Of a stretch of DNA of 64,000 nt, positions 1 through 64,000 are shown piece after piece. The translations under genes were made by a program, and so were the position numbers. Origin of the DNA: an uncultured Solirubrobacterales bacterium (lineage in GTDB: Bacteria > Actinomycetota > Thermoleophilia > Solirubrobacterales > 70-9); contig CAVQVQ010000003.1 of the NCBI GenBank assembly GCA_963717235.1, forward strand, positions 310,260-374,259. Direction: 5' to 3'. The notes under the pieces are model-generated. The model ran no database searches and had not been told where the DNA came from. It saw only the letters and a program-made list of their open reading frames with translations. Positions within the stretch are counted from its first letter, which is position 1. Every line of letters begins with the position of its first letter.

Positions 1-973
1 GCCCGTGCTGTTCTACGGCATCGAGGCGCTGGTCGAAGCCGGAGTGACCGAGATCGGGATCGTCATCGCACCCGAGACCGGAGACGAGATCCGCGAAGCG
101 GTGGGAGACGGCTCCGCCTTCGGGGCCGGTGTGACCTACATCGAGCAGTCGGAGCCGGCCGGCCTGGCCCATGCGGTGCTCACCGCCGAGCCGTTCCTGG
201 GCGATTCTTCCTTCGTCATGTACCTCGGCGACAACCTGCTTCGCAACGGCATCGTCGACCTCGTCGAAGGCTTCGAGCGGGAGCGCCCCGACGCCTCGAT
301 CATGCTCACCCCGGTCGAGGACCCGAGTTCCTACGGTGTGGCCGAACTCGATGGCGAGAAGGTCGTCTCCCTGGTCGAAAAACCGGAGAATCCTCCGTCC
401 AACCTCGCTTTGGTCGGGGTCTACCTCTTCTCGCCGAAGATCATTGAAGCCTCCCGGCAGCTCGAGCCCTCATGGCGTGGGGAGCTGGAGATCACCGAGG
501 CGATCCAGTCCCTGATCGAGGCCGGCGGCGACGTGCGTTCCCGGATCGTCGGCGGCTGGTGGAAGGACACCGGCCGGCTCGACGACATGCTCGAGGCCAA
601 CCGGCTGGTCCTGGACGAGATCGTCTCTTCCAGCGAGGGCAGCAGTGAAGACTCCCGGCTCGAGGGTCGAGTCGTGCTCGAAGAGGGCGCGGTGGTCAGG
701 CGCTCGCTGGTCCGTGGCCCGGTGACGATCGGTCGCGACGCAGTGATCGAGGACTCCTACATCGGCCCCTACACCTCTCTCGGCGACCGGGTCGAGGTTC
801 GGAGGTCCGAGATCGAGCATTCGATCGTGCTCTCCGATTCGGTCGTCGAGGATCTCCCCAACCGGCTCGAGGCGAGCCTGCTCGGGCGGCGGGTGCGCGT
901 GGTCAAGAGCGACGGCCCCGCGCGCACGCTGAAGATGCTGGTCGGCGACCGCTCCGAGATCGAGCTCCTCTGA
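1..973 (+). CDS. rmlA: Glucose-1-phosphate thymidylyltransferase-like sugar nucleotidyltransferase, long form with C-terminal hexapeptide/beta-helix region; N-terminus cut by window edge
   Basis: ORF 5..973 stays open to position 2. Nucleotidyltransferase core motifs are present (GLAHAV, YLGDNL, YGVAE..VEKP). Repetitive V/I-G region at the C-terminus. Stop overlaps the rmlD start (TGATG). Confidence 0.8.
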   Translation, partial: PVLFYGIEALVEAGVTEIGIVIAPETGDEIREAVGDGSAFGAGVTYIEQSEPAGLAHAVLTAEPFLGDSSFVMYLGDNLLRNGIVDLVEGFERERPDASIMLTPVEDPSSYGVAELDGEKVVSLVEKPENPPSNLALVGVYLFSPKIIEASRQLEPSWRGELEITEAIQSLIEAGGDVRSRIVGGWWKDTGRLDDMLEANRLVLDEIVSSSEGSSEDSRLEGRVVLEEGAVVRRSLVRGPVTIGRDAVIEDSYIGPYTSLGDRVEVRRSEIEHSIVLSDSVVEDLPNRLEASLLGRRVRVVKSDGPARTLKMLVGDRSEIELL

Positions 974-1842
974 TGAAGATCCTGGTCACAGGTGCCTCGG
1001 GAATGCTCGGGCGGGACGTGATGCTGGCGGCCGACAATGCCGGCCACGAGGTCGGCGGCTACGACCATTCCGGCCTGGACGTGACCGACCCGGAGCGGCT
1101 TCGCCGCCGGATGAACATCGACCGGCCGGACGTGGTCATCAACTGCGCCGCCTGGACCGACGTGGACGGTGCCGAGAGCCAGGAAGAAGCAGCCTTCGAA
1201 GTCAACGCAACCGGCGCCGGCAACGTGGCCGCGGCCGCGGAGCAGGTCGGCGCCAAGGTGGTCTACGTATCCACCGACTACGTATTCAACGGTGGCAAGA
1301 CCGAGCCCTACGTGGAGACCGACCTGCCGGCGCCGATCTCCGCCTACGGGCGCACCAAGCTGGCCGGGGAACAGGCCACGATCGAAGCCAATCGCCGTTC
1401 CTTCGTGGTCAGGACCGCCGGCCTGTTCGGAATCGGCGGGCCCAACTTCGTCGACACCATGCTGAGGCTGGGCAAGGGCGGCGAGGTCCTGGTGGTCCAC
1501 GATCAGGTCACCTCGCCGACCTATACCTGGCACCTGGCCTACGGCCTCGTCAGGCTGCTCGACTCCGATTCATTCGGCCTCCATCACATGGCGGCCGGCG
1601 GCAGCTGCACCTGGTACGACTTCGCGCGGGAGATCTTCGAGCGCTCGGAAATGGAGGTCACGACCCTCGGTGCGACCAGTGACATGCTGGCCCGCGCGGC
1701 GGCCCGGCCGGCCAACTCGGCGCTGGCGAGCCAGATCCGCCACGCGATCGAACTGCCGAGCTGGCAGGACGGTCTGACCAGCTATCTGGCTCAGCGCGAA
1801 TCGACAGCGCGGGGCGAGCAGGGGGAGGGCGATTCCGAATGA
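973..1842 (+). CDS. rmlD: dTDP-4-dehydrorhamnose reductase
   Basis: 289 aa with N-terminal Rossmann motif ILVTGASGMLG and STDYVF..Y..TK catalytic region. Sits between rmlA and rmlB with 1-nt and 4-nt overlaps. Confidence 0.85.
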   Translation: MKILVTGASGMLGRDVMLAADNAGHEVGGYDHSGLDVTDPERLRRRMNIDRPDVVINCAAWTDVDGAESQEEAAFEVNATGAGNVAAAAEQVGAKVVYVSTDYVFNGGKTEPYVETDLPAPISAYGRTKLAGEQATIEANRRSFVVRTAGLFGIGGPNFVDTMLRLGKGGEVLVVHDQVTSPTYTWHLAYGLVRLLDSDSFGLHHMAAGGSCTWYDFAREIFERSEMEVTTLGATSDMLARAAARPANSALASQIRHAIELPSWQDGLTSYLAQRESTARGEQGEGDSE

Positions 1843-2837
1843 AGCTGCTGGTAACCGGTGGGGCCGGGTTCATCGGCTCGACCTTCGTCCGCAACCATCT
1901 CGAGAACAGCCCGGACGATGAAGTCGTAGTTCTCGACAAGCTGACCTACGCCGGAAACCGGGCCAACCTGGAGGGGCTCGCCGAAGACAGGCTGAGCTTC
2001 GTCCACGGAGACATCTGTGACCGCGAGTCGGTTCACGGCCTGGTCGCGGAATGCGATGCCGTCGTCAACTTCGCCGCCGAATCACATGTGGACCGCTCGA
2101 TCGAGGAGCCCGACGCCTTCATCCAGACCGACGTATTCGGGACCTTCGTCCTGCTGGAGGCGGCCCGCGACGCCGGCATCCGCCACCTTCAGATATCGAC
2201 CGACGAGGTCTACGGTTCGATCGCCGAAGGGTCCTTCACCGAGACTTCCCCGCTCGACCCTTCCTCCCCTTACTCGGCCTCCAAGGCCGGCGGCGACCTG
2301 CTGGTCTCGGCCTTTCGCCACACCTGGGACGTCGATTCGCTGATCGTCAGGGCCTCGAACAACTACGGGCCGCGCCAGCACCCGGAGAAGCTGATCCCGC
2401 TGGTCATCCTCAACGCGATCAACGGCGATGCGATCCCGGTCTACGGCGACGGGGCCCAGGTCCGCAACTGGCTCTTCGTGGAGGACTTCTGCCGGGCGAT
2501 CGACCTCGTGCTCGAGAAGGGCGAAACCGGCAGCGTCTACAACGTCGGTGGCCCCGACGAGCTGCCGAACATCGAGGTTGTCAACCGCGTTCTCGGGCTG
2601 ACCGGGCAGGACGAATCGCTGATCACCTACGTCGAGGACAGGCTGGGCCACGACCGCCGCTACTCGCTCGCTTCGGCCAGGGTCGAGGAGCTCGGCTGGA
2701 AGGCGCAGGTCGGGTTCGCCGAAGGGATCGAAAGGACGGTCTCCTGGTACCGCGACAACCCGCAGTGGTGGCAGCCACTTCGCTCGGGCGAGTACCGCGA
2801 GTACTACGAGCACCACTACGGCAGGAAGCTCTCCTGA
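1839..2837 (+). CDS. rmlB: dTDP-glucose 4,6-dehydratase
   Basis: 332 aa with TGGAGFIGS, STDEVYG and the YSASKAG (YxxxK) motif. ATGA overlap with rmlD. Confidence 0.9.
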   Translation: MKLLVTGGAGFIGSTFVRNHLENSPDDEVVVLDKLTYAGNRANLEGLAEDRLSFVHGDICDRESVHGLVAECDAVVNFAAESHVDRSIEEPDAFIQTDVFGTFVLLEAARDAGIRHLQISTDEVYGSIAEGSFTETSPLDPSSPYSASKAGGDLLVSAFRHTWDVDSLIVRASNNYGPRQHPEKLIPLVILNAINGDAIPVYGDGAQVRNWLFVEDFCRAIDLVLEKGETGSVYNVGGPDELPNIEVVNRVLGLTGQDESLITYVEDRLGHDRRYSLASARVEELGWKAQVGFAEGIERTVSWYRDNPQWWQPLRSGEYREYYEHHYGRKLS

Positions 2838-3385
2838 TGGCCCGACGGCTGGAGACCCGCATCGAGGGGCTCGCCCTGATCGAGCCCGAGGTACACGGCG
2901 ACGCACGTGGCTTCCTGGTCGAGTCCTTCCGGGCCGACAAGTGGGGTGAGCTCGGCGTAGACGTGGCCTTCGTCCAGCAGAACAGCTCCCGCTCGAGCCG
3001 GGGAACGCTGCGCGGACTCCACTTCCAGACCGTACCCGGACAGGCCAAGCTGGTCCGCTGCGCCCGGGGCGAGATCTTCGACGTAGCCGTGGACATGCGG
3101 CGGGATTCACCGACCTTCGGCCAGTGGGAGGGCCATGTGCTCGACGACCGCGAGCATCACCAGCTCTTCCTCCCGGTCGGCTTCGGCCACGGCTTCTGCG
3201 TGCTGAGCGAGACGGCCGACGTCTCGTACCAGCTGTCGAGCTACTACGACCCGCCTTTCGAGGCCGGTATCGCCTGGGACGACCCCGGCATCGGTATCGA
3301 ATGGCCGGTGGACGAACCCCTGCTCTCCGACAGGGACCGTTCCGCCCCGCGCCTGGCCGATATCGCCGACTCACTTCCTTTCTAG
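2837..3385 (+). CDS. rmlC: dTDP-4-dehydrorhamnose 3,5-epimerase
   Basis: ATG at 2837 lies inside the long ORF 2051..3385 and overlaps the rmlB stop. Cupin motifs are GDARGFLVESFR, RGLHFQ and GFGHGF. Confidence 0.9.
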   Translation: MARRLETRIEGLALIEPEVHGDARGFLVESFRADKWGELGVDVAFVQQNSSRSSRGTLRGLHFQTVPGQAKLVRCARGEIFDVAVDMRRDSPTFGQWEGHVLDDREHHQLFLPVGFGHGFCVLSETADVSYQLSSYYDPPFEAGIAWDDPGIGIEWPVDEPLLSDRDRSAPRLADIADSLPF

Positions 3386-3438
3386 AGGCCCGCTGCCGCA
3401 GCCGGGCCCGGCCGGGGTCTAACCTCCGGGGGTTAACC

Positions 3439-6400
3439 ATGGCCGCGAAACCGACCCAGGATCCACTCTCTCCGTTCAGCCCCGAGGTCCGTCGCTGGTT
3501 CGAGGCATCCTTCGAGGCGGCGACACCGGCGCAGGGTGAAGGCTGGCGCGCGATCTCCTCCGGCGAGCACACCCTGATCTGCGCGCCGACCGGCTCCGGA
3601 AAGACCCTCGCGGCCTTCCTCTGGGGCATCGACAGCCTCGCCCGGCGCCCCGATCGCGAGCCCGGGGTCAAGCTGATCTACGTCTCGCCTCTGAAGGCGC
3701 TCTCCTACGACATCGAGCGCAACCTCAAGGCCCCGCTGCGAGGGGTCGGAGCCGAGATCTCGGTCGCGCTGAGGACGGGCGACACGCCCCAGTCCGAGCG
3801 GGCCCGGATGCGGCGCAGCCCGCCCGACATCCTGATCACCACCCCCGAGTCGCTGTACCTGATGATCTCCTCGGGAGCGAGGGAGATCTTCCACTCGGTC
3901 GAGACCGTCATCGTCGACGAGATCCACGCCGTCGCCGCGACCAAGCGCGGCGCCCACCTGGCGATGACCCTCGAGCGGCTCGAACACCTGGTCCGCTTCG
4001 GGACCGGTGGCGACGATGGCGCTGGCGAGGGTGCCGCTGTCGGGGGGACCGGTAACGACGCCGGGCCAAGCCCCGACCCCGGACGCTCGGTCCAGCGCAT
4101 CGGGCTGTCGGCGACCCAGCGTCCGCTGGAGCGGGTCGGCCGCTTCCTGGTCGGACCGGACCGCAAATGCACGATCGTCGACAGCGGCCGGCGCAAGGAA
4201 CTCGACCTCGAGATCGTCGTGCCGCTCGAGGACATGAGCAACCCCGGGCAGGTCGAGGCCGAAGGGGAAGGATCCGGAGTCGAACAGATCCGCTCGATCT
4301 GGCCGGCGATCTACCCGGAGCTGCTCGACCTGGTCAGACAGCACACCTCGACCATCATCTTCGTCAACAACCGCCGCGCCGCCGAGCGCCTGGCCCAGCG
4401 GCTCAATGAACTCGACGAGCAGGGTGAGACCGGCGAGGACCCTCACCCCACCGCCACAGAAACCGCCACCCCGGAAAAGGTGGACCAGGAAGCCGCCGCG
4501 GGGCAGGGCGGAGGTGACCCGGCCGGAGCGGAGCTGCCCCTGGCCCGGGCCCACCACGGCTCGCTCTCCCACGAGGAACGCACCCAGGTCGAGGAGCAGC
4601 TCAAGTCCGGCCAGATCCCCTGCCTGGTCGCCACCTCTTCGCTCGAACTGGGAATCGACATGGGCGCGGTCGACCTGGTGATACAGGTCGAGTCACCGAA
4701 GTCGGTCAGTCGCGGCCTGCAGCGGATCGGCCGGGCCGGCCACGGCCTGGGCGAGGTGTCCAAGGGGCGGATCTTCCCCAAGTTCCGCGGCGACCTGCTG
4801 GAGAGCGCCGTGGTCACCCAGCGCATGCGGGAGGGCGAGATCGAAGAGACGGTGATCCCGGCCAACCCGCTCGACGTGCTCGCCCAGCACCTGGTTTCGA
4901 TGGCGGCCCTGGACAAGTGGCAGACCGACGAAGCGCTCCGGCTGGCCAAGGCCACCGCCCCCTTCGCCGAGATCACCCAGGAGCTGTTCGAGAACGTGCT
5001 CGACATGCTCGACGGCCGCTACCCCTCCGACCGCTTCGCCGAACTGCGGCCGCGGCTGGTCTGGGACCGGACCGAAGGCACGATCGAGGGCCGCAAAGGA
5101 GCCCGTTCGCTCGTCGTCACCAACGCCGGCACGATCCCCGACCGCGGGCTCTACGGGGTCCACCTGCCCGACGGCCGCCGGGTCGGCGAGCTCGACGAAG
5201 AGATGGTCTACGAAGCGAGGGCCGGTCAGGTATTCCTGCTCGGGGCATCCAGCTGGCGGATCCAGGAGATCACCCGCGACCGGGTGATCGTGATCCCGGC
5301 ACCCGGAGTTCCGGGGGCGATCCCCTTCTGGCGCGGCGACGGCATCGGACGGCCGGCCGAGCTGGGCGAGGCGATCGGTGCCTTCAGCCGGGAGGCGGTC
5401 GATTCCGACCCGGCCGACCTGGAGAAGTCCCACCACCTCGACCCCCTGGCCGCGCGCAACCTGGTCGCCTACCTGCGGGAACAGCAGGAGGCGACCCGGG
5501 TGGTCCCTTCCGATACGACCATCGTGATCGAGCGCTTCCGCGACGAGATCGGCGACTGGCGGCTATGCCTGCTCTCTCCCTTCGGCGGCCGGGTCCACTC
5601 GGCCTGGGGCATGGCCATCGCCCGCAAGCTGCGCGACGAAGAAGGGCTCGAGGTCGACGCGATCTACTCCGACGACGGCATCGCGATCCACCTGCCCGAC
5701 GCCGACGAGCCTCCCTCCGGCGACCTGGTGATGATCGAGCCCGACGAACTCGAAGAACTCGTCGTGCGCGAGCTCGGCACCTCGGCCCTGTTCGGCGCCC
5801 GGTTCAGGGAGAACGCCGCCCGCTCGCTGCTGATCCCGCGCGCCTATCCGGGCAAGCGGACTCCGCTCTGGCAGCAGCGGCTCAAGTCGCAGAGCCTGCT
5901 CGAGGTTGCCCAGGACTTCCCCCGCTTCCCGGTGATCCTCGAGACCTACCGCGAGTGCCTCCAGGACGTCTTCGACCTGCCGGCGCTCGACCGGCTGCTG
6001 CGCGGCATCCACTCGCGCGAGATCTCGCTGGTCGAGGTTGAGACCCCGACCGCCTCGCCTTTCGCTTCGTCCCTGCTCTTCGACTACGTCGCGACCTACA
6101 TGTACGAAGGGGATACGCCGAACGCCGAGCGGCGCGCGACCGCCCTCTCGCTGGATCGCGAGCTGCTCCGGGAGCTGCTCGGCCAGGACGAACTGCGCGA
6201 GCTGATCGAGCCGGACGCGCTGCTCGAGGTCGAGGAGTCCCTTCAGCACCTGAGCGAGCACGGGAAGGCCGAGGACCGCGACGCCCTCCAGCAGATCCTG
6301 CGGCGGCTGGGTGACCTGACCATCGAGGAGATCGAAGCCAGGGTGGCCGCGGGCTACTCCGGGCGCTCGATGATCGACAACCTGGTCAGGGAGCGGCGCG

Positions 6401-7998
6401 CGGCCGAGGTCAGGGTCAACGGTGAGGCCCGCTTCATCGCGGCCGAGGACGCGGGCATGTACCGCGACGCGCTGGGGGTCTCCCCGCCCGGGGGCCTGCC
6501 CGCTTCCTGCCTGGAAGAGAAGCCGGAGCCGCTGGCCGGCCTCTTCGCCCGCTACGCCCGCACCCACGGACCGTTCCCGACCGCCCAGCTTCGCGCCAGG
6601 TACGGAGTCGACCCGACCGCCGTTCTGAAGCAACTGGAGTCCGAGGGGGTCCTGGTCCGCGGAGAGATCCTGCCCGGCGGCAGCGAGCGCGAGTGGTGCG
6701 AGGCCGACGTGCTGCGCCGGGTGCGCCGGGCCAGCCTCGCCCACCTGCGCCAGGAGGTCGAACCGGCCGACTCCCGGACCTACGCCCGCTTCCTCGCTTC
6801 CTGGCAGGGAGTCGACCGCTACCGGCGGGCCGGGGCCGGACCGGACCGGCTGCGCGAGGTCCTGGTGCCACTCCAGGGCGTGGCGCTCACGCCGGCGGTC
6901 TGGGAGCGCGACGTCCTGCCCCGCCGGGTCGGCAGCTACAGCCGCAACTGGCTCGACGAGCTCTGCACCAGCGGCGAGGTCGTCTGGATCGGAGCCGGGG
7001 CGATCGGCCGCAGCGACGGCCGGGTCGCGCTCTACTTCCGCGAGGACGTTCGCCTGGCCGGACCGCCGCCCTCGAACTCGAAGCTGGTGGCCCCCGAGGG
7101 CCCGGTCCACGACGCGATCCGCCAGCGACTCGATGCGGGCCCGACCTTCTGGCTCGACATCGTCGCCGAGCTCGACCACCCTCCCGAGGAGCTCCACTCC
7201 GCGATCTGGGACCTCGCTTTCGCCGGCGAGGCGACCAACGACTCCTTCGCCCCACTGAGGGCGCCGCGGCTGCGCGCGGTGCCGAAGGGCGGCTCCCGCG
7301 GGCGGCGCTTCTCCCGCCGCCGGGCTTCGGCGGGCCCGACCGTCCAGGGCCGCTGGTCGCTGACCGCGCCCCTGTTCAGGAACGCACCCGCGGTCGGGCC
7401 GAGGCTGCGGGCCCAGGCCGAGCTGATGCTCGAGCGGCACGGCATCCTGACTCGCGAGATGGCGTTGGCCGAAGGGGTGCCCGGTGGTTTCTCGACGCTC
7501 TACCCGGAGCTCTCCAACCTCGAAGTTCTCGGCTCGGCCCGGCGCGGCTACTTCATCGAAGGACTGGGCGGGGCCCAGTTCGCCCTGGCCGGGGCGGTCG
7601 AGCGCCTGCGCTCGCAGTCGACCGACGACGAGGAGCTGATGATCCTCGCCAGCACCGACCCGGCAAACCCCTACGGCGCGACCCTGAAGTGGCCCAGGCT
7701 GGAAAGCCGCCGGCGCCCTTCGCGGACTCCGGGCTCCTTCCTGCTGATGCGTGCCGGTGAGCCACTGCTCTTCCTCGAGAAAGGCGGCAAGGGCATGCTG
7801 CGCCTGGTCCCGGGTCTGGAGGGCGAAGAGCTTTCCGGCCTGCTGGCAGCCTTCGTCGAAGCCGCCGGCGCAGGCAGGATCCCGCCACTCAGGATCGAGC
7901 GCTTCGACGGCGAACCGCTGATCGGCTCGGAGTTCGAGCCGCTGCTCCTGGAGGCCGGCTTCAGCCGCCAGCCGCGCAAGATGGTCGTCCCGGCTTGA
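3439..7998 (+). CDS. lhr: Lhr-type ATP-dependent DExH helicase, long form (about 1519 aa) with extended C-terminal domain
   Basis: ATG at 3439 gives MAAKPTQDPLSPFSPEVRRWF. Motif I is APTGSGKT, motif II is VDEIH, and HHGSLS plus the ATSSLELGID helicase C region follow. The 105 codons upstream in ORF 3124.. are Arg-rich shadow sequence overlapping rmlC. Confidence 0.9.
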   Translation: MAAKPTQDPLSPFSPEVRRWFEASFEAATPAQGEGWRAISSGEHTLICAPTGSGKTLAAFLWGIDSLARRPDREPGVKLIYVSPLKALSYDIERNLKAPLRGVGAEISVALRTGDTPQSERARMRRSPPDILITTPESLYLMISSGAREIFHSVETVIVDEIHAVAATKRGAHLAMTLERLEHLVRFGTGGDDGAGEGAAVGGTGNDAGPSPDPGRSVQRIGLSATQRPLERVGRFLVGPDRKCTIVDSGRRKELDLEIVVPLEDMSNPGQVEAEGEGSGVEQIRSIWPAIYPELLDLVRQHTSTIIFVNNRRAAERLAQRLNELDEQGETGEDPHPTATETATPEKVDQEAAAGQGGGDPAGAELPLARAHHGSLSHEERTQVEEQLKSGQIPCLVATSSLELGIDMGAVDLVIQVESPKSVSRGLQRIGRAGHGLGEVSKGRIFPKFRGDLLESAVVTQRMREGEIEETVIPANPLDVLAQHLVSMAALDKWQTDEALRLAKATAPFAEITQELFENVLDMLDGRYPSDRFAELRPRLVWDRTEGTIEGRKGARSLVVTNAGTIPDRGLYGVHLPDGRRVGELDEEMVYEARAGQVFLLGASSWRIQEITRDRVIVIPAPGVPGAIPFWRGDGIGRPAELGEAIGAFSREAVDSDPADLEKSHHLDPLAARNLVAYLREQQEATRVVPSDTTIVIERFRDEIGDWRLCLLSPFGGRVHSAWGMAIARKLRDEEGLEVDAIYSDDGIAIHLPDADEPPSGDLVMIEPDELEELVVRELGTSALFGARFRENAARSLLIPRAYPGKRTPLWQQRLKSQSLLEVAQDFPRFPVILETYRECLQDVFDLPALDRLLRGIHSREISLVEVETPTASPFASSLLFDYVATYMYEGDTPNAERRATALSLDRELLRELLGQDELRELIEPDALLEVEESLQHLSEHGKAEDRDALQQILRRLGDLTIEEIEARVAAGYSGRSMIDNLVRERRAAEVRVNGEARFIAAEDAGMYRDALGVSPPGGLPASCLEEKPEPLAGLFARYARTHGPFPTAQLRARYGVDPTAVLKQLESEGVLVRGEILPGGSEREWCEADVLRRVRRASLAHLRQEVEPADSRTYARFLASWQGVDRYRRAGAGPDRLREVLVPLQGVALTPAVWERDVLPRRVGSYSRNWLDELCTSGEVVWIGAGAIGRSDGRVALYFREDVRLAGPPPSNSKLVAPEGPVHDAIRQRLDAGPTFWLDIVAELDHPPEELHSAIWDLAFAGEATNDSFAPLRAPRLRAVPKGGSRGRRFSRRRASAGPTVQGRWSLTAPLFRNAPAVGPRLRAQAELMLERHGILTREMALAEGVPGGFSTLYPELSNLEVLGSARRGYFIEGLGGAQFALAGAVERLRSQSTDDEELMILASTDPANPYGATLKWPRLESRRRPSRTPGSFLLMRAGEPLLFLEKGGKGMLRLVPGLEGEELSGLLAAFVEAAGAGRIPPLRIERFDGEPLIGSEFEPLLLEAGFSRQPRKMVVPA

Positions 7999-8058
7999 CC
8001 GAGGGGTGCCAGGAGCCAGGCTCGCGTGATGGTCGTCCCGGCTCGACCGAGGGGTGTC
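7981..8058 (+). repeat. Imperfect tandem duplication: 30-bp unit at 7981-8010 and 8029-8058, period 48 bp, 28/30 identical, spanning the lhr stop codon and the 5' end of the nei ORF
   Basis: Copy 1 is atggtcgtcccggctTgaccgaggggtgCc and copy 2 is atggtcgtcccggctCgaccgaggggtgTc. The lhr TGA (7996-7998) corresponds to CGA (8044-8046) in copy 2. Confidence 0.85.
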
Positions 8059-8061
8059 AGA

Positions 8062-8829
8062 TTGGCTGAGGGCGATTCGATCGTCAGGATGGCCAGGCTG
8101 ATCGAGTCGGCCTTCGACGGCCGCGAGGTCGAGCGGGCGCAGGCACCGAATCCTAGGAGCCCGCTGCGCTCGACCGCGGGCCGGCTGGTCGGCCACGGAC
8201 TGAGTGGCACGGAGACCCGCGGCAAACACCTGCTGCTCCACTTCGACTCCGACCTGACCCTCCACGCCCACATGGGCATGGTCGGCGGCTGGTACGCCTA
8301 CCGTCCGGGGCAGCGCTGGCGAAAGCCCCGCCGATCGGCCTGGCTGATCCTCGACCTCGGTGGGGTCGAGGTCGTCGAGTACGGAGGCCCGACCCTGCGG
8401 CTGGTCCGCCCGGCCGGGCTCAACCGGGACAGCCGGCTGGCGCTGCTCGGACCCGACATCCTCGGTGGTCCGGAAGCGGTCGCTGTGGCGGCGGCGAACG
8501 TGGCTGCAGCCGGCCCGGTCGAGCTCGGAGAGGCCCTGCTGAACCAGCGCCTGGTCTGCGGCATCGGCAACATCTTCAAGAGCGAAGCCTGCTTCGAGGC
8601 CGGTCTTGATCCGTGGCGGCCTGCGGAGAGCTTCGATCCGGCCGAGATCCGGTCGCTGATGGCGATCGCCTCGAAGCAGATGGAGCGCGGGGTGGAGACC
8701 GGCCGGCGACCGGGCCGGATCTACAGAAAGGCCGGCCGACCCTGCCCCGGCTGTCGCGGCCCGATCCGCTCCCGCGGCCAGGGGGATGACAACCGCACCA
8801 CCTACTGGTGTCCCACCTGCCAGACCTGA
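8062..8829 (+). CDS. nei: Fpg/Nei-family DNA glycosylase / endonuclease VIII-like (Nei2-like), non-canonical N-terminus
   Basis: TTG at 8062 is preceded by GAGGGG (8049-8054) and gives (M)AEGDSIVR, aligning with the MPEGD start of the Fpg/Nei family. RGKHLLLHF, the H2TH region NIFKSEACF and a C-terminal zinc finger CPGC..CPTC are present. The ORF track starts at 8026 (GTG) or 8029 (ATG), 11-12 codons upstream. Confidence 0.75.
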   Translation: MAEGDSIVRMARLIESAFDGREVERAQAPNPRSPLRSTAGRLVGHGLSGTETRGKHLLLHFDSDLTLHAHMGMVGGWYAYRPGQRWRKPRRSAWLILDLGGVEVVEYGGPTLRLVRPAGLNRDSRLALLGPDILGGPEAVAVAAANVAAAGPVELGEALLNQRLVCGIGNIFKSEACFEAGLDPWRPAESFDPAEIRSLMAIASKQMERGVETGRRPGRIYRKAGRPCPGCRGPIRSRGQGDDNRTTYWCPTCQT

Positions 8830-8913
8830 ACCGCCTGAGCTGCCACCGGGCGCAATCGCCACAAGGCGTTCCTGCCGCGCCGGGCACCCGTACCGGTCCC
8901 CGCGACCAACCGT

Positions 8914-8960
8914 GTCTGGCCACGATCTGAATCCCCTATGGACGCAGATCGTGGCCAGAC
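8914..8960. terminator. Perfect 16-bp inverted repeat (gtctggccacgatctg / cagatcgtggccagac) with a 15-nt loop between nei and the Crp-family gene
   Basis: Read directly. There is no U-tract, so this is a possible factor-independent terminator of the lhr-nei unit or a regulatory/RNA hairpin. Confidence 0.4.
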
Positions 8961-9045
8961 CTGCGGTGAGCCGAGCCCCTGGTTCCGTGACAACGCATGC
9001 GAAGCTCCGACCTGATGCCTCGGTATCAGCGCATCAGGTGCGGCG

Positions 9046-9759
9046 TTGCGCGATACTCGCCCTGTGGAAGAGGAGAAGGACAGCGTAGTCGGGCTGCTCC
9101 GGAGCGTTCCGTTGTTCGCGGAACTCGAGGAGGCCGAGCTTCAGCGGGTGTCGCGTGTGGCGGTACCCCGCTCCTATCCGCCCGCCACGCGCGTCTTCCA
9201 CGAGGGAGACCAGTCGGATGCCTGCTACATCGTGCGGTCGGGGACCTTCAGGGTCACCCGCGAACACCCCGACGGCCGGGCGATCACCCTGGCGACCCTC
9301 GGCGAAGGTGACATCGTCGGGGAGCTGGCGATGCTCGACGGCGAGGTGCGATCGGCCAGCCTCGAGACCCTCGGCTCCGAAGGTGAACTGCTCGCCCTGC
9401 CGGCCAAAGACGTCCGGGCCCTGCTCGAGCGAAACCCCGAGATCACGGTCAAGATGGTCGCCGCCCTGACCCGCCGCCTGCGGGCCACCAACGAGCGCAT
9501 CTCCCGGCAGTCGTTCCAGACCGTTCCGTCCCGGGTAGCCGGCGTTCTGACCCAGCTCGTAGCCGACGAATCCCCGGACGGCTCCAGCCGCGAGGTGACG
9601 ATCCGGATGAACCAGGCCGACCTCGCCCAGCTTGCGGGTACCTCGCGGGAGAGCGTCAGTCGCTTCCTCGCCGACCTCGAGCGCTCGGGCGTGGTCAGGG
9701 CCGGCCGCGGCCAGGTGACCATCCTGGAACCCGCGAAGCTCGGCAACTACATATTCTGA
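9046..9759 (+). CDS. Crp/Fnr-family transcriptional regulator (cNMP-binding domain plus C-terminal HTH)
   Basis: cNMP-binding region LFAELEE..FHEGD..YIVRSG..GDIVGELAMLDG..RSAS. HTH region is QADLAQLAGTSRESVSRFLADLERSG. Start is TTG at 9046, and the exact start is uncertain. Confidence 0.85.
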   Translation: MRDTRPVEEEKDSVVGLLRSVPLFAELEEAELQRVSRVAVPRSYPPATRVFHEGDQSDACYIVRSGTFRVTREHPDGRAITLATLGEGDIVGELAMLDGEVRSASLETLGSEGELLALPAKDVRALLERNPEITVKMVAALTRRLRATNERISRQSFQTVPSRVAGVLTQLVADESPDGSSREVTIRMNQADLAQLAGTSRESVSRFLADLERSGVVRAGRGQVTILEPAKLGNYIF

Positions 9760-9763
9760 GCCC

Positions 9764-10162
9764 ATGGCATCGGGTCTATTCGCACTCAACTTCTACTCGC
9801 CGCTGTTCGCGGACCAGCTCCGGCGCGGTCGCAAGACGGCCGCGATCCGGCTCGGCGACAAGTCGGGCAAGTACGAACGCAGCCAGATCGTCTGGGTGAC
9901 GATCGGTTCAAGGCATTCGCGTCGCGAGAAGATCTTCTCCGCGGTAATCGACGAGGTCGTGGTCAAGCAGCTCTCTGAGCTCTCGCCACGGGAGATAGAA
10001 CGCGACAACCCCGAGTTCCGACGGGTCGAGGAGACCCGCGGCTTCCTGGAGCGCATCTACGATCGGCCGATAGAAGCCGACGCTCAGGTGACGGTCATCC
10101 ACTTTTCCCAGGTCGTTGAACCGGGAATGGGCGGATTCGGCACCGTTCCTTCGCCCAACTGA
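9764..10162 (+). CDS. ASCH (PUA-like) domain protein
   Basis: 132 aa with FADQLRRGRKTAAIRLGD...IDEVVVKQLSELSPREIERDN, an ASCH-like layout recalled from memory. Confidence 0.55.
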   Translation: MASGLFALNFYSPLFADQLRRGRKTAAIRLGDKSGKYERSQIVWVTIGSRHSRREKIFSAVIDEVVVKQLSELSPREIERDNPEFRRVEETRGFLERIYDRPIEADAQVTVIHFSQVVEPGMGGFGTVPSPN

Positions 10163-10662
10163 TGGGCGAAGAGGAGTCAGCCGCTTCATTCAGGTTCTGC
10201 TCCAGCTGGAAACTGGCAGCTGCCAGGCAGACCGTCTTCGACGCCATCGACGATTTCAAGACCTGGGCCGAATGGTGGCCCGGCCTGGAGGAGATCTCCG
10301 AGGTCGATCCCGGCCGACCCGATCGAATCGGCCAGAAGGCCGAATCCAGGTGGAGGGGACCGATCGGATACGTATTCAGGTTCACGATCGAGGCGGTCGA
10401 GCGTCGCGAGCCCGAGTTCCTCAAGGGGCTTGCCACGGGCGATCTCTCCGGGAGCGGTGCTTGGACGCTCAGCGAGTACCAGGGGTGGACCGACGTCACC
10501 CTCGACTGGAACGTCCGGGCCGAGCGCAGGTGGATGGAGTTTCTCGCCCCGGTCGCGCGGCCGGTCTTCGTGCACGGCCACGATCACGTGATGAAGGCCG
10601 GCGCCGAGGGGCTCGCCGCCCATCTCGGAGTCGAGCTGCGCGACTTCAAGTCGACCTCCTGA
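10162..10662 (+). CDS. SRPBCC/START-like (polyketide cyclase/dehydrase-type) protein
   Basis: 166 aa with the W..W.PG...V region (DDFKTWAEWWPGLEEI) typical of the SRPBCC fold. TGATG overlap with the upstream gene. Confidence 0.55.
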   Translation: MGEEESAASFRFCSSWKLAAARQTVFDAIDDFKTWAEWWPGLEEISEVDPGRPDRIGQKAESRWRGPIGYVFRFTIEAVERREPEFLKGLATGDLSGSGAWTLSEYQGWTDVTLDWNVRAERRWMEFLAPVARPVFVHGHDHVMKAGAEGLAAHLGVELRDFKSTS

Positions 10663-10684
10663 GCCTCCTTCACTGAGATTTCAC

Positions 10685-10712
10685 TTGACCGGCAGGCGCA
10701 AACCTGTATGGT
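10685..10712 (+). promoter_or_regulatory. Candidate sigma-A promoter of groES-groEL (TTGACC-N16-TATGGT)
   Basis: The hexamers lie immediately upstream of the CIRCE element and about 95 nt upstream of the groES ATG. Confidence 0.45.
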
Positions 10713-10722
10713 TCCTGACGCA

Positions 10723-10749
10723 TTGGCACTCTCACCTGTAGAGTGCCAA
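10723..10749 (+). promoter_or_regulatory. CIRCE operator (HrcA binding site)
   Basis: TTGGCACTC-N9-GAGTGCCAA, compared with the consensus TTAGCACTC-N9-GAGTGCTAA. It sits 59 nt upstream of groES. Confidence 0.85.
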
Positions 10750-10807
10750 AACAAAGCTGAAATCGATGTTTCATTCAGGAATTCATGACCAACGGAGGTA
10801 AACAGAT

Positions 10808-11095
10808 ATGAAGCTCAAGCCCCTCGGGGACAGGCTGATCGTCAAGCCGGTCGAGGAAGAGGAGACCACCGCAAGTGGGCTCGTCCTTCCCGAAACGGCC
10901 AAGGAGAAGCCCCAGAAGGGCTCGGTAGTGGCAGTCGGTGACGGCGCCATCGCCGAAGACGGAAGCCGCCGCCCGCTCGACGTGAGCGAAGGCGACGAGG
11001 TCCTCTACTCCAAGTACGGCGGAACCGAGATCACGGTCGAGGGCGACGAGCTGCTCGTCCTGCGTGAGTCGGACATCCTCGCCAAGGTCCAGTAA
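10808..11095 (+). CDS. groES: Co-chaperonin GroES
   Basis: 95 aa: [38 protein letters not shown]. Confidence 0.97.
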
Positions 11096-11124
11096 CCCCA
11101 AACACCCGAATTTTCAGGAGGTAA

Positions 11125-12771
<1,647 letters not shown>

Positions 12772-12829
12772 GGACCTTCGACTCCGTCGAAAGTCCGGGA
12801 GCCGGAGCCACAAGGCCCGGTCCCAGGGG

Positions 12830-12855
12830 AAGGCCCGGGAGAGATCCCGGGCCTT
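12830..12855 (+). terminator. Stem-loop downstream of groEL (aaggcccggga-gaga-tcccgggcctt)
   Basis: 11-bp GC-rich stem 58 nt after the groEL stop, followed by a short T-run (ttt). Confidence 0.6.
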
Positions 12856-12897
12856 TCCATTGCACGGACCGGCGCGCGGGTCGCCGGTCCGGTCCGG

Positions 12898-13698
12898 CTA
12901 TGCGGTCCGGCGGACTCCAGTGGTCAGCAGGTAAGTGCGGGACTGGCGGATCGAGTCGCCGTCCCGGTCCTGCTCGGCCCAGTTGATGAAGGCTTCGCGG
13001 AAGGTGGCGCGGCGCTCGTCGTCCATCGACTCGGCCAGCACCCGAGTCGGCCCGAATGCCCTGGAGAACAGCTCCCAGTATTCCTCGCCCGAGGCGATCT
13101 CGAACGGCGAGTCGAATTCCTCGAAGCTCAGATCGAAGGCTCCGCCGAGCAACTCCTGGACGTGTTGTTCCTGTCCCCAGTCGAGCGGATTGCCCACGCC
13201 AGGCAGCGGCGGGGGCTGGAACTGCCGCATGAACAGGAAGAACTCGCCGACCCCGCCGTCCGGCCGCCACGCGGAAAGCACCAGGCAGCCTCCCGGTGCG
13301 CAGACCCGGGCCAGTTCGGCCGCGGCGGCCGCCTGGTCCGGGGCGAACATCGCCCCGACCGAAGAGGTCACGATCCCGAAGGTCCCGTTCGCAAAGCCCA
13401 GGGATTCGACGTCCCCGACTTGATAACCGGCGTCGAGCCGGTTCTCCTGCGCACGCCGGGTCGCCGTCTCGATCAGGTTCGGGGCGAGGTCCACGCCGGT
13501 CACGTCGGCGCCGTCGCCGGCAGCGAGCGCCGAGACCCCGCCGGTGCCGCAGCCGACATCAAGCCACGCCCGACCCGCGTGCGGACCGATTGCGTCGAAG
13601 ATGCGCTCATGCATGTCTGCGATGCTCGCCTCGACTTCCTCGAACGGCCCCGAGCCCCACACCTCGCCCTGGGTCTTCTTCAGGTCCTCAAATGCCAT
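12898..13698 (-). CDS. Class I SAM-dependent methyltransferase
   Basis: 266 aa with motif I LDVGCGTGGVS and the Methyltransf_11-like region GTFGIVTSSVG. Confidence 0.8.
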   Translation of the reverse strand: MAFEDLKKTQGEVWGSGPFEEVEASIADMHERIFDAIGPHAGRAWLDVGCGTGGVSALAAGDGADVTGVDLAPNLIETATRRAQENRLDAGYQVGDVESLGFANGTFGIVTSSVGAMFAPDQAAAAAELARVCAPGGCLVLSAWRPDGGVGEFFLFMRQFQPPPLPGVGNPLDWGQEQHVQELLGGAFDLSFEEFDSPFEIASGEEYWELFSRAFGPTRVLAESMDDERRATFREAFINWAEQDRDGDSIRQSRTYLLTTGVRRTA

Positions 13699-14002
13699 TT
13701 CTGCCTTCCTGTGCCCTGCCTCGCCCTGCTTCGAGCCTATCCGCTCAAGGTTTGATGCAACGAGATCACCAGGCGATCGGGGTCAGCATCGGCACGAGCT
13801 TCACCTGCCGGAGCGGCCGTGGTTTCCCCTTCGCTCCAGAACCTGACGGACGGATCAGCCCGGACCGCTGCCGGCGGCATCGGAGTCGATCGTGCTCGGA
13901 TAGCGAGCACTTGCGACTCCACCCTCGGCCCCAACCGGTCGCCGTTCCCCTCAGCCGATCACCGGCCGACTCTCCCGGTGGGAACCGGCTGCAGGCCTGC
14001 GG

Positions 14003-14890
14003 TCAGGCGGGACCGGAGCCGAGTACCTCGGCCATGCGGCGCGGGGTGACCCCGAGCGAGTCGACGTCGGCGCTTCCTCGCGGCGAGGTCATCGAGACGG
14101 TCATCAGCTCGGCCTCCTGCCAGGTGGCGAAGGAGGTTTCCCCGAACAGTCGGTAGATGATGCTCAAGCCGAGGTGTACGACCGGCAGCGGCGCGTGCCA
14201 CAGCGGCCTCGGCCGTCCGGCCAGCCGGGCGACGAGCGATGACATCTGCGAATAGGTGAGCGTCTCGGGCCCGGCCAGATCCCACTCCCCGCCCTCGCCG
14301 GACTCAAGCGCCGCCATTACCGAGGCAGCGGCGTCGTCGGCCCAGATCGGCTGGTACTCGGAGCTGCCGTCGCCGGAAACCGGCATCACCGGCAGGAACG
14401 AGAAACGCCTCATCAGCGTCACCCAGGGATCGGAGTGGTCGAAGACAACCGATGGTCTGAAGATCAAGGTCTCGATCGAAGAGGCCCTGACCGCCTCCTC
14501 GCCGGCCCACTTCGAGCGGAAGAAGCGCGTGCGCTGGACCGGCGACGCGTTGAGCGCGCTGAAGTAGACGAAGCGCTTGACGCCGGCCCTCTCGGCAGCC
14601 TGGACCAGCCTCACCGTAGCGATGCCGTTCAGTTCCTCGACCCGGTAGGGCGGCTGATCCCGCAGCGAGGCGGCAAGGTGGATCACCGTGTCGACCCCTC
14701 GCATCGCCTGCCTCAGCAGATAAGGATCGTCGAGTTCGCGCAGGTCACCCATCGTGATCTGGACGTCCACCCGGTGCGGTCCCAGGCGCCGTGGATCGCG
14801 GACCAGGCAGCGCACGTCCTCACCCGCCTCGAGCAGACGCTCGAGCAGGCGGGAGCCGGTCGATCCGGTCGCACCGGTGAGGAGAATCAA
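14003..14890 (-). CDS. NAD(P)H-binding NmrA/complex-I NDUFA9-like atypical SDR
   Basis: 295 aa with N-terminal ILLTGATGSTGSRLLERL. Confidence 0.7.
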   Translation of the reverse strand: MILLTGATGSTGSRLLERLLEAGEDVRCLVRDPRRLGPHRVDVQITMGDLRELDDPYLLRQAMRGVDTVIHLAASLRDQPPYRVEELNGIATVRLVQAAERAGVKRFVYFSALNASPVQRTRFFRSKWAGEEAVRASSIETLIFRPSVVFDHSDPWVTLMRRFSFLPVMPVSGDGSSEYQPIWADDAAASVMAALESGEGGEWDLAGPETLTYSQMSSLVARLAGRPRPLWHAPLPVVHLGLSIIYRLFGETSFATWQEAELMTVSMTSPRGSADVDSLGVTPRRMAEVLGSGPA

Positions 14891-14995
14891 GGCTGAAAGC
14901 GGTTTCGCGGGGCCATCGGAGTGAGTGTATTGACCGGGACGCGGCTCGAATCTCTAAGATGGTTCTCTCGTCAAAGAAGCCCAGGAGACCCCTCA

Positions 14996-15262
14996 ATGAG
15001 CTACGTCATCGCAGAACCCTGTATCGGCACCAAGGACAACTCCTGTGTCGAGGTCTGCCCGGTGGACTGCATCCACCCCACCCCGGACGAGCCGGATTAC
15101 GAAAAGGTCGAGATGCTCTTCATCGACCCCGACGAGTGCATCGACTGCGACGCCTGCGTCGAGGCCTGCCCGGTGGACGCCTGCTTCGCCGAGGACCAGC
15201 TCCCGGCCGAATGGGCGCACTTCACCGAGAAGAACGCCGAGTACTTCCAGAACAAGGGCTGA
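14996..15262 (+). CDS. fdxA: 7Fe-type ferredoxin ([3Fe-4S][4Fe-4S])
   Basis: ATG at 14996 ([28 protein letters not shown]...[13 protein letters not shown]) is preceded by AGGAGA. The ORF-track start at 14921 adds a non-homologous extension. Confidence 0.9.
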
Positions 15263-15352
15263 AGTCCAGGCGCCGCCAGCCAGGGCTGGAGTTACGGCGC
15301 TGCCGATCGAGGCTGGAATTCAGTCAATGCAGGTCGCCGGTGACGCCGGCGG

Positions 15353-16510
15353 CTACTGAAGGACCGGCAGCTCGCGCGCGTTCTTGCCCATCTTCGGGGG
15401 TTCGGGTGCCGAAGGCACCTCCGCCTGAAGCATCGGCAGCTCGCGTGGGGTCGAGGCGATGATGCGCTTCGCGGTCTCGATGATCGCCGCCGCAGCGGGC
15501 GAATCGGGCTGTTCGATCACCAGCGGACGGCCGTTGTCGGCATGCTCACGCAGCTCCTCCGACAGCGGCACCTGACCCAGCAGAGGAACGCCCAGCTCTT
15601 CGGCCAGCAGCTTGCCGCCGCCTTCGCCGAAGATCGAGAAGTTCTCGCCTGAAGGTGTGGTGAAGCCGGACATGTTCTCGATCACGCCCATCACCTCGAG
15701 GTCGACCTTGTCGGCCATCTCGGCCGAGCGTCGGGCGACCGACTGGGCGGCAGGCTGGGGGGTGGTGACGATCGCGATCTTTGCCTGCGGCAGCAGCTGG
15801 GCCAGGGTCATGGCGATGTCGCCGGTGCCGGGCGGCAGGTCGAGCAGCAGGTAGTCGAGCTCCTCCCAGGCTACGTCTTCGAGGAACTGCTGGATCGCCT
15901 TGTGCAGCATGGGCCCGCGCCAGACCACGGCCGAGTTGTCTTCGACGAAGTAGCCGATCGACATCGTCTTCACCCCGGAAGCCGACTCGGGCGGGATGAT
16001 CTTGCGCTCGCCGTTGACGTCGGGCTTGACGTTGACCCCGAGCATCCTCGGGATCGAGTAGCCGTATACGTCGCAGTCGAGGGCGCCGGCCGAGTGGCCC
16101 TGGGCCTGGAGGGCAGCGGCCAGGTTGGCGGTCATGGTCGACTTGCCGACGCCGCCTTTGCCGGAGGAGACGCAGATCACGTTGCGGACCTGGGCCAGGG
16201 CGCCCTGGGGAAGCTTGTTGCGGCCCAGCACCTGCTGGAGGTTGCCCTTCTCTTCGTCGGAGAGCACATCGAAGCCGACGCCGACTCCGGTCACGCCGTC
16301 GAGAGAAGAGACCTGTGAGACGACGGCCTCCTGGAAGTGGGAGCGGATCGGACAGCCGGGGGTGGTCAGAGAGACGGTGACGTCGATCTGCCCGTCGGGC
16401 TTGATCTCGATCGAGCGGACCATGCCCAGCTCGACGATGTTCCGCCTCAGCTCCGGGTCGATCACGGCGGTCAGCTTCTCGGTTACCTGCTCTTCGGTGG
16501 GGAGGGCCAT
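15353..16510 (-). CDS. apbC: Mrp/ApbC/NBP35-family Fe-S cluster carrier ATPase with N-terminal DUF59/MIP18 domain
   Basis: MALPTEEQV..IDPEL..NIVELGMV is the DUF59 part, followed by the deviant Walker A SGKGGVGKST. Start taken at the ATG at 16510. Confidence 0.9.
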   Translation of the reverse strand: MALPTEEQVTEKLTAVIDPELRRNIVELGMVRSIEIKPDGQIDVTVSLTTPGCPIRSHFQEAVVSQVSSLDGVTGVGVGFDVLSDEEKGNLQQVLGRNKLPQGALAQVRNVICVSSGKGGVGKSTMTANLAAALQAQGHSAGALDCDVYGYSIPRMLGVNVKPDVNGERKIIPPESASGVKTMSIGYFVEDNSAVVWRGPMLHKAIQQFLEDVAWEELDYLLLDLPPGTGDIAMTLAQLLPQAKIAIVTTPQPAAQSVARRSAEMADKVDLEVMGVIENMSGFTTPSGENFSIFGEGGGKLLAEELGVPLLGQVPLSEELREHADNGRPLVIEQPDSPAAAAIIETAKRIIASTPRELPMLQAEVPSAPEPPKMGKNARELPVLQ

Positions 16511-16591
16511 GCCCCAATTCTGGCAGAGAGGGGGAGAGAGTCCGGCCACCGGGCCTTAGAGGTGGCGATGCCACTACCCGAGGAGTCGAAG

Positions 16592-18793
16592 ATGCAGCTG
16601 AGAAGGCGGTCGATCCCGCCCACCCTGACCCTGATCCTGATGCTGTCCTGGCTGGTCGCAGGAGTGGTGTCCGAAGCCGGTGCGGCCCGCTATGCGGTCG
16701 CCCAGTGCGGCTGGAAGGTCGGCAACGACGGCAAATGGCTGGAGACCGCCAACGACAAGTTCAACCGCAGCTCGTGGTGCGGGGTCCCGCCCGGGTCCGA
16801 CCCGTGGGAAGGCGTCCACATCACCAGCGGCACCCGCGGGTCGACCGCCTTCGTCGCCGGGACCAGATTCGCCCGCTGGCGCTGGAACGCGCCTCCCGGC
16901 ACCGCCATCGTCACGGTCAACGGCGCCCGCTGGCACGTGCTCAAGGACAACTTCCAGCACCGGCTCGGCTCGGCGCCCCAGGGCGGATCGTTCAGTCCGT
17001 TCGCCGAGTTCTCGTCCACCGACAGGAACTACCGTGAGTTTTCGCGGGCCTTCTCGCCGCCGGTCGCCGCCTTCGAGTCGAGGCTGCTCTGCGCCCGCCC
17101 GTCGGGCAGCAACTGCTCGGTCACCGGGACCTCACTGGCCGGCGTCCGCGGGATGACCATCACCCTCGAGGACCCGGCCGCTCCGGCAGCCACCCTGAAC
17201 GGGTCGTTCCGCTCGGGCGGCTGGCTGCGCGCGGTGCAGGGCTTTTCCTGGAGCAGCACCGATACGGGATCGGGGCTGCGCTACAACGAGACCGTCGTCG
17301 ACGGATCCGTACGGGCGAGTACCGAGCACGTCTGCGAGATCGACCGCATCGCGGGCCAGTGGCGCGGGCGCAAGATGCAGCCCTGCCGCACCGCGGCCGC
17401 CGGAAGCCATTCGATCGATACCAGCCGGCTGAGTGACGGCCCGCATCAGGTCGCCGGCTGCGCGATCGACTTCGCCGGCAACCGTGGCTGCTCCCCGCCC
17501 GCGACTCTGCGCACCGACAACACCCCGCCGGCAGCGCCTCGCGGCCTCGGTGTCGTCGGTGGTGACGCCTGGAGGAAGGGGAACTCGTTCGACCTGAAGT
17601 GGACTAACCCGGACCAGGGGGTCGCCGCTCCCATAGCCGGTGTCAGGTACCGGATTACCGGCCCCGGGTCGTATGACTCGGGCATACGCGCGGTCGCTGC
17701 CGCGGAAGGCCTGTCCGGGCTGAAGCTCCCCGGCGCCGGCAGCTACACGGTGTCCGTATGGCTGCTCGATGCGGCCGGAAACGAGAACCCCGCGGCTACG
17801 GCCCGGGCCACGCTGCGCCTCGACGACGTCGACCCGGTCGCTTTCCTGCTCGAACCCGCGCAGGATGATCCCGAACTGCTCAGGGCCACGGTCAGCGATG
17901 AGCACTCCGGGCCGGCCGGCGGAGTCATCTCCTACCGGCGCCAGGGTGGCGAGCTCTGGCGGGATTTGCCGACCCGGTTCGAGGCCGCCGATACGCACGC
18001 CACGCTCTCCGCGCGTTTCCCTTCCGACGACCTTGCTCCAGGCCGATATGACATCCGTACCCGGGTCCGGGACACCGCCGGCAACGAGGCCGTTTCCGAT
18101 CGCCGGGAGGACGGGACCCGCCTGGTGCTCAAAGCGCCGCTCAAGGCCGAGACCCGGCTCGACACGAGGCTGCTCGGCCCGCGCGGCAGTGGCCGCTCGG
18201 TCGAGGTCCCCTTCGGCAAGACGGCGAAGCTCAAGGGTCGCCTCACCGCGGAAGGGGGTCGCGGGGTCGCCGGGGTCACGGTGTCGGTGGCCCAGCGACC
18301 CGGATCCGGGGCGAGGTCGAGCCGGAGCGTGCGGCTGCTGAAGACGAGCCCCGACGGTGAATTCGCCATGAACCTGCCGCCCGGGACTTCCCGCCGCATC
18401 GCGGTCAGCTTCGCCGGCGACCGGCGCCACTCGCAGGCATCCGCCGAATCGTTGCGGCTCGGAGTCAAGGGTTCGCTCAGCTTCAGGGTCAGACCGGTCA
18501 GGCTCAGGACCGGGCAGAAGGTCCGCTTTCGCGGCAGGGTCAGGCCTGGCGCCGCGCGTCACCCGACGCGGGGCAGCGTGGTCGCGATCAGGTACTTCGA
18601 GCGCAGTTCTCGCTCCTGGCGGCCGGTACTGGTGACCCGGACAGACCGCTTCGGCCGCTACCGCGCCGCCTACCGCTTCCGCTACATCACCGGAAGGGCC
18701 AGGATCCGCCTCCGGGCGACGCTGCTGCCGTCCCAGAACTTCCCTTACCTGCCGGCGAACTCCCGGCCGGTTTCCGTGCGGGTGCGTGGCTGA
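16592..18793 (+). CDS. Secreted hypothetical protein (signal peptide, Cys-rich N-domain, Ig-like / carboxypeptidase-regulatory-like C-terminal modules)
   Basis: ATG at 16592 follows GAGGAG. MQLRRRSIPPTLTLILMLSWLVAGVVSEAGA looks like a Sec signal. The ORF-track start at 16337 is antisense to mrp. Confidence 0.6.
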   Translation: MQLRRRSIPPTLTLILMLSWLVAGVVSEAGAARYAVAQCGWKVGNDGKWLETANDKFNRSSWCGVPPGSDPWEGVHITSGTRGSTAFVAGTRFARWRWNAPPGTAIVTVNGARWHVLKDNFQHRLGSAPQGGSFSPFAEFSSTDRNYREFSRAFSPPVAAFESRLLCARPSGSNCSVTGTSLAGVRGMTITLEDPAAPAATLNGSFRSGGWLRAVQGFSWSSTDTGSGLRYNETVVDGSVRASTEHVCEIDRIAGQWRGRKMQPCRTAAAGSHSIDTSRLSDGPHQVAGCAIDFAGNRGCSPPATLRTDNTPPAAPRGLGVVGGDAWRKGNSFDLKWTNPDQGVAAPIAGVRYRITGPGSYDSGIRAVAAAEGLSGLKLPGAGSYTVSVWLLDAAGNENPAATARATLRLDDVDPVAFLLEPAQDDPELLRATVSDEHSGPAGGVISYRRQGGELWRDLPTRFEAADTHATLSARFPSDDLAPGRYDIRTRVRDTAGNEAVSDRREDGTRLVLKAPLKAETRLDTRLLGPRGSGRSVEVPFGKTAKLKGRLTAEGGRGVAGVTVSVAQRPGSGARSSRSVRLLKTSPDGEFAMNLPPGTSRRIAVSFAGDRRHSQASAESLRLGVKGSLSFRVRPVRLRTGQKVRFRGRVRPGAARHPTRGSVVAIRYFERSSRSWRPVLVTRTDRFGRYRAAYRFRYITGRARIRLRATLLPSQNFPYLPANSRPVSVRVRG

Positions 18794-18814
18794 CCTCCCG
18801 CCGGAGCACGGTGA

Positions 18815-18843
18815 CCCGGCCCGGCCGAGAAGGCCGGGCCGGG
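18815..18843. terminator. Bidirectional GC hairpin (cccggcccggcc-gagaa-ggccgggccggg) between convergent genes
   Basis: Perfect 12-bp stem, 22 nt after the stop at 18793 and 11 nt after the stop of the minus-strand small ORF. Confidence 0.65.
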
Positions 18844-18853
18844 ACCGTGACGT

Positions 18854-18988
18854 TCAGACGCCGAAGACACCGATCAGCACGGGAAGTGCGATCGCTGCGC
18901 CGACGACTCCACCGATCGCGTAGGCGAGTACGGCGCGAGCGCCCGTCACCTCTACGACCGGATCGATCAACTGGCTATTCAGATCCAT
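18854..18988 (-). CDS. 44-aa predicted single-pass membrane peptide (below the ORF-track size cut-off)
   Basis: AGGAGG is 6 nt upstream of the ATG. Product is MDLNSQLIDPVVEVTGARAVLAYAIGGVVGAAIALPVLIGVFGV, with high GC3. Confidence 0.45.
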   Translation of the reverse strand: MDLNSQLIDPVVEVTGARAVLAYAIGGVVGAAIALPVLIGVFGV

Positions 18989-19270
18989 ATGGAACCTCCT
19001 TCTTCGTCATGCCTGCGGGGTTAGCTGACGGGCTCGCGCTGAAGAAGCTGCGCTACGGACCTGGGTCCGATTCGCCCCGGGAGGTCGGCCTCGGCCTCGC
19101 TCCAGTGGGTCCCCCGCCCCGGCTCACGGTGGAACCGGGTTAGGCGTATTCATCTGAACACCGCGGATGTTAGGGAAGTGTGAGCAGATTGACAAGCCCG
19201 CCGGCATCCGAAACTCTGACGCTTCCTTAGAGTTATGGAAGGTACGAGAACGGTGACCAGCGAAGGGGAC

Positions 19271-22238
19271 ATGGGGATGAGTTTCAGGATCGCGCGCAGC
19301 ACGCTCAGGGCAAGGTTTCTACTCCTACCCCTGGCAGCGCTCCTTGTGCTGGCGGTCTGCGGATCTGCAGCCGCGGCGACGATCACGGTCAATACGAACG
19401 CCGATACATCGGCCGACGACGGCGAATGCACCCTGCGCGAGGCGATCACCTCGGCGAATACCGATACGGCCAGCGGGGCAATGACCGACGAGTGTGCCGC
19501 CGGTTCGGGACCAGACGCGATTGAGTTCAATATTGCTGCCCTTGGGCCCGCGAACCACATCATCACGCCGGCGACCGACCTGCCGTTTCTGACCACGACG
19601 ATGAGCATCGACGGCAGCACCGATCCCCAGGAGATCGGTCTGGACGGAGCGCTGACCGGTGTCTACGGCCTCGCCGTGGAGCCAGGCGCAGACAACACAG
19701 TCATCAACGACCTCACGATTGTCCGCTGGGCTCGAGGAATCCAGATCAGTGCCACCGACGGTGTGACGGTCAGCAACTCCCGGATTGGTACTAACGCTGC
19801 GGGTGCCGCGGGCCTCGGAAACACCACCTTCGGTGTCCAGGTTTCCACTGGTGCGACCGATACGTCCATTTCCGACAACGTCATATCTTCAAACGGTCAG
19901 GACGGATTGCGCCTGTCACGGGCTACTACGACCGGAACCGTTCTGACCGGCAACCGGATCGGAACCAACCAGGCCGGCACGGCGGCGCTGCCGAACGGCA
20001 CGGGCGTATCGATTGAAGAGACCAGCGGGACCAGGGTCGGTGGGCCTGACCCCAGCGACGGGAACTTGATCTCCGGCAACTCGGGACGGGGAATCGTCGT
20101 TGCGTCGAGTACGACGGGAAATCCCGCGAGCGATGTCGAAATACAGGGAAACCTGATCGGCACCGATGCCGCCGGGCTCGCCGATCTGGGCAACGGCTCC
20201 GACGCGATCGACCTGGTCGGCGATGTGAGGAACACCGTCATCGAAGACAACGTCATTTCGGGCAACGGGGGTGCCTTTCCGGGCGCCGGCGTGGGCATCA
20301 GCGTCCGCGACTGGAGCTTCGACACGGTCGGACCGGCCGATACGGCTATCCGCGGCAACAAGATCGGAGTCGGTGTCGACGGCAGCCTGATTCCGAACGA
20401 TTCGCGGGGCGTCAGGCTCGTCGGCCAGTTCGACCTTCCCATTCTCGGAACCGAGATCGGCGGCACCGTGGGGCTGACTCCGGGGGGCCCCTGCACGGGC
20501 GACTGCAACGTGATCGCCGGCAACGACAGTTCCGGCATCTATGTGGAGGGTGATCAGACGAAAGCCTCGATTCTAGGCAACGAGATGCGCGACAACGACA
20601 GCGTCGGGATCGACCTGATGCCGTCGGGCGGCTTCACGACCAACGACCTCGGCGACGCCGACATCGGAGGCAACGAGGTCCAGAACTTCCCGGTCTTCGA
20701 GGCGGCGCTGGCCGATGTGGCCGGGGACAGGACCCTGGTCACCGGCGTCCTGAACTCGACCGCGGGAGCGAGCTACAGGATCGAGGTATTCGAGAACTCG
20801 GCTGCTGACCCGACCGACTACGGCGAGGGAGAAACCCTGCTCGGAGGCTTCGATGTGACCACCGACGGAAGCGGCGACGCATCTTTCGGTGAGTTCCTGC
20901 CGGTGGCTTCGGCTGCCGCGGCACCGCTTTCGGCCACCGCGACGCGCACAGGCGTCACCGACCCGTACACGTCCGAATTCTCGCTGGTCAAGGACGAGGG
21001 TTGCGATCAGAGTGATGTCGGTGACACAGGAACGCTTGCCGCGTCCGGCGCTGGCGAGGCGCTTTGCGGGCTCGGTGGCGATGACGTGCTCACCGGGTCC
21101 ACCGGCGGGGACATCTTCGACGGCGGCGAGGGCTCCGATACCGCCGACCTCAGCCTCTCGACAGATCTGGTCACCGCTGACCTGACCACCGGCAAGGTCA
21201 GCTCGGGAAGCGAAACGGACCTGATGGTCTCGATCGAGAACCTGACCGGCAGTCCCCAGGCCGACCAGCTGACCGGCGATTCGGCCGCGAACACGATCGA
21301 CGGCGGCGCCGAGGCCGACACGATCGACCCCGGCGCAGGTTCGGACACGGTGATCGCCGGCGGCGGCAACGACGTGATCGACATCGCCGACGGTGTGGCC
21401 GATACCGCGGTCGACTGCGGCCCGGGAACCGACACGGTCACCGCCGATTCGATCGACATCGACGCCGATACGATCTACACCGGTTGCGAGACGATCAACC
21501 GGCCCGATCCCCCGGATCCGGTTGATCCGGTCGATCCCGGACCCCGTCGATCCTCCGGATCCGGTCATCTACAAGTGCGACGGCAAGGTGGCGACGATCG
21601 TCGGTACCAACCAGTCCGAGACCATCGTCGGAACCCCCGACCGCGACATCATCGTCGCCCGTGCCGGCGCCGATACCGTCAAGGGCAAGGGCGGCAACGA
21701 CATCATCTGCGCCGGCGACGGCAGCGATGTGGTCAAGGGCGGAGACGGCAACGACCTCGTCTACGGCCAGAACGGGTCCGACGAGCTGGTCGGAGAGGCA
21801 GGCAAGGACGAGATGTTCGGCGGCGACGGCAAGGACGACCTCTTCGGCGGCGACAGCGCCGACGTCCTGAACGGCGGAGACAGCGCCGACCTGCTCGACG
21901 GGCGGGACGGCACCGACACGCTGAAGGGCAAGAACGGAAACGACACCCTCAAGGGCGGCGACCGCAACGACACCCTGCGAGGTGGCGACGGCAAGGACAC
22001 CCTGAAGGGTCAGGACGGCAACGACACGCTCAAGGGCGAGGGCGGCACCGACAAGATGTACGGCGGTGACAGCAAGGACACGCTCTTCGGTGGTGGCGGA
22101 GGCAAGGACAAACTCTTCGGCCAGGGCGGCTTCGACAAGCTCGACGGTGGTGGCGGAGGCGGCGACGTCTGCAACGGCGGCTCCGGCAAGGATCGCAAGT
22201 CCGCACCTCGCTGCGAGAAGAAGAGCAAGATCCCCTGA
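19271..22238 (+). pseudogene. Large secreted protein: CSLREA-type N-domain, right-handed beta-helix repeats and RTX (GGxGxD) C-terminal module; reading frame broken at about 21536
   Basis: Signal peptide MGMSFRIARSTLRARFLLLPLAALLVLAVCGSAAAA, with alternative starts at 19235 and 19277. DGECTLREAITSAN and NxIxxN repeats are present. Frame 19235..22069 turns Arg-rich after PDPVDPVDPG. The true continuation PDPVDPPDPVIYKCDGK...RTX...KKSKIP is ORF 21393..22238. One extra C in gatCCCgga (21536-21538) explains the shift. Confidence 0.6.
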
Positions 22239-22352
22239 CCGGCCGGCCTGTGCGGCCTCCGCTCAGGGGCCGAAGCGGTTGGCGCAGCGCTGGATGCGTG
22301 AGATGTCCTGGCCCGCGCCCTGGATGCAGTTGATCAGCCGCTTCTGACGCTT
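22017..22352. repeat. 336-bp segment 100% identical to 25298-25633 (3' end of RTX gene, spacer, and 3' end of the convergent small gene)
   Basis: Base-by-base comparison at offset 3281. First mismatches are at 22016/25297 and 22353/25634. Weaker similarity continues to 22486/25767 with a 9-bp in-frame deletion. Confidence 0.9.
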
Positions 22353-22486
22353 CCCGTCAAGCCTCGTGACCTTCTGCTTGATCTGAATCCGGCTGAACGT
22401 CCCGCTCTGCCCTTCGAAAGCCTCGTTGATGTCGTTGAAAGTCTTCTCGAGATTTACCCCGATCCCGCCACTGACCGTCTCGGTCG
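22263..22486 (-). pseudogene. 5'-truncated copy of the small membrane-anchored gene found intact at 25544-25879
   Basis: In-frame translation is TETVSGGIGVNLEKTFNDINEAFEGQSGTFSRIQIKQKVTRLDGKRQKRLINCIQGAGQDISRIQRCANRFGP*. There is no start codon or TM segment, and a TGA lies just upstream. Homology ends abruptly at 22486. Confidence 0.7.
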
Positions 22487-22489
22487 AAG

Positions 22490-22786
22490 GACGTCGTCAA
22501 AGGCAAGGCCGGCAACGATCTGGTCTTTGGCCAAAGCGGAGCCGACAAGCTCTACGGCCAGGACAACAAGGACACCCTGAACGGTGGTGATGGCACCGAC
22601 AAGCTCTTTGGTGGGGATGGAGCCGACATGCTCAAGGGAGCGGGTGGCAACAAGGACCTGCTCTATGGACAGGGCGGTTTCGACAAGCTCGACGGCGGCA
22701 GCAAGAACGGCGACGTCTGCAACGGTGGTTCCGGTGAGGACCGCAAGAAGGCACCAGGCTGCGAGAAGAAAAAACGCATTCCCTGA
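22490..22786 (+). pseudogene. Orphan 3' fragment of a third RTX-type gene (98 codons, no start)
   Basis: Translation is DVVKGKAGNDLVFGQSGADKLYGQDNKDTLNGGDGTDKLFGGDGADMLKGAGGNKDLLYGQGGFDKLDGGSKNGDVCNGGSGEDRKKAPGCEKKKRIP*. It abuts the truncated minus-strand remnant at 22486/22490. Confidence 0.7.
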
Positions 22787-22936
22787 AGAATCCCAGCAGG
22801 GCGAAACTAGCGGTGGTAAAGGCGGATTCGATCGAAACCTTGGCCGATCAACGGGTCTACCTACAGGTAAGAGGGCAGGGTGGAGTGACTAGACTGACGT
22901 TGGAAGCGGCAGGCAACCACCAACGGGGACAGGCGT

Positions 22937-25519
22937 ATGAAGATCGGGCGTAAGACGGTTGAGGCATCCATTCTCGCGGCGACGGTCTTCCTGCTGGGTG
23001 CTTCTTCAGGGGCTGCGGCAGGTAGCGAAGGTGCCCTCACCCAGAAGTCCGGCGCTGATGCCTGCATCGTCGAGGACAACAATATTGCGGGGGTGACTAG
23101 TTGCGCCGACGGCGTCGCTCTCAACGACAACAGAGGGGTCACCGTCTCCCCGAACGGCAAGAGCGCTTATGTCGCCTCGTACGGCAGCAGCGGCGTCGCC
23201 GTCTTTGACCGGAACACCACGACCGGAGTCCTGACACAAAAAAGCGGCACCGACGCCTGTATCTCCGAGGACGGATCAAGCGGCGACTGCACCGACGGGG
23301 CCGGCCTCAACCTCGCCAGCTCGGTCGCAGTCTCCCCTGACGGCAAGAGCGCCTATGTCGCTTCGCTTGGCGGCGTCGCCGTCTTTGACCGGAACACCAC
23401 GACCGGAGTCCTGACGCAAAAAAGCGGCACCGACGCCTGTATCTCCGAGACCGGCGCAGGCGGCGAATGCACCGACGGCGTCGCTCTCAGCGGCCCCTCC
23501 GCGGTCACCATCTCCCCTGACGGCGAGAGCGCCTATGTTGCCTCGAACTTCAGCGACGCGGTCGCCGTCTTCGACCGGAACACCACGACCGGAGTCCTGA
23601 CGCAAAAAAGCGGCACCGACGCCTGTATCTCCGAGGACGGATCAAGCGGCGACTGCACCGACGGCGTCGCTCTCAGCGGCCCCTCCGCGGTCACCATCTC
23701 CCCTGACGGCGAGAGCGCCTATGTTGCCTCGAACTTCAGCGACGCGGTCGCCGTCTTCGACCGGAACACCACGACCGGAGTCCTGACGCAAAAAAGCGGC
23801 ACCGACGCCTGTATCTCCGAGGACGGATCAAGCGGCGACTGCACCGACGGTGCCGGCCTCGACGGGGCCCGCTCGGCCACAATCTCCCCTGACGGCAACA
23901 GTGTCTATGTCGCCTCGGCCAGCAGCGACGCGGTCGCCGTCTTTGACCGGAACGCCACGACCGGAGTCCTGACGCAGAAGAGCGGCACTGAAGCCTGCAT
24001 CTCCCTTGACGGCTCGAGTGGCGCCTGCGACGTCGGGGTCGGCCTCTTCGGCGCGCGCTCAGTCACCATCTCTCCCGACGGCAAGAGCGCCTACATCGCC
24101 TCGGCTCAAAGCAGAGCCGTCGCTGTCTTTGACCGAAACACCACGACCGGGGTCCTGTCGCAAAAAAGCGGCCTTGACGCCTGTATCACCAATGACAACG
24201 CATTTCAGGGGGTTACCACCTGCACTGACGGGGTCGGACTCGACGGGGCCACATCAGTCACCGTGTCGCCGGATGGCAAGAGCGCCTACGTCGCCTCGCA
24301 GACCAGCGACGCCGTCGCCGTCTTTGACCGCGTCCCAGACACAACCCCGCCCGACGAACCGACCTTCAGCTCAACCACTCCGGCATCCCCGGCGAATGAC
24401 AACACACCAGGGATCAGGGGCACCGCCGAGACTGGTTCCACGGTCAGGCTCTACCCGACCGCCGACTGTTCGGGCGGCTTTGTAGCGACCGGTACCTCAT
24501 CCGAGTTCTCCTCTCCGGGAATCGCGGTGACCGTCGCTGATGATTCGATCACGACCTTCTACGCCAGAGCCGCCGACGGAGCCGGCAACCCCTCGGCCTG
24601 CTCGACCGAGTCGATCACCTATACCGAAGACTCAACCAACCCCCAGACCACTATCGACACCAGCCCTTCAGATCCCACCAGCGACAACACTCCGACCTTC
24701 GAGTTCTCCTCCGATGAACCCGGCTCGACGTTCGAGTGCAGCCTCGTCCCAAGCGGTGCCCCCGACTCCTTTCGCCCTTGCTCGGGCCCCAGCGATACCG
24801 ACACCCCCGCTTTGGCCCTGGCAGACGGCGACTACACCTTCAAGGTCAGCGCGACCGACGCCGCCGGAAACGAGGACCTGACCCCGGCCACCTACGCCTT
24901 CACCGTCGCAACCCCGCCCGACCCGGTGATCTACAAATGCGACGGCAAGGTGGCGACCATCGTCGGCACCAACCAGTCCGAGACCTTGGTCGGGACTTCG
25001 GGACGCGACATCATTGCCGCCCGGGCCGGGGCCGACACGGTCAACGGCAAGGGCGGCAACGATGTCATCTGCGGCGGTGACGGCAAGGACACGCTCAAGG
25101 GCAAGGAAGGCAAGGACACCCTCAGGGGCGACAAAGGCAACGACACGCTCAGGGGCGGCGACAGCGCCGACACGCTCAAGGGCAACGACGGCAAGGACAC
25201 CCTGAAGGGCGAGAACGGCAACGACACCCTGCGCGGCGGCGACAGCGCCGACACGCTGAGGGGCGGAGACGGCAAGGACACCCTGAAGGGTGAGAAGGGC
25301 AACGACACGCTCAAGGGCGAGGGCGGCACCGACAAGATGTACGGCGGTGACAGCAAGGACACGCTCTTCGGTGGTGGCGGAGGCAAGGACAAACTCTTCG
25401 GCCAGGGCGGCTTCGACAAGCTCGACGGTGGTGGCGGAGGCGGCGACGTCTGCAACGGCGGCTCCGGCAAGGATCGCAAGTCCGCACCTCGCTGCGAGAA
25501 GAAGAGCAAGATCCCCTGA
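22937..25519 (+). CDS. Secreted 860-aa protein: signal peptide, seven YVTN-like beta-propeller blades with Cys loops, Ig-like domains and an RTX C-terminal module
   Basis: MKIGRKTVEASILAATVFLLGASSGAAAG signal. Seven repeats of about 62 aa (GVLTQKSGTDACISEDGSSGDCTDG...SPDGKSAYVAS..SDAVAVFDRNTTT). Ig-like region with NTPTFEFSS. GGxGxD nonapeptides and the tail GDVCNGGSGKDRKSAPRCEKKSKIP. Confidence 0.8.
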   Translation: MKIGRKTVEASILAATVFLLGASSGAAAGSEGALTQKSGADACIVEDNNIAGVTSCADGVALNDNRGVTVSPNGKSAYVASYGSSGVAVFDRNTTTGVLTQKSGTDACISEDGSSGDCTDGAGLNLASSVAVSPDGKSAYVASLGGVAVFDRNTTTGVLTQKSGTDACISETGAGGECTDGVALSGPSAVTISPDGESAYVASNFSDAVAVFDRNTTTGVLTQKSGTDACISEDGSSGDCTDGVALSGPSAVTISPDGESAYVASNFSDAVAVFDRNTTTGVLTQKSGTDACISEDGSSGDCTDGAGLDGARSATISPDGNSVYVASASSDAVAVFDRNATTGVLTQKSGTEACISLDGSSGACDVGVGLFGARSVTISPDGKSAYIASAQSRAVAVFDRNTTTGVLSQKSGLDACITNDNAFQGVTTCTDGVGLDGATSVTVSPDGKSAYVASQTSDAVAVFDRVPDTTPPDEPTFSSTTPASPANDNTPGIRGTAETGSTVRLYPTADCSGGFVATGTSSEFSSPGIAVTVADDSITTFYARAADGAGNPSACSTESITYTEDSTNPQTTIDTSPSDPTSDNTPTFEFSSDEPGSTFECSLVPSGAPDSFRPCSGPSDTDTPALALADGDYTFKVSATDAAGNEDLTPATYAFTVATPPDPVIYKCDGKVATIVGTNQSETLVGTSGRDIIAARAGADTVNGKGGNDVICGGDGKDTLKGKEGKDTLRGDKGNDTLRGGDSADTLKGNDGKDTLKGENGNDTLRGGDSADTLRGGDGKDTLKGEKGNDTLKGEGGTDKMYGGDSKDTLFGGGGGKDKLFGQGGFDKLDGGGGGGDVCNGGSGKDRKSAPRCEKKSKIP
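23033..24330 (+). repeat. Coding tandem repeat array, unit 186 bp (62 aa), about seven copies; 23468-23664 is perfectly identical to 23654-23850
   Basis: Direct comparison at offset 186. Outer copies are progressively diverged. Confidence 0.85.
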
Positions 25520-25633
25520 CCGGCCGGCCTGTGCGGCCTCCGCTCAGGGGCCGAAGCGGTTGGCGCAGCGCTGGATGCGTGAGATGTCCTGGCCCGCGCC
25601 CTGGATGCAGTTGATCAGCCGCTTCTGACGCTT
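25298..25633. repeat. Second copy of the 336-bp perfect repeat (see 22017-22352)
   Basis: Identical sequence at offset 3281. Confidence 0.9.
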
Positions 25634-25879
25634 GCCGTCGAGTCTTGTGACCTTCTGCTTGATCTGAATCCGGCTGAACGTCCCGCTCTGCCCGTTCGAC
25701 CCTTCGAAAGCCTCGTTGATGTCGTTGAAGGTCTTCTCGAGGTTGCCGCTGATCCCGCCGCTGACCGTCTCGGTCGTATCGAGGATCGGCTTGAGGATGA
25801 AGAAGTAGACCAGGGCCAGCGTTGCTGCGAGCACGGCGATGCGGACGACAGCGTTGACCAGAGTTCCCCCTATCTGCAT
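25544..25879 (-). CDS. Small N-terminally membrane-anchored hypothetical protein (111 aa), convergent with the RTX gene
   Basis: ATG at 25879 gives MQIGGTLVNAVVRIAVLAATLALVYFFILKPIL... followed by a soluble domain with two Cys. The ORF-track start at 25987 would overlap the divergent acyl-CoA dehydrogenase gene. Confidence 0.55.
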   Translation of the reverse strand: MQIGGTLVNAVVRIAVLAATLALVYFFILKPILDTTETVSGGISGNLEKTFNDINEAFEGSNGQSGTFSRIQIKQKVTRLDGKRQKRLINCIQGAGQDISRIQRCANRFGP

Positions 25880-25925
25880 GTGAGCCAGCCTATCCCCAAC
25901 CTCAGGCAGGCATAATGTCCTGAGG

Positions 25926-27083
25926 ATGAAGCCCAAGGACTTTCTCGAAATAGACAGCCTGCTCAGCGACGAAGAGAGGCTGATCAAGGAATCGGTCGCG
26001 CGCTACGTCAACGAGAAGTACCTGCCGGGCGTCAACGAGCACTTCGAGAACGGCACCTTCGACCGTTCGGTGCCGAAGGCTCTCGGCGATCTGAACGTTC
26101 TCGGCATGCACCTGACCGGCTACGGATGCGCCGGCTCCAGCGCCGTCGCTTACGGCATCGCCTGCATGGAGCTCGAGGCCGGTGACAGCGCCCTTCGCTC
26201 GTTCTGCTCGGTCCAGGGCTCGCTTGCCATGTTCGCGATCTGGAAGTGGGGAAGCGAGGAGCAGAAGCAGGCCTGGCTTCCCGGCCTGGCCGCCGGCGAG
26301 AAGATCGGCTGCTTCGGCCTGACCGAGCCCGACTCCGGGTCGGATCCTGGAAGCATGAAGACCAGGGCCGTGCGCGACGGCGACGACTGGGTCATCAACG
26401 GTTCGAAGATGTGGATCACCTCCGGCTCGATCGCCGACGTCGCGGTCGTCTGGGCTACTACCGAAGACGGCGTCCAGGGCTTTCTGGTCGAAGCCGGTAC
26501 CGAAGGCTTCACCGCCCCCGAGATGCACGGCAAGCTCTCGCTCCGGGCATCGGTCACCTCCGAGCTGGTCTTCGACGACGTGCGTGTGCCGGATTCGAAC
26601 CGCCTGCCCGAGGTCCAGTCACTGCGCGGCCCGCTGAGCTGCCTGAACGAGGCCCGCTACGGGATCGTCTGGGGCGTCGCCGGTGCCGCGCGCTCATGCT
26701 TCGAGGCGGCGCTCGACTACTCACTCACCCGCGAGCAGTTCGGCGAGCCGATCGCCTCCTTCCAGCTGACCCAGGCCAAGCTGGCCGACATGGCCGCGGC
26801 GGTCCAGCAGTCCTACATGCTGGCCCTCCACCTCGGCCGGCTGAAGGACCAGGGCAAGCTCACGGTCGAGCAGGTCAGCTTCGGCAAGCGCCAGAACGTT
26901 CGCGCCGCACTCGAAGTCGCCCGCACCGCCCGAACGGTGCTCGGGGCCAACGGCGTCACGCTCGAGTACCCGGTGCTGCGCCACGCCAACAACCTCGAGT
27001 CGGTTCTGACCTACGAAGGCACCGACGAGATCCACACGCTTTCGGTCGGCATGGCGCTGACCGGCATCGCCGCCTTCCGCTGA
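25926..27083 (+). CDS. gcdH: Acyl-CoA dehydrogenase, glutaryl-CoA dehydrogenase-like
   Basis: 385 aa with CFGLTEPDSGSDPGSM, WITSGSIADVAVVWA, LSCLNEARYGIVWG and QFGEPIASFQ. Confidence 0.8.
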   Translation: MKPKDFLEIDSLLSDEERLIKESVARYVNEKYLPGVNEHFENGTFDRSVPKALGDLNVLGMHLTGYGCAGSSAVAYGIACMELEAGDSALRSFCSVQGSLAMFAIWKWGSEEQKQAWLPGLAAGEKIGCFGLTEPDSGSDPGSMKTRAVRDGDDWVINGSKMWITSGSIADVAVVWATTEDGVQGFLVEAGTEGFTAPEMHGKLSLRASVTSELVFDDVRVPDSNRLPEVQSLRGPLSCLNEARYGIVWGVAGAARSCFEAALDYSLTREQFGEPIASFQLTQAKLADMAAAVQQSYMLALHLGRLKDQGKLTVEQVSFGKRQNVRAALEVARTARTVLGANGVTLEYPVLRHANNLESVLTYEGTDEIHTLSVGMALTGIAAFR

Positions 27084-27146
27084 CCGGTCCGGGCGCTCCC
27101 GGTCTACGGGCCCGGCCGGTCGGGCAGGCCGCTCAGTCGCTGCCGC

Positions 27147-28250
27147 TCAGCGGACTCCGACGCCCCCGCCGTTGCCGGTCCGCTTGCCCTTTCGCGGGAA
27201 CCGCGGCGCGTAGCGGGGGAAGACCTCCCGGGAGAGCTGCTTCTTCAGGGCCCGGCGCGACCTCGGGAAGTTCTGGATCCGGAAGACGTTCGAGCTGCCG
27301 AAGTCCTGGTAGTAGACCATCATCCGCATCAGCTTCCGGGATCTGGTGAAGCGGAAGATGCGGTTGACATAGGCGGGCTTGTCTTCGCCCCACAGGCCCA
27401 TCTCGGTCAGGGCCATGGGCAGCTTCTTCTGCTTGGCCCATTTGACATAGAAACGCTTCAGGTGCTTCCAGTTGTTGTAGCGGGCATAGAAGTCGGTTGC
27501 GACCCAGTCGACCCAGGCCCGCCCCGGCCAGTACTTGGCCGGATAGTTGACCTTCACTGTGGGCGATCCGGCGGGCAGCGGGCTCCAGATCATCGAGACC
27601 GGTGCGGCTTTCAGCCTGAGCGGCAGCTTGGCATCACCGGTGCGTTTGACCTTCGGCAGGCCGACCCGCTTCAGCCGCGAGTTGATCCAGCCGCGCTTGG
27701 CCCCGCCGCGCACGATGATCGCGATCCTCCTGAAGGCGGCCTTGTACCACTTGAAGGAGTAGGCGCCACCACGCACGTTGCCGGAGCAGTCCACTCCGGC
27801 GTAAGGATTCAGGCAGCGGTTCGGCTCACCCATCGGCCGGATGTAGGTGGGTACGTCCTGCTTGCTGAGCACGGTGTTGAGCCTGACCAGGTAGTCATCG
27901 CCGTTGCCGAAGGCGATTCCCCGCGGGGTGATCAGCTCGGTTCCGTCGTCGGCCTTGGTCGAGATGTGGAGCATCGGCCTGGCGTTGATCGAGCGCCAGC
28001 GCGGCATCGCCTTCGAAAGCGTGTTTCCCCAGGGGTGGAAGGTCTGGATCACGGCCGGGCGTTTGCCGACCGCCTGGGCGAAGGAGCGGTAACCCTCGGC
28101 GCTGCCGGTGTCGGTCACTCCGAAGAAGACCTTGTTGCCGGGTGGCAGCAGCGTGTCGGCCTCGGCCCGGGCGGTGAGGCCGAGGAAGGCGACGAGCGCG
28201 ATCCAGGCGAGCGCGCAGGGAGTGAAGTATCGGGATCTGCTGGAGGGCAT
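27147..28250 (-). CDS. Secreted glycoside-hydrolase-like protein (GH26-like)
   Basis: Signal peptide ...ALAWIALVAFLGLTARAEA. RPMGEPN, YWPGRAWVDWVATDFY and LTEMGLWG resemble GH26 catalytic-region motifs (from memory). Confidence 0.45.
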   Translation of the reverse strand: MPSSRSRYFTPCALAWIALVAFLGLTARAEADTLLPPGNKVFFGVTDTGSAEGYRSFAQAVGKRPAVIQTFHPWGNTLSKAMPRWRSINARPMLHISTKADDGTELITPRGIAFGNGDDYLVRLNTVLSKQDVPTYIRPMGEPNRCLNPYAGVDCSGNVRGGAYSFKWYKAAFRRIAIIVRGGAKRGWINSRLKRVGLPKVKRTGDAKLPLRLKAAPVSMIWSPLPAGSPTVKVNYPAKYWPGRAWVDWVATDFYARYNNWKHLKRFYVKWAKQKKLPMALTEMGLWGEDKPAYVNRIFRFTRSRKLMRMMVYYQDFGSSNVFRIQNFPRSRRALKKQLSREVFPRYAPRFPRKGKRTGNGGGVGVR

Positions 28251-28492
28251 AAAAGAGACAACCGGGCCAAGGGGCTCCGGTTGCGCTCCGACAAGGATAG
28301 GCAGCCGCCACTTTCGCCCCGCTGGGTCACGCCCTTCTGCAAGCTGAGTCGCAGGAAAAGGGATGTGCGGCCCGGGATCATGCGGTTCGGGTGAAGGGCA
28401 GCCGGTGGCGGTCTATATCCTGAGGTCTTGTCGTCACACGACTCAACAGACATCAGACATCAAAATCTGACAAGACCGAGCGGAGGATTCAA

Positions 28493-28933
28493 TTGAGCGA
28501 ACAGTCGATCGACGAGATGGGGCCAGTCGATTACATCCTGGTCGAGTGGCCGGGCAGGCAGCCGAACGGTGAGGCTCTGCCCCACCTGGTCGAACTCGTC
28601 GAGAACGGCATCGTGCGCATCCTCGACATCGCTTTCATCACCAAGAGCGATGACGGCGAGGTCGCCGGCATGGAGATCACCGATCTCGGCGGCGACGTCG
28701 AAGAGGTCAAGATCTTCGAAGGCGCGTCCTCGGGGCTGATCTCCGATGACGATACGGTCGAAGCTGCCCAGGCCCTCGAGCCCGGCACTTCGGCGGCGCT
28801 GCTCGTTTACGAAAACCTCTGGGCGGCACCTTTCGCCACCGCTGTGCGCCGCTCTGGCGGCCAGCTGGTCGCCAGCGGCCGGATCCCGGTCCAGGCGATC
28901 ATCGAAGCCCTTGACGAGGTTGAGGCCGCATAG
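28493..28933 (+). CDS. DUF6325/DUF1269-like small acidic protein
   Basis: 146 aa with GPVDYILVEWPG and ALLVYENLWAAPFA. TTG start after GGAGGA. Typical partner of the SHOCT gene that follows. Confidence 0.5.
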   Translation: MSEQSIDEMGPVDYILVEWPGRQPNGEALPHLVELVENGIVRILDIAFITKSDDGEVAGMEITDLGGDVEEVKIFEGASSGLISDDDTVEAAQALEPGTSAALLVYENLWAAPFATAVRRSGGQLVASGRIPVQAIIEALDEVEAA

Positions 28934-28987
28934 CGGCGTCGTCCTTACCGCAGCACTTTCTTTCAAAGAATCCAAAAGGAGTAATTC

Positions 28988-29275
28988 ATGCCAGGTCTAA
29001 TCCGAGGAGTTGCCCGTACAGCTGTAGTCGCCGGCACAGCGTCCACAGTCGCAGGCCGGGTCAACCGCCGCCAGCAGAACAAGTGGGCCGAGCAGGACGC
29101 CCAGCAGATGCAGGCCCAGCCGCAGGCGGTACCGCAGCAGGCGGCCCCCGCCGCTCCGGCCGAGCCCGCCGCGGACCCGATCCAGCAGCTCAAGGAGCTC
29201 GGCGAGCTGCACCAGAGCGGCGTACTGACTGACGAGGAGTTCGCCGTCCAGAAGGCCAAGATCCTCAACGGCTGA
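28988..29275 (+). CDS. SHOCT-domain protein
   Basis: C-terminal LKELGELHQSGVLTDEEFAVQKAKIL is a textbook SHOCT motif. Confidence 0.7.
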   Translation: MPGLIRGVARTAVVAGTASTVAGRVNRRQQNKWAEQDAQQMQAQPQAVPQQAAPAAPAEPAADPIQQLKELGELHQSGVLTDEEFAVQKAKILNG

Positions 29276-29314
29276 ACCTCAGCCGGGCCGCCGGTCCGGC
29301 GGCAGGACCATCAC

Positions 29315-29354
29315 GGAGCCCGGTCACGCACGTCGTGGCCGGGCTCCGTCTTTT
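29315..29354 (+). terminator. Intrinsic terminator (ggagcccgg...ccgggctcc stem followed by gtctttt)
   Basis: 9-bp outer stem plus inner cacg/cgtg pairing and a T-tract, 40 nt after the SHOCT gene stop. Confidence 0.7.
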
Positions 29355-29385
29355 CCGCGGCTCCTCCGGTTGTCACAATGGGGTC

Positions 29386-29715
29386 ATGTCCCAGCCCGTG
29401 TCCGAAGCCGAATTCGAGCAGATGGTCGCCGACGCGATCGACAACCTGCCGAAGCAGTTCCGCGACGTGATCGAGCAGGTGGCGGTGATCATCTCCGACC
29501 TCGGGGAAGAGCACCACGCCTACGGCATGTACTACGGCGACGGCATGTCCCGGGACTTCTGGGAGGACCGGATCGTGATCTACCGCGACACGCTGACCCG
29601 CGACTTCGGCCACGACCGCCGGCTGCTCGCTTCCCAGGTCGAACGCACCGTGCGGCACGAGCTCGGTCATCACATCGGCTTCCGCGAAGACGGCGTGCGT
29701 CAGCTGGGCCTCTGA
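29386..29715 (+). CDS. Small zincin-like metallopeptidase family protein (HExxH)
   Basis: MSQPVSEAEFEQMVADAIDNLP... with HELGHH. Start moved to the ATG at 29386 because the ORF-track start lies inside the terminator. Confidence 0.7.
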   Translation: MSQPVSEAEFEQMVADAIDNLPKQFRDVIEQVAVIISDLGEEHHAYGMYYGDGMSRDFWEDRIVIYRDTLTRDFGHDRRLLASQVERTVRHELGHHIGFREDGVRQLGL

Positions 29716-29751
29716 CCGAGCCGGCCGCCCGGCTACAGGTAGTCTCGGCCC

Positions 29752-30210
29752 ATGTCAAAAGCCACGCTCAACACAACCGCCGGACCGGTCACGGTCGAGT
29801 TCTTTGACGAGGACGCGCCGAAAACGGTCGAAAACTTCCGCAAGCTCGCCGCCGACGGCTTCTACGACGGCCTCTCTTTCCACCGGGTGATCAAGGGCTT
29901 CATGATCCAGGGCGGCTGCCCGGAGGGCACCGGCACCGGTGGCCCCGGCTACACCTTCGAGGACGAGTTCAACGACCACAAGGTCGTTCGCGGCGCGCTG
30001 GCGATGGCCAACGCCGGCCCGAATACCAATGGCTCCCAGTTCTTCATCGTGACCACTCCGGCCGCCGACTGGCTCGACGGCAAGCACACGGTCTTCGGCG
30101 AAGTGACCGGTGGCATGGGCAACGTCGACGCGATCGAGAACACCCAGACCGGCCCCGGCGACATGCCGGTCGAGCCCCAGATCATCGAGTCGGTCGAGCT
30201 CTCCGACTGA
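29752..30210 (+). CDS. ppiB: Cyclophilin-type peptidyl-prolyl cis-trans isomerase
   Basis: 152 aa with [24 protein letters not shown] and HTVFG. Confidence 0.95.
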
Positions 30211-30240
30211 GGAGGACCCCCGGAAGCACCAGGATGGCCG

Positions 30241-30268
30241 CGATCGACGGGCCCGGGACCGTCGATCG
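30241..30268. terminator. Hairpin between convergent genes (cgatcgacgg-gcccggga-ccgtcgatcg)
   Basis: Perfect 10-bp stem read directly. Confidence 0.55.
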
Positions 30269-30291
30269 TCGCCACCTCACTTCGGGCGGGG

Positions 30292-31544
30292 TCAGGCGGC
30301 GTTGCCGTTTCGGGCCTTGCCGCCCACGTTCGAGTCGATGTAGATGACCCGGTCGTCCATCTTCAGCGGCTCACAGCCGGCCTGGCCCGGCCGGTGCACG
30401 ACCTGCCGGGTGATCTCTTTGTTGTCGTCGTCAAGCTCGCCGGTCCCTTCCTCGCGCACGACCGCGATCGCGGTCTGGTCGGCTTCGAGCTCGAGGGCTT
30501 CGCCGGCCCGGGCAACCCGCCGCTCGTTGATGTCGAGCCCGTCGCCGAAGGTCAGCAGGTCGTTGACGATCTTCGCTGCCTCCGGAGCTGAGGCGGCCAT
30601 GCCGAGTATTCGCCCGGCCGAGCTCGAGGAGACGATCACGTGGTCCGCCCCCGAGGCGGCCAGCAGCGCTTCGTTCTCCTGCTCGCGGCAGGAGGCGACC
30701 ACTGTCACATTCGGGTTGAGCGCCTTGACCCTGAGGACGGTGACCACGGAGTCGTCGTCGGAGTTGAGCGCGACGATCACCTTGGCCGCCGACTCGACCC
30801 CGGCACCCTTGAGCACTTCGGTGTCCAGGGAAGAGCCTTTCAGGCCGCCGACGTTCAGGTCGTTGGCGATTTCCAGCGCATCTTCGGAATCGTCGATCGC
30901 CACCACTGACGCACTCGGGGTCGTGGTTCCTCAGGTACTTGAGCGCCGAGCGCCCCTTGATCCCGAAGCCGCAGATGACCGTATGGCCACCCAGGTCCTT
31001 CTGCCAGCTTGCTCCGGCGGAATTTGAGTCTCGATCGTTCAGCCAAGACCTGAAGCGTAGTGCCAACGAGCAATACGATGAAGAGGATGCGGATCGGGGT
31101 CACGACCAGAGTCGTGATCAGGCGGGCTTCCTGGGTTGCCGGCACGATGTCTCCGTAACCCGTGGTGGTGATGCTCACCGTCGCGTAGTAGAGGGCATCG
31201 ACGAAGGTCAGCGGCTCGTCGCCCTGGGAGTCGGTGAAGCCGTCGCGACCGACATAGGTCAGCACGGTGACCAGCAGTACGAGCCCGACTGCCAGCAGCA
31301 GGCGGTATGCGATCGCCAGGACGGGGTCGTCTCCGAGCCTGAACAACTGGCTCAGGCGGCTCTGGTTCCGTCGGCTCAGGTTCAGCCGGTAGCGGTCCTC
31401 GGGGAGGTCGAGCGGACGCGGTGGCTCGCTTTCGTCCGGCGGGTGTGGATTCTTCGCTGCCAAACCATGCCAGCATAAAGCCGCGGCCCGCGCCGCCGGG
31501 ATCGCGGCATCGCAGAGGGCATGCCAGATACCCTGAGAGGCCAT
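30292..31544 (-). pseudogene. Two-TM K+ channel with RCK/TrkA-N domain, interrupted by two frameshifts
   Basis: The pore part with TTTGYGD is in frame 1 (to about 31012). WQKDLGGHTVICGFGIKGRSALKYLRNHDPE is in frame 2 (about 31010-30910). VVAIDDSEDALEIAN...RCK is in frame 3 (30906-30292). The start is uncertain, either ATG at 31544 or TTG at 31463. Confidence 0.6.
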
Positions 31545-33578
31545 GACTGACCCCCTGGCAGCCGGCTTCGACTCCGTTTCCCTCGACCAGTGGCGCGAGA
31601 AGGCCGCCGCCGGCGATACCGAGGCCACCCTGACCAGCGTGGTCGAGCCGGGGATCGAGGCGAAGTGGCTCTACACGGCCGAAGACACGCTCGCTCCCGA
31701 CCCCGCCGGACTGCCCGGGGAGGCGCCTTTCGTCCGCGGTACCCGGGCCGGCCGCCACTGGCAGATCCGCCAGGAGCAGACCCAGCCGGATCGTGGCGCG
31801 GCCAACCTCGAGATCCTCGAAGACCTCAACGGCGGGGTCACCGAGATCACCCTGCGCTTCGGCGGCGAGGCCGAGGGGATGCTGGTGCAGAACCTCGACG
31901 ACCTCTCGGCCGTACTCGACGGTGTCTACCTCGACATGGCCGGGGTCGCCCTCGATGCCGGCTCCGACGCGGTGCCGGCGGCGGCGCTGCTCGCCGCCCA
32001 CTGGCGCGAGAACGGCATCGCGCCCGACCAGGCGCTCGGATCCTTCCGGATCGACCCGCTCGCCGCCCTGGCCAGGGAAGGCTCGCTCCCGTATTCGCCA
32101 GAGACCGGGTTGAAGCAGGCCGCATCGGTTGCGCTCGAGGTCAGCCGCGGCTACGACAAGGTTCGCGCGCTCGGCGTCGATACGAGCGTCTACGCCGAGG
32201 CCGGCGCCACCGCCGCCTGGGAGCTCGGCATCGCGCTCTCGACCGCGCTCGAGCACCTTCGCGCCTGCGAGGAGGCCGGCCTGGAGCCGGCGGATGCCGC
32301 CGCGCAGATCGAGTTCACCCTCGCGGTCGGCCCCGACCAGTTCCTCGAGACCTCCAAGTTCCGTGCCGTTCGAAGGCTGTGGGCGAAGGTGCTCGAAGAG
32401 TGCGGGGTGCCGGCCGACCGGTGCCACTCGGCGACCTACGCCCGCACCTCCGGCCGCATGATCACCTGGATCGACCCCTGGGTGAACATGCTGCGGGTGA
32501 CCACGGCGGCCTTCGCCGCCGGGACCGGCGGTGCCGACGGCGTATCGGTGACCCCGTTCGACGCAGAGATCGGTCAGCCGGGCGGCCTCGGCAGGCGGAT
32601 CGCCCGCAATACCCAGATCGTGCTCCAGGATGAGTCCTCACTGGGTCGGATCGCCGACCCGGCGGCGGGCTCCTGGTACGTCGAGAAACTGACCGACGAA
32701 GTCGCAAGGGCCGGCTGGAACTGTTTCCGCGAGATCGAGGCCGAAGGCGGCGCGCTGGCCGCGCTGCGCTCCGGGTCGATCGCCAGAGCCCTTTCAGAAG
32801 CGGCCGACGTCCGCGAGCAGGAGATGATCCACCGCGGCCGGGTAATGACCGGTGTCAACGAGTTCCCGTTGCTCGGCGAGGACAACACCGAGCCGGTCGA
32901 GGTCGACCGCGAGAGCCTCGCCCGGCTCGACCAGGCCCGTCACGCCGAGCGGCCCGAGATCACCGGCATCGACGACCTGAAGCCGGGGGCCCTGGCCGAC
33001 GCGGCCTCCGGGGAACTGCTGCGACGGGCGACCTCGCTCGCCTCATCCGGAGCGAGGATCGACGAGATCGCGTCGGCACTCTCCGACGGCGCCGGCGACC
33101 GCGGAGCGGCGATCGAGGCGATCGCCCCCAGACCCGACGCGGCACCGTTCGAGCGGCTGCGCGACGCCACCGAAACCCATGAGGACGCAGGCGGTGAGCG
33201 GCCGCGGATCTTCCTCGCCTGCATGGGTCCGATCGCCGCCCACGTCAACTTCGCCAACTGGGCCAAGAGCTTCTTCGAGGTTGCCGGCATCGAGACCGTC
33301 CCGAGCGGCGCTCTCTCCGGGAACGAAGATCAGGCCTCGGCCCTCAGTCAGGGCGGCTTCGAGATGGCGGCGGTCTGCGCGGGTCGCAAGGAGGACCCGG
33401 CCGAGGTCGCCGACCTGGTCGCACGCCTGCGCGAGGCCGGTGCCGGATACGTCTACATGGTCAACTCTTCCCCCGAGATCAACGAAGCGTCGGGTGCCGA
33501 CGAGGTCGTGCGGAACGGGGTCGACATGGAAGCCGTCCTTACGGCGGCGCTCGGGCGCCTCGGAGTGGAGGTGGAGCG

Positions 33579-33582
<4 letters not shown>
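31543..33582 (+). CDS. mutA: Methylmalonyl-CoA mutase small (beta) subunit
   Basis: 679 aa. N-terminal region resembles the mutase barrel, and there is a C-terminal Rossmann-like domain without the DxHxxG cobalamin motif. ATGA overlap with mutB. Confidence 0.85.
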
Positions 33583-35794
<2,212 letters not shown>

Positions 35795-35795
<1 letters not shown>

Positions 35796-36790
35796 TGTCG
35801 GAGCGCGCTTCGGTCGACGAGCTGAAGCAGGGGGTCGTATCCGGTGACCGCGCGGCGCTGGCCCGGGCGATCACGCTGGCCGAGAGCCGCCGCCCCGACG
35901 ACCAGGCTCAGGCCCAGGAGCTGATCGCCGATGTCCTGCCGCGCACCGGCGGGGCGCTCCGGGTCGGTCTGACCGGGGTCCCGGGTGCCGGCAAGTCGAC
36001 TGTGATCGAGGCGCTCGGCCTCTGGCTGATCGAGCGCGGACACAAGGTCGCCGTGCTGGTGATCGACCCTTCCAGCTCGCGCACCGGCGGTTCGATCCTC
36101 GGTGACAAGACCAGGATGCAGCGGCTCAGCATGCACGAAGACGCCTACATCCGGCCCTCGCCCTCGGGGGGAGTACTCGGCGGAGTCGCCAGAAAGACCC
36201 GCGAGGCGATGCTGCTCTGCGAGGCGGCGGGCTTCGACGTGGTGATCGTCGAGTCGGTCGGGGTCGGCCAGTCCGAGGCCGAGCTGGCCGAGCTGGTGGA
36301 CAGCCTCTGCCTGCTGCTGGTCCCCGGTGCCGGCGACGAACTGCAGGGGATCAAGCGCGGCATCATGGAGCTGGCCGACCTGATCGTGGTCAACAAGGCC
36401 GACGGCGACCGCATCCCGCTGGCCAAGCGCGCCCGCGGCGACTACCGCCACGCGCTGCGCATGCTGCCGCCCTCGACCCCGGGCTGGGAGACGCCGGTGC
36501 AGATCGCCTCGGCCACCGAAGGCACCGGCCTGGCCGAGGTCTGGGAGTCGATCGAGAAGCACCGCGCCCTGCTGGAGGAGACCGGCCTGCTGGAAGAGCG
36601 CCGCCTCCGCCAGCAGCAGCGCTGGCTCAGTTCGATGATCGAGGAGGCGGTGCTGGAAGCCTTCCACCGTCGTGATGGGGTCGAGCAGGCGATCGCCGAA
36701 GCCGAGAGGCAGGTCGCCGAAGAGAAGCTGACCGTCCCCCAGGCGACCCTGAACGTGGTCAAGGCCGCCGGCCTCGACCAGCCGAGCTGA
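35795..36790 (+). CDS. meaB: Methylmalonyl-CoA mutase-associated G3E GTPase MeaB/ArgK
   Basis: 331 aa with P-loop GVPGAGKST, ESVGVGQSE and NKADG. Confidence 0.92.
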
Positions 36791-36881
36791 CCCAACCGGC
36801 CACGCCACCGGCCGGGCGGCGCGACTCTCTCGCGCTGAGTTCCCGGGAAGCGGTGGGGTCGACACTCAGGTCTGCCGGATC

Positions 36882-36910
36882 TTGCGTTCCTGTCATGTAG
36901 TGGGTAAAAT
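36882..36910 (+). promoter_or_regulatory. Near-consensus promoter TTGCGT-N17-TAAAAT placed 7 nt before the ATG at 36918 (leaderless transcript predicted)
   Basis: Read directly. There is no SD sequence between the -10 and the ATG. Confidence 0.55.
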
Positions 36911-36917
36911 GACCACT

Positions 36918-37394
36918 ATGGCCTACGTAGTGACGAAGCCGAATGGAAACTGGGAAGCGCGTGAGTCGTTCCGCACTCCCGACGGTCCTCGCAGCCGTAC
37001 CCTGGCCAGCTTTCGGGAGCTGACGCCCGAGGTGCTCGACCGCGTGCGCGGGCGGGCTACGACCGAGGTCGATCCCGAGGATCTGCGCCGCCGCGCGATG
37101 CGGGCAGGAGCTCCGGTGGCCGAACCTGAGGCCGACCGGGCGGCGGCCGCCCTGCTACGGGAGGTCGCCATGGGCAGCCGCCCGCGCCCGGCGCTGGAGC
37201 GGCTGCTCGCCGATACCTTCTCCGGTCGGGGGCCGGCCGTCTCGCACGAGGCCGAGCGGATGAAGCTGTGGACCGGCGCTTCACCGGATGAGCGTGGCGA
37301 GGCGCTGGTCGAACTGCTCGACCTGGGCGATGCGCTGCCGAAGCGCCGCCGCCGCTCCGAATCCAGCTTCCCCCGGATCGACTCCTCCGGATGA
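36918..37394 (+). CDS. Hypothetical 158-aa protein, first gene of a bicistronic module with the nucleotidyltransferase
   Basis: MAYVVTKPNGNWEARESFRTPDGPRSRTLASF... No recognised domain. The stop overlaps the next start (ATGA). Confidence 0.5.
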   Translation: MAYVVTKPNGNWEARESFRTPDGPRSRTLASFRELTPEVLDRVRGRATTEVDPEDLRRRAMRAGAPVAEPEADRAAAALLREVAMGSRPRPALERLLADTFSGRGPAVSHEAERMKLWTGASPDERGEALVELLDLGDALPKRRRRSESSFPRIDSSG

Positions 37395-37945
37395 ATGGCG
37401 AGCCCGGCCTGGCGGAGAAGGTGGTCCGGATTCACGACGCGCTCGATCGCGCCGGGATGCCTCATGCGATCGGCGGGGCGTTGGCCCTCGCCTACTACGG
37501 CGAACCCAGGGTGACGATCGACGTCGACATCAATCTGTTCGTCGCGGCGGAAGAGTTCCCGGAGGTGGCCGGGCTGCTGACTCCGCTCGGTGTGAATGCC
37601 GAGGCCGACCCGCGGCAGGTCGAGCGCGACGGCCAGGTGAGGATCTGGTGGGGGCTCAATCCGCTCGACCTGTTCTTCGAATACGACCCGTTCCACGAGG
37701 CGATGGCGGACGATTCGCGGGTCGTGCCGTTCGCCGATGGGACGATCCCGATTCTCTCTCCCGAGCACCTGATCGTCTGCAAGGCGGTGTTCGACCGGGT
37801 CAAGGACTGGCTCGACATCGAGCAGATGATCATCGCCGTGCCGGAGCTCCGCCACGCCGAGATCGTCAGATGGCTGGCCCGCATCGCCGGCGACGGCGAC
37901 CAGCGGTTCGAGCGATTCGAGCAGGTCTGGCGTGAGAACCGCTGA
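37391..37945 (+). CDS. Nucleotidyltransferase-fold protein (AbiEii/MNT-like signature)
   Basis: IGGALALAYYGEPRVTIDVDINLF matches the G[GS]-x(9-13)-DxD minimal NTase motif. Confidence 0.55.
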   Translation: MNGEPGLAEKVVRIHDALDRAGMPHAIGGALALAYYGEPRVTIDVDINLFVAAEEFPEVAGLLTPLGVNAEADPRQVERDGQVRIWWGLNPLDLFFEYDPFHEAMADDSRVVPFADGTIPILSPEHLIVCKAVFDRVKDWLDIEQMIIAVPELRHAEIVRWLARIAGDGDQRFERFEQVWRENR

Positions 37946-37971
37946 CCGCAGTGGCGGTAGGGTTCGTCCTG

Positions 37972-38679
37972 ATGATCGCTCCTGACGACGTCGAGATCCG
38001 TGTGGTGGCCTGTCTGGTCGAGAAGCAGCGCACCACGCCCGACCATTACCCGCTGACCCTGAACTCGCTGCGGCTGGCCTGCAACCAGTCGACCAACCGC
38101 GACCCGGTGGTCGACTACGACGAGGCGACGATCCGCGCGGCGCTGGGCGAGCTCGGCCGCCGGCGGTGGATCCGCTCGGCCTCGGGCCACACCAGCCGGG
38201 TGGCCAAGTACCGGCACCTGATCGACATCGAACTCAACCTGCCGGAGGACCAGCTTTCGATCCTCACGGTGCTGATGCTGCGAGGCCCCCAGACTCCCGG
38301 CGAGCTGAAGCAGCGGACCGAGCGCCTTCACGGATTCGATGAACTGGGCATGGTTCAGCGCACGCTCGAGGACCTGATCGAGCGCGACCTGGTCGAGCGG
38401 CTCGAGCGCAGGCCCGGCCAGAAGGAAGAGCGCTACCGCCACCTTCTCGGTGGAGGGGACGGCGTTGTTCCCGGGCCGGCCGTCTCCGGCGATGTGGCTC
38501 CGGCCGATCCTCGGGCGCAGCTCGACGAGCTGCCCGGCGAGCCGGATGCGGTCGCCGTCGTGGAAGTGGCCGAACCTTCGGTCGCGGCTCCGCTCGATTC
38601 CGACCGGATCGACCGCCTCGAGCGGGAGGTCGCCGACCTGCGGGCCGAGCTGGCCGAGCTGCGCGACCGCTTCGCCTGA
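37972..38679 (+). CDS. yceH: YceH-family (DUF480) protein with C-terminal coiled-coil tail
   Basis: EIRVVACLVEKQRTTPDHYPLTLNSLRLACNQSTNRDPV... aligns with E. coli YceH as remembered. Start taken at the ATG at 37972. Confidence 0.8.
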   Translation: MIAPDDVEIRVVACLVEKQRTTPDHYPLTLNSLRLACNQSTNRDPVVDYDEATIRAALGELGRRRWIRSASGHTSRVAKYRHLIDIELNLPEDQLSILTVLMLRGPQTPGELKQRTERLHGFDELGMVQRTLEDLIERDLVERLERRPGQKEERYRHLLGGGDGVVPGPAVSGDVAPADPRAQLDELPGEPDAVAVVEVAEPSVAAPLDSDRIDRLEREVADLRAELAELRDRFA

Positions 38680-38858
38680 TCCCGGGCCTCCGGTCGGAGT
38701 GGCAGCATTGCGATCGCGCCGCGGGCTCACGCGCGAACCCCCTTCCGGCCCGGTCCGGGAAAAGATTTCGTCATCGGCGTAATAAACCGTCAGTGGCCCC
38801 GTTGAAGAGATACAAGGGCCCGACCGGGCTGAACAGACGCTGAAGGATGTGAGATCAG

Positions 38859-40568
38859 ATGGAAACCGAATCGAAGAGCTACTCAGGCAGAGCGATCAAG
38901 GCGATTCTCGTCCTGGTGCTGGCCCTGATCGCCGGCGCAGCGGCTTCTGTGGCCCCGGCCTCGGCCAGGTACGAAGCGAAGCTGGCGGCTGACGTCAACC
39001 CCGGGCCCAGCTCTTCGGAGGCCGACGGTCCGGCCACCTTCAAGGGCTGGCTCTACTTCGGCGCCGACGACGGCGAACACGGTCGTGAGCTCTGGCGCCT
39101 CAAGGGCGACCGGAAGCAGCTGGTCAAGGACATCAACCCGGGATCCAGCGGATCTTCACCCAGCTACTTCACGACCCTCGGCGGCAAGCTGTACTTCCGG
39201 GCGAGGACGGCGGACACCGGCTACGAACTGTGGCGCACAGATGGCGAGGTCACCGAGATGGTCGCCGACATCTATCCGGGATCGGACTCTTCCCACCCTT
39301 CGAATCCCGCCCGCCTCGGGGGCAACATCTTCTTCAGTGCCGACGACGGCGTCGACGGACGGGAGCTCTGGCGGACCGACGGAGTCGACACCAAGCAGGT
39401 CACCGACATCAACCCCGGGGCGCCCGGATCGATGCCGGGCGAGATGACCGTGCTCGGCGACAAGCTCTACTTCAGGGCGGACAACGGCCTGTTCGGTACC
39501 GAACTGTGGTGGGCCGACGCCACCGGGGCCTCGCTGCGCGCCAACATCCAGGCGGGAGGAGGCGACTCCAACCCCGCCTTCTTCACCGAGTTCAAGGGGA
39601 TGCTCTACTTCCGCGCGACGACGGCGGCCGGCGGGTACGAGCTCTGGCGGACCGACCCAGGGACCGTCGAGCAGGTCGAAGACATCGACCCCGGTGCTTC
39701 CAGTTCGGACCCCGCCCAGCTCACCGTCCTCGGAGAGCACCTCTACTTCCGGGCGAACGACGGCGTCGCCGGAGCCGAGCTCTGGCGGACCGATGGCCAG
39801 ATGCCGGTCGCGAACACCAGCATGGTCGCGGACCTCAGGCCCGGGGCGGACAGTTCCTCACCCTCCGATCTGACCGCGCTCGGCAATCACCTCTACTTCA
39901 GTGCCGGCGACGGAGTCCACGGCCACGAACCCTGGCGGACCGACGGCAACGTCGTTTCCAGCCTCGGCGACATCGATCCCGGTGAATCGGGCTCGGATCC
40001 GGACGACTTCGCCGGGATCGGCAGCAGGGTGTTCTTCATGGCCGACGATGACACCCACGGCTACGAGGTCTGGACGGTCGCGGGAGGACAGTCGAAACTG
40101 TTCGCCGACGTCCTCGAGGGCTCCCAGGGGTCCGACCCGTACGAGTTCTACGAGTTCCGGGACGAGCTCTACTTCACCGCTGATGACGGCGTTCACGGCT
40201 ACGAACTCTGGAAGATCGGAGAAGCCGATGAGAAGGTCAACCTGAAGATCCTCGGCCGCAAGCTGACGATGAGCGGATCAGGCAAGGTCGCCTTGCGGCT
40301 CCGCTGCCCGGCTTCGGAGCAGACGGGGCCCTGTCGCGGGCGGGTCCAGTTGAAGGCCGGCAAGGCCGGCAGCCTGGCGAGCTCTTCGTTCCGGGTTCCA
40401 TCCGGCAAGACGAAGACGGTTAGGCTCAAGCTGAGCAAACGGTCCCGGAAACTGGTCCGGAACAGTCCGGCGGCGAAGAAGCCGACCGCGGTCGCGAAGG
40501 TCAGGGACGGGGACGGAAACAAGCGCACGGTCCGCAAGCGGGTCCGGTTGACAGCGAGCGGATCCTGA
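38859..40568 (+). CDS. Secreted ELWxxDGT-repeat protein (about 9 repeats) with basic C-terminal CP...GPCRG module
   Basis: Signal peptide is present. Recurring (Y/R)ELWRTDG..T..V.DI.PG..SS.P every 45-50 aa. Paralogue of 43280..45025. Confidence 0.75.
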   Translation: METESKSYSGRAIKAILVLVLALIAGAAASVAPASARYEAKLAADVNPGPSSSEADGPATFKGWLYFGADDGEHGRELWRLKGDRKQLVKDINPGSSGSSPSYFTTLGGKLYFRARTADTGYELWRTDGEVTEMVADIYPGSDSSHPSNPARLGGNIFFSADDGVDGRELWRTDGVDTKQVTDINPGAPGSMPGEMTVLGDKLYFRADNGLFGTELWWADATGASLRANIQAGGGDSNPAFFTEFKGMLYFRATTAAGGYELWRTDPGTVEQVEDIDPGASSSDPAQLTVLGEHLYFRANDGVAGAELWRTDGQMPVANTSMVADLRPGADSSSPSDLTALGNHLYFSAGDGVHGHEPWRTDGNVVSSLGDIDPGESGSDPDDFAGIGSRVFFMADDDTHGYEVWTVAGGQSKLFADVLEGSQGSDPYEFYEFRDELYFTADDGVHGYELWKIGEADEKVNLKILGRKLTMSGSGKVALRLRCPASEQTGPCRGRVQLKAGKAGSLASSSFRVPSGKTKTVRLKLSKRSRKLVRNSPAAKKPTAVAKVRDGDGNKRTVRKRVRLTASGS

Positions 40569-40614
40569 AACAGGAAAGATCGAAGGCAGTGACCCCCGAC
40601 CACGGTGACAGAGA

Positions 40615-42135
40615 GTGAGCAGCGGCACGCCGCCAGGCTCCGCCGTGGTCGGGGGGCACGATGCCCCCGGCTTCGACACGGACGGCCTGGATGACTCTCG
40701 CGAGTCCGACCTGGCCCGGGCCGCGGCGGACGGGGACGGCAACGCTTTCGCCCTTCTCTACGAGGCCTATGAATCCCGCATCTACAACTACTGCCTTCGA
40801 ATCCTCGGGGGCACCAGTGACGCCGAGGACGCGACCCAGGAGGCTTTCCTCAAAGTCTTCGGCAGACTGCCAGAGCTCGAGGGCGAGCGGATCAACTTCG
40901 GTGGCTACATGTTCACCGCGGCGCGAAACGCGAGCTACGACATGATCGACCGCCGACGCCGGACCGAGCCCGTGGCCGACCTGCCCGATGACGGCGGCGG
41001 ACACCTCCACCGCGAGCGGGCCGACGCCGACATCGAGCCGGAGCGGGCGGCGATGCTCTCGAACCAGCAGGCCGCGGTCCGGGCCGCCAACGAAAGGCTG
41101 CCCGCACGCCAACGCGAAGTTCTCGCCCTGCGTGAGGTCGAGGGCATGAGCTACGCCGAGATCGCCACCACGATGGAGATGAACACCAACTCGGTCGCCC
41201 AGTTGATCTCCAGAGCACGGACCAGCCTCCGCAGCGAGCTGCACCTCGAGGTCGCTTCGGCAGTAACCCCGTCCTCTCCCGAATGCGAGCGCGCCCTGCC
41301 GCTGATGGCGATGAAGCAGGACGGCGAGCTCGGCGACGCCGCAGACCGTGGCTGGCTCTCCACCCACCTCGCCGGCTGCGCCGGCTGTCGTCTCTCTTCC
41401 GAAGAGATGGCCGAGTCCGGGATCTCCTACCGCGCCTGGGCTCCGGTCGCACCCGGCCTCTACCTCTTCCGCGACACCCTCGCCAAGGCGGCCGAGTCGA
41501 TCGGGGCCGACTGGTCCGGCGTCGAGCGCCCCGCCCCACCGTCCGAACCGGGTCCGGTCAAGGCAGCGCGCTCCGGGCGAAGGACCATCACCACGGCCGC
41601 AGCGACCCTTGTGGTCGCGGTCGTGGCGGGGGTTTTCGCCGGCCAGGTGGCGGATTCGACTCCCGATCCGGCCGACTTCCCCGATGCCTCGACGGTCTCC
41701 TCACCACGGTCCGAAGCGCCTGCCGGAGGTAGCCAGGGCGGCAACCGTCCCGGGCAGGATGCCGGGCAGCCGCAGACCCCGGCAGCGCAGCCTTCCGGGC
41801 CGGCCGCGCAGACCCCGCCGCCGGCCTCGGTGCCCCCCTCGCCCGGGACCGACGACCAGCCGCGGCAGGAAACCCCGGACACCGGCGGGCCCTCCTCGCC
41901 GCCGACCGGCACACCCGGAGGTGACAGCCCCACGGATCCCGGCGGGGGAGGAGGCGGTGGAGGTGCACCGGTCACGCCACCGACCCCGCCGACCCCGGCC
42001 GATCCTCCGAGGGATCCCAAGCAGCCGACCGATCCAACTCCGTCGGACCCACCGACCACCGGGCCGCCGGTCCTCGTACCGGTCGATCCCAAGAACCCGC
42101 CGCTCAATCCGTCGAGGCCGCCGCGCATTCCCTGA
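40615..42135 (+). CDS. ECF sigma factor fused to a ZAS-type anti-sigma domain, one TM helix and a Pro-rich extracytoplasmic tail
   Basis: Region 2 (FALLYEAYESRIYNYCLRIL..DAEDATQEAFLKVF) and region 4 (LPARQREVLALREVEGMSYAEIA) are present. These are followed by C-x(n)-H-x3-C-x2-C (THLAGCAGC), TM helix ITTAAATLVVAVVAGVFAG and about 170 aa of P/T/G-rich sequence. Confidence 0.8.
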   Translation: MSSGTPPGSAVVGGHDAPGFDTDGLDDSRESDLARAAADGDGNAFALLYEAYESRIYNYCLRILGGTSDAEDATQEAFLKVFGRLPELEGERINFGGYMFTAARNASYDMIDRRRRTEPVADLPDDGGGHLHRERADADIEPERAAMLSNQQAAVRAANERLPARQREVLALREVEGMSYAEIATTMEMNTNSVAQLISRARTSLRSELHLEVASAVTPSSPECERALPLMAMKQDGELGDAADRGWLSTHLAGCAGCRLSSEEMAESGISYRAWAPVAPGLYLFRDTLAKAAESIGADWSGVERPAPPSEPGPVKAARSGRRTITTAAATLVVAVVAGVFAGQVADSTPDPADFPDASTVSSPRSEAPAGGSQGGNRPGQDAGQPQTPAAQPSGPAAQTPPPASVPPSPGTDDQPRQETPDTGGPSSPPTGTPGGDSPTDPGGGGGGGGAPVTPPTPPTPADPPRDPKQPTDPTPSDPPTTGPPVLVPVDPKNPPLNPSRPPRIP

Positions 42136-42181
42136 TCCGTCGGCGCTGTTCGTTCCCGCCCCGCCCGGGTAGGTTTCTCCC

Positions 42182-43051
42182 GTGACTGATTCCCGGACGT
42201 CCGGTACCGACAGGGCCAAATCACTCGCCGCCACCGTCAAGCGGACGGGGACGAGCTTCATCGAGAACCAGATGACCGACAAGGCGGCGGGCCTCACCTA
42301 CTACGGACTGCTTTCGCTCTTCCCGGCACTGATCGCGCTGGTTTCGCTGGTCGGCCTGTTCGCCGAGCCCGAGGCGACGACCGAGAGGCTGACCAGCATC
42401 ATCTCGGACCTCGGGCCGGAGGTCGCGACCGATTCGATCGCCGGCCCGGTCGATGCCATCACCTCGAACCGCGGTGCCTCGGGGGTCACCTTCGTTTTCG
42501 GGCTGGGGCTGGCCATCTGGTCTGCGTCGGGCTACGTCGGGGCTTTCGGAAGGGCGTCGAACGTGGTCTACGGAATCGACGAGAGCAGGCCCTTCTGGAA
42601 ACTGAGGGCACAGCACCTTGCGCTGACGCTGACCCTGCTGCTGATCCTGACGCTGCTGGCGATCGGCCTGGCGATGACCGGTCCGGTGGTCGCGGCGGTC
42701 GCCGACAATTTCGGCATCAGCTCCACCGCGCTGGACATCTGGGGCATCGCCAAGTGGCCGGTGATGGCGCTGCTGGTCCTGCTGATGGTTGCGCTGCTCT
42801 ACCACTTCTCCCCCGACATCGACCACGGCCGGATCCGCTTCTCCAGCGTCGGCGCCCTGGTCGCCCTCGCGATCTGGGTCCTCGCTTCGGCCGGGTTCAC
42901 CTTCTACGTCGGCAACTTCGGCTCCTACAACGAGACCTACGGCACCCTCGGAGGCTTCGTCGCCCTGCTGGTCTGGTTCTGGATCTCGAATCTCGCCATC
43001 CTCTTCGGGCAGGAACTGAACCGGGAGCTGGAGCTGCGCAAGCAGGCTTGA
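42182..43051 (+). CDS. YihY/BrkB-family membrane protein
   Basis: 289 aa with DKAAGLTYYGLLSLFPALIAL and multiple TM segments. Confidence 0.8.
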   Translation: MTDSRTSGTDRAKSLAATVKRTGTSFIENQMTDKAAGLTYYGLLSLFPALIALVSLVGLFAEPEATTERLTSIISDLGPEVATDSIAGPVDAITSNRGASGVTFVFGLGLAIWSASGYVGAFGRASNVVYGIDESRPFWKLRAQHLALTLTLLLILTLLAIGLAMTGPVVAAVADNFGISSTALDIWGIAKWPVMALLVLLMVALLYHFSPDIDHGRIRFSSVGALVALAIWVLASAGFTFYVGNFGSYNETYGTLGGFVALLVWFWISNLAILFGQELNRELELRKQA

Positions 43052-43093
43052 GGCGGCAGTCTCCACCGCCGACCGGTGAAGCCTGGAGGTGCC

Positions 43094-43264
43094 ATGGCCT
43101 CGACACCCATCCAGGTCGTAGAGCGCACCTCCGCAGTGGCAATGCCGCTGCGGTCGGGTTACGTTGTCAGCAGGGCAGGAAAAGAATTTGTCGCCCGGCG
43201 TAAGAAACCGGTCATCTCTTCGTTGGGCATTCAACAGGGCTTGAGGAAGCCGAAAGCACGTTGA
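43094..43264 (+). CDS. Possible 56-aa basic small protein
   Basis: GGAGGTG precedes the ATG at 43094. GC3 is only moderate and no homology was recognised. Confidence 0.25.
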   Translation: MASTPIQVVERTSAVAMPLRSGYVVSRAGKEFVARRKKPVISSLGIQQGLRKPKAR

Positions 43265-43279
43265 AGGGTGTGAACCGAA

Positions 43280-45025
43280 ATGAAGAAGAAGCTGAAGGAA
43301 CTGATCCACAGGCCGGGACGCCTGCTGCCGGCGGCGCTGATCGCGTTGCTGTGCGGGTTCGCTGTCTCAACCGCGCCGGCATCAGCCGAAGTGAGGGCCG
43401 AGAGAGCTGCTGACATCAACCCGGGCCCCAGCGACTCTGACCCCGGCGACTACACCGAATTCGGCGGATACCTCTACTTCGAAGCGCGTGACGGCGAGCA
43501 CGGCTATGAGCTCTGGCGTACCGACGGCAAGATCTCCGAACTCGTATCGGACATCGAACCCGGCAAGAAGAGCTCGAACCCCTCGAACTTCATCGTTTTC
43601 GACGGTGCTCTCTACTTCCGGGCAAGGACCGAAGCCCGGGGAAGCGAGCTCTGGATGACTGACGGAACCACTCCCCAGCTTGTCGCCGACATCCGCCCGG
43701 GCCCGGACTCGTCAAGCCCTTCGAACTTCGAGGTTCTCGGCTCGAGCCTGATCTTTCGCGCCAACGACGGGGTCCAGGGTTCCGAGCTGTGGAAGAGGGA
43801 GGGCGGCGTGACCGCGCTGCTCGAAGACATCAATCCCGGAGCCGGCAGTTCGGCGCCGAACCAGATGACCCGGCTGGGGGGCCACGTCTTCTTCGCGGCC
43901 AACGACGGAGTGAACGGCGACGAGCTCTGGAGGACGGACGGAAGCTCGACCGTTCTGTGGCAGCAGATCAACCCGGGAGCGGCGGGCGCGGGCATCTCCC
44001 AGATGACCGAGTTCAACGGATTCCTCTACATGAGGGCCACCGGCGCGGCCTTCGGAACGGAGCTGATCAGGACAAACGCGCTTACCACCCAGCTCATCAC
44101 GGACCTGAACCCGGGCGTCGGAAACTCGGGGCCTACGGGCTTCGAGGTCTATGGCGACCACCTCTACTTCAGGGCCACCGACGGGGCAGCCGGTGAGGAA
44201 CTCTGGCGGACCGATGGAGCGGTTCCGTTTCCGACAACCAACCAGGTCGCCGACATTCGTCCGGGTGCCGACGGTTCGTTCCCCGGCAATCTCCGGGCCT
44301 TCGCAGGACAGCTCTACTTCTCGGCCAGCAACGGTACTTCGGGCAGCGAGCTGTGGCGGTCGGACGGAGCCGGGGCAACCCTGGTTTCAGACCTGAATCC
44401 GGGTGAGAACGGTTCCAGTCCGTACGACCTGAACGAATTCAAGGGCGAGCTCTACTTCCTTGCCGAGACCGAAAACAAGGAGGAGGAGCTCTGGTCACTG
44501 AACGGTGGATCACCCAAGCTCTTCGCTGACATCCTGCCGGGAAGTGACGGCTCCGACCCCTACGACTTCACGCCGTTCAACGACGAGCTCTACTTCACCG
44601 CCGACGACGGTCTTCACGGATACGAAATGTGGCGACTGACGGACGCCGACAACGAGGTCACGGTGAAGATCGCCGGCAGGAAGATCAAGCTCAACCGCAA
44701 GTCCAGGGCCAAAGTCAAGCTGACCTGTCCGGCTGCAGAAGGGTCCGGCCCCTGCCGCGGCAAGCTGACCCTGAAGACCAGGGGCAAGGTCAAGACCGGC
44801 AAGAAGGCCCGCAAGGTGACCCTCGCCGGGACCGGCTTCAAGGTCGCCGCCGGCAAGACGAAGACGGTCACGGTGAAGTTCAAGAAGGGCTCGGCCAGGC
44901 TGGTTCGCAACAACCGAAAGGCACGCAAGGTGATCGCTGTCGCCAGGGTCAGCGACGGGGTCGGCAATTCGGCAACCGTGAGAAAGAACGCCACGATCAA
45001 GCCGGTGAAGTCCGGCCGCAGGTAA
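43280..45025 (+). CDS. Secreted ELWxxDGT-repeat protein, paralogue of 38859..40568
   Basis: Same repeat (about 9 copies), same C-terminal CPAAEGSGPCRGK...K-rich module, and a similar 5' leader (TGAAGGnTGTGA-N5/6-ATG). Confidence 0.75.
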   Translation: MKKKLKELIHRPGRLLPAALIALLCGFAVSTAPASAEVRAERAADINPGPSDSDPGDYTEFGGYLYFEARDGEHGYELWRTDGKISELVSDIEPGKKSSNPSNFIVFDGALYFRARTEARGSELWMTDGTTPQLVADIRPGPDSSSPSNFEVLGSSLIFRANDGVQGSELWKREGGVTALLEDINPGAGSSAPNQMTRLGGHVFFAANDGVNGDELWRTDGSSTVLWQQINPGAAGAGISQMTEFNGFLYMRATGAAFGTELIRTNALTTQLITDLNPGVGNSGPTGFEVYGDHLYFRATDGAAGEELWRTDGAVPFPTTNQVADIRPGADGSFPGNLRAFAGQLYFSASNGTSGSELWRSDGAGATLVSDLNPGENGSSPYDLNEFKGELYFLAETENKEEELWSLNGGSPKLFADILPGSDGSDPYDFTPFNDELYFTADDGLHGYEMWRLTDADNEVTVKIAGRKIKLNRKSRAKVKLTCPAAEGSGPCRGKLTLKTRGKVKTGKKARKVTLAGTGFKVAAGKTKTVTVKFKKGSARLVRNNRKARKVIAVARVSDGVGNSATVRKNATIKPVKSGRR

Positions 45026-45030
45026 CACCC

Positions 45031-45045
45031 GACCGACGGTCGGTC
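45031..45045. terminator. Short palindrome gaccgacggtcggtc between convergent genes
   Basis: It lies in the 20-nt gap between the stops at 45025 and 45046. The loop is very tight, so this is a weak call. Confidence 0.3.
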
Positions 45046-45765
45046 TCAGTCCACCGGTACTACTCGCATCGCCTCTGCGAGGGTCAGGCCCAGTACATGG
45101 GTCTGATCGCCGATCCGGATCGAGACCGGCCCGTCGAAGGGCTGGCGCTCGACCATCTCGAACTGGTCGCCGACCGAAATGCCGCAGTCGGACAGGTAGG
45201 TGAGCATGTCCGGATTCGAATCGGACACCCGGACGAAGCTGGCCCGGTCCCCCGGTGCCATCGAGGCCAGGTTCTCGGTCGAGGTCTCTTCCAGGCTGAG
45301 CTCTCTGGTCGGGATCGGGTCGCCGTGAGGGTCGAAGGACGGGTCACCGAGCTTGGTCGAGATCAGCTCGGTCAGGTCCTCCGACAGGGCGTGCTCGAGC
45401 ACCTCGGCCTCGTCGTGGACCCTTTCCCACGGCACGTCGAGCACCTCGGCCAGGAAGAGTTCCAGCAGTCGGTGGCGCCGCAGTACCGCCAGGGCGACGC
45501 GGGTTCCGTCGGCGGTGAGCCGCACGCCGTGGTAGGGCACCCGCTCGACCAGACCGGCCTCGTCGAGCTTCTTGATCATCGCCGAGACAGAACCCGGCTT
45601 GACTCCCAGCCGTGCGGCCAGGTCGTTGGTCGAGGCGGTCTCCGGACCCCAGCCGGTCAGCGAGTAGATCGCCTTGGCGTAATCCTCGACCGCGGCAGTC
45701 GGCAGGCCGTGGGTCGCCCCGCCGTTGTGCCCGCCGTTTTCGCCGGTCGTGCTTCCCGTGGTCAT
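45046..45765 (-). CDS. DtxR/IdeR/MntR-family metal-dependent transcriptional regulator with C-terminal FeoA/SH3-like domain
   Basis: VEDYAKAIYSL, LGVKPGSVSAMIKKLDEAGLV, RRHRLLELFL and HDEAEVLEH are present. Confidence 0.85.
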   Translation of the reverse strand: MTTGSTTGENGGHNGGATHGLPTAAVEDYAKAIYSLTGWGPETASTNDLAARLGVKPGSVSAMIKKLDEAGLVERVPYHGVRLTADGTRVALAVLRRHRLLELFLAEVLDVPWERVHDEAEVLEHALSEDLTELISTKLGDPSFDPHGDPIPTRELSLEETSTENLASMAPGDRASFVRVSDSNPDMLTYLSDCGISVGDQFEMVERQPFDGPVSIRIGDQTHVLGLTLAEAMRVVPVD

Positions 45766-45767
45766 AT

Positions 45768-45784
45768 TTTGAGTCTAGACTAAA
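45768..45784. promoter_or_regulatory. AT-rich palindrome tttgAGTCTAGACTaaa directly upstream of the DtxR-family start codon
   Basis: 10-bp perfect core AGTCTAGACT (45772-45781) in the 20-nt spacer between the WS/DGAT stop and the regulator's ATG. Candidate operator. Confidence 0.35.
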
Positions 45785-45785
45785 T

Positions 45786-47120
45786 TCAACCGCGTTCGGC
45801 CGCCAGAGCGCTCAGCAGCCGGGCTTCGTTCTCGGCGCCGGAAGCCATTTCATCGAGATCGGAAACCAGGTCCGGATCGGCACAGAAGCCGAAGCAGAGC
45901 CGGTCGTCGATCGACATCACGGCGATCCGGAGGGCGTGATGGCGGCCGATCTCGACCACCGAATGGATCGTCTCGACCGGCGCGCCCTCTACCGAGACCC
46001 TCCGGCGGGGACCCTTCACGTTCGAGACGCTGAAGGCGAAGCGCCGCGGGTCGGACTCGACCCTGGCCAGCAGCTTGCCCAGCCGGCTGGAGGTGCCCGA
46101 GACACGCCGCAGGATCGAGTCGAGTTCTTCGGCGTCGTGATCCTCCTTGCGCTCGGTGGTCGCCCGCCTGATCGCTTCCAGCCGGACCAGCGGATCGGGC
46201 TCGCCCAGCGGCAGGGGCACCGAGAAGAAGGAATCCCGGTTGGCGATGCTGTCGCCGGAATGGTGGAGGCTGACCGGCACCTTGACCCGCAGCGACTCGA
46301 CTCCGAGGCCCTCGTGTATGCCCATCCAGTGGCGCAGGGAACCGGCGATCACGGCCAGCACGGCGTCGTTGACAGTCGCCCCGGCGAGGCTCCTGGCCGA
46401 GTCGTGGAGTGCCTCGAAAGAGACCGTCGCGAATGAGACGGTGCGCTCGCTGCCGATCTCGCCGTCAAAAGGAGAGCTCGAAGGTGACCTGACGAACTCC
46501 CGGCCGTAGAGGCCGAGGATGTGTCGCCGGCGCCGCTCGTGATCGTCCCGACCGCCGCCGCCCGGCGTAGCCGGCGGGTCGCCCTCGTGCCCGGGTCGTG
46601 ACCCGGCCGCGTCCTGCTGCCCCGGTGGGTCCGTCTGCCCGGGCAGGTCCTGCTGGTCCTGCTGGTCCCAGAGGATCTGCCTTGCCAGGCGCATCGCGGT
46701 GGTCCCGTCAGCCATCACGTGGTGGATCCGCCAGATCAGGGCGGAGCCCCCGCCGGCGGTCGGGGCGATGTCGATCCGCCAGAGCGGCAGGTCACGGTCC
46801 AGACGCTCCGAAAGCAGCCCTGCGGTCGCCCGGCGGATCTCGTCTTCGCTGACTTCTTCGCCTCCCGCGTGGACGGCGATGTGGCGGTTCAGGTCGAACT
46901 CAGGATCGGACATCCAGTAGGGCGCTCCCGGCTCGCCGCCGAGCTTGCGGGTCAGCTCCGGCGCCGCCTGGATCCTCTGCGAAATCGAATCCCTGAGCCG
47001 ATCGGCGTCGACCCCGGGCGCTCCCAGCCTGATCACCTTGAGCGTATGGCCGGCGACGGTTTCGTCCTCGAGGTCGAGGATCGCCCGGTCTTCAGCGTTC
47101 AGCGGGATTCGCTCGTCCAT
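45786..47120 (-). CDS. Wax ester synthase / diacylglycerol acyltransferase (WS/DGAT)
   Basis: 444 aa with the HHVMADG active-site motif and a C-terminal DUF1298-like region. Confidence 0.8.
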   Translation of the reverse strand: MDERIPLNAEDRAILDLEDETVAGHTLKVIRLGAPGVDADRLRDSISQRIQAAPELTRKLGGEPGAPYWMSDPEFDLNRHIAVHAGGEEVSEDEIRRATAGLLSERLDRDLPLWRIDIAPTAGGGSALIWRIHHVMADGTTAMRLARQILWDQQDQQDLPGQTDPPGQQDAAGSRPGHEGDPPATPGGGGRDDHERRRRHILGLYGREFVRSPSSSPFDGEIGSERTVSFATVSFEALHDSARSLAGATVNDAVLAVIAGSLRHWMGIHEGLGVESLRVKVPVSLHHSGDSIANRDSFFSVPLPLGEPDPLVRLEAIRRATTERKEDHDAEELDSILRRVSGTSSRLGKLLARVESDPRRFAFSVSNVKGPRRRVSVEGAPVETIHSVVEIGRHHALRIAVMSIDDRLCFGFCADPDLVSDLDEMASGAENEARLLSALAAERG

Positions 47121-47286
47121 GGGCCGATGCTAGAGGCATCCGGTATCCGGCCGGATCGCATCTCGCATGATCTGGTGCGTGGCCGGCGGCCGGAAGGGTA
47201 GCTCCGGCGGCGGTAGAAGCTTTAACGACTGTCAGTCCATGCCGGGAAGACTGGAGGGTCAGCCCGGACGCCAAAAGGAGAGTCAA

Positions 47287-47662
47287 ATGCAAGGTGCAGG
47301 CCGTGTTGCTTTCGCCGGAATCATGCTGCTCGATTCTGGGAACGCTGAACATCATCTACGGAATCGGTGCGCTCGATAACGCCAACGTCTTCGTCAACGA
47401 CACCAGGCTGGTCTTCAGCGACCTCAACACCCTCGGCTGGCTGCTGATCATCTGGGGCGTGCTGGAGCTGATCGGTGGCTTCTCGCTGCTGGCCGGCAAC
47501 GCCTACGGCCGGATTCTCGGAATCATCGTCGGCAGCGTCGGTGCGATCATCGCGCTGTTCTCGATGGGCGCCGGCTTCCCCTTCTGGTCACTCGGCGTCT
47601 TCGCCCTGTCGTGCTGGGTCGTCTGGGGAATCATCATCTACGGCGAAGAAGAGCGCGTCTGA
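47287..47662 (+). pseudogene. DUF7144-like four-TM membrane protein with an apparent +1 frameshift near 47330-47333 (alternatively an intact CDS from GTG at 47294)
   Basis: AAAGGAGAG-N6-ATG (47287) opens frame a (MQGAGRVAFAGIMLL). The conserved body (ILGTLNIIYGIGAL...WSLGVFALSCWVVWGIIIYG) is in frame b. Joining them restores a full first TM helix. Confidence 0.45.
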
Positions 47663-47776
47663 TCACGATTCGTTGAACCAGGTTCTCTTGGGGAGAGAGC
47701 CGAACGGGCCCGGCCGGACGACTGTCCTGCCGGGCCCTTCGTCTTGAGGGACTCAGCTCCGCCGAACGCGCGCCGT

Positions 47777-48439
47777 TCACTCGATGACCGAAGTGGCGAT
47801 GATGTGAGCCTGCGCGATCTGGGGTGAACCCGCATTGACCGAGCAGTTGAGCGAAATCGTCGCCGGTTCGTCAAGGACCGCGGTCGCCGACATCGACAGG
47901 GCCACCCCGTCACCGTTCATCGACGTGAAGATTCTGTGCCGCGTCGTTGGCCATCGAGCAGATCACCGGCTGGTGACCCGCCATCCGCGAAGCACGTTCG
48001 CCCGGGCCGTTGAGAACGTAGGAACCCGCCGGGAGTCTCGGTGTTTCGACCACCGCTGCGAAAGCGTCGTTCAGGACCAGCAGCGGGACAACGGGTTCCC
48101 TCGCTGCGTACCAGGCTTCGCCGGCCAGCTGGCCCGGCTCGAAGTCGCTCCGCAGAAGGGTTCCGTCTCTGACCGTTGGCGGAGTCGACCGCGCCGTCTG
48201 CCAGCTTCGGACGTACCGAGTTCTTTCACCGTTTGGCGGAGTTGACCGCATCGCTACGCAGCCTCGAGCGATGTCACCGCCTTCTTCTTCAGCTTCTTCG
48301 TGGTCACCGAGTTCTTCTTCAGCTGCTTGCTGCCGACCGAGTTCTTCGGGATGTTTATCGCCGCGTAGCTGACGCCGCCGAGGGCGACGACCAGGGCGAT
48401 GACCGAGATCACGAGTGAGGGAGTTATCCGCTTTTCCAT
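47777..48439 (-). pseudogene. Decayed gene for an N-terminally anchored protein with NSVxSKQLKKNxVT-type repeats; at least three frame changes
   Basis: MEKRITPSLVISVIALVVALGGVSYAAINIPKNSVGSKQLKKNSVTTKKLKKKAVT ends at a TAG (48254). Related segments continue in other frames: DAVNSAK / KNSV..KLADGAVDSAN, then VRDGTLLRSDFEPGQL..., then NGDGVALSMSATAVLDEPATISLNCSVNAGSPQIAQAHIIATSVIE*. Confidence 0.55.
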
Positions 48440-48483
48440 CCCCTAGCCGTAGAACAGGACGGGGGCGGTGTCAAACGGGGTGA

Positions 48484-50826
48484 TCAGAACGAACGGCGGA
48501 AGGAGCGCAGGCGCAGCGAGTTGGTGACCACGAAGATCGAGCTCATCGCCATCGCCGCCCCGGCGAGGATCGGGTTGAGCATTCCGGTCATCGCCACCGG
48601 GATCAGCAGCACGTTGTACATGAAGGCGAAAAACAGGTTCTGCTTGATCGTCTTCAGGGTCGCCCGGCTGAGCCGGATCGCCTCGACCGTGCCCCGCGGG
48701 TCGCCGGAGATCAGGGTCAGGTCGCTGGCCTCGATCGCCACGTCGGAGCCGGTGCCGATCGCGATGCCGAGGTCCGACTGGGCCAGGGCGGGGGAGTCGT
48801 TGACCCCGTCGCCGACCATCGCCACGGTGCGGCCGGCCATCTGCTGGCTGCGTACGGCGTCCACCTTCTCCGACGGCAGCACCTCTGCCACCACCCGCTC
48901 GATGCCGACCTGTGAGGCGACCGCCCGGGCGGTGGTCTCGTTGTCCCCGGTAAGCAGAACGGGTTCCAGGCCGAGTGCGTGGAGTTCGGTTATCGCTTCG
49001 GCGCTGGTCTCCTTGACCGTGTCGGCCACGGCGAAGACGGCCCGGGCCTGCCCGTCCCAGGCGGCGACGATCGCGGTCTGGCCTTCGCCCTGGGCCGAGG
49101 CCAGCGCCGCTTCGAGTTCGCCGCTGATTCCGGCGGAGGCGGCCCCGGTGCCGTTGCCACTGTCTGCGAACTCGGCCGCGATCATTGACGCCCGGCCGAC
49201 CAGCAGCCGGTGGCCCTCGACCTCTCCTTCCACGCCGGAGCCCTCTCGGTTGTTGAAGTCCGAGGTGCCGGGCAGCTCCCCGACCTCCTCCCGGGCCCCG
49301 GCGGCGATCGCCCTGGCGATCGGGTGCTCGGAGGCGTCTTCGAGCGCGCCGACCAGCCGCAGGGCCTGGTCGCGCTCGACCCCCTCGGCGGTGACCACGC
49401 CGACCAGCTTCATCTCGCCGGTGGTGATCGTGCCGGTCTTGTCGAGCAGGATCGTGTCGATCCGCCGGGTCGATTCGAGCACCTGCGGGCCCTTGATCAG
49501 CAGGCCGAGGCCGGCCCCGCGGCCGGTGCCGACAAGCAGGGCCAGCGGCGTCGCCAGACCGAGCGCGCAGGGGCAGGCGATGATCAGCACCGAGACGGCG
49601 GCGCTGATCGCGAAGGCCGAGCCGCTGCCTTCGATCAGCCAGAAGGTCATGGTCAGCAGCGAAAGCACCAGCACCACCGGTACGAAGACGGCGGAGATGC
49701 GGTCGGCCAGCTTCTGCACCGGTGCCTTGCCGGTCTGTGCCTCTTCGACCAGCTTCGCGATCTGGGCCAGGGCGGTCTCGTTGCCGACCCGGGTCGCTTC
49801 CACGACCAGGCGTCCACCGGCGTTGACGCTGGCGCCGACCACTTCGTCACCGGGCTGCTTCTCGATCGGTAGCGACTCGCCGGTCAGCAGGGATTCGTCC
49901 ACCGCCGAGGCACCTTCGACCACCACACCGTCGGTGGCGACCTTCTCGCCGGGCCTGACCACGAAGCGGTCGCCGATCCCGAGCTGCTCGATCGAGACTT
50001 TGGTCTCGCTGCCGTCGGCCCCGATCAGGGAGACCTCCTTGGCGCCCATGTCCAGCAGCGCCTTGAGCGCGTCGCCGGCCCGCGACTTGGCCCGCTCCTC
50101 GAAGTAGCGGCCGGCCAGCAGGAAGGTGGTGACCACGCCGGCGACCTCGAAGTAGAGGTGGTCGAGCCCGCCGCCGCGCGAGGGGACCAGCTCGAAGCTC
50201 ATGGTCATGCCGATCTCCCCGGCCATCCCGAACAGCAGGGCGTAGAGGCTCCAGAAGTAGGCGGCCAGGGTGCCGAGCGAGATCAGCGTGTCCATCGTCG
50301 AGCCGCCGTGCCTCGCCGCCTTCCAGGCCGATCGGTGGAAAGGCAGCCCGCCCCAGAAGACGATCGGGGTCGCCAGGGCCAGGGCCAGCCACTGCCAGTA
50401 GTCGAACTGCAGGGCCGGGATCATCGTGATCAGGACCAGCGGCACGGTCAGCACGGCGCTGACCACGAAGCGGCGGTAGAGCGAAGATGCGGGTGCGACC
50501 GAATGGCTCATGTGGTCGTGGGCGTCGCTGTGGGCTGCCGCGTCGCCTCCGTCAGCAACGCTGTCCCCGGCCGGCCCGCCGGTCGGTTCCCGGGCAAGCA
50601 CCGCCGTATAGCCGGCCGAGTCGACCGCGCCGGCGAACTCCTCGGGTCCGCAGCGCTCGGGATCGAACTCGACCGCGACCTTCTTCGTGGCGAAGTTGAC
50701 CGTCGCCTCGGCCCCGTCGATCGCGTTCAGCTTCTTCTCGACCTTGCTGACGCAGGAGGCGCAGCTCATGTCGGGGACCTCGAAGCTGATGCTCTCGCGG
50801 TCAGATTCAGTTGTCTTCGAAGCCAT
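48484..50826 (-). CDS. copA: Copper-translocating P1B-type ATPase
   Basis: 780 aa with N-terminal HMA motif MSCASCV, CPC motif ([11 protein letters not shown]), DKTGTIT and [10 protein letters not shown]. Confidence 0.95.
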
Positions 50827-50873
50827 CTGCGTGCCTTTCGGGGCTGCTTCAACCGTAGCGTCCTTCCGAGGCT

Positions 50874-50890
50874 ATACCCCTTGGGGGTAT
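50874..50890. promoter_or_regulatory. CsoR-type operator-like palindrome ATACCCC-TTG-GGGGTAT upstream of copA
   Basis: 48 nt upstream of the copA start. It resembles the actinobacterial/Bacillus CsoR boxes (TACCC..GGGTA) as remembered. Confidence 0.55.
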
Positions 50891-50944
50891 TAGTCAAACG
50901 TCCGTCCGATCTCCCCGCAGGCTCCTGCGGTCATACTGCGGCGC

Positions 50945-52798
50945 ATGGAAAGCAGCCCGCCCCAGGAGATCTCACTCTCGCCGGTGAAGGCGCTGCTCGA
51001 ACGCCTGCTCGAGGCCAACGCCGCCAATGATTCCGGAGAGGTCGCCTCCTACATCCCCGAACTCTCGACCGCCGACCCCGACCTGTTCGGGATCTGCCTG
51101 GTCACCGCGGGCGGCGCGGTCTACGAGGTCGGCGATACCCGTCAGGAGTTCACCATCCAGTCGATCTCGAAGCCGCTCACTTTCGCCCTGGCCCTGGAGG
51201 CCAACGGCGAGGAGGCGGTCCGCGAGCACGTCGACGTCGAGCCCAGCGGCGAGGCCTTCAACTCGATCACCCTGAAGCCCGGGTCGGGGATCCCGCTGAA
51301 CCCGATGGTCAACGCCGGGGCGATCGCGACCGCCTCGCTGATCAGGCCGATCGGCTTCGACCGTCCGATCGACCGCATCCTCAACGAGTACTCGGCCTTC
51401 GCCGGCCGGGACCTGGAGATCGACGAGGAGGTCTACCGCTCCGAGGACAAAAGCGGCCACCGCAACCGGGCGATCGCCTACCTGATGAAGAACTCCGGGG
51501 CGCTGGGCGATGAGTCCGAGGTGGAGGAAGTGGTCGAGACCTACTTCCGGCAGTGCTCGACCCTGGTCAACTGCCGCGACCTCGCGACCATGGCCGCGAC
51601 GCTCGCCTCGACCGGGGTCAACCCGGTGACCCGCGAGCGTGTGCTGCGCGAGGACACCGTGCGCAGCGTGCTCAGCGTGATGGCCAGCTGCGGAATGTAC
51701 GACGCGGCCGGCGACTGGCTCTACAACGTCGGGCTGCCGGCCAAGTCCGGGGTCGCCGGCGGGATCATCGCCGTGCTGCCCGGCCAGGTCGGCATCGCGG
51801 TCTACTCGCCGCCGCTCGATGCCCACGGAAACAGCGTGCGCGGGGTGGCGGTCTGCGAGCAGCTCTCGGCCGAACTGCGGCTGCATGTGATGAGCCCGAC
51901 CCGTCGGCCCCAGCCTCCGGTCAGGGCGCTCCACTCCTGTGCCGACAGCAGGTCGAGGAGGATGCGCCCGGCCGCCGAGCAACAGGTGCTCGAAGAGCAG
52001 GGCGGGCGGGTCCGTGTGGTCGAGCTCCAGGGTGAGATCTCCTTCGCCGCCGGAGAGCTGATCTCCAGCGTCGTCCTCGAAGCAGCCGATTCGATCGACT
52101 ACGTGGTCCTCGACTTCATGGCGGTCCGCGGGGTCGATTCGGTGGTCGTGCCGATCTTCAGTGATCTGGTCGAATCGCTGGAGCGTGCGGGAGGTCTGCT
52201 GCTCTTCTCCGACAGCGATCGCCAGCCCGACTTCGAGGAGGCCTTCAACCGGCTCCGGGAGAACCGCGGTCTGCCGAAGGTACGGGACTTCCCCGACCTC
52301 GACATGGCGATCGAATGGACCGAGGACCAGATCATCGAGCGCTACGGCGATCTGACCGAAACCGGTGAGATGCCGCTGGCCGAACACGGCGCCGCCCAGG
52401 GAATGGACCCGGAGCAGCTCGAGCGTCTCGCTGCCGTGCTCGAGCGGCGCGAGTACAGCGCCGGCGAGAGGATCTACGACGCCGAGGAGGAGGTCGTCGA
52501 GGTCCTGCTGATCACCCGTGGCGGGATCAACATCCTGGCCACCGACGGTGCCGGTGACGTTCGCCGGATGTCGACCCTCCCCGCCGGAATGGTGCTGGGC
52601 GACATCGCGATGCTCGGCGGCGGAACGCGCCTGGGCCACTCCGAGGCGGCGACCGATACGGTCGCCTACGCGCTCAGCTCGGCCGCCTACGACGAACTGA
52701 GGCGGAGCGACCCGGTCCTGCTCTCGATCTTCCTCGAGAACCTGATGAAGCTGATCGCCCTCAGGGTCGGCCACCTGCGCCGGCACATGGTCGGCTGA
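50945..52798 (+). CDS. glsA: Glutaminase A fused to a STAS domain and a cyclic-nucleotide-binding domain
   Basis: Glutaminase core (YIPEL..., QSISKP, NAGAI, GVAGGI) to about residue 310. STAS-like region RVVELQGEISFAAG...LDFMAVRGVDS. cNMP-binding region GERIYDAEEEV..LLITRGG..GDIAMLGG. Confidence 0.8.
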   Translation: MESSPPQEISLSPVKALLERLLEANAANDSGEVASYIPELSTADPDLFGICLVTAGGAVYEVGDTRQEFTIQSISKPLTFALALEANGEEAVREHVDVEPSGEAFNSITLKPGSGIPLNPMVNAGAIATASLIRPIGFDRPIDRILNEYSAFAGRDLEIDEEVYRSEDKSGHRNRAIAYLMKNSGALGDESEVEEVVETYFRQCSTLVNCRDLATMAATLASTGVNPVTRERVLREDTVRSVLSVMASCGMYDAAGDWLYNVGLPAKSGVAGGIIAVLPGQVGIAVYSPPLDAHGNSVRGVAVCEQLSAELRLHVMSPTRRPQPPVRALHSCADSRSRRMRPAAEQQVLEEQGGRVRVVELQGEISFAAGELISSVVLEAADSIDYVVLDFMAVRGVDSVVVPIFSDLVESLERAGGLLLFSDSDRQPDFEEAFNRLRENRGLPKVRDFPDLDMAIEWTEDQIIERYGDLTETGEMPLAEHGAAQGMDPEQLERLAAVLERREYSAGERIYDAEEEVVEVLLITRGGINILATDGAGDVRRMSTLPAGMVLGDIAMLGGGTRLGHSEAATDTVAYALSSAAYDELRRSDPVLLSIFLENLMKLIALRVGHLRRHMVG

Positions 52799-52871
52799 CG
52801 ACCCGACCCTTGCCTGGAACAGACTTTCGGATTTTCGCCCTGTTTGGTCTTCGCTCGGGCAATTGCTGCGT

Positions 52872-52900
52872 TTGTTGCACTCAAGTCACACAGTTATAGT
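52872..52900 (+). promoter_or_regulatory. Candidate promoter TTGTTG-N17-TATAGT of the vapBC operon
   Basis: The -10 ends 4-10 nt before the clustered ATGs at 52905, 52911 and 52917, so the leader is short or absent. Confidence 0.45.
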
Positions 52901-52904
52901 CAGA

Positions 52905-53192
52905 ATGGTCATGAAGATGGTCGGCGTAGCGGAACTGAAGGCAAAGCTCAGCGAGTACCTCGACTCGGTCAAGGCCGGTGAGGAAGTTGTGGTGACCGAA
53001 CGCGGCAAGCCTGTCGCCAGACTGAGTCGCCCGGATCCGGTCTCCGGGGAAGTCGAAGAGCTGGTCAAGTCGGGCGTGGCTCGCCCTCCTCGCAAAAAGC
53101 TGCCGACCGACTTCTTCACGAGCGTTCGTCCCGAAGATCCGGACGGCTCGATCCTCGAGTCGCTGATCGACGAGCGCCGCGAAGGTCGTTGA
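52905..53192 (+). CDS. vapB: Phd/YefM-type antitoxin (VapB)
   Basis: VGVAELKAKLSEYLDSVKAGEEVVVTERGKPVARL. Start is one of the ATGs at 52905, 52911 or 52917. The stop overlaps the vapC start. Confidence 0.8.
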   Translation: MVMKMVGVAELKAKLSEYLDSVKAGEEVVVTERGKPVARLSRPDPVSGEVEELVKSGVARPPRKKLPTDFFTSVRPEDPDGSILESLIDERREGR

Positions 53193-53629
53193 GCTTGAGG
53201 TTCTGGGACTCTTCGGCGATCGTTCCACTTCTCGTCTCGGAGGCTCGCAGCCGGATGGCGCTCGACCTGCTCGAAGCCGACCAGGGGATGGTCGTCTGGT
53301 GGGGAACCCCGCTCGAGTGCGCTTCGGCCGTTTTCAGGCGCGAACGGGCAGGTGGCCTCGGACCCGCCGAAAGCGACGCCGCGATTGCGAATCTGAAAGC
53401 CCTCGAAGACGCCTGGGTCGAGATCCAGCCCGGCGATGCCCTCAGGTCACGCGCGACCCGGGCGCTTGCGGTCCATGAACTGCGGGCCGCGGACTCACTT
53501 CAGCTGGCCGCCGCCCTTTCCTGGCGGCCCGAACCCCGGCAGGCCGACTTCGTCACCTTCGATAGCCGGCTAGGTTCCGCGGCGCGGCTCGAAGGATTCC
53601 ATCTGCTCGAGCTGCCGGGTCCGGGTTGA
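53189..53629 (+). CDS. vapC: PIN-domain toxin VapC
   Basis: FWDSSAIVPLL and AADSLQLAAAL carry the conserved acidic residues of PIN. TTGA overlap with vapB. Confidence 0.8.
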   Translation: MSLRFWDSSAIVPLLVSEARSRMALDLLEADQGMVVWWGTPLECASAVFRRERAGGLGPAESDAAIANLKALEDAWVEIQPGDALRSRATRALAVHELRAADSLQLAAALSWRPEPRQADFVTFDSRLGSAARLEGFHLLELPGPG

Positions 53630-53658
53630 GACGGCGACAGGGGCTAGGCTCGTCACAC

Positions 53659-54456
53659 ATGAGTAAGTCCGCCGCTTCCGGCTTCGCCGACCTCACGGGC
53701 AAGACCGCCCTGGTCACCGGCTGCGGCAGCGCCGAGGGCATCGGTTTCGCTATCGCCCGGGCGCTCGGCCGGCAGGGGGCCGGGGTGGCGATCTCCTCGA
53801 CCACCGAGCGCATCCACGACCGCGCCGCCGAGCTCCGGGGCCAGGGGATCGAGGTCAGCGCCCACGTCGCCGACCTGATCGACCCCTCCGAGGCGACCCG
53901 CCTGGTCGAAGAAGCCACCGCCTGGCACAGCAGCCTCAACGTGCTGGTCAACAACGCCGGCATGAGCCAGGTCGGGACCGAGGACCCTGGTCGTGAGTTC
54001 AAGGACATCAGCCACGCCGAGTGGCGGGCCGGCATCGACCAGAACCTCGATCTCGCTTTCAACGTGACCCGGGCCGCGCTGACCGCAATCACCGACTCGA
54101 AGGACGGCCGGATCATCTTCGTCGGCTCGGTCACCGGCCCGATGGTCAGCGCCCCCGGCAACCCGGCCTACAGCGCCGCCAAGGCCGGCATCGACGGCCT
54201 GATGCGCTCGCTGGCGATCGAGCTCGGGCCGACCGGCACCACGGTCAACTCGATCAACCCCGGCTGGATCGAAACCGCCAGCGCCCTGCCCGAGGAGGTC
54301 GTCGCCGGCGAACACACCCCGGTCGGCAGGCCCGGCACCCCGGACGAAGTCGCAGCCGCCGCCGTACTGCTCGCCGCCCCCGAGGCCTCCTACATAACCG
54401 GCCAGACCCTGGTCGTCGACGGCGGCAACATCATCCAGGAGATCAAGGGATCCTGA
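53659..54456 (+). CDS. SDR-family oxidoreductase (FabG-like)
   Basis: TALVTGCGSAEGIGFAIA, NNAG and YSAAKAG (YxxxK). Start taken at the ATG at 53659. Confidence 0.85.
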   Translation: MSKSAASGFADLTGKTALVTGCGSAEGIGFAIARALGRQGAGVAISSTTERIHDRAAELRGQGIEVSAHVADLIDPSEATRLVEEATAWHSSLNVLVNNAGMSQVGTEDPGREFKDISHAEWRAGIDQNLDLAFNVTRAALTAITDSKDGRIIFVGSVTGPMVSAPGNPAYSAAKAGIDGLMRSLAIELGPTGTTVNSINPGWIETASALPEEVVAGEHTPVGRPGTPDEVAAAAVLLAAPEASYITGQTLVVDGGNIIQEIKGS

Positions 54457-54475
54457 GGCGGCCCGGCCGCCGACC

Positions 54476-54517
54476 GCGAATTCGCAAGGGCCCCGGCCGA
54501 ATTCGCCTGAGTTCGAA
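54476..54517. promoter_or_regulatory. Cluster of AT-centred palindromes (GCGAATTCGC, CGAATTCG, TTCGAA) just upstream of the first island promoter motif
   Basis: Centres at about 54480.5, 54501.5 (21 bp apart) and 54514.5. Unusual in this GC-rich context. Candidate operator. Confidence 0.35.
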
Positions 54518-54523
54518 GTCGCC

Positions 54524-54550
54524 TGTCAGATCTTCCGTCCGCCCACCGAC
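54524..54550 (+). promoter_or_regulatory. Island motif copy e: TGTCAGA-N16-CGAC (ECF-like promoter candidate) upstream of the DUF6569-like operon
   Basis: TGTCAGAtcttccgtccgcccacCGAC. It lies 34 nt upstream of the SD-preceded ATG at 54585. Confidence 0.55.
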
Positions 54551-54615
54551 ACCTTCCGGGCAAGCGAAGAAGCGGAGGGGCGAGATGACGACCACACGAG
54601 AAGATGAAGTGACGA

Positions 54616-55599
54616 TTGAGGACTACCAGCGCGAGACCGCTGACGGTCGGCGAGCCGGATGTCTCGGGACCGATCGCGGTCTACCCGGTATTCGGGCCGG
54701 CGCCGGTCCAGCAGTACACCTCGATGAGCCGCGCCCAGGCGCTCGGCTTCAAGGTCAACGAGCAGCCCGGCGGTGGCTCGGTGCGCGACGTGGTCGTATC
54801 CAACCCGACCGGTTCCGCGGTTCTGATCTACGAAGGCGAAGAGGTGGTCGGTGGTCAGCAGAACCGCACCTTCGACAAGAGCCTGCTCGTGGCCCCGGGC
54901 GAAACCGTGATCGCGCCGGTCAGCTGTGTCGAGCAGGGCCGCTGGGACGGCTCCCGCAACGCCGAGGACTTCCTGCCTTCGATGCAGGCGGCCGACCCGG
55001 ACCTGCGCCGGCGCAAGGCCAGCTCCTCCCACCGGGCCCGGGTGTCCGGGATGGAAGAGCGCGCCGACCAGGGCGAGGTCTGGGCAGCCGTGTCCGACCG
55101 CTCGACCAGCCTCGGCGTGCATTCGCCGACCGGTGCCTCCAGCGATGCTTTCGAAAGCCACCGCGACCGTCTGCAGGCGAGTGCTTCGCAGATCAACCTG
55201 CACGAAGGGCAGGTCGGCATGGTCTTCCAGGTCGGAGGCAGGGTGCTCGCACTCGACCTGGTCAGCCGGCCGGAGGTCTTCGCCGATCTCCACGCGCCGC
55301 TGGTCCAGGGCTACTGCCTCGACGCGCTCGGTCGCAACACCCCGGCAAGGGTGAGGGGCACCAGGTATGCCGAGCGCTTCCTGCACAAGGTGGCCGGCAA
55401 CCGAGTCTTCGAAAACGACGGCATCGGCCTCGGCCGGGGCTTCCGTTTCGAGAACGATCGCGCGGTCGGCACCGGGCTGGTCTCGGGCGAGGAGCTGATC
55501 CAGCTCTCGGTCTTCACCAACCGACCCGAGCGCCCGGAAGCCACCGCGCGACCGACCCGCCGCACACGGATCAACCGTCCGTCGAGGCGTCACCCTTGA
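54616..55599 (+). CDS. DUF6569 / ARPP-1-like protein; start ambiguous (possible +1 frameshift from ATG at 54585)
   Basis: LTVGEPDVSGPIAVYPVF and VLIYEGEEVVGGQQNRTFDKSLLVAPGETVIAPVSCVEQGRW match my memory of that family. The first in-frame start is TTG at 54616 with no SD. A strong GGAGGGG-ATG at 54585 is in the other frame, and GC3 switches frame at about 54637-54640. Confidence 0.55.
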   Translation: MRTTSARPLTVGEPDVSGPIAVYPVFGPAPVQQYTSMSRAQALGFKVNEQPGGGSVRDVVVSNPTGSAVLIYEGEEVVGGQQNRTFDKSLLVAPGETVIAPVSCVEQGRWDGSRNAEDFLPSMQAADPDLRRRKASSSHRARVSGMEERADQGEVWAAVSDRSTSLGVHSPTGASSDAFESHRDRLQASASQINLHEGQVGMVFQVGGRVLALDLVSRPEVFADLHAPLVQGYCLDALGRNTPARVRGTRYAERFLHKVAGNRVFENDGIGLGRGFRFENDRAVGTGLVSGEELIQLSVFTNRPERPEATARPTRRTRINRPSRRHP

Positions 55600-55856
55600 G
55601 CCGCGGCAAGGAGGCCCGGCCCAGGACCCGGCCCGCGGACCCGTGCGCCTTCTGTGGCGTGCGGGTCCCGCGCCGCGGGTCCACCGACAAAGGCGAACCC
55701 AGGCTCTGCCACCCCTGCGACTCCGGAAGCAGCTACCAGTTCGCGGTGAAGCGGACTGTCCGTATGTTCACCCCGTTCGCCGAGAGCCGCTGGCGCCGCC
55801 CGGGCCTGGTCGACGCCGAAGCGACGCTCGGACTCAGGCCAAGGCCCAGAAGGTGA
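55596..55856 (+). CDS. 86-aa zinc-ribbon protein (CxxC...CxxC)
   Basis: TTG overlaps the upstream stop (TTGA). Product is SRGKEARPRTRPADPCAFCGVRVPRRGSTDKGEPRLCHPCDSGSSYQF... GC3 is very high. It is hidden inside shadow ORF 54021..55856. Confidence 0.55.
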   Translation: MSRGKEARPRTRPADPCAFCGVRVPRRGSTDKGEPRLCHPCDSGSSYQFAVKRTVRMFTPFAESRWRRPGLVDAEATLGLRPRPRR

Positions 55857-56305
55857 GACCGTGCGTGATCTGCGGCCGGTCGAAGCTCGACGGGTCGTGG
55901 CACGAAGACATCGCCGTCTGTCGTGAGTGCGAGCTCGCCCGCCGGCCGTCGGAATCGACTGAGGTCACACCCCGGCAGTTCGTCGCCGGCTCGGGCTGGC
56001 GCCTGGCGACCACCATGCTCGACCACCCGCACCAGTACACCGTTCGAGACCTGAGCAATCACGACGCCCGCAAGACCACCGCGCTCGGCCACGCCGAGTT
56101 CGAGAGCTTCGCGAGGCTCACCGCCGACCGCGGCCGCCCCGAAAGATGGGGCAGCGCCACCTACACCTACCTCGAGCTGGACGGCTGGCAGTACTGGACG
56201 ATGGGCAACCCGCCGGAGGCGACGACCATCATCAACCGGAGGCCGGTCAGCCCCGAAGCCCGGGCGGAGATCGACGAGCAGGTCCGCCGGTTCCGAGTCG
56301 CTTAG
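55853..56305 (+). CDS. 150-aa protein: N-terminal zinc ribbon plus uncharacterised C-terminal domain (PHQYTVR ... DGWQYWTMG ... IINRRP)
   Basis: GTG overlaps the upstream stop (GTGA). N-terminus is RPCVICGRSKLDGSWHEDIAVCRECE. It is the C-terminal part of ORF 55643..56305. Confidence 0.6.
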   Translation: MRPCVICGRSKLDGSWHEDIAVCRECELARRPSESTEVTPRQFVAGSGWRLATTMLDHPHQYTVRDLSNHDARKTTALGHAEFESFARLTADRGRPERWGSATYTYLELDGWQYWTMGNPPEATTIINRRPVSPEARAEIDEQVRRFRVA

Positions 56306-56326
56306 ACCCTGAAGGCTGTCGCGGCG

Positions 56327-57226
56327 CTACTCCTCCGGAACCAGGGAGAAGAGCGGCCGGCGGCATTCGGGGCAGAGCAGTTCGAGCTGACTCTCCCTGT
56401 CGACCGTCCGGCCATCGGTTGCATCGCCGGCCCAGCCGCACGAGCAGTCGATGCTTCCCATCTCACCGATGGCGGCCAGCAGATTGTTCCCGCCGCCGTT
56501 CGGGCTCCGGCGTGTCGCTTTCTTCACCTGGTGGTCGATGGCCCACCGCGGACCGAGCGGTTGGCGTTTCCCCCGGAGCTCCAGGTTGAGATTGGCGGCG
56601 AAGGTCCTGGCGGAGTAACCGGGGCCTCTGAGCTGCAGCTCTCCTTCGCGGGTCGGGTTCAGGGAAGCCAGCCTCGGGCCGTACTTCTCCCGGAGGATCC
56701 AGAGGACCTCCTCGAAGCGCGGCATCGCCTGCTTCATTCCGACCTCGCGCCAGATGACCCGGTCGCCGTGACTGAGCACGGTCCAGCCGTCCTCTTCGCC
56801 TTCGACCTCCTCGAAGTCCCAGGTGATCTCCAGGTCCTCCCCGGCCAGGTCCGGAAGCTGCGAGGCCGACTTCAGCTTGCTCTGCTCGAAGCGTTCGAAC
56901 CTCTTGTCCCACTCGGCCTGCAGGGCCCGGCTCCGGGCCATCTGCTCCTCCGTGAACCGCAGCTCGCAGCCCTCCGGTGACTTCGCGTTTTCGGGAGTCC
57001 AGGGGATGTGTGCGGCCTCGTCTACCAGGCCCATTCTCCGGTTGTACGCCCGGGCGCTGTCGTTCATGAGCTTGAAGCTCCCGTCCGGGTCGTTCACGGG
57101 GTCTTCCGGATACGCGTTCTCGCTCACCGGTCCCTCGAGCGGGTTCAGCAGTCGATCGATCCACCGCTCTTCTTCGCTGCGGTCGTCTTCGGCCACGGTC
57201 GGCTCCCCTCGTCGCTGTCCTTCCAA
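56327..57226 (-). CDS. Hypothetical acidic protein with C-terminal Cys cluster (CSCGW...CPEC)
   Basis: ORF 56327..57322. Start candidates are TTG at 57226 (7 nt after motif copy a, leaderless) or GTG at 57196 (after GGGGAG). The ORF-track start would overlap the upstream gene and the motif. Confidence 0.5.
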   Translation of the reverse strand: MEGQRRGEPTVAEDDRSEEERWIDRLLNPLEGPVSENAYPEDPVNDPDGSFKLMNDSARAYNRRMGLVDEAAHIPWTPENAKSPEGCELRFTEEQMARSRALQAEWDKRFERFEQSKLKSASQLPDLAGEDLEITWDFEEVEGEEDGWTVLSHGDRVIWREVGMKQAMPRFEEVLWILREKYGPRLASLNPTREGELQLRGPGYSARTFAANLNLELRGKRQPLGPRWAIDHQVKKATRRSPNGGGNNLLAAIGEMGSIDCSCGWAGDATDGRTVDRESQLELLCPECRRPLFSLVPEE

Positions 57227-57233
57227 CAGTTGA

Positions 57234-57260
57234 GTCGGCTCAGGGAGCCGAAATCTGACA
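57234..57260 (-). promoter_or_regulatory. Island motif copy a: TGTCAGA-N16-CGAC
   Basis: Minus strand reads TGTCAGAtttcggctccctgagcCGAC, in the gap between the stop at 57285 and the next gene. Confidence 0.55.
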
Positions 57261-57284
57261 ACGGGGGCGCCGTGAGCCTTCCGG

Positions 57285-58346
57285 CTACCCGAAGACCAGG
57301 CCGAAAAGGCCAGAGACGACAATCCAGATCACGACGAGGACCAGGCCGACCACGGGCAGCCACAGGGCGATGATGGTTGCCCACATGAGCAGGCCGATGA
57401 CCGCCATGACCAGAAAGTAGGCGAAGCTCAGTACCGCGTTGACCACCGTCGCCGAAGCCCTGAGGATCGAGCCGAGGGCCGCCGAGGCAGGCTGCAGGCG
57501 GGAGGGAGCTCGTGACACCGGAACCAGGTCAGGCAGCCGGTTCCATTCCGGCCCGGTCTGCTCGAGGTCGTCTCCGCTCACGAGTCGGCCTACGGTCGCC
57601 GGGGTGATCTGGCTGCGTCTGGTGGCGAACCTCCGGACCCGCTGTTCGCTCGTCTGGCGCAGCGTCGGCACCCGGTAGCGCCGGGCGAGCGCGGCGAAGG
57701 CTTCCTGCTCCTCTTCGTCAACCGGCTCTTGCGGAAGCACGATCGCGATCGGACGGGCCTTCTCAGCGCGGAACCCGTCCTCATGAAGCTCGATCCGGCC
57801 CCAGGCCTGAATCACTCCGGTCACCCGGAACTCGCCAGACTCGCGGAACGGGCCGCGCTTGCGGTGGGTTCTGTCCGGCTGGCAGGACCACGGATGGAAG
57901 GCGTAGAGGCCGCAGCTGCAGTCGGGACCGGGCGGGGACAGGCAGTGCCTCGGCAGCCGCCTTTCGCCACCCGGACCACACTCCGCGACAGTGGCCCGAC
58001 CGCCCTGTCGCCATTCGAAACCGCCGTAGCCGCGCAGCCGGCAGCCTTCGCCGTCGGCAAGGTCCAGGTCCCAGGCTCTCACGCCGATCATCAGCCCCGC
58101 GATCAACGGCGGCTCCGGGACTTCGGCAGTGCGCTCGAGCAGGGAAGCCTGCCCTGTCAAGCCGGCACCTCGTCCGGGTCTCGAGCCGGCTCCGGTCGGC
58201 GCTCGGGCGCAGGCGATGGACCGGGCTCCTGGCGATCCGGCTCCCGACGTCCCGGCCCGGCCGGAGGAGCCGGCGCCTTCTCGGGCGCCTCGAGCGGCTC
58301 CACCGTGATCGTCCTCGAAGGTCCGGGAAGGCTCATGGCCGCTCAC
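57285..58346 (-). CDS. Hypothetical protein with a conserved Cys motif (RAW...A.C...H...PDCSCGLYAF ... GFRAEKARP) and two or three C-terminal TM helices
   Basis: GTG overlaps the vWA stop (GTGA). The first about 62 codons are G/A/R/S low-complexity. An alternative reading is a 59-aa P/E-rich ORF (58157..58336) followed by a TTG start at 58160 (TTGA overlap). Confidence 0.55.
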   Translation of the reverse strand: MSGHEPSRTFEDDHGGAARGAREGAGSSGRAGTSGAGSPGARSIACARAPTGAGSRPGRGAGLTGQASLLERTAEVPEPPLIAGLMIGVRAWDLDLADGEGCRLRGYGGFEWRQGGRATVAECGPGGERRLPRHCLSPPGPDCSCGLYAFHPWSCQPDRTHRKRGPFRESGEFRVTGVIQAWGRIELHEDGFRAEKARPIAIVLPQEPVDEEEQEAFAALARRYRVPTLRQTSEQRVRRFATRRSQITPATVGRLVSGDDLEQTGPEWNRLPDLVPVSRAPSRLQPASAALGSILRASATVVNAVLSFAYFLVMAVIGLLMWATIIALWLPVVGLVLVVIWIVVSGLFGLVFG

Positions 58347-59614
58347 TCCTCGCCGCGCGGCTTGCGACCCCGGCGACGGCCCTTCTGGTGGTAGTCGGCC
58401 ATCATGCGCTTGCGGGCCGCGGCCTCGTCGACTTCCATTTCAGTGATGTTCTGGGCCATCCAGCGGTCCTCGGCTTCCCACTCGGCGATGTCAGCCTGGG
58501 GCATGTTCGAGCGATCCTTCGACCGCAGCCGATGCTTCGAACTCCTCATCCTTCTGAGGGCCTGCCGCTTGCGGCCCATCTTCAGATCCTCCGCCGCCAG
58601 TCGCTTGTCGCGCTGGGACTGCTGGAAGGTCAGCTCGGTATCGACCTGCTCGTCCTTGACCCGGCCGGCTGCCTGGTCGCCCGGGACCACGTTCACGTTG
58701 ACCGGGATCTTGGCCAGCTTGCTCTCCATGGTCTCGGTATCGACCCAGCGCAGTTCGATCTCGCAGACCTGCGCCGGCCCGAGCACGGCGATGTCGGGCA
58801 CGTCGATCTCGAAGAGCAGCTTGCGGTTCTCGTCGGCGACCAGCTCACCGAGTTCGACCATGAAGCCGCTCTCGATCTGCGACACGGAGAGGTCGTTGAA
58901 CAGCCTGATTTCGCTGACCGAGTCGCTCGGCTTCACGGTCAGGCTGACCGCCTGCGCGACCTGCTCGAGCAGACCCTCGACCTCGGAGGCCAGCTTGGCA
59001 CCGGCTTCGTCCGCGTCCTCGGCGAAGTGGGAGTTTCCGGACCCGCCGCGACTGATCGCCTCGAGCAGGTCTTCGTCGTAGCCGCGGCCGATACCGATGG
59101 TGGAGATAGTGATGCCTTCCCTGGAACCACCGCCGGCGAAGCTCTCGAGCTCCCGGTGGTCGGTGACTCCCCGATTGGCGTGCCCGTCGGAGAGCAGCAC
59201 CAGGGTCGTCGAAGCGCCGTCGGAGGTGCGCCCGCATTCCTGGACGCCGCGCAGCAGGCCGCCGCCGAGGTTGGTCATCCCGCCGGTTCCGATCTGGTGG
59301 AGCACCTGTCGGATGGCGGTGCCGTCGCCGACCGGAGCGGAAGGAACCGCCACCTGGATCTCGTCGTCGAATACGACCAGACCGAAGACGTCATCGGCGT
59401 GGAGCCGGCCGATCAGGCTGTCGATCGCCTGGAGTGCGGTGACCAGCTGTCCGCCGGCCATCGAGCCGCTGCGGTCCAGCACCACCTGCAGTCGGGCCGG
59501 GTCACGGCGCCTGTCTCCCTTCAGCCCCGGTGCCGCTATCTCCAGCAGCAGATTGACCGTCTCACCCTGATCGACGGCGATTACATTGAAGTCCAGCTTT
59601 GCGTTTAGGTCCAT
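58343..59614 (-). CDS. von Willebrand factor type A (vWA) domain protein with basic C-terminal tail
   Basis: ATG at 59614 (MDLNAKLDFNV...). MIDAS residues are DRSGSM, GGMTNL and LLSDGHAN. C-terminus is K/R-rich. Confidence 0.8.
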   Translation of the reverse strand: MDLNAKLDFNVIAVDQGETVNLLLEIAAPGLKGDRRRDPARLQVVLDRSGSMAGGQLVTALQAIDSLIGRLHADDVFGLVVFDDEIQVAVPSAPVGDGTAIRQVLHQIGTGGMTNLGGGLLRGVQECGRTSDGASTTLVLLSDGHANRGVTDHRELESFAGGGSREGITISTIGIGRGYDEDLLEAISRGGSGNSHFAEDADEAGAKLASEVEGLLEQVAQAVSLTVKPSDSVSEIRLFNDLSVSQIESGFMVELGELVADENRKLLFEIDVPDIAVLGPAQVCEIELRWVDTETMESKLAKIPVNVNVVPGDQAAGRVKDEQVDTELTFQQSQRDKRLAAEDLKMGRKRQALRRMRSSKHRLRSKDRSNMPQADIAEWEAEDRWMAQNITEMEVDEAAARKRMMADYHQKGRRRGRKPRGEE

Positions 59615-59623
59615 CCCCGGAGA

Positions 59624-59650
59624 GTCGGCCGACGGCTCCGATTTCTGACA
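59624..59650 (-). promoter_or_regulatory. Island motif copy b: TGTCAGA-N16-CGAC, 9 nt upstream of the vWA ATG (leaderless transcript predicted)
   Basis: Minus strand reads TGTCAGAaatcggagccgtcggcCGACtctccggggATG. Confidence 0.55.
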
Positions 59651-59676
59651 GCGGCCCAGCCTCCCCGCTTCCACGG

Positions 59677-59976
59677 CTACTCGGGCGAGAAGAAGATGGC
59701 GTAGACGAATGCGGCCGCCCAGCCGAACATGAACAGTGCCACCAGACCTCCGACGGCCCAGGGAATCACCGCCCAGACCGCCCTGTCGATCCAGTCGGCC
59801 ACGGTCGGCGGCTCACCGTCCTTCTGCCGACTGTCCCGTCGCATGCAATAGGACTCGTGGAGGTCGTAGATCAAGGCGCCCACCACGTACAGCGGGATCA
59901 GCATGATGTAGAGGATCCAGTTGCCGATCAGGTATTCGATGCCGGCGATGGAGGTCATCGGCGGTCCGGCCCGCAT
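59677..59976 (-). CDS. Small membrane protein (99 aa, two or three TM helices)
   Basis: IGNWILYIMLIPLYVVGALIY and AVIPWAVGGLVALFMFGWAAAFVYAIFF. Confidence 0.6.
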   Translation of the reverse strand: MRAGPPMTSIAGIEYLIGNWILYIMLIPLYVVGALIYDLHESYCMRRDSRQKDGEPPTVADWIDRAVWAVIPWAVGGLVALFMFGWAAAFVYAIFFSPE

Positions 59977-60007
59977 GTCGGCGTCGAGCAGTTCATCTGA
60001 GACAGGC

Positions 60008-60034
60008 GTCGCCCGCGCGCCGGCCGATCTGACA
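60008..60034 (-). promoter_or_regulatory. Island motif copy c: TGTCAGA-N16-CGAC
   Basis: Minus strand reads TGTCAGAtcggccggcgcgcgggCGAC, between the stop at 60063 and the membrane-protein gene. Confidence 0.5.
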
Positions 60035-60062
60035 ACCCGCCGGGGTCAGGCGCGCACGGCGC

Positions 60063-60452
60063 TCACCAGCCGTCCCACTCGAGCACGGTGTGGGGCGGGG
60101 GCGGCACGCCCGCGTCTCGAGCCCGGCGCACCAGCTCGACCCGCCGATCGGACTCTTCGATCGTCAGCGGCTCCCCGTTCTTCGGCGTCGTGCAGTCGAT
60201 GACCGGCAACTTCTCGTATCTCGCACGGACCTCTTCGTAGGAGAGCTCGCCGATGGGGACGAAGAGGTTGCATGCGTGGATGAAAGACCTCGCAGAGAAG
60301 TTCCTCGCCTGCCACGCCGTCTGATCTCCCGAGGCGATCGCCCCGGGACACCGCTCCAGTTGCTCCCGCCAGAAATCCTCGTCGGTCTCCGGACAGTCGC
60401 TCATCGTCTTCCGTCTGAGGAGTTTCAGCCGGCGCCGGGCGAGGGTCTCCAC
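60063..60452 (-). CDS. Hypothetical protein (ends ...HTVLEWDGW); 5' end ambiguous
   Basis: GTG at 60452 or ATG at 60404 (MSDCPETDEDFW). An ATG at 60544 overlaps the upstream stop and opens MGDKGKACVRAWQNYAGA in another frame. This suggests a frameshift in the ggggcccggg run (about 60484-60493) or a separate 39-aa ORF. Confidence 0.45.
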   Translation of the reverse strand: METLARRRLKLLRRKTMSDCPETDEDFWREQLERCPGAIASGDQTAWQARNFSARSFIHACNLFVPIGELSYEEVRARYEKLPVIDCTTPKNGEPLTIEESDRRVELVRRARDAGVPPPPHTVLEWDGW

Positions 60453-60536
60453 CTCGTCGAACTCCTCCCGGGGCTTCGGCCTCTCGCCCGGGCCCCGGCG
60501 TAGTTCTGCCAGGCCCGGACGCAGGCCTTGCCCTTG

Positions 60537-60824
60537 TCACCCATGTCCCGAGTCCGGCGGGTCGTAGTAGACGATCGGCTCGCGCTTCTCCATGAGGCGT
60601 ATGTCGCGCACGGCCCTTCGCGCCGCCCATCTCGCTCCGCGTTCGGTCAGGGCGGTGCCGCTCTTTCCGGGCAGCCACGGAGCGCGGTTCCACTTGCTCG
60701 GGCGGACGTTCCGCACCTCGACCCGCCAGCTCCACCACCCCGGCAGCGCCGGCTTGAGCTCGATCTTCAGGGGTACGCCCGCGCCCTCGTCGGTGCTGCT
60801 GCGCCGTCGGTCGTCTTCGCTCAC
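60537..60824 (-). CDS. Hypothetical 95-aa protein
   Basis: GTG at 60824 overlaps the stop of the REC-like gene (GTGA). Product is SEDDRRRSSTDEGAGVPLKIELKPALPGWWSWRVEVRNVRPSKWNRAPWLPGKSGTALTERGARWAARRAV... Confidence 0.5.
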   Translation of the reverse strand: MSEDDRRRSSTDEGAGVPLKIELKPALPGWWSWRVEVRNVRPSKWNRAPWLPGKSGTALTERGARWAARRAVRDIRLMEKREPIVYYDPPDSGHG

Positions 60825-61276
60825 GACCCGGCCCCCGCTGCTGCGCGAACGATGTACTTCGGCTGGCTGCCGGTCGAGACGTCCTCGACCGCGACCGGGA
60901 GACGGCCCGGCAGAGTCTCTATCGCCCGCTTCATCCGGTCGCGACCCTCGGGGTTGGCCGTGTGGAGGGTGATCCCGTCGCGCGGCCACATCGGCCGGTC
61001 CTCGGCGCCGTGGAGCTCCTCGAGGAAGTCGATCACCTGGTAGCCCTGGCCGCAGGCGACGTCTCCGTCCAGGTCGTTGTCGAGGGAGAGCTCGACCACA
61101 CGCTCCTGGAGGATCAGCATGCAGACCTCCCGGACCGTGCGCAGGTGGACCCAGCCTTCGGGGGCCAGGCGGAACTCGTTGTCGTCGTCGAGGAAGACGC
61201 GGATCTCGCCCTCACGGGGGAAAGGCCGTCCTTCGGCGTCCCTGAATGCGGTTCTGTAGTTGTGGATCTCAGTCAT
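60821..61276 (-). CDS. Receiver-like domain protein resembling the cyclic-phosphate-processing REC (cPPR) family seen in phage/RNA-repair contexts
   Basis: IRVFLDDDNEF..APEGWVHLRTVREV..VVELSLDNDL...GQGYQVIDFLEE...ITLHTANPEGRDRMKRAI. Assignment is from memory of that family's layout. Confidence 0.5.
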   Translation of the reverse strand: MTEIHNYRTAFRDAEGRPFPREGEIRVFLDDDNEFRLAPEGWVHLRTVREVCMLILQERVVELSLDNDLDGDVACGQGYQVIDFLEELHGAEDRPMWPRDGITLHTANPEGRDRMKRAIETLPGRLPVAVEDVSTGSQPKYIVRAAAGAGS

Positions 61277-61431
61277 CGCTCGCCTTTCCTCTCCCGCTGC
61301 TCCCGCAGGGCACGAGCCCAGCCGGCGGTCACCGGCTGCACTTCGGTTCTCGTACTTCCGCCGACCTTCTTCCAGCCCCGGCGGCCGACGGGCACCCAGC
61401 CCTCGCGTTTCTCATCACTCCTGTCCGACAT
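61273..61431 (-). CDS. Small basic hypothetical protein (52 aa)
   Basis: GGAGGTG-N6-ATG at 61431 gives MSDRSDEKREGWVPVGRRGWKKVGG... The stop overlaps the next start (ATGA). Confidence 0.4.
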   Translation of the reverse strand: MSDRSDEKREGWVPVGRRGWKKVGGSTRTEVQPVTAGWARALREQRERKGER

Positions 61432-61539
61432 GAACGTCACCTCCATCGAATCGGGCTTTCGCACCGTGTCCCTGTGGGATCGGTTGCGGCGGCGTCATCG
61501 GGCCCGGACCCTCGACCGCTCTGAATGGACGGTGCGTAT

Positions 61540-61586
61540 GTCGCACCTGATGGAGAGAGTCTGACAGCGGCACCGCTTTCTGACAA
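61540..61586 (-). promoter_or_regulatory. Island motif copies d2 (61540-61566, perfect TGTCAGA-N16-CGAC) and d1 (61559-61585, TGTCAGA-N16-AGAC), overlapping in tandem
   Basis: Minus strand reads TTGTCAGAaagcggtgccgcTGTCAGActctctccatcaggtgCGACa. It lies at the head of the minus-strand gene string. Confidence 0.55.
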
Positions 61587-61706
61587 CCCCTTGCGGCGGG
61601 CCCCCGGGGAACCGGTCAGTCTTCGTCGAGCGCGCGTCGCACCATCCTCCTGCGGTCAGAGGTCTGAAAGAGTTGGTGCCGAGCCGCAGACCGAAGGAGA
61701 CCCGCA

Positions 61707-62291
61707 TTGGCTGATGACAGAACGCTGGGCGAGAGGTTCGACCTCGCCCTCGAAATGGCCCACCGCTACCACGGTGACCAGAAGAGGAAAGGCGCCGAGA
61801 CCCCGTACTTCGGCCACATACTCGGGGTCGCGTCGCTGGTCATCGACGAAGGCGGAGACGAAGACGAAGCGATCGCCGCCCTGCTCCACGACGCCCCCGA
61901 GGACCAGGGAGGGGAAGAGACCCTGAAGGAGATCCACGACAAGTTCGGGGGTCGGGTGGCGCGAATCGTCTTCGGACTGAGCGACACCTTCGACGACCCG
62001 AAGCCGCCCTGGAAGAAGCGCAAGGAGGACTATCTGGCCCACCTTCGCGAGGAGACCGACCGCTCGGTCCTGCTGGTCTCGATCGCCGACAAGCTCCACA
62101 ACGCCCGCTCGATCGTGCTCGACCAGGCCGACTGCGGCGAAGCGGTCTGGGAGCGGTTCAAGGGAGGCAGGGAAGGCAGCCTCTGGTACTACGGCGAGCT
62201 GGTCAAGATCTTCGACGAGCGCTTCCCCGGCGCCCTGGCCGACGAGTTCAGGCGCACGGTCGAGCGCATCGGAGGCGGAGAGGCAGGATGA
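61707..62291 (+). CDS. HD-domain protein, RelA/SpoT-type (p)ppGpp-hydrolase-like (small alarmone hydrolase-like)
   Basis: HRYHGDQKRKGAETPYFGHILGVA and AALLHDAPED. TTG start after GAAGGAG. Confidence 0.6.
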   Translation: MADDRTLGERFDLALEMAHRYHGDQKRKGAETPYFGHILGVASLVIDEGGDEDEAIAALLHDAPEDQGGEETLKEIHDKFGGRVARIVFGLSDTFDDPKPPWKKRKEDYLAHLREETDRSVLLVSIADKLHNARSIVLDQADCGEAVWERFKGGREGSLWYYGELVKIFDERFPGALADEFRRTVERIGGGEAG

Positions 62292-63625
62292 GCGCCCCGG
62301 GCGAGCTCGCGGCCCTCGTCGCCAGTGAAGCCCGACCACTGACCGGCGCGCCCGGCGACCACGACGAGCTGCTGGAGATGGTCGGCGACGCACAGGTGGT
62401 CCTGCTCGGCGAGGCCAGCCACGGCACCCACGAGTTCTACCGCCAGCGGGCGGTGATCACCAAGCGCCTGATCGAGGAGAGGGGCTTCACCGCGGTGGCT
62501 GTGGAGGCCGACTGGCCCGACGCCTACCGGGTCAACCGCTACGTCAAGGGGGCGAACGACGACGCCGACTCCGAGGCTGCCCTCGGCGGCTTCCGGCGCT
62601 TCCCGACCTGGATGTGGAGGAACGCCGACGTGCTCGACTTCGTCGGCTGGCTGCGCGCCCACAACGAGCCGGCCCGCGAGCCGGCCGGCTTCTACGGCCT
62701 CGACCTCTACTCGCTCTACCGCTCGATCGAGGCGGTCGTCTCCTATCTCGACGGGGTCGACCCGCCGGCCGCCGAAGAGGCCCGCCGGCGCTACTCATGC
62801 TTCGAGAGCTTCGAAGAAAGCCAGGATTACGGCTACGCGGTCTTCGCCGGGATCTCCTCGTCCTGCCGGGCCGGTGTCTACGAACAGCTCAGGCAGCTGG
62901 TCGAAAGCGGCGAGGGCTACCTGCGCCGCGACGGCATCGCCGCCGAAGACGAGCAGTTCCACGCCGAGGAGAACGCGCGGGTGGTGGTCGCGGCCGAGGA
63001 GTACTACCGCGGCATGTTCTCCAGCCCCGACAGCTCCTGGAACCTGCGCGACAGCCACATGGCCGGCACTCTCGAGCGCCTGGTCTCTCACCTCGGACGC
63101 CACGGCGGCAGCAAGACCGTGGTCTGGGCCCACAACTCCCACATCGGCGACGCCCGCCAGACCGCGATGTCGGACCGCGGCGAGCACAACCTCGGCCAGC
63201 TGGTCCGCAGGAGCTTCCCCGGACGCACCGCCCTGGTCGGCTTCACCACATACGACGGCACCGTCAGCGCCGCCTCCAACTGGAACGAGCCGTGCGAGAG
63301 GAAGCGGGTCCGCCCGGCGCTCGAAGGAAGCGTCGAGAGCCTTCTCCACGAGGCCGGGCAGCAGGCCGGCAATGCGGACTTCTGGCTGCCCTTCACCCCC
63401 GGCACCCCGCTGGCCCAAGCCCTGGACCAGCCGATGCTGGAGCGTGCGATCGGTGTCATCTACCGGCCCGAGTCCGAGCGGATCAGCCACTACTTCAACG
63501 CTCGTCCCGCCGCCCAGTTCGATGCTTTGATCCACTTCGACCGGACCCGCGCGGTGGAACCACTCGAGCCGACCGGTGAGTGGCAGGCCGGCGAGCCCCC
63601 CGAGACCTACCCGACGGCGATCTGA
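62288..63625 (+). CDS. Erythromycin esterase (EreA/ChaN-like) family protein
   Basis: VVLLGEASHGTHEFY, AVEADWPDA, FYGLDLYS and VWAHNSHIGDAR. ATGA overlap with the HD gene. Confidence 0.75.
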   Translation: MSAPGELAALVASEARPLTGAPGDHDELLEMVGDAQVVLLGEASHGTHEFYRQRAVITKRLIEERGFTAVAVEADWPDAYRVNRYVKGANDDADSEAALGGFRRFPTWMWRNADVLDFVGWLRAHNEPAREPAGFYGLDLYSLYRSIEAVVSYLDGVDPPAAEEARRRYSCFESFEESQDYGYAVFAGISSSCRAGVYEQLRQLVESGEGYLRRDGIAAEDEQFHAEENARVVVAAEEYYRGMFSSPDSSWNLRDSHMAGTLERLVSHLGRHGGSKTVVWAHNSHIGDARQTAMSDRGEHNLGQLVRRSFPGRTALVGFTTYDGTVSAASNWNEPCERKRVRPALEGSVESLLHEAGQQAGNADFWLPFTPGTPLAQALDQPMLERAIGVIYRPESERISHYFNARPAAQFDALIHFDRTRAVEPLEPTGEWQAGEPPETYPTAI

Positions 63626-63662
63626 GCCGGGACCGGACGGCCGCTACCGGTACGCTCGGCTG

Positions 63663-64000
63663 ATGAGCGAGGCAGCCCGGATCTCAAGCCAGGACGCCCC
63701 CGAGGCCCGCGCCACCCGCGGGCAGGGGCCGATGCACGCCAGCCTGAGCCTCGGCCGGCTGGCCGGGGTCGAAATCGGCATCAACTGGAGCTGGCTGGTG
63801 ATCCTGGCGCTGATCTCGGCCTCCCTCGGGTTCGCCGTCTTTCCGACCACCAACCCCGGATACGGCGGTGGTGTCTACGCGGCGATGGCCGCTGCCGCCG
63901 CGGTGCTCTTCTTCGTATCGCTGCTTCTCCACGAACTCGGCCACGCGCTCGTCGCGCGCCGGGAGGGAATGGAGATCGAGGGCATCGTGCTCTGGCTGTT
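63663..64000 (+). CDS. Site-2 protease (M50) family metalloprotease, 3' end beyond window
   Basis: LGRLAGVEIGINWSW...LLLHELGHALVARREG (HExxH). Start is ATG at 63663 or 63732. Not in the ORF track because no stop falls in the window. Confidence 0.75.
   Translation, partial: MSEAARISSQDAPEARATRGQGPMHASLSLGRLAGVEIGINWSWLVILALISASLGFAVFPTTNPGYGGGVYAAMAAAAAVLFFVSLLLHELGHALVARREGMEIEGIVLWL

Follow-up and report, generated by a model that had tools for sequence, protein, structure and literature searches.

In the window (the whole 64,000-nucleotide stretch of DNA that was analysed), the island between an SDR gene (53626-54456) and an HD/EreA pair is tentatively interpreted as a hotspot of hypervariable accessory genes at one fixed site in the chromosome of a soil actinobacterium of the Solirubrobacterales. 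Its genes would be co-regulated from one promoter type, yet would fall into at least three separable modules rather than form one system. The gene models, a riboswitch, a promoter-like motif, mosaic gene content and links to known families were all directly observed in the sequences and form the basis of this reading.

The island genes lie in two convergent strings, as the original prediction had it. The roughly 12 genes described there are real, and every candidate shows coding-type GC1/GC2/GC3 in its own frame; once corrected, the island holds 13 genes and a single gene remnant, with five starts revised. The five 4-nt overlaps quoted as evidence of tight coupling at almost every junction are present in the sequence (TTGA 55596, GTGA 55853, ATGA 61273-61276, GTGA 60821-60824 and GTGA 58343-58346), but the last is not a gene junction, because a newly recognised gene, g5s, follows the vWA gene. 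Such overlaps had been taken as typical of phage-derived or immunity operons. That reasoning carries little weight, since the flanking genes (Phd/PIN, PIN/SDR and HD/EreA) are joined in the same way: the overlaps are a habit of the genome and not a mark of the island. Other parts of the description stand. A toxin-antitoxin module, previously called VapBC, lies upstream (a Phd/PIN pair at 52863-53629), the GC content of the island equals that of its flanks, and a domain search of the island products revealed no integrase. A search of the island found no tRNA, and family-model searches recognised no nuclease, NTPase or protease effector among its products.

The notion of one tightly coupled, conserved block does not survive comparison with relatives. 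The flanks are constant across related Solirubrobacterales genomes, with glutaminase, SDR and ARPP genes on one side and the riboswitch, HD and EreA on the other, but the gene content between them varies across six related genomes and several metagenome contigs. Three recurrent modules can be distinguished. Module A comprises ARPP-1, the Zn-ribbon proteins g2 and g3, g4 and, probably, the flanking HD_4 phosphohydrolase; module B comprises the membrane protein g7, the vWA protein, the 59-aa g5s and g5, a Cys/His protein with a membrane anchor; module C comprises a SAM-I riboswitch followed by g11, cREC and g9, probably together with g8. Every distinct relative carries a different subset: L008 keeps only ARPP, g2, g11 and a cREC-like gene, L013 is without cREC and vWA, and g3, g5s and g5 occur in none of the six related genomes. 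The full arrangement recurs in L058 at 98-100% identity; this is not independent evidence, because L058 belongs to the same species as the window. Several of the genomes compared are bins from long-read metagenomes, so some frameshifts may be sequencing errors. In relatives the locus is interspersed with toxin-antitoxin modules and an HNH nuclease, and cREC and g7 share 47-65% identity with their counterparts in relatives whose flanking genes share 76-92%. With its mosaic content, these interspersed genes, phage-linked domain families and fast-diverging cREC and g7, the locus looks conflict-related.

Module A begins with g1 (54585-55599, plus strand), an ARPP-1 protein (Pfam PF20208, E 1.6e-75). 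Its native ATG is at 54585; the assembly carries one inserted nucleotide at 54636, recognised by comparison with L058, L009 and L008, which breaks the frame after codon 17. The only intact open reading frame in the assembly runs from TTG 54616 (327 aa); the L058 orthologue has 337 aa. A conserved Cys/Gln motif, SCVEQGRW, can be read in the translation. The 86-aa basic Zn-ribbon protein g2 (55596-55856, plus strand; CxxC...CxxC), whose gene overlaps the ARPP stop (TTGA), also lies downstream of ARPP in L008, L009, L012, L015 and L017 and matched no family in family searches. In g3 (55853-56305, plus strand; 150 aa) an N-terminal Zn-ribbon, which weakly matches Prok-RING_2 (Pfam PF14445, E 3.6e-4, under the curated cut-off), precedes a C-terminal 'PHQY' domain homologous to a 147-aa gene beside ARPP in L001 (pairwise E 1e-7). 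Outside the window, g3 was seen in none of the distinct genomes examined (L058 being of the same species).

The remaining island member of module A, g4 (56327-57196, minus strand; start corrected to GTG 57196), is a 289-aa acidic protein with an alpha/beta core and a C-terminal Zn-ribbon, belonging to an uncharacterised family with 403 representative relatives. Its structure model (pLDDT 76) gave RNase-H-like fold matches, all non-significant. The gene is convergent with ARPP-g2 in L015 and L017, and at L001, a distant locus, a g4-like gene has ARPP, a Zn-ribbon and the C-terminal domain of g3 as its neighbours. Members of the g4 family are fused to HD_4 (P0169, P0298) and also to Sel1/TPR, and HD genes adjoin g4-family genes in L052-L057. 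The flanking HD_4 phosphohydrolase of the window (61707-62291, plus strand; Pfam HD_4, E 3.1e-23) is divergent from the riboswitch operon, overlaps EreA (ATGA), sits beside the riboswitch cassette in all relatives and shares 41% identity (E 8e-30) with the HD_4 part of P0169. Because g4-family genes are fused or adjacent to HD_4 enzymes elsewhere, we assign it to module A as the probable partner of g4; the right boundary had been drawn too tightly.

In module B, g7 (59677-59976, minus strand) is a small membrane protein of 99 aa, or 93 aa from the second Met, with two hydrophobic segments, found in L009, L010 and L012 at 48-91% identity. The vWA-domain protein g6 (58343-59614, minus strand; 423 aa; Pfam VWA, E 5.4e-16) starts at ATG 59614, not 59674; the start 'MDLNAKLDF' is common to the window, L010 and L012, and the nearest solved relatives are ITIH-type vWA domains. 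Between it and g5 lies the newly recognised Pro-rich gene g5s (58157-58336, minus strand; 59 aa, 'MSLPGPSRTITVEPLE...'), which overlaps the g5 start (TTGA), is conserved ahead of the g5 homologues of L003 and L001, and is called as a 59-aa gene in L058. The g5 protein (57285-58160, minus strand; 291 aa; start corrected to TTG 58160, within its own TTGA overlap) combines a Cys/His domain (invariant R, W, C, CxC, H and GFRAE) with a C-terminal hydrophobic anchor (residues 235-291). A search with its structure model (pLDDT 75.6) found no fold match in PDB; matches were to uncharacterised phage proteins in BFVD (E 2.4e-9), and the domain also occurs in Streptomyces phages and, fused to HIRAN, in L001. 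The family is not limited to variable islands, because a paralogue of the g5 domain sits in stable synteny beside glycerol-metabolism genes.

Module C is headed by a SAM-I riboswitch aptamer (61531→61440, minus strand; RF00162, 59 bits against a gathering score, the curated cut-off, of 44.4; E 5.6e-12), which was absent from the original description. The g11 gene has its GGAGG ribosome-binding site within the 3' strand of helix P1. In the minimum-energy fold the region of the SD and AUG is base-paired, and compensatory changes occur at five base pairs. All related genomic loci (L008-L013) have the riboswitch, as do metagenome loci. The first gene after it, g11 (61273-61431, minus strand; 52 aa, basic; start corrected to ATG 61431), overlaps the cREC start (ATGA) and heads the g11-cREC-g9 string. 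The cREC protein g10 (60821-61276, minus strand; Pfam PF20274, E 2.1e-18; phrog_1479) is a divergent receiver domain with intact acidic motifs, invariant LDD, SLDNDL and HT motifs, and homologues in phages, including large phages; it is predicted to be a cyclic-phosphate phosphoesterase. The 95-aa basic protein g9 (60537-60824, minus strand), a homologue of which follows cREC in L010, takes the place of p160, a gene found intact in this slot in L009, L012, L013, L014, L016 and L017. The C-terminus of the displaced gene persists between g9 and g8 (60405-60540, minus strand): its translation resembles the p160 tail of L013, and tblastn of p160 matches the equivalent spot in L058. The 113-aa acidic protein g8 (60063-60404, minus strand; start corrected to ATG 60404; four Cys, 'MSDCPETDE...') is found in L009, L012 and L013 and had no match in family or PDB searches.

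The riboswitch, small protein(s) and cREC recur as a unit, also in more distant relatives; the riboswitch lies upstream of cREC in 10 of the 19 more distant metagenome loci with enough upstream sequence. Because distant relatives have the riboswitch-cREC unit by itself among ordinary genes, the three modules need not act together.

What the modules share is a promoter-like motif. As claimed, it is common to the units of the island: TGTCAGA-N15-CCGACTC has five matches against 0.53 expected by chance, all within the island, which is made up of at least five transcription units. The copy upstream of ARPP (54524-54556, plus strand; TGTCAGA-N15-CCGACAC) is unchanged in position in L008-L013, and a similar motif precedes ARPP in distant L001. 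On the minus strand, an equivalent of the g4 copy (57228-57260) precedes g4 in L016 and L017 and a g4 fragment in L010; the g7 copy (60002-60034) is conserved in L012 and L010; and the copy upstream of the riboswitch (61553-61585) also occurs before the riboswitch in the distant loci L021, L023 and L030. The vWA copy (59618-59650, minus strand) ends 7 nt before the ATG; the gap has constant length in the window, L010 and L012 and varies in sequence, and the vWA protein is probably translated from a leaderless mRNA. The promoter and riboswitch cassette is almost invariant across relatives. Because the motifs keep their positions in relatives, selection for expression is indicated. The motif resembles promoters of ECF-type sigma factors and may represent one alternative promoter type; no sigma factor or regulator for it was found within the window.

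The island matched no PADLOC model for defence systems. ARPP, vWA, HD phosphatases and cREC have been placed in predicted NAD+/ADP-ribose and RNA-end conflict systems (PMC9503650 section 3.8; PMC7824862), and ARPP is predicted to act on sugar moieties (PMC9503650). The earlier impression that no product has a recognisable assignment consequently needs qualifying: ARPP-1, cREC and vWA belong to families that comparative genomics has placed, whereas the unassigned genes match no Pfam, NCBIfam, PHROGs or PADLOC model. Among described systems, those nearest to the island are the ADP-ribose-processing conflict systems predicted computationally by Iyer et al. (2022); however, the ARG enzyme and Nudix/WYL regulator that define published ARPP-containing systems are absent here by domain search of the island and flanks. 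Of the proposed "candidate novel conflict or signalling system", the conflict-related look and the lack of a match to a named system remain; the single system does not.

We infer all of the biochemistry that follows, as we do the conflict role (a response to phages or toxins). With plentiful SAM, the riboswitch would pair the g11 ribosome-binding site into P1, and the g11-cREC-g9 string, being translationally coupled, would be silent because that site is paired. Falling SAM would lead to production of the string, whereupon cREC (as a cyclic-phosphate esterase), HD_4 (as a phosphohydrolase) and ARPP (as a predicted sugar-reactive Cys enzyme) may process ribose-phosphate products, with vWA and its membrane partners as a protein-binding or sensing component.

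The SAM riboswitch points to metabolism as easily as to conflict. SAM riboswitches usually control metabolic (methionine) genes, and it is conceivable, if rather unlikely, that the island has a housekeeping role as a regulon for starvation or stress, in which an alternative sigma factor and the riboswitch induce RNA/nucleotide clean-up and membrane proteins at methionine/SAM scarcity, phages and toxins playing no part. The fixed site, host-like GC and lack of mobility genes fit such a regulon, as do the solitary riboswitch-cREC units, the stable g5-family paralogue and L021, where the same motif precedes unrelated genes for an AAA ATPase and a membrane protein. Yet content differs among close relatives far beyond housekeeping expectation, toxin-antitoxin and HNH genes intrude, cREC and the g5 domain are phage-associated, and no methionine/SAM pathway gene lies in or beside any locus examined. 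Salvage of SAM by-products (methylthioadenosine or 5'-deoxyadenosine sugars), with cREC, HD_4 and ARPP acting on ribose phosphates, would suit both an off-switch at high SAM, by which Firmicutes methionine-salvage genes are turned off, and the predicted sugar chemistry of ARPP. Family searches, however, detected no kinase, isomerase, aldolase or nucleosidase of a known route, and mosaic content, small basic proteins, vWA and membrane proteins are a poor fit to a metabolic pathway; we consider salvage very improbable.

A decayed prophage or integrated element, its leftover accessory genes lacking joint function, would account for the phage links (cREC with its PHROG family and large-phage genes, g5 with Streptomyces phages), the many small genes of unknown function, the gene remnant and the frameshift. 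It is nonetheless improbable: searches of the island gave no integrase, tRNA or structural gene, its composition does not shift, viral contigs yielded no ARPP relatives, and a decaying element sits poorly with an almost invariant promoter and riboswitch cassette and preserved motif positions. Slighter still are the prospects of the original proposal, one defence or signalling system built from many genes whose 12-13 products all act jointly. The common motif, tight packing with several overlapping start and stop codons, and the complete arrangement in L058 speak for it, but L058 is conspecific, the subset differs in every distinct relative and the modules are found separately elsewhere. Under the preferred reading, a hotspot of co-regulated but separable modules, the SAM-I riboswitch here would gate one module whose genes are unlike the methionine genes that it normally controls.

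The flagged interval (54476-61586) is laid out as the original prediction had it, with two convergent strings of genes lying between an SDR gene (53626-54456) and an HD/EreA pair; 13 genes and one gene remnant are now recognised. The genome has a GC-content of 65-71%, and every proposed island gene shows a coding pattern in which GC1 exceeds GC2 and GC3 is high. A Phd/PIN toxin-antitoxin pair, the expected VapBC module, is present upstream, the island has the same GC-content as its flanks, and Pfam scans of island and flanking products revealed no integrase domain, all as anticipated; no tRNA was found in the island. A prophage or integrative element was considered and rejected on the lack of an integrase, a tRNA, structural genes and any compositional shift. 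The frequent 4-nt start/stop overlaps had been read as typical of phage-derived or immunity operons. All five overlaps put forward are present in the sequence, although one (GTGA, 58343-58346) is no functional junction; the reading itself carries little weight, since the same 4-nt overlaps join Phd to PIN, PIN to SDR and HD to EreA, and are thus typical of the genome rather than specific to the island.

Several gene models were refined. On the minus strand, a 59-aa gene (g5s, 58336→58157, 'MSLPGPSRTITVEPLE...') starts six bases past the vWA stop codon and is kept 5' of g5 homologues in two comparison loci (L003 and L001). Its own stop is overlapped by g5, a membrane-anchored Cys/His protein of 291 aa that starts at TTG 58160, in agreement with the genes called independently on L058, a contig of the same species used solely for this purpose. 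The vWA protein (g6; ATG 59614, 423 aa) has the 'MDLNAKLDF' N-terminus seen in the related genomes L010 and L012; also on the minus strand are the starts of the acidic, Zn-ribbon-bearing protein g4 (GTG 57196, 289 aa), the acidic protein g8 (ATG 60404, 113 aa) and g11 (ATG 61431, 52 aa). On the plus strand the native start of the ARPP gene is ATG 54585, preceded by a GGAGGGG ribosome-binding site. Comparison with L058 and with two related genomes (L009 and L008) reveals an extra A at 54636 that breaks the ARPP frame past codon 17, and which may be a sequencing or assembly error or a real inactivating mutation. Between g8 and g9, a basic 95-aa protein, lies what is left of the C-terminus of another gene family, p160 (60405-60540, minus strand), which shows that most of p160 was replaced by g9 in this lineage.

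The claim that the transcription units of the island have a promoter-like motif in common is borne out by its enrichment: TGTCAGA-N15-CCGACTC has five matches in the 64-kb window, all within the island (upstream of ARPP, g4, vWA, the membrane protein gene g7 and g11), where shuffled sequence leads one to expect 0.53 and no shuffle reached five. TGTCAGA occurs elsewhere in the window only at 8055 (plus strand) and 28472 (minus strand), in both cases with no CGAC second half. Motif positions are kept across the related loci L008-L013, the distant locus L001 has a similar motif before ARPP, and the motif is found too in loci where cREC, the product of g10, is only ~50% identical, there preceding in addition genes for an AAA ATPase and a membrane protein. 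In three genomes exactly 7 nt separate the end of the second half-motif from the vWA ATG, and the 7 nt themselves vary; this is how a -10 element before a leaderless mRNA would look, and the vWA ATG is likely to be leaderless. The form of the motif (TGTCAG, 15-16 nt, CGAC) resembles the consensus of ECF-type sigma factor promoters. Within the window no sigma gene was found, and scans for sigma-70 promoters and intrinsic terminators found none. A conserved module near g5 homologues in two distant contigs (L001, 5400-8700; L002, 1000-3200) encodes a sigma-70 region-2 protein and an M78 (ImmA/IrrE-like) peptidase, together with a 226-aa and a small protein; it was rejected as source of the cognate sigma factor, having no counterpart in the window or the related loci.

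A further regulatory element, missed by the original prediction, lies between the g11 promoter motif and g11: a SAM-I riboswitch (61531→61440, minus strand). The match to RF00162 scores 59 bits against a gathering score of 44.4 (E 5.6e-12) and covers the full length of the model (positions 1-108); for orthologous elements the scores are 52-66 bits. Promoter, hairpin and aptamer form a cassette that hardly varies among eight copies in seven genomes, and among seven copies that include more distant ones, compensatory changes on both sides keep the pairing in 5 of 22 predicted pairs. Judged by sequence and pairing, the element is a genuine representative of RF00162. In helix P1 the 3' strand (GAUGGAGG) includes a GGAGG ribosome-binding site, with the g11 AUG 8 nt further on, and in the minimum-energy fold an extended P1 pairs the AUG region as well. 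Since the ribosome-binding site lies within P1, the AUG region is paired and no terminator was found, the riboswitch most likely acts as a translational off-switch that hides the ribosome-binding site. Of the 19 metagenome loci with at least 750 nt of sequence upstream of cREC, 10 have a SAM riboswitch there, among them loci where cREC is only 47-57% identical. One related genome (L008) has two promoter and SAM-riboswitch cassettes (11489-11581 and 12252-12344), one driving g11, the other a cREC-like paralogue without the acidic catalytic motifs. The window also contains, a long way upstream of the island, a c-di-AMP riboswitch (RF00379, 18994-19156, minus strand; 76 bits, cut-off 38).

Alignments of the g4 family offered no stretch of sufficient conservation for genome searches. 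Related loci were collected with ARPP as the genome query, which recovered relatives of 74-91% identity in six Solirubrobacterales metagenome-assembled genomes (L008-L013). In all six the left flank is SDR followed by ARPP; upstream of these, where the locus reaches that far, come the glutaminase-STAS-cNMP gene and in some cases a toxin-antitoxin pair. The right end is the riboswitch cassette, and beyond it lie HD and, where the locus reaches, EreA (the L011 sequence stops just beyond the riboswitch). The glutaminase (50945-52798 in the window) is an unusual fusion, with C-terminal STAS and cyclic-nucleotide-binding domains, and forms part of the left flank in related genomes too. In L013 (13026-16460) the HD-EreA pair is seemingly part-duplicated in tandem, with the second copy frameshifted; errors of long-read assembly are possible.

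Between these flanks the content differs from genome to genome, so that the single conserved block implied by the original prediction cannot be maintained. L008 carries ARPP, the Zn-ribbon gene g2, g11, the second riboswitch copy with the cREC-like paralogue, and a PIN toxin-antitoxin pair; L009 carries ARPP, g2, a PIN gene, g7, g8, p160, cREC and g11; L012 carries ARPP, g2, a DUF1254/DUF1214 gene, vWA, g7, g8, p160, cREC, g11 and two toxin-antitoxin modules; and L013 carries only ARPP, g8, p160 and g11. L010 is rearranged, with a g4 fragment, a gene for a 61-aa membrane protein, vWA, a toxin-antitoxin pair, g7, ARPP, g9, cREC and a cREC paralogue. None of the six has g3 (a second Zn-ribbon protein), g5s or g5. 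Elsewhere, metagenome contigs L015-L017 carry the riboswitch, g11, cREC, in some cases p160, and g4, with g2 and ARPP in convergent orientation (L017 has in addition an HNH nuclease gene), while in L003 g5 and g5s stand directly after the SDR gene and ARPP and g4 are absent. The contig L058 was considered as a second independent genome with the full arrangement and rejected; at 98-100% identity it belongs to the same species as the window. Sequence divergence is likewise uneven: cREC is 47-59% and, in L009 and L010, g7 48-65% identical to the window proteins, against 76-92% for SDR, ARPP, vWA and EreA in the same genome pairs. Fixed flanks, differing content and the divergence of cREC and g7 together identify the locus as a hotspot in which cassettes are gained, lost and replaced and some members evolve fast.

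Within this mosaic, three gene sets recur. The one next to the riboswitch has the order riboswitch, g11, cREC, g9 or p160, then g8. Its central protein, g10, is a cREC (PF20274, E 2.1e-18; phrog_1479) with homologues in large phages; among viral contigs there were only two distant cREC matches and none for ARPP. In distant loci riboswitch and cREC are separated by one or two small genes that are related to p160 and carry a 'DPxDYPxFP' motif, and the unit lies among ordinary genes. In L020, L021, L027 and L038 the strand opposite cREC carries a tRNA gene ~400-900 nt downstream.

A second set is formed by ARPP, the Zn-ribbon proteins and g4. The first gene encodes ARPP-1 (PF20208, E 1.6e-75), and g3 has a weak Prok-RING_2 match under the curated cut-off. 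In L001, where ARPP is ~45% identical, a single string contains a g4-like gene, a homologue of the C-terminal domain of g3 (g3C; pairwise E 1e-7), a fusion of Zn-ribbon and ARPP, an EEP-family enzyme and a NERD-helicase pair. The g4 family comprises 403 representative clusters, its members mostly of ~200 aa with a Zn-ribbon and an alpha/beta core. In two proteins (P0169 and P0298) the family is fused to HD_4, and in two unrelated lineages it neighbours HD genes, directly in L052-L054 (GC 0.47) and one gene apart in L055-L057 (GC 0.57). The HD protein of the window (HD_4, 61707-62291) shares 41% identity (E 8e-30) with the HD_4 portion of P0169. These fusions, adjacencies and identity suggest that the flanking HD gene probably works with g4, in which case the system reaches past the right boundary first drawn, which left HD outside. 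The structural model of g4 (pLDDT 76) has matches to RNase-H-like folds only, all non-significant; an RNase-H-like nuclease is no more than a weak lead, the many fold matches in that class all having E >= 0.09 and the Solirubrobacterales g4 lacking the conserved 'GD' Asp of the family.

The third set consists of g7 (two hydrophobic segments), vWA, g5s and g5 (a C-terminal hydrophobic anchor). The closest solved relatives of the vWA domain (E 5.4e-16) are of the ITIH type. The g5 domain, with invariant R, W, C, CxC, H and GFRAE, defines a family of more than 1,000 proteins, mostly of ~222 aa and in Thermoleophilia. A membrane-anchored paralogue of ~222 aa (8001-8680 of L004, L006 and L007) lies in stable synteny with acyltransferase, Dak1/Dak2, glycerol facilitator and glycerol kinase genes, which suggests a core cellular role for this branch. 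L001 has, next to a g5s-g5 pair, a fusion of the g5 domain with HIRAN; ARPP has been reported paired with HIRAN (PMC9503650). The g5 model (pLDDT 75.6) has no match among solved structures and matches uncharacterised phage proteins (E 2.4e-9, TM 0.59; Streptomyces phage BRock, E 2.4e-6). An ADP-ribosyltransferase, prompted by an R...CxCG...RAE pattern and a top PDB match to tRNA 2'-phosphotransferase, was rejected (E 0.66, TM 0.2; the long beta-hairpins of the model misfit).

The products of the island had been described as mostly uncharacterised. Three of them, ARPP-1, cREC and vWA, have Pfam assignments, but for most of the rest the description stands: apart from g1, g3, g6 and g10, no product matched Pfam, NCBIfam, PHROGs, PADLOC or PDB sequences. 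Only cREC (phrog_1479) and generic vWA models were matched in NCBIfam, PHROGs and PADLOC, permissive Pfam scans of the small island proteins gave nothing, and neither did PDB sequence searches with g3, g8 and cREC. PADLOC-DB 2.0, a check suggested at the outset, holds no component matching the 13 island proteins, HD, EreA or Phd/PIN. Overall, the observation behind the original prediction is partly confirmed and its interpretation partly supported.

The nearest described kind is the ARG-centred system, predicted computationally to counter or reverse viral ADP-ribosylation (Iyer, Burroughs, Anantharaman, Aravind 2022, PMC9503650 section 3.8). Like the island, these systems combine ARPP-1, a vWA 'chaperone' and an alarmone-hydrolase-type HD phosphatase with a further predicted ADP-ribose-processing domain (cREC here, Macro or NADAR there), vary their modules round a core, and count actinobacteria among their hosts. 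The coupled phosphatase that marks them, of the rhodanese-phosphatase, calcineurin-like, HD or HAD type, corresponds here to HD_4 (61707-62291), which other taxa tie to g4 through fusions and neighbouring genes, and the accessory ARPP with a peptide-binding chaperone (vWA, SseB or TY-Chap) to the ARPP-1 and VWA matches. However, Pfam scans of all island and flanking products found no ARG (ADP-ribosylglycohydrolase) domain, that of the defining enzyme; the rhodanese-phosphatase is absent; and whereas a Nudix-HTH or WYL-HTH repressor is present in ~42% of published systems (PMC9503650), there is no Nudix, WYL or HTH match among the island products, where control would fall instead to the alternative promoter motif and the SAM riboswitch. 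The families of g3C, g4, g5 and g5s are undescribed in the published account. Given the absence of ARG and of the Nudix/WYL regulators, we do not file the locus as an ARG-centred member. Similarly, the island cREC shares PF20274 and the acidic catalytic motifs with the cREC of phage NAD+/RNA-repair neighbourhoods (PMC7824862; PMC9503650 section 3.4.5), but it is chromosomal, stands behind a SAM riboswitch and has no RNA ligase, KptA, sirtuin, Nudix or 2H partner. A vWA-MoxR or TerY-P system was rejected, there being no AAA, Pkinase or PP2C match in the island.

How might such a locus work? At high SAM the g11-cREC-g9 string would remain untranslated, and at low SAM it would be translated. HD_4 enzymes are phosphohydrolases. 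For cREC the predicted activity is the opening of cyclic phosphates on RNA ends or ADP-ribose derivatives (PMC7824862, PMC9503650), and ARPP is predicted to react with ribose moieties via a conserved Cys (PMC9503650). Together, cREC, HD_4 and ARPP could process ribose-phosphate products, while vWA and its membrane partners may bind or sense target proteins.

From what is directly observed (riboswitch, motif, mosaic content and family links) we tentatively favour, at somewhat short of even confidence, a co-regulated but modular gene set for conflict or damage response. The locus resembles defence islands and core defence hotspots in its fixed flanks, mosaic content, interspersed toxin-antitoxin and HNH genes and replaced cassettes, yet its resident genes match no known or candidate PADLOC 2.0 defence model. 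The main rival, a starvation regulon that has nothing to do with conflict, appears unlikely, if deserving of serious attention. Classical S-box (SAM-I riboswitch) regulons serve methionine, cysteine and SAM metabolism, and the island shares with them the RF00162 aptamer and the predicted off-switch that hides a ribosome-binding site; its riboswitch targets, however, are small proteins and cREC, in place of genes for biosynthesis, transport and salvage. In the literature searched, SAM riboswitches are not described ahead of cREC or of defence genes. More speculative by far is the idea that the riboswitch senses infection. Phage enzymes that degrade SAM (SAM lyases, for escape from restriction and BREX) lower its cellular level, and such degradation would release translation of g11-cREC and so arm variable immunity modules, controlled by a sigma factor, that process nucleotides and ADP-ribose. 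We consider this version a long shot; if true, the locus would be a defence hotspot guarded by a metabolite riboswitch.

The motif defines a candidate regulon of a putative regulator in Thermoleophilia, to our knowledge a soil lineage with almost no experimental genetics. The family links yield testable partnerships: ARPP-1 with Zn-ribbon proteins, g3C and g4; the g4 family with HD_4 enzymes; and g5s with the g5 Cys/His domain and HIRAN. The one unexpected and readily testable feature of the locus is the SAM riboswitch, which, standing before the cREC operon, ties a well-understood metabolite sensor to a family of predicted function and offers a simple experimental handle, in that low SAM should turn on cREC and its small partner proteins. 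If the favoured reading of a conflict response holds, the locus would be related to the predicted anti-ADP-ribosylation systems, though lacking ARG and gated by a riboswitch.

Follow-up and report, generated by a model that had tools for sequence, protein, structure and literature searches.

A conserved TGTCAGA-N16-CGAC motif as a probable ECF-type promoter of gene islands in Thermoleophilia

Sigma factors of the ECF41 group recognize promoters with the consensus TGTCACA-n16-CGTC (Wecke et al. 2012, PMC3426412), and the 5'-UTRs of predicted ECF41 promoters span 20-199 nt (PMC3426412). In Actinomycetes, the RecA-independent response to DNA damage involves sigma adaptation at PafBC-dependent promoters of the form tGTCgg(N10)tA(N3)T (PMC8635444). 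Here we describe a bipartite motif, TGTCAGA-N16-CGAC, that resembles parts of both and recurs within one gene island of an uncultured Solirubrobacterales bacterium. Bacteria of the Thermoleophilia and Solirubrobacterales are abundant in soil, and we know of no experimentally characterised regulon in either group.

The window, the whole 64-kb stretch of DNA that was analysed, contains five perfect matches to the motif, compared with 0.05 expected from 100 dinucleotide shuffles, none of which reached five. The original prediction had reported these five copies, a to e below, at the same positions and on the same strands, and an exact pattern search of the whole window returned them only, bearing out the claim that no perfect copy lies outside the island. 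A search allowing up to one mismatch also recovered the reported copy that overlaps copy e, in which AGAC replaces CGAC. The other one-mismatch site of the window (8055-8081, +) falls within an open frame (7999-8829, +); about 1.8 one-mismatch matches are expected in the window by chance. All five copies are, as had been claimed, intergenic and oriented into the next gene. Their spacers are unrelated to one another in sequence, and the -10 box is CGAC in each, with A at the third base where T is common in CGTC-type boxes. A sigma-70-type promoter consensus is absent from positions 54000-62500 of the window. The island has the following features.

54524-54550, +: copy a (TGTCAGA-N16-CGAC), predicted to drive the ARPP-1 operon; between the stop of an SDR gene (54456) and ATG 54585
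54585-55599, +: ARPP-1 domain protein gene (Pfam PF20208, E=1.6e-75)
55643-56305, +: ORF(s) downstream of ARPP-1, with a weak Prok-RING_2 finger and a conserved C-terminal domain of unknown function
56327-57196, -: gene for a 289-aa protein (cluster C3); GAGGGGAG precedes GTG 57196
57234-57260, -: copy b, predicted to drive the 289-aa gene; between stop 57285 and start 57196
57285-58160, -: unkD, a protein with C-terminal membrane segments; homologues in 9 loci and also in L315, a sigma-bearing island
58157-58336, -: small conserved ORF (MSLPGPSRTITVEP...); the sister assembly L081 has a gene call for it
58343-59614, -: gene for a cytoplasmic protein with a vWA domain, conserved as the core of the island (Pfam VWA, E=4.9e-16)
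59624-59650, -: copy c, 9 nt before the vWA ATG; predicted leaderless mRNA
59677-59976, -: gene for a small 99-aa membrane protein; L001 counterpart 91% identical
60008-60034, -: copy d, predicted to drive the 99-aa membrane protein gene
60063-61431, -: operon behind the riboswitch (gene calls in L081; same order in L001), comprising the next three entries
61273-61431, -: 52-aa ORF, the first behind the riboswitch
60821-61276, -: cREC_REC protein gene (Pfam PF20274, E=2.1e-18)
60063-60452, -: gene for a 113-129-aa protein, preceded by short ORFs
61440-61531, -: SAM-I riboswitch aptamer (Rfam RF00162), in the predicted leader of the copy-e transcript
61540-61566, -: copy e, conserved in L001; -35 box with one mismatch in L002
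61559-61585, -: copy e' (TGTCAGA-N16-AGAC), upstream of and overlapping copy e, perhaps a second, weaker promoter; TGTCAGA box kept in L001 and L002

The arrangement at copy a, upstream of ARPP-1, is shared by L001, L002 and 15 further loci. The start codon of the ARPP-1 gene is ATG 54585, which lies 34 nt past copy a and has GGAGG 8 nt before it; the gene is frameshifted in this assembly because the window has one A more than L081 at 54636 when the two are aligned. The Prok-RING_2 match downstream (Pfam PF14445, 22.1 bits) is slightly below cutoff, and homologues of the ORF(s) that contain it stand behind the motif in L004, L005 and L024. Relatives of the 289-aa protein have TPR-like repeats. 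For the vWA protein we found 712 homologues, chiefly from Solirubrobacterales/Thermoleophilia. The small ORF at 58157-58336 is probably coupled to the vWA gene; its homologues follow the motif in L004, L006, L045 and L068 and a SAM riboswitch in L009, L018 and L074. PADLOC anti-phage defence models, run on 9 island proteins and one island sigma, matched 0 families.

Two of the start-codon distances given in the original prediction needed adjustment. A distance of 9 nt to the vWA ATG (59614) was right, with 59624-59650 as the copy concerned. A TTG 7 nt past a copy is indeed present, in frame at 57226 after the copy at 57234-57260, but the likelier start is GTG 57196, which follows GAGGGGAG and agrees with the L081 gene call, leaving the leaderless mRNA proposed for that copy unsupported.

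We compared the island with 80 loci (1.36 Mb) around orthologues of its vWA gene; as these were gathered via that gene, vWA neighbourhoods are over-represented in the resulting view of the regulon. A search of these related loci, which had been suggested as a check, gave 198 relaxed matches compared with 14 in a reversed-sequence control, and 43 exact matches. The spacer was 16 nt in 154 cases, 15 nt in 33 and 17 nt in 11, while other lengths gave counts of 4-9. A position matrix and spacer histogram built on 153-198 motif instances confine conservation to the two boxes, with almost no information in the spacer or after CGAC; the consensus across loci is YGTCAGR / CGAC, followed by Y (83%) and C (62%). 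In every instance the motif is oriented toward a gene. A start codon lies exactly 9 nt past CGAC in 82 of the 198 matches and 10 nt past it in 15 (97 together), a fixed distance that implies leaderless mRNAs. Most Thermoleophilia-type loci have the motif, 9-10 nt and ATG before the vWA orthologue, and the position is kept even though the proteins are only 43-85% identical. Sequence comparison thus places the motif as conserved across the class Thermoleophilia. Gene content behind it varies greatly among close relatives, with nearly every cassette carrying its own copy. An unbiased scan of metagenomes gave high-G+C contigs in which long ORFs start at the ATG behind the motif, among them vWA, ARPP-1, HD nuclease and unkD-like genes; low-G+C chance matches had no long ORFs behind them.

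Within 24 of the related loci we found a gene for a divergent, ECF-like sigma factor of about 200-230 aa (199-267 aa across the island sigmas), and the motif is present in all 24. These proteins (clusters C5 and C30, found behind the motif) carry the Pfam domains Sigma70_r2 and Sigma70_r4_2 and no Pfam domain besides these regions 2 and 4. The TIGR02937 sigma70-ECF model matches over its full length at 41.5 bits, slightly below the cutoff of 42.9, and the best solved relatives are the ECF factors SigE, SigH, RpoE and SigL. Thirteen of the 24 sigma genes have a motif copy of their own, with GTG or ATG 9 nt past CGAC, which indicates autoregulation; the other 11 lack an upstream motif. Some sigma-bearing islands have motif copies and no vWA gene in the retrieved surrounding DNA, supporting action in trans. 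The basis for connecting this sigma family with the motif is co-occurrence and self-association, which suggest that the island sigma reads it.

The ECF41 consensus cited in the original prediction agrees with the published one (PMC3426412). The likeness to ECF41 extends to the bipartite layout, with a 7-nt TGTCA-containing -35, a spacer of 16 +/- 1 nt and a 4-nt CG-containing -10, and to the presence of the motif in front of the sigma gene and of genes next to it; in one related locus, L044, the sigma gene is even preceded by TGTCACA. Both boxes nevertheless differ, the island motif having TGTCAGR and CGAC (TGTCAGA and CGAC in all five window copies) where ECF41 has TGTCACA and CGTC, and we assign the motif a resemblance to ECF41 rather than membership. 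Membership of the island sigmas was likewise rejected: they have no SnoaL-like C-terminal extension (about 100 aa), and SigJ (ECF41) matches the island-sigma profile poorly (E=0.0095). ECF41 targets are COE genes, whereas the island targets form a large mosaic set that includes vWA and ARPP-1, and the mostly leaderless mRNAs predicted here contrast with the mapped 22/23-bp untranslated region and ribosome-binding site of ECF41. Classical ECF modules such as RpoE, SigW and mycobacterial SigE/SigH share with the islands a small sigma restricted to regions 2 and 4, a target promoter on the sigma's own gene (in 13 loci here), a dedicated regulon and a -10 box containing CG. They differ in that no anti-sigma factor was recognised, the partner conserved here is a cytoplasmic vWA protein whose gene has a promoter of its own, the sigma is away from its targets in many genomes, including this one, and the island sigma scores slightly below the curated ECF superfamily cutoff.

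Taken together, the bipartite motif, the 16-nt spacer peak, the fixed start distance, the conservation and the island sigma genes support the ECF-type promoter first proposed for this DNA, and we consider it likely that RNA polymerase with an alternative, ECF-like sigma factor uses the five copies as promoters. TGTCAGA would serve as the -35 and CGAC as the -10 element, separated by 16 nt, with transcription predicted to start about 7-10 nt past CGAC. For copy c this falls at or beside the vWA ATG, so that the vWA mRNA would be leaderless; copies a, b and d would give leaders of roughly 25-40 nt. A clear Shine-Dalgarno sequence stands behind copies a and b, and none is evident before the copy-d gene. 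The cognate sigma would belong to the family with regions 2 and 4 only, apparently encoded inside the island in about half of related Thermoleophilia islands, often directly after the vWA gene, and where its gene lies behind a motif copy, positive autoregulation may follow. The regulon may then be a mosaic of individually promoted cargo genes, including vWA, ARPP-1, HD hydrolases, cREC, GGACT, nucleases, helicases and RecC, a set that points to nucleic-acid or nucleotide stress as the putative inducing signal.

The island itself contains no sigma gene, as had been stated, and the only ECF sigma of the window is confirmed at about 40.6 kb, where it is fused to an anti-sigma-like domain (40609-42135). 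No other sigma-70-family gene was detected in the window, and this fusion, 12 kb away from the island, might itself read the five promoters. We judge this very unlikely: the fusion is a standard ECF factor (TIGR02937, 102 bits; zinc-finger-like HxxxCxxC, membrane segment, proline-rich tail) whose 47 bits on the island-sigma profile, compared with more than 150 for members, mark it as a generic ECF, exact and one-mismatch searches found no motif upstream of its gene, and tblastn found a homologue in 0 of 80 related loci. No member of the island sigma family is present in the window or in the 5.7 kb beyond its end (seen in L081), which, with the fusion being unrelated, leads us to propose that the cognate sigma is encoded elsewhere in this genome and acts in trans. 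It has even less to commend it that the five copies arose by chance clustering or by recent local duplication of one promoter region, a reading favoured by the shortness of the motif only and of negligible probability given the shuffles, the unrelated spacers and the conservation across a bacterial class. That the motif marks a cassette boundary, a recombination or insertion site of a mosaic island, would accord with the differing cassette content of close relatives and the near-universal motif copy per cassette. This, too, is highly improbable: conservation is limited to 11 bases in two boxes at a fixed spacing, the motif always faces a gene, with the start codon a constant 9-10 nt away, it shows no inverted repeat, the genes annotated here included no recombinase that was noted, and motif clusters are absent from viral contigs.

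Another idea is that the TGTCAG box is bound by a transcription factor adapting the housekeeping holoenzyme, in the manner of PafBC at its -26 element, instead of being an alternative-sigma -35. The box shares a TGTC(A/G)G core with the PafBC element (PMC8635444), and in other Actinomycetota PafBC-type motifs stand before the orthologous vWA gene at 12 of 26 loci (about 0.006 expected per locus) and also before an ARPP-1 gene, the two motif types being complementary between lineages. Both are associated with a gene set rich in nucleases and helicases, and ARPP genes are reported as neighbours of WYL-domain factors (PMC9503650). Weighing against these parallels, the motif does not conserve a TANNNT housekeeping -10 hexamer, its box lies about 8 bp upstream of the expected position of a -26 element if the start codon is +1, and the box-to-CGAC spacing is as rigid as in -35/-10 promoters. 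The recurrent motif-bearing regulator gene of the islands also encodes a sigma rather than a WYL factor, and we regard adaptation of the housekeeping holoenzyme as unlikely. A PafBC / RecA-NDp promoter was separately tried as a class for the motif and rejected: the matrix shows no conserved A/T-rich hexamer where such a promoter would need one, and the PafBC pattern is at background in motif-rich loci (36 compared with 25 in the control).

The PafBC-type promoters on vWA orthologues elsewhere do hint at a nucleic-acid-stress regulon. Building on the alternative-sigma reading, we tentatively put forward a broader scenario that we hold to be possible, if doubtful. An ECF-like sigma across Thermoleophilia may replace the PafBC-type sigma adaptation of other Actinomycetota and drive a DNA-damage or nucleic-acid-stress regulon of interchangeable, individually promoted, mostly leaderless cassettes around the vWA protein, which could be a sensor or a sigma regulator. 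Part of this regulon would be gated by SAM riboswitches, and the window would represent one cargo island, with its sigma in another island. If confirmed, the exchange of the island motif and a PafBC-type promoter in front of one and the same orthologue would clearly illustrate how a regulon is rewired between actinobacterial classes, and one stress response would tie a widespread cytoplasmic vWA protein to ARPP-1, cREC and HD proteins. The motif would likewise offer a ready handle on gene regulation in Thermoleophilia/Solirubrobacterales, make a regulon readable from sequence alone, many genes of unknown function included, and add a new sigma/promoter pair as a possible orthogonal expression part.

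Copy e is followed by a full-length SAM-I aptamer (RF00162; 59 bits compared with a gathering score of 44.4, E=6.9e-12, model positions 1-108 of 108), which begins 9 nt past CGAC, essentially the offset of the start codon elsewhere. The predicted copy-e transcript would thus open with the riboswitch, and the operon would need both active sigma and low SAM; if confirmed, this combination suggests an AND gate of stress signal and methyl-donor status. As in known SAM-I riboswitches, the 3' strand of P1 holds the Shine-Dalgarno sequence (GGAGG) of the following ORF. The island copy differs from described ones in lying directly behind an ECF-type promoter and in having no recognisable methionine or SAM gene under its control, the genes behind it being small ORFs and cREC_REC here and unkD-like genes elsewhere. 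The SAM-I riboswitch is also present in L001 and L002, and a model built in this analysis found SAM riboswitches in L009, L018, L024, L038 and L074.

Within the window, the exact pattern TGTCAGA-N16-CGAC, in which TGTCAGA is the proposed -35 box and CGAC the proposed -10 box, occurs five times, against an expectation by chance of 0.05, and none of 100 shuffled sequences reached five copies. Third-position G+C and ORF maps were used to place genes in this 67% G+C sequence, and all five copies proved to be intergenic, each facing the next gene (5/5). Pattern count and gene placement together confirm the original prediction of five perfect, intergenic copies pointing into genes. Allowing one mismatch recovered the predicted extra copy at 61559-61585, which has AGAC for CGAC and overlaps copy e, along with a site at 8055 that lies within an open frame (7999-8829 (+)); 1.8 one-mismatch matches are expected by chance in the window. 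From these and the comparative data below, we consider it likely that the five copies are promoters for an alternative ECF-like sigma factor. According to Pfam matches and to the genes called in L081, a sister assembly with 99% identity, the island comprises five transcription units:

54524 (+): copy a, ahead of an ARPP-1 gene (PF20208) and a RING-like ORF
57260 (-): copy b, ahead of a gene for a 289-aa protein without known family
59650 (-): copy c, ahead of genes for a cytoplasmic vWA protein, a 59-aa ORF and a membrane-anchored protein without known family
60034 (-): copy d, ahead of a gene for a 99-aa membrane protein
61566 (-): copy e, ahead of a 52-aa ORF, a gene for a cREC_REC protein (PF20274), short ORFs and a gene for a protein without known family

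A divergent HD_4 gene is next, at 61707. The ARPP-1 gene starts at ATG 54585, with GGAGG ahead of it, and its frame is broken at 54636 by one A that is extra relative to L081, which is due either to an indel in the assembly or to recent pseudogene formation. In two related loci, L001 and L002, tblastn matches were split in several genes, which suggests indel-prone assemblies. The island region has neither a consensus promoter of the sigma-70 type nor a site that resembles an intrinsic terminator. Four unassigned island proteins matched nothing in NCBIfam or Pfam, the matches of the vWA protein to PDB sequences were all of the generic vWA kind, and PADLOC returned no defence-model match for any island protein searched. 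A small conserved ORF (58157-58336 (-), MSLPGPSRTITVEP...) with a proline/glutamate-rich tail overlaps, in another frame, the apparent N-terminus of the next gene, and homologues of this ORF in other loci are preceded by a motif of their own or by a SAM riboswitch.

Homologues of the island vWA protein (n = 712) occur mainly in Solirubrobacterales and other Thermoleophilia. The search of related genomes proposed with the original prediction, carried out on 80 loci around vWA homologues from species-representative genomes, bore the motif out, with 43 exact matches; the relaxed form [TC]GTCAG[AG]-N15-17-CGAC matched 198 times in 1.36 Mb (window included), compared to 14 times in reversed sequence. 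When loci were aligned on the vWA start codon, the place of the motif was kept among orthologues only 43-85% identical. The gap from CGAC to the vWA ATG is usually exactly 9 nt, and vWA genes without this gap have the motif approximately 30-35 nt upstream of a GGAGG-type ribosome site. The spacer is 16 nt in 154 instances, 15 nt in 33, 17 nt in 11 and of each other length in about five; information is confined to the two boxes, apart from a weak W following the -35 box and YC following CGAC. Counting every instance, 82 have their first plausible start codon 9 nt past CGAC, and another 15 have it 10 nt past. Actinobacteria often have leaderless mRNAs, and we read this layout as the probable signature of a -35/-10 promoter that gives mostly leaderless transcripts. 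Public metagenomes were scanned for the motif plus ATG: in contigs above ~64% G+C the ATG opens long, high-GC3 ORFs encoding vWA, ARPP-1, OB-HD, dGTPase-like HD and unkD-like proteins (unkD is an island protein with C-terminal membrane segments), while in low-G+C contigs, an internal control, it opens no such ORF.

Copy e is followed by a riboswitch. A complete SAM-I aptamer (Rfam RF00162, 59 bits against a gathering score of 44.4) occupies 61440-61531 (-) within the leader of the 52-aa ORF/cREC_REC operon and begins 9 nt past CGAC. Its 3' P1 strand includes the GGAGG serving ATG 61431, and no methionine or SAM gene lies behind it. P1 formation would require the transcript to start no more than 9 nt after CGAC of copy e, and the leaderless genes would require a start within 10 nt. 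Both limits fit a predicted start 7-9 nt beyond the -10 box, the usual distance for ECF promoters. The same promoter-riboswitch pair is found in L001 and L002. A model built from five copies and run on the related loci detected more SAM riboswitches in L009, L018, L024, L038 and L074, where they have no motif and stand ahead of a small 'PYRTIxVEP' ORF and an unkD-like gene, or of other cargo.

Clustering of the proteins encoded behind the motif in related loci yielded vWA (47), GGACT (18), ARPP-1 (17), a TPR-like family that includes the 289-aa protein of the window (13), a zinc-ribbon family without known function (10) and a family of ~200-230 aa (9, plus a related singleton, cluster C30). 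Members of the last family, the island sigmas, are predicted sigma factors. They exceed the Pfam cutoff for Sigma70_r4_2, approach that for Sigma70_r2 and match TIGR02937 (sigma70-ECF) over their full length at 41.5 bits (cutoff 42.9); their best solved relatives are the ECF factors SigE, SigH, RpoE and SigL, and in the source records they are labelled 'sigma-70 family' or 'sigma24'. A profile of the family found a member in 24 loci, all 24 of which have the motif, and the presence of at least two motifs is associated with that of the sigma (Fisher p = 5e-5). In 13 loci the sigma gene, directly behind vWA or standing alone, has its own motif, with GTG/ATG 9 nt after CGAC, an arrangement that is the classical sign of ECF autoregulation. 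In the other 11, the sigma gene has no motif and is oriented divergently to a motif-driven gene. About 100 nt upstream of the divergent-type sigma in L018, L042 and L074 there is a conserved ~40-nt sequence (agaaagttccatccgaNacaagcgctatcttgt) that contains a short inverted repeat and may control sigma expression in another way. The rigid spacer, the conserved boxes, the fixed distance to start codons and the island sigmas support the ECF-type reading of the original prediction, and the island sigma family is probably the reader of the motif, a proposal we hold somewhat less firmly than the promoter assignment itself.

The window itself encodes no island sigma. When island-sigma HMMs were run on the ORFs from all six frames of the window and of L081, the sole match was an ECF (40609-42135 (+) in the window), with a generic 47 bits, confirming that the fusion near 40.6 kb is the only ECF in the window and that none lies in the island. 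This 508-aa protein joins an ordinary ECF to an anti-sigma-like HxxxCxxC segment, a single membrane span and a long tail rich in proline. No motif precedes its gene, none of the related islands has a counterpart of it nearby, and we regard it as unrelated to the motif. L081, which extends 5.7 kb past the window end, shows no sigma and no further motif there, and two profile searches of a large protein collection found no island-sigma member on a contig of matching length (385,789 or 841,132 bp). By this reading of the sequences, the cognate sigma of the window must act in trans. Elsewhere, some sigma islands carry several motif copies, cREC, unkD-like, PDDEXK and GGACT genes and no vWA in the DNA retrieved around them, so separate sigma and cargo islands appear normal in this group. 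With a general ECF profile, similar small sigmas turned up near vWA in just three loci outside Thermoleophilia, and we rejected this as a general association. These are different ECF-like proteins (L077 3062-3679 (-), L076 5727-6362 (-) and L051 8679-9272 (-)), the first with a PafBC-type motif ahead.

In its predicted operation the motif is ECF-like, and it resembles the ECF41 promoter, TGTCACA-n16-CGTC (PMC3426412). Assignment to ECF41 was rejected: both boxes differ, island sigmas do not have the C-terminal extension that defines the group, SigJ matches poorly and other genes are targeted. PafBC, the DNA-damage activator of other Actinomycetota, recognizes tGTCgg(N10)tA(N3)T (PMC8635444), and a promoter of this kind is ruled out because our motif has no housekeeping -10 hexamer. 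A phage promoter family is likewise ruled out, as matches in viral contigs were single, scattered and at chance level. The ECF re-classification paper names vWA only within the membrane anti-sigma of ECF289, an arrangement unrelated to the cytoplasmic vWA partner here, and describes no TGTC-type motifs, no Thermoleophilia and no cytoplasmic vWA partner; a literature search with the heptamer alone brought up nothing but primers and unrelated passages. We file the set among ECF-type promoters and regulons as one not previously described, unusual in its sigma acting in trans, its mosaic makeup of leaderless cassettes that each have a promoter, its vWA partner where a recognisable anti-sigma would be expected, and the riboswitch that immediately follows one promoter.

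In other loci, the proteins encoded behind the motif include RecC, an SF1 helicase fused to an RNase-H-like nuclease, a ResIII/DEAD helicase, a PD-(D/E)XK nuclease, an EEP nuclease, an OB-HD protein and an AAA ATPase. Ribose or ADP-ribose moieties have been suggested as targets of ARPP proteins, which have WYL factors and HIRAN domains as neighbours (PMC9503650). In loci of other Actinomycetota the ECF-type motif is at background (6 versus 3) and the PafBC-type motif is enriched (63 versus 18). In 12 of 26 non-Thermoleophilia loci (L041, L049, L052, L053, L058, L060, L066, L070, L073, L077, L078 and L080; e.g. TGTCATACCCCCACCGCATAGT), against ~0.006 expected per locus, the latter lies at most 160 nt upstream of the vWA orthologue; it also precedes an ARPP-1 gene and helicase-like and DUF222-like genes. 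Conversely, the PafBC pattern is at background in motif-rich loci (36 versus 25), making the two motif types complementary between lineages. Control of this gene neighbourhood thus seems to rest with a DNA-damage activator in one lineage and with an ECF-type motif in the other, which, together with the cargo, suggests a response to nucleic-acid stress. All loci examined lack recA and lexA. As a lead only, a pafBC mutant of M. smegmatis has a lower level of MSMEG_5511, which carries a von Willebrand factor annotation (PMC5656591). Elsewhere in the window, a large gene (~22898-25519 (+)) carries tandem repeats at 23102-24330 and 25073-25410, with 6.6 copies (81% identity) of a 186-bp unit and some ten units of 27 bp that encode GDGNDTLKG-like repeats.
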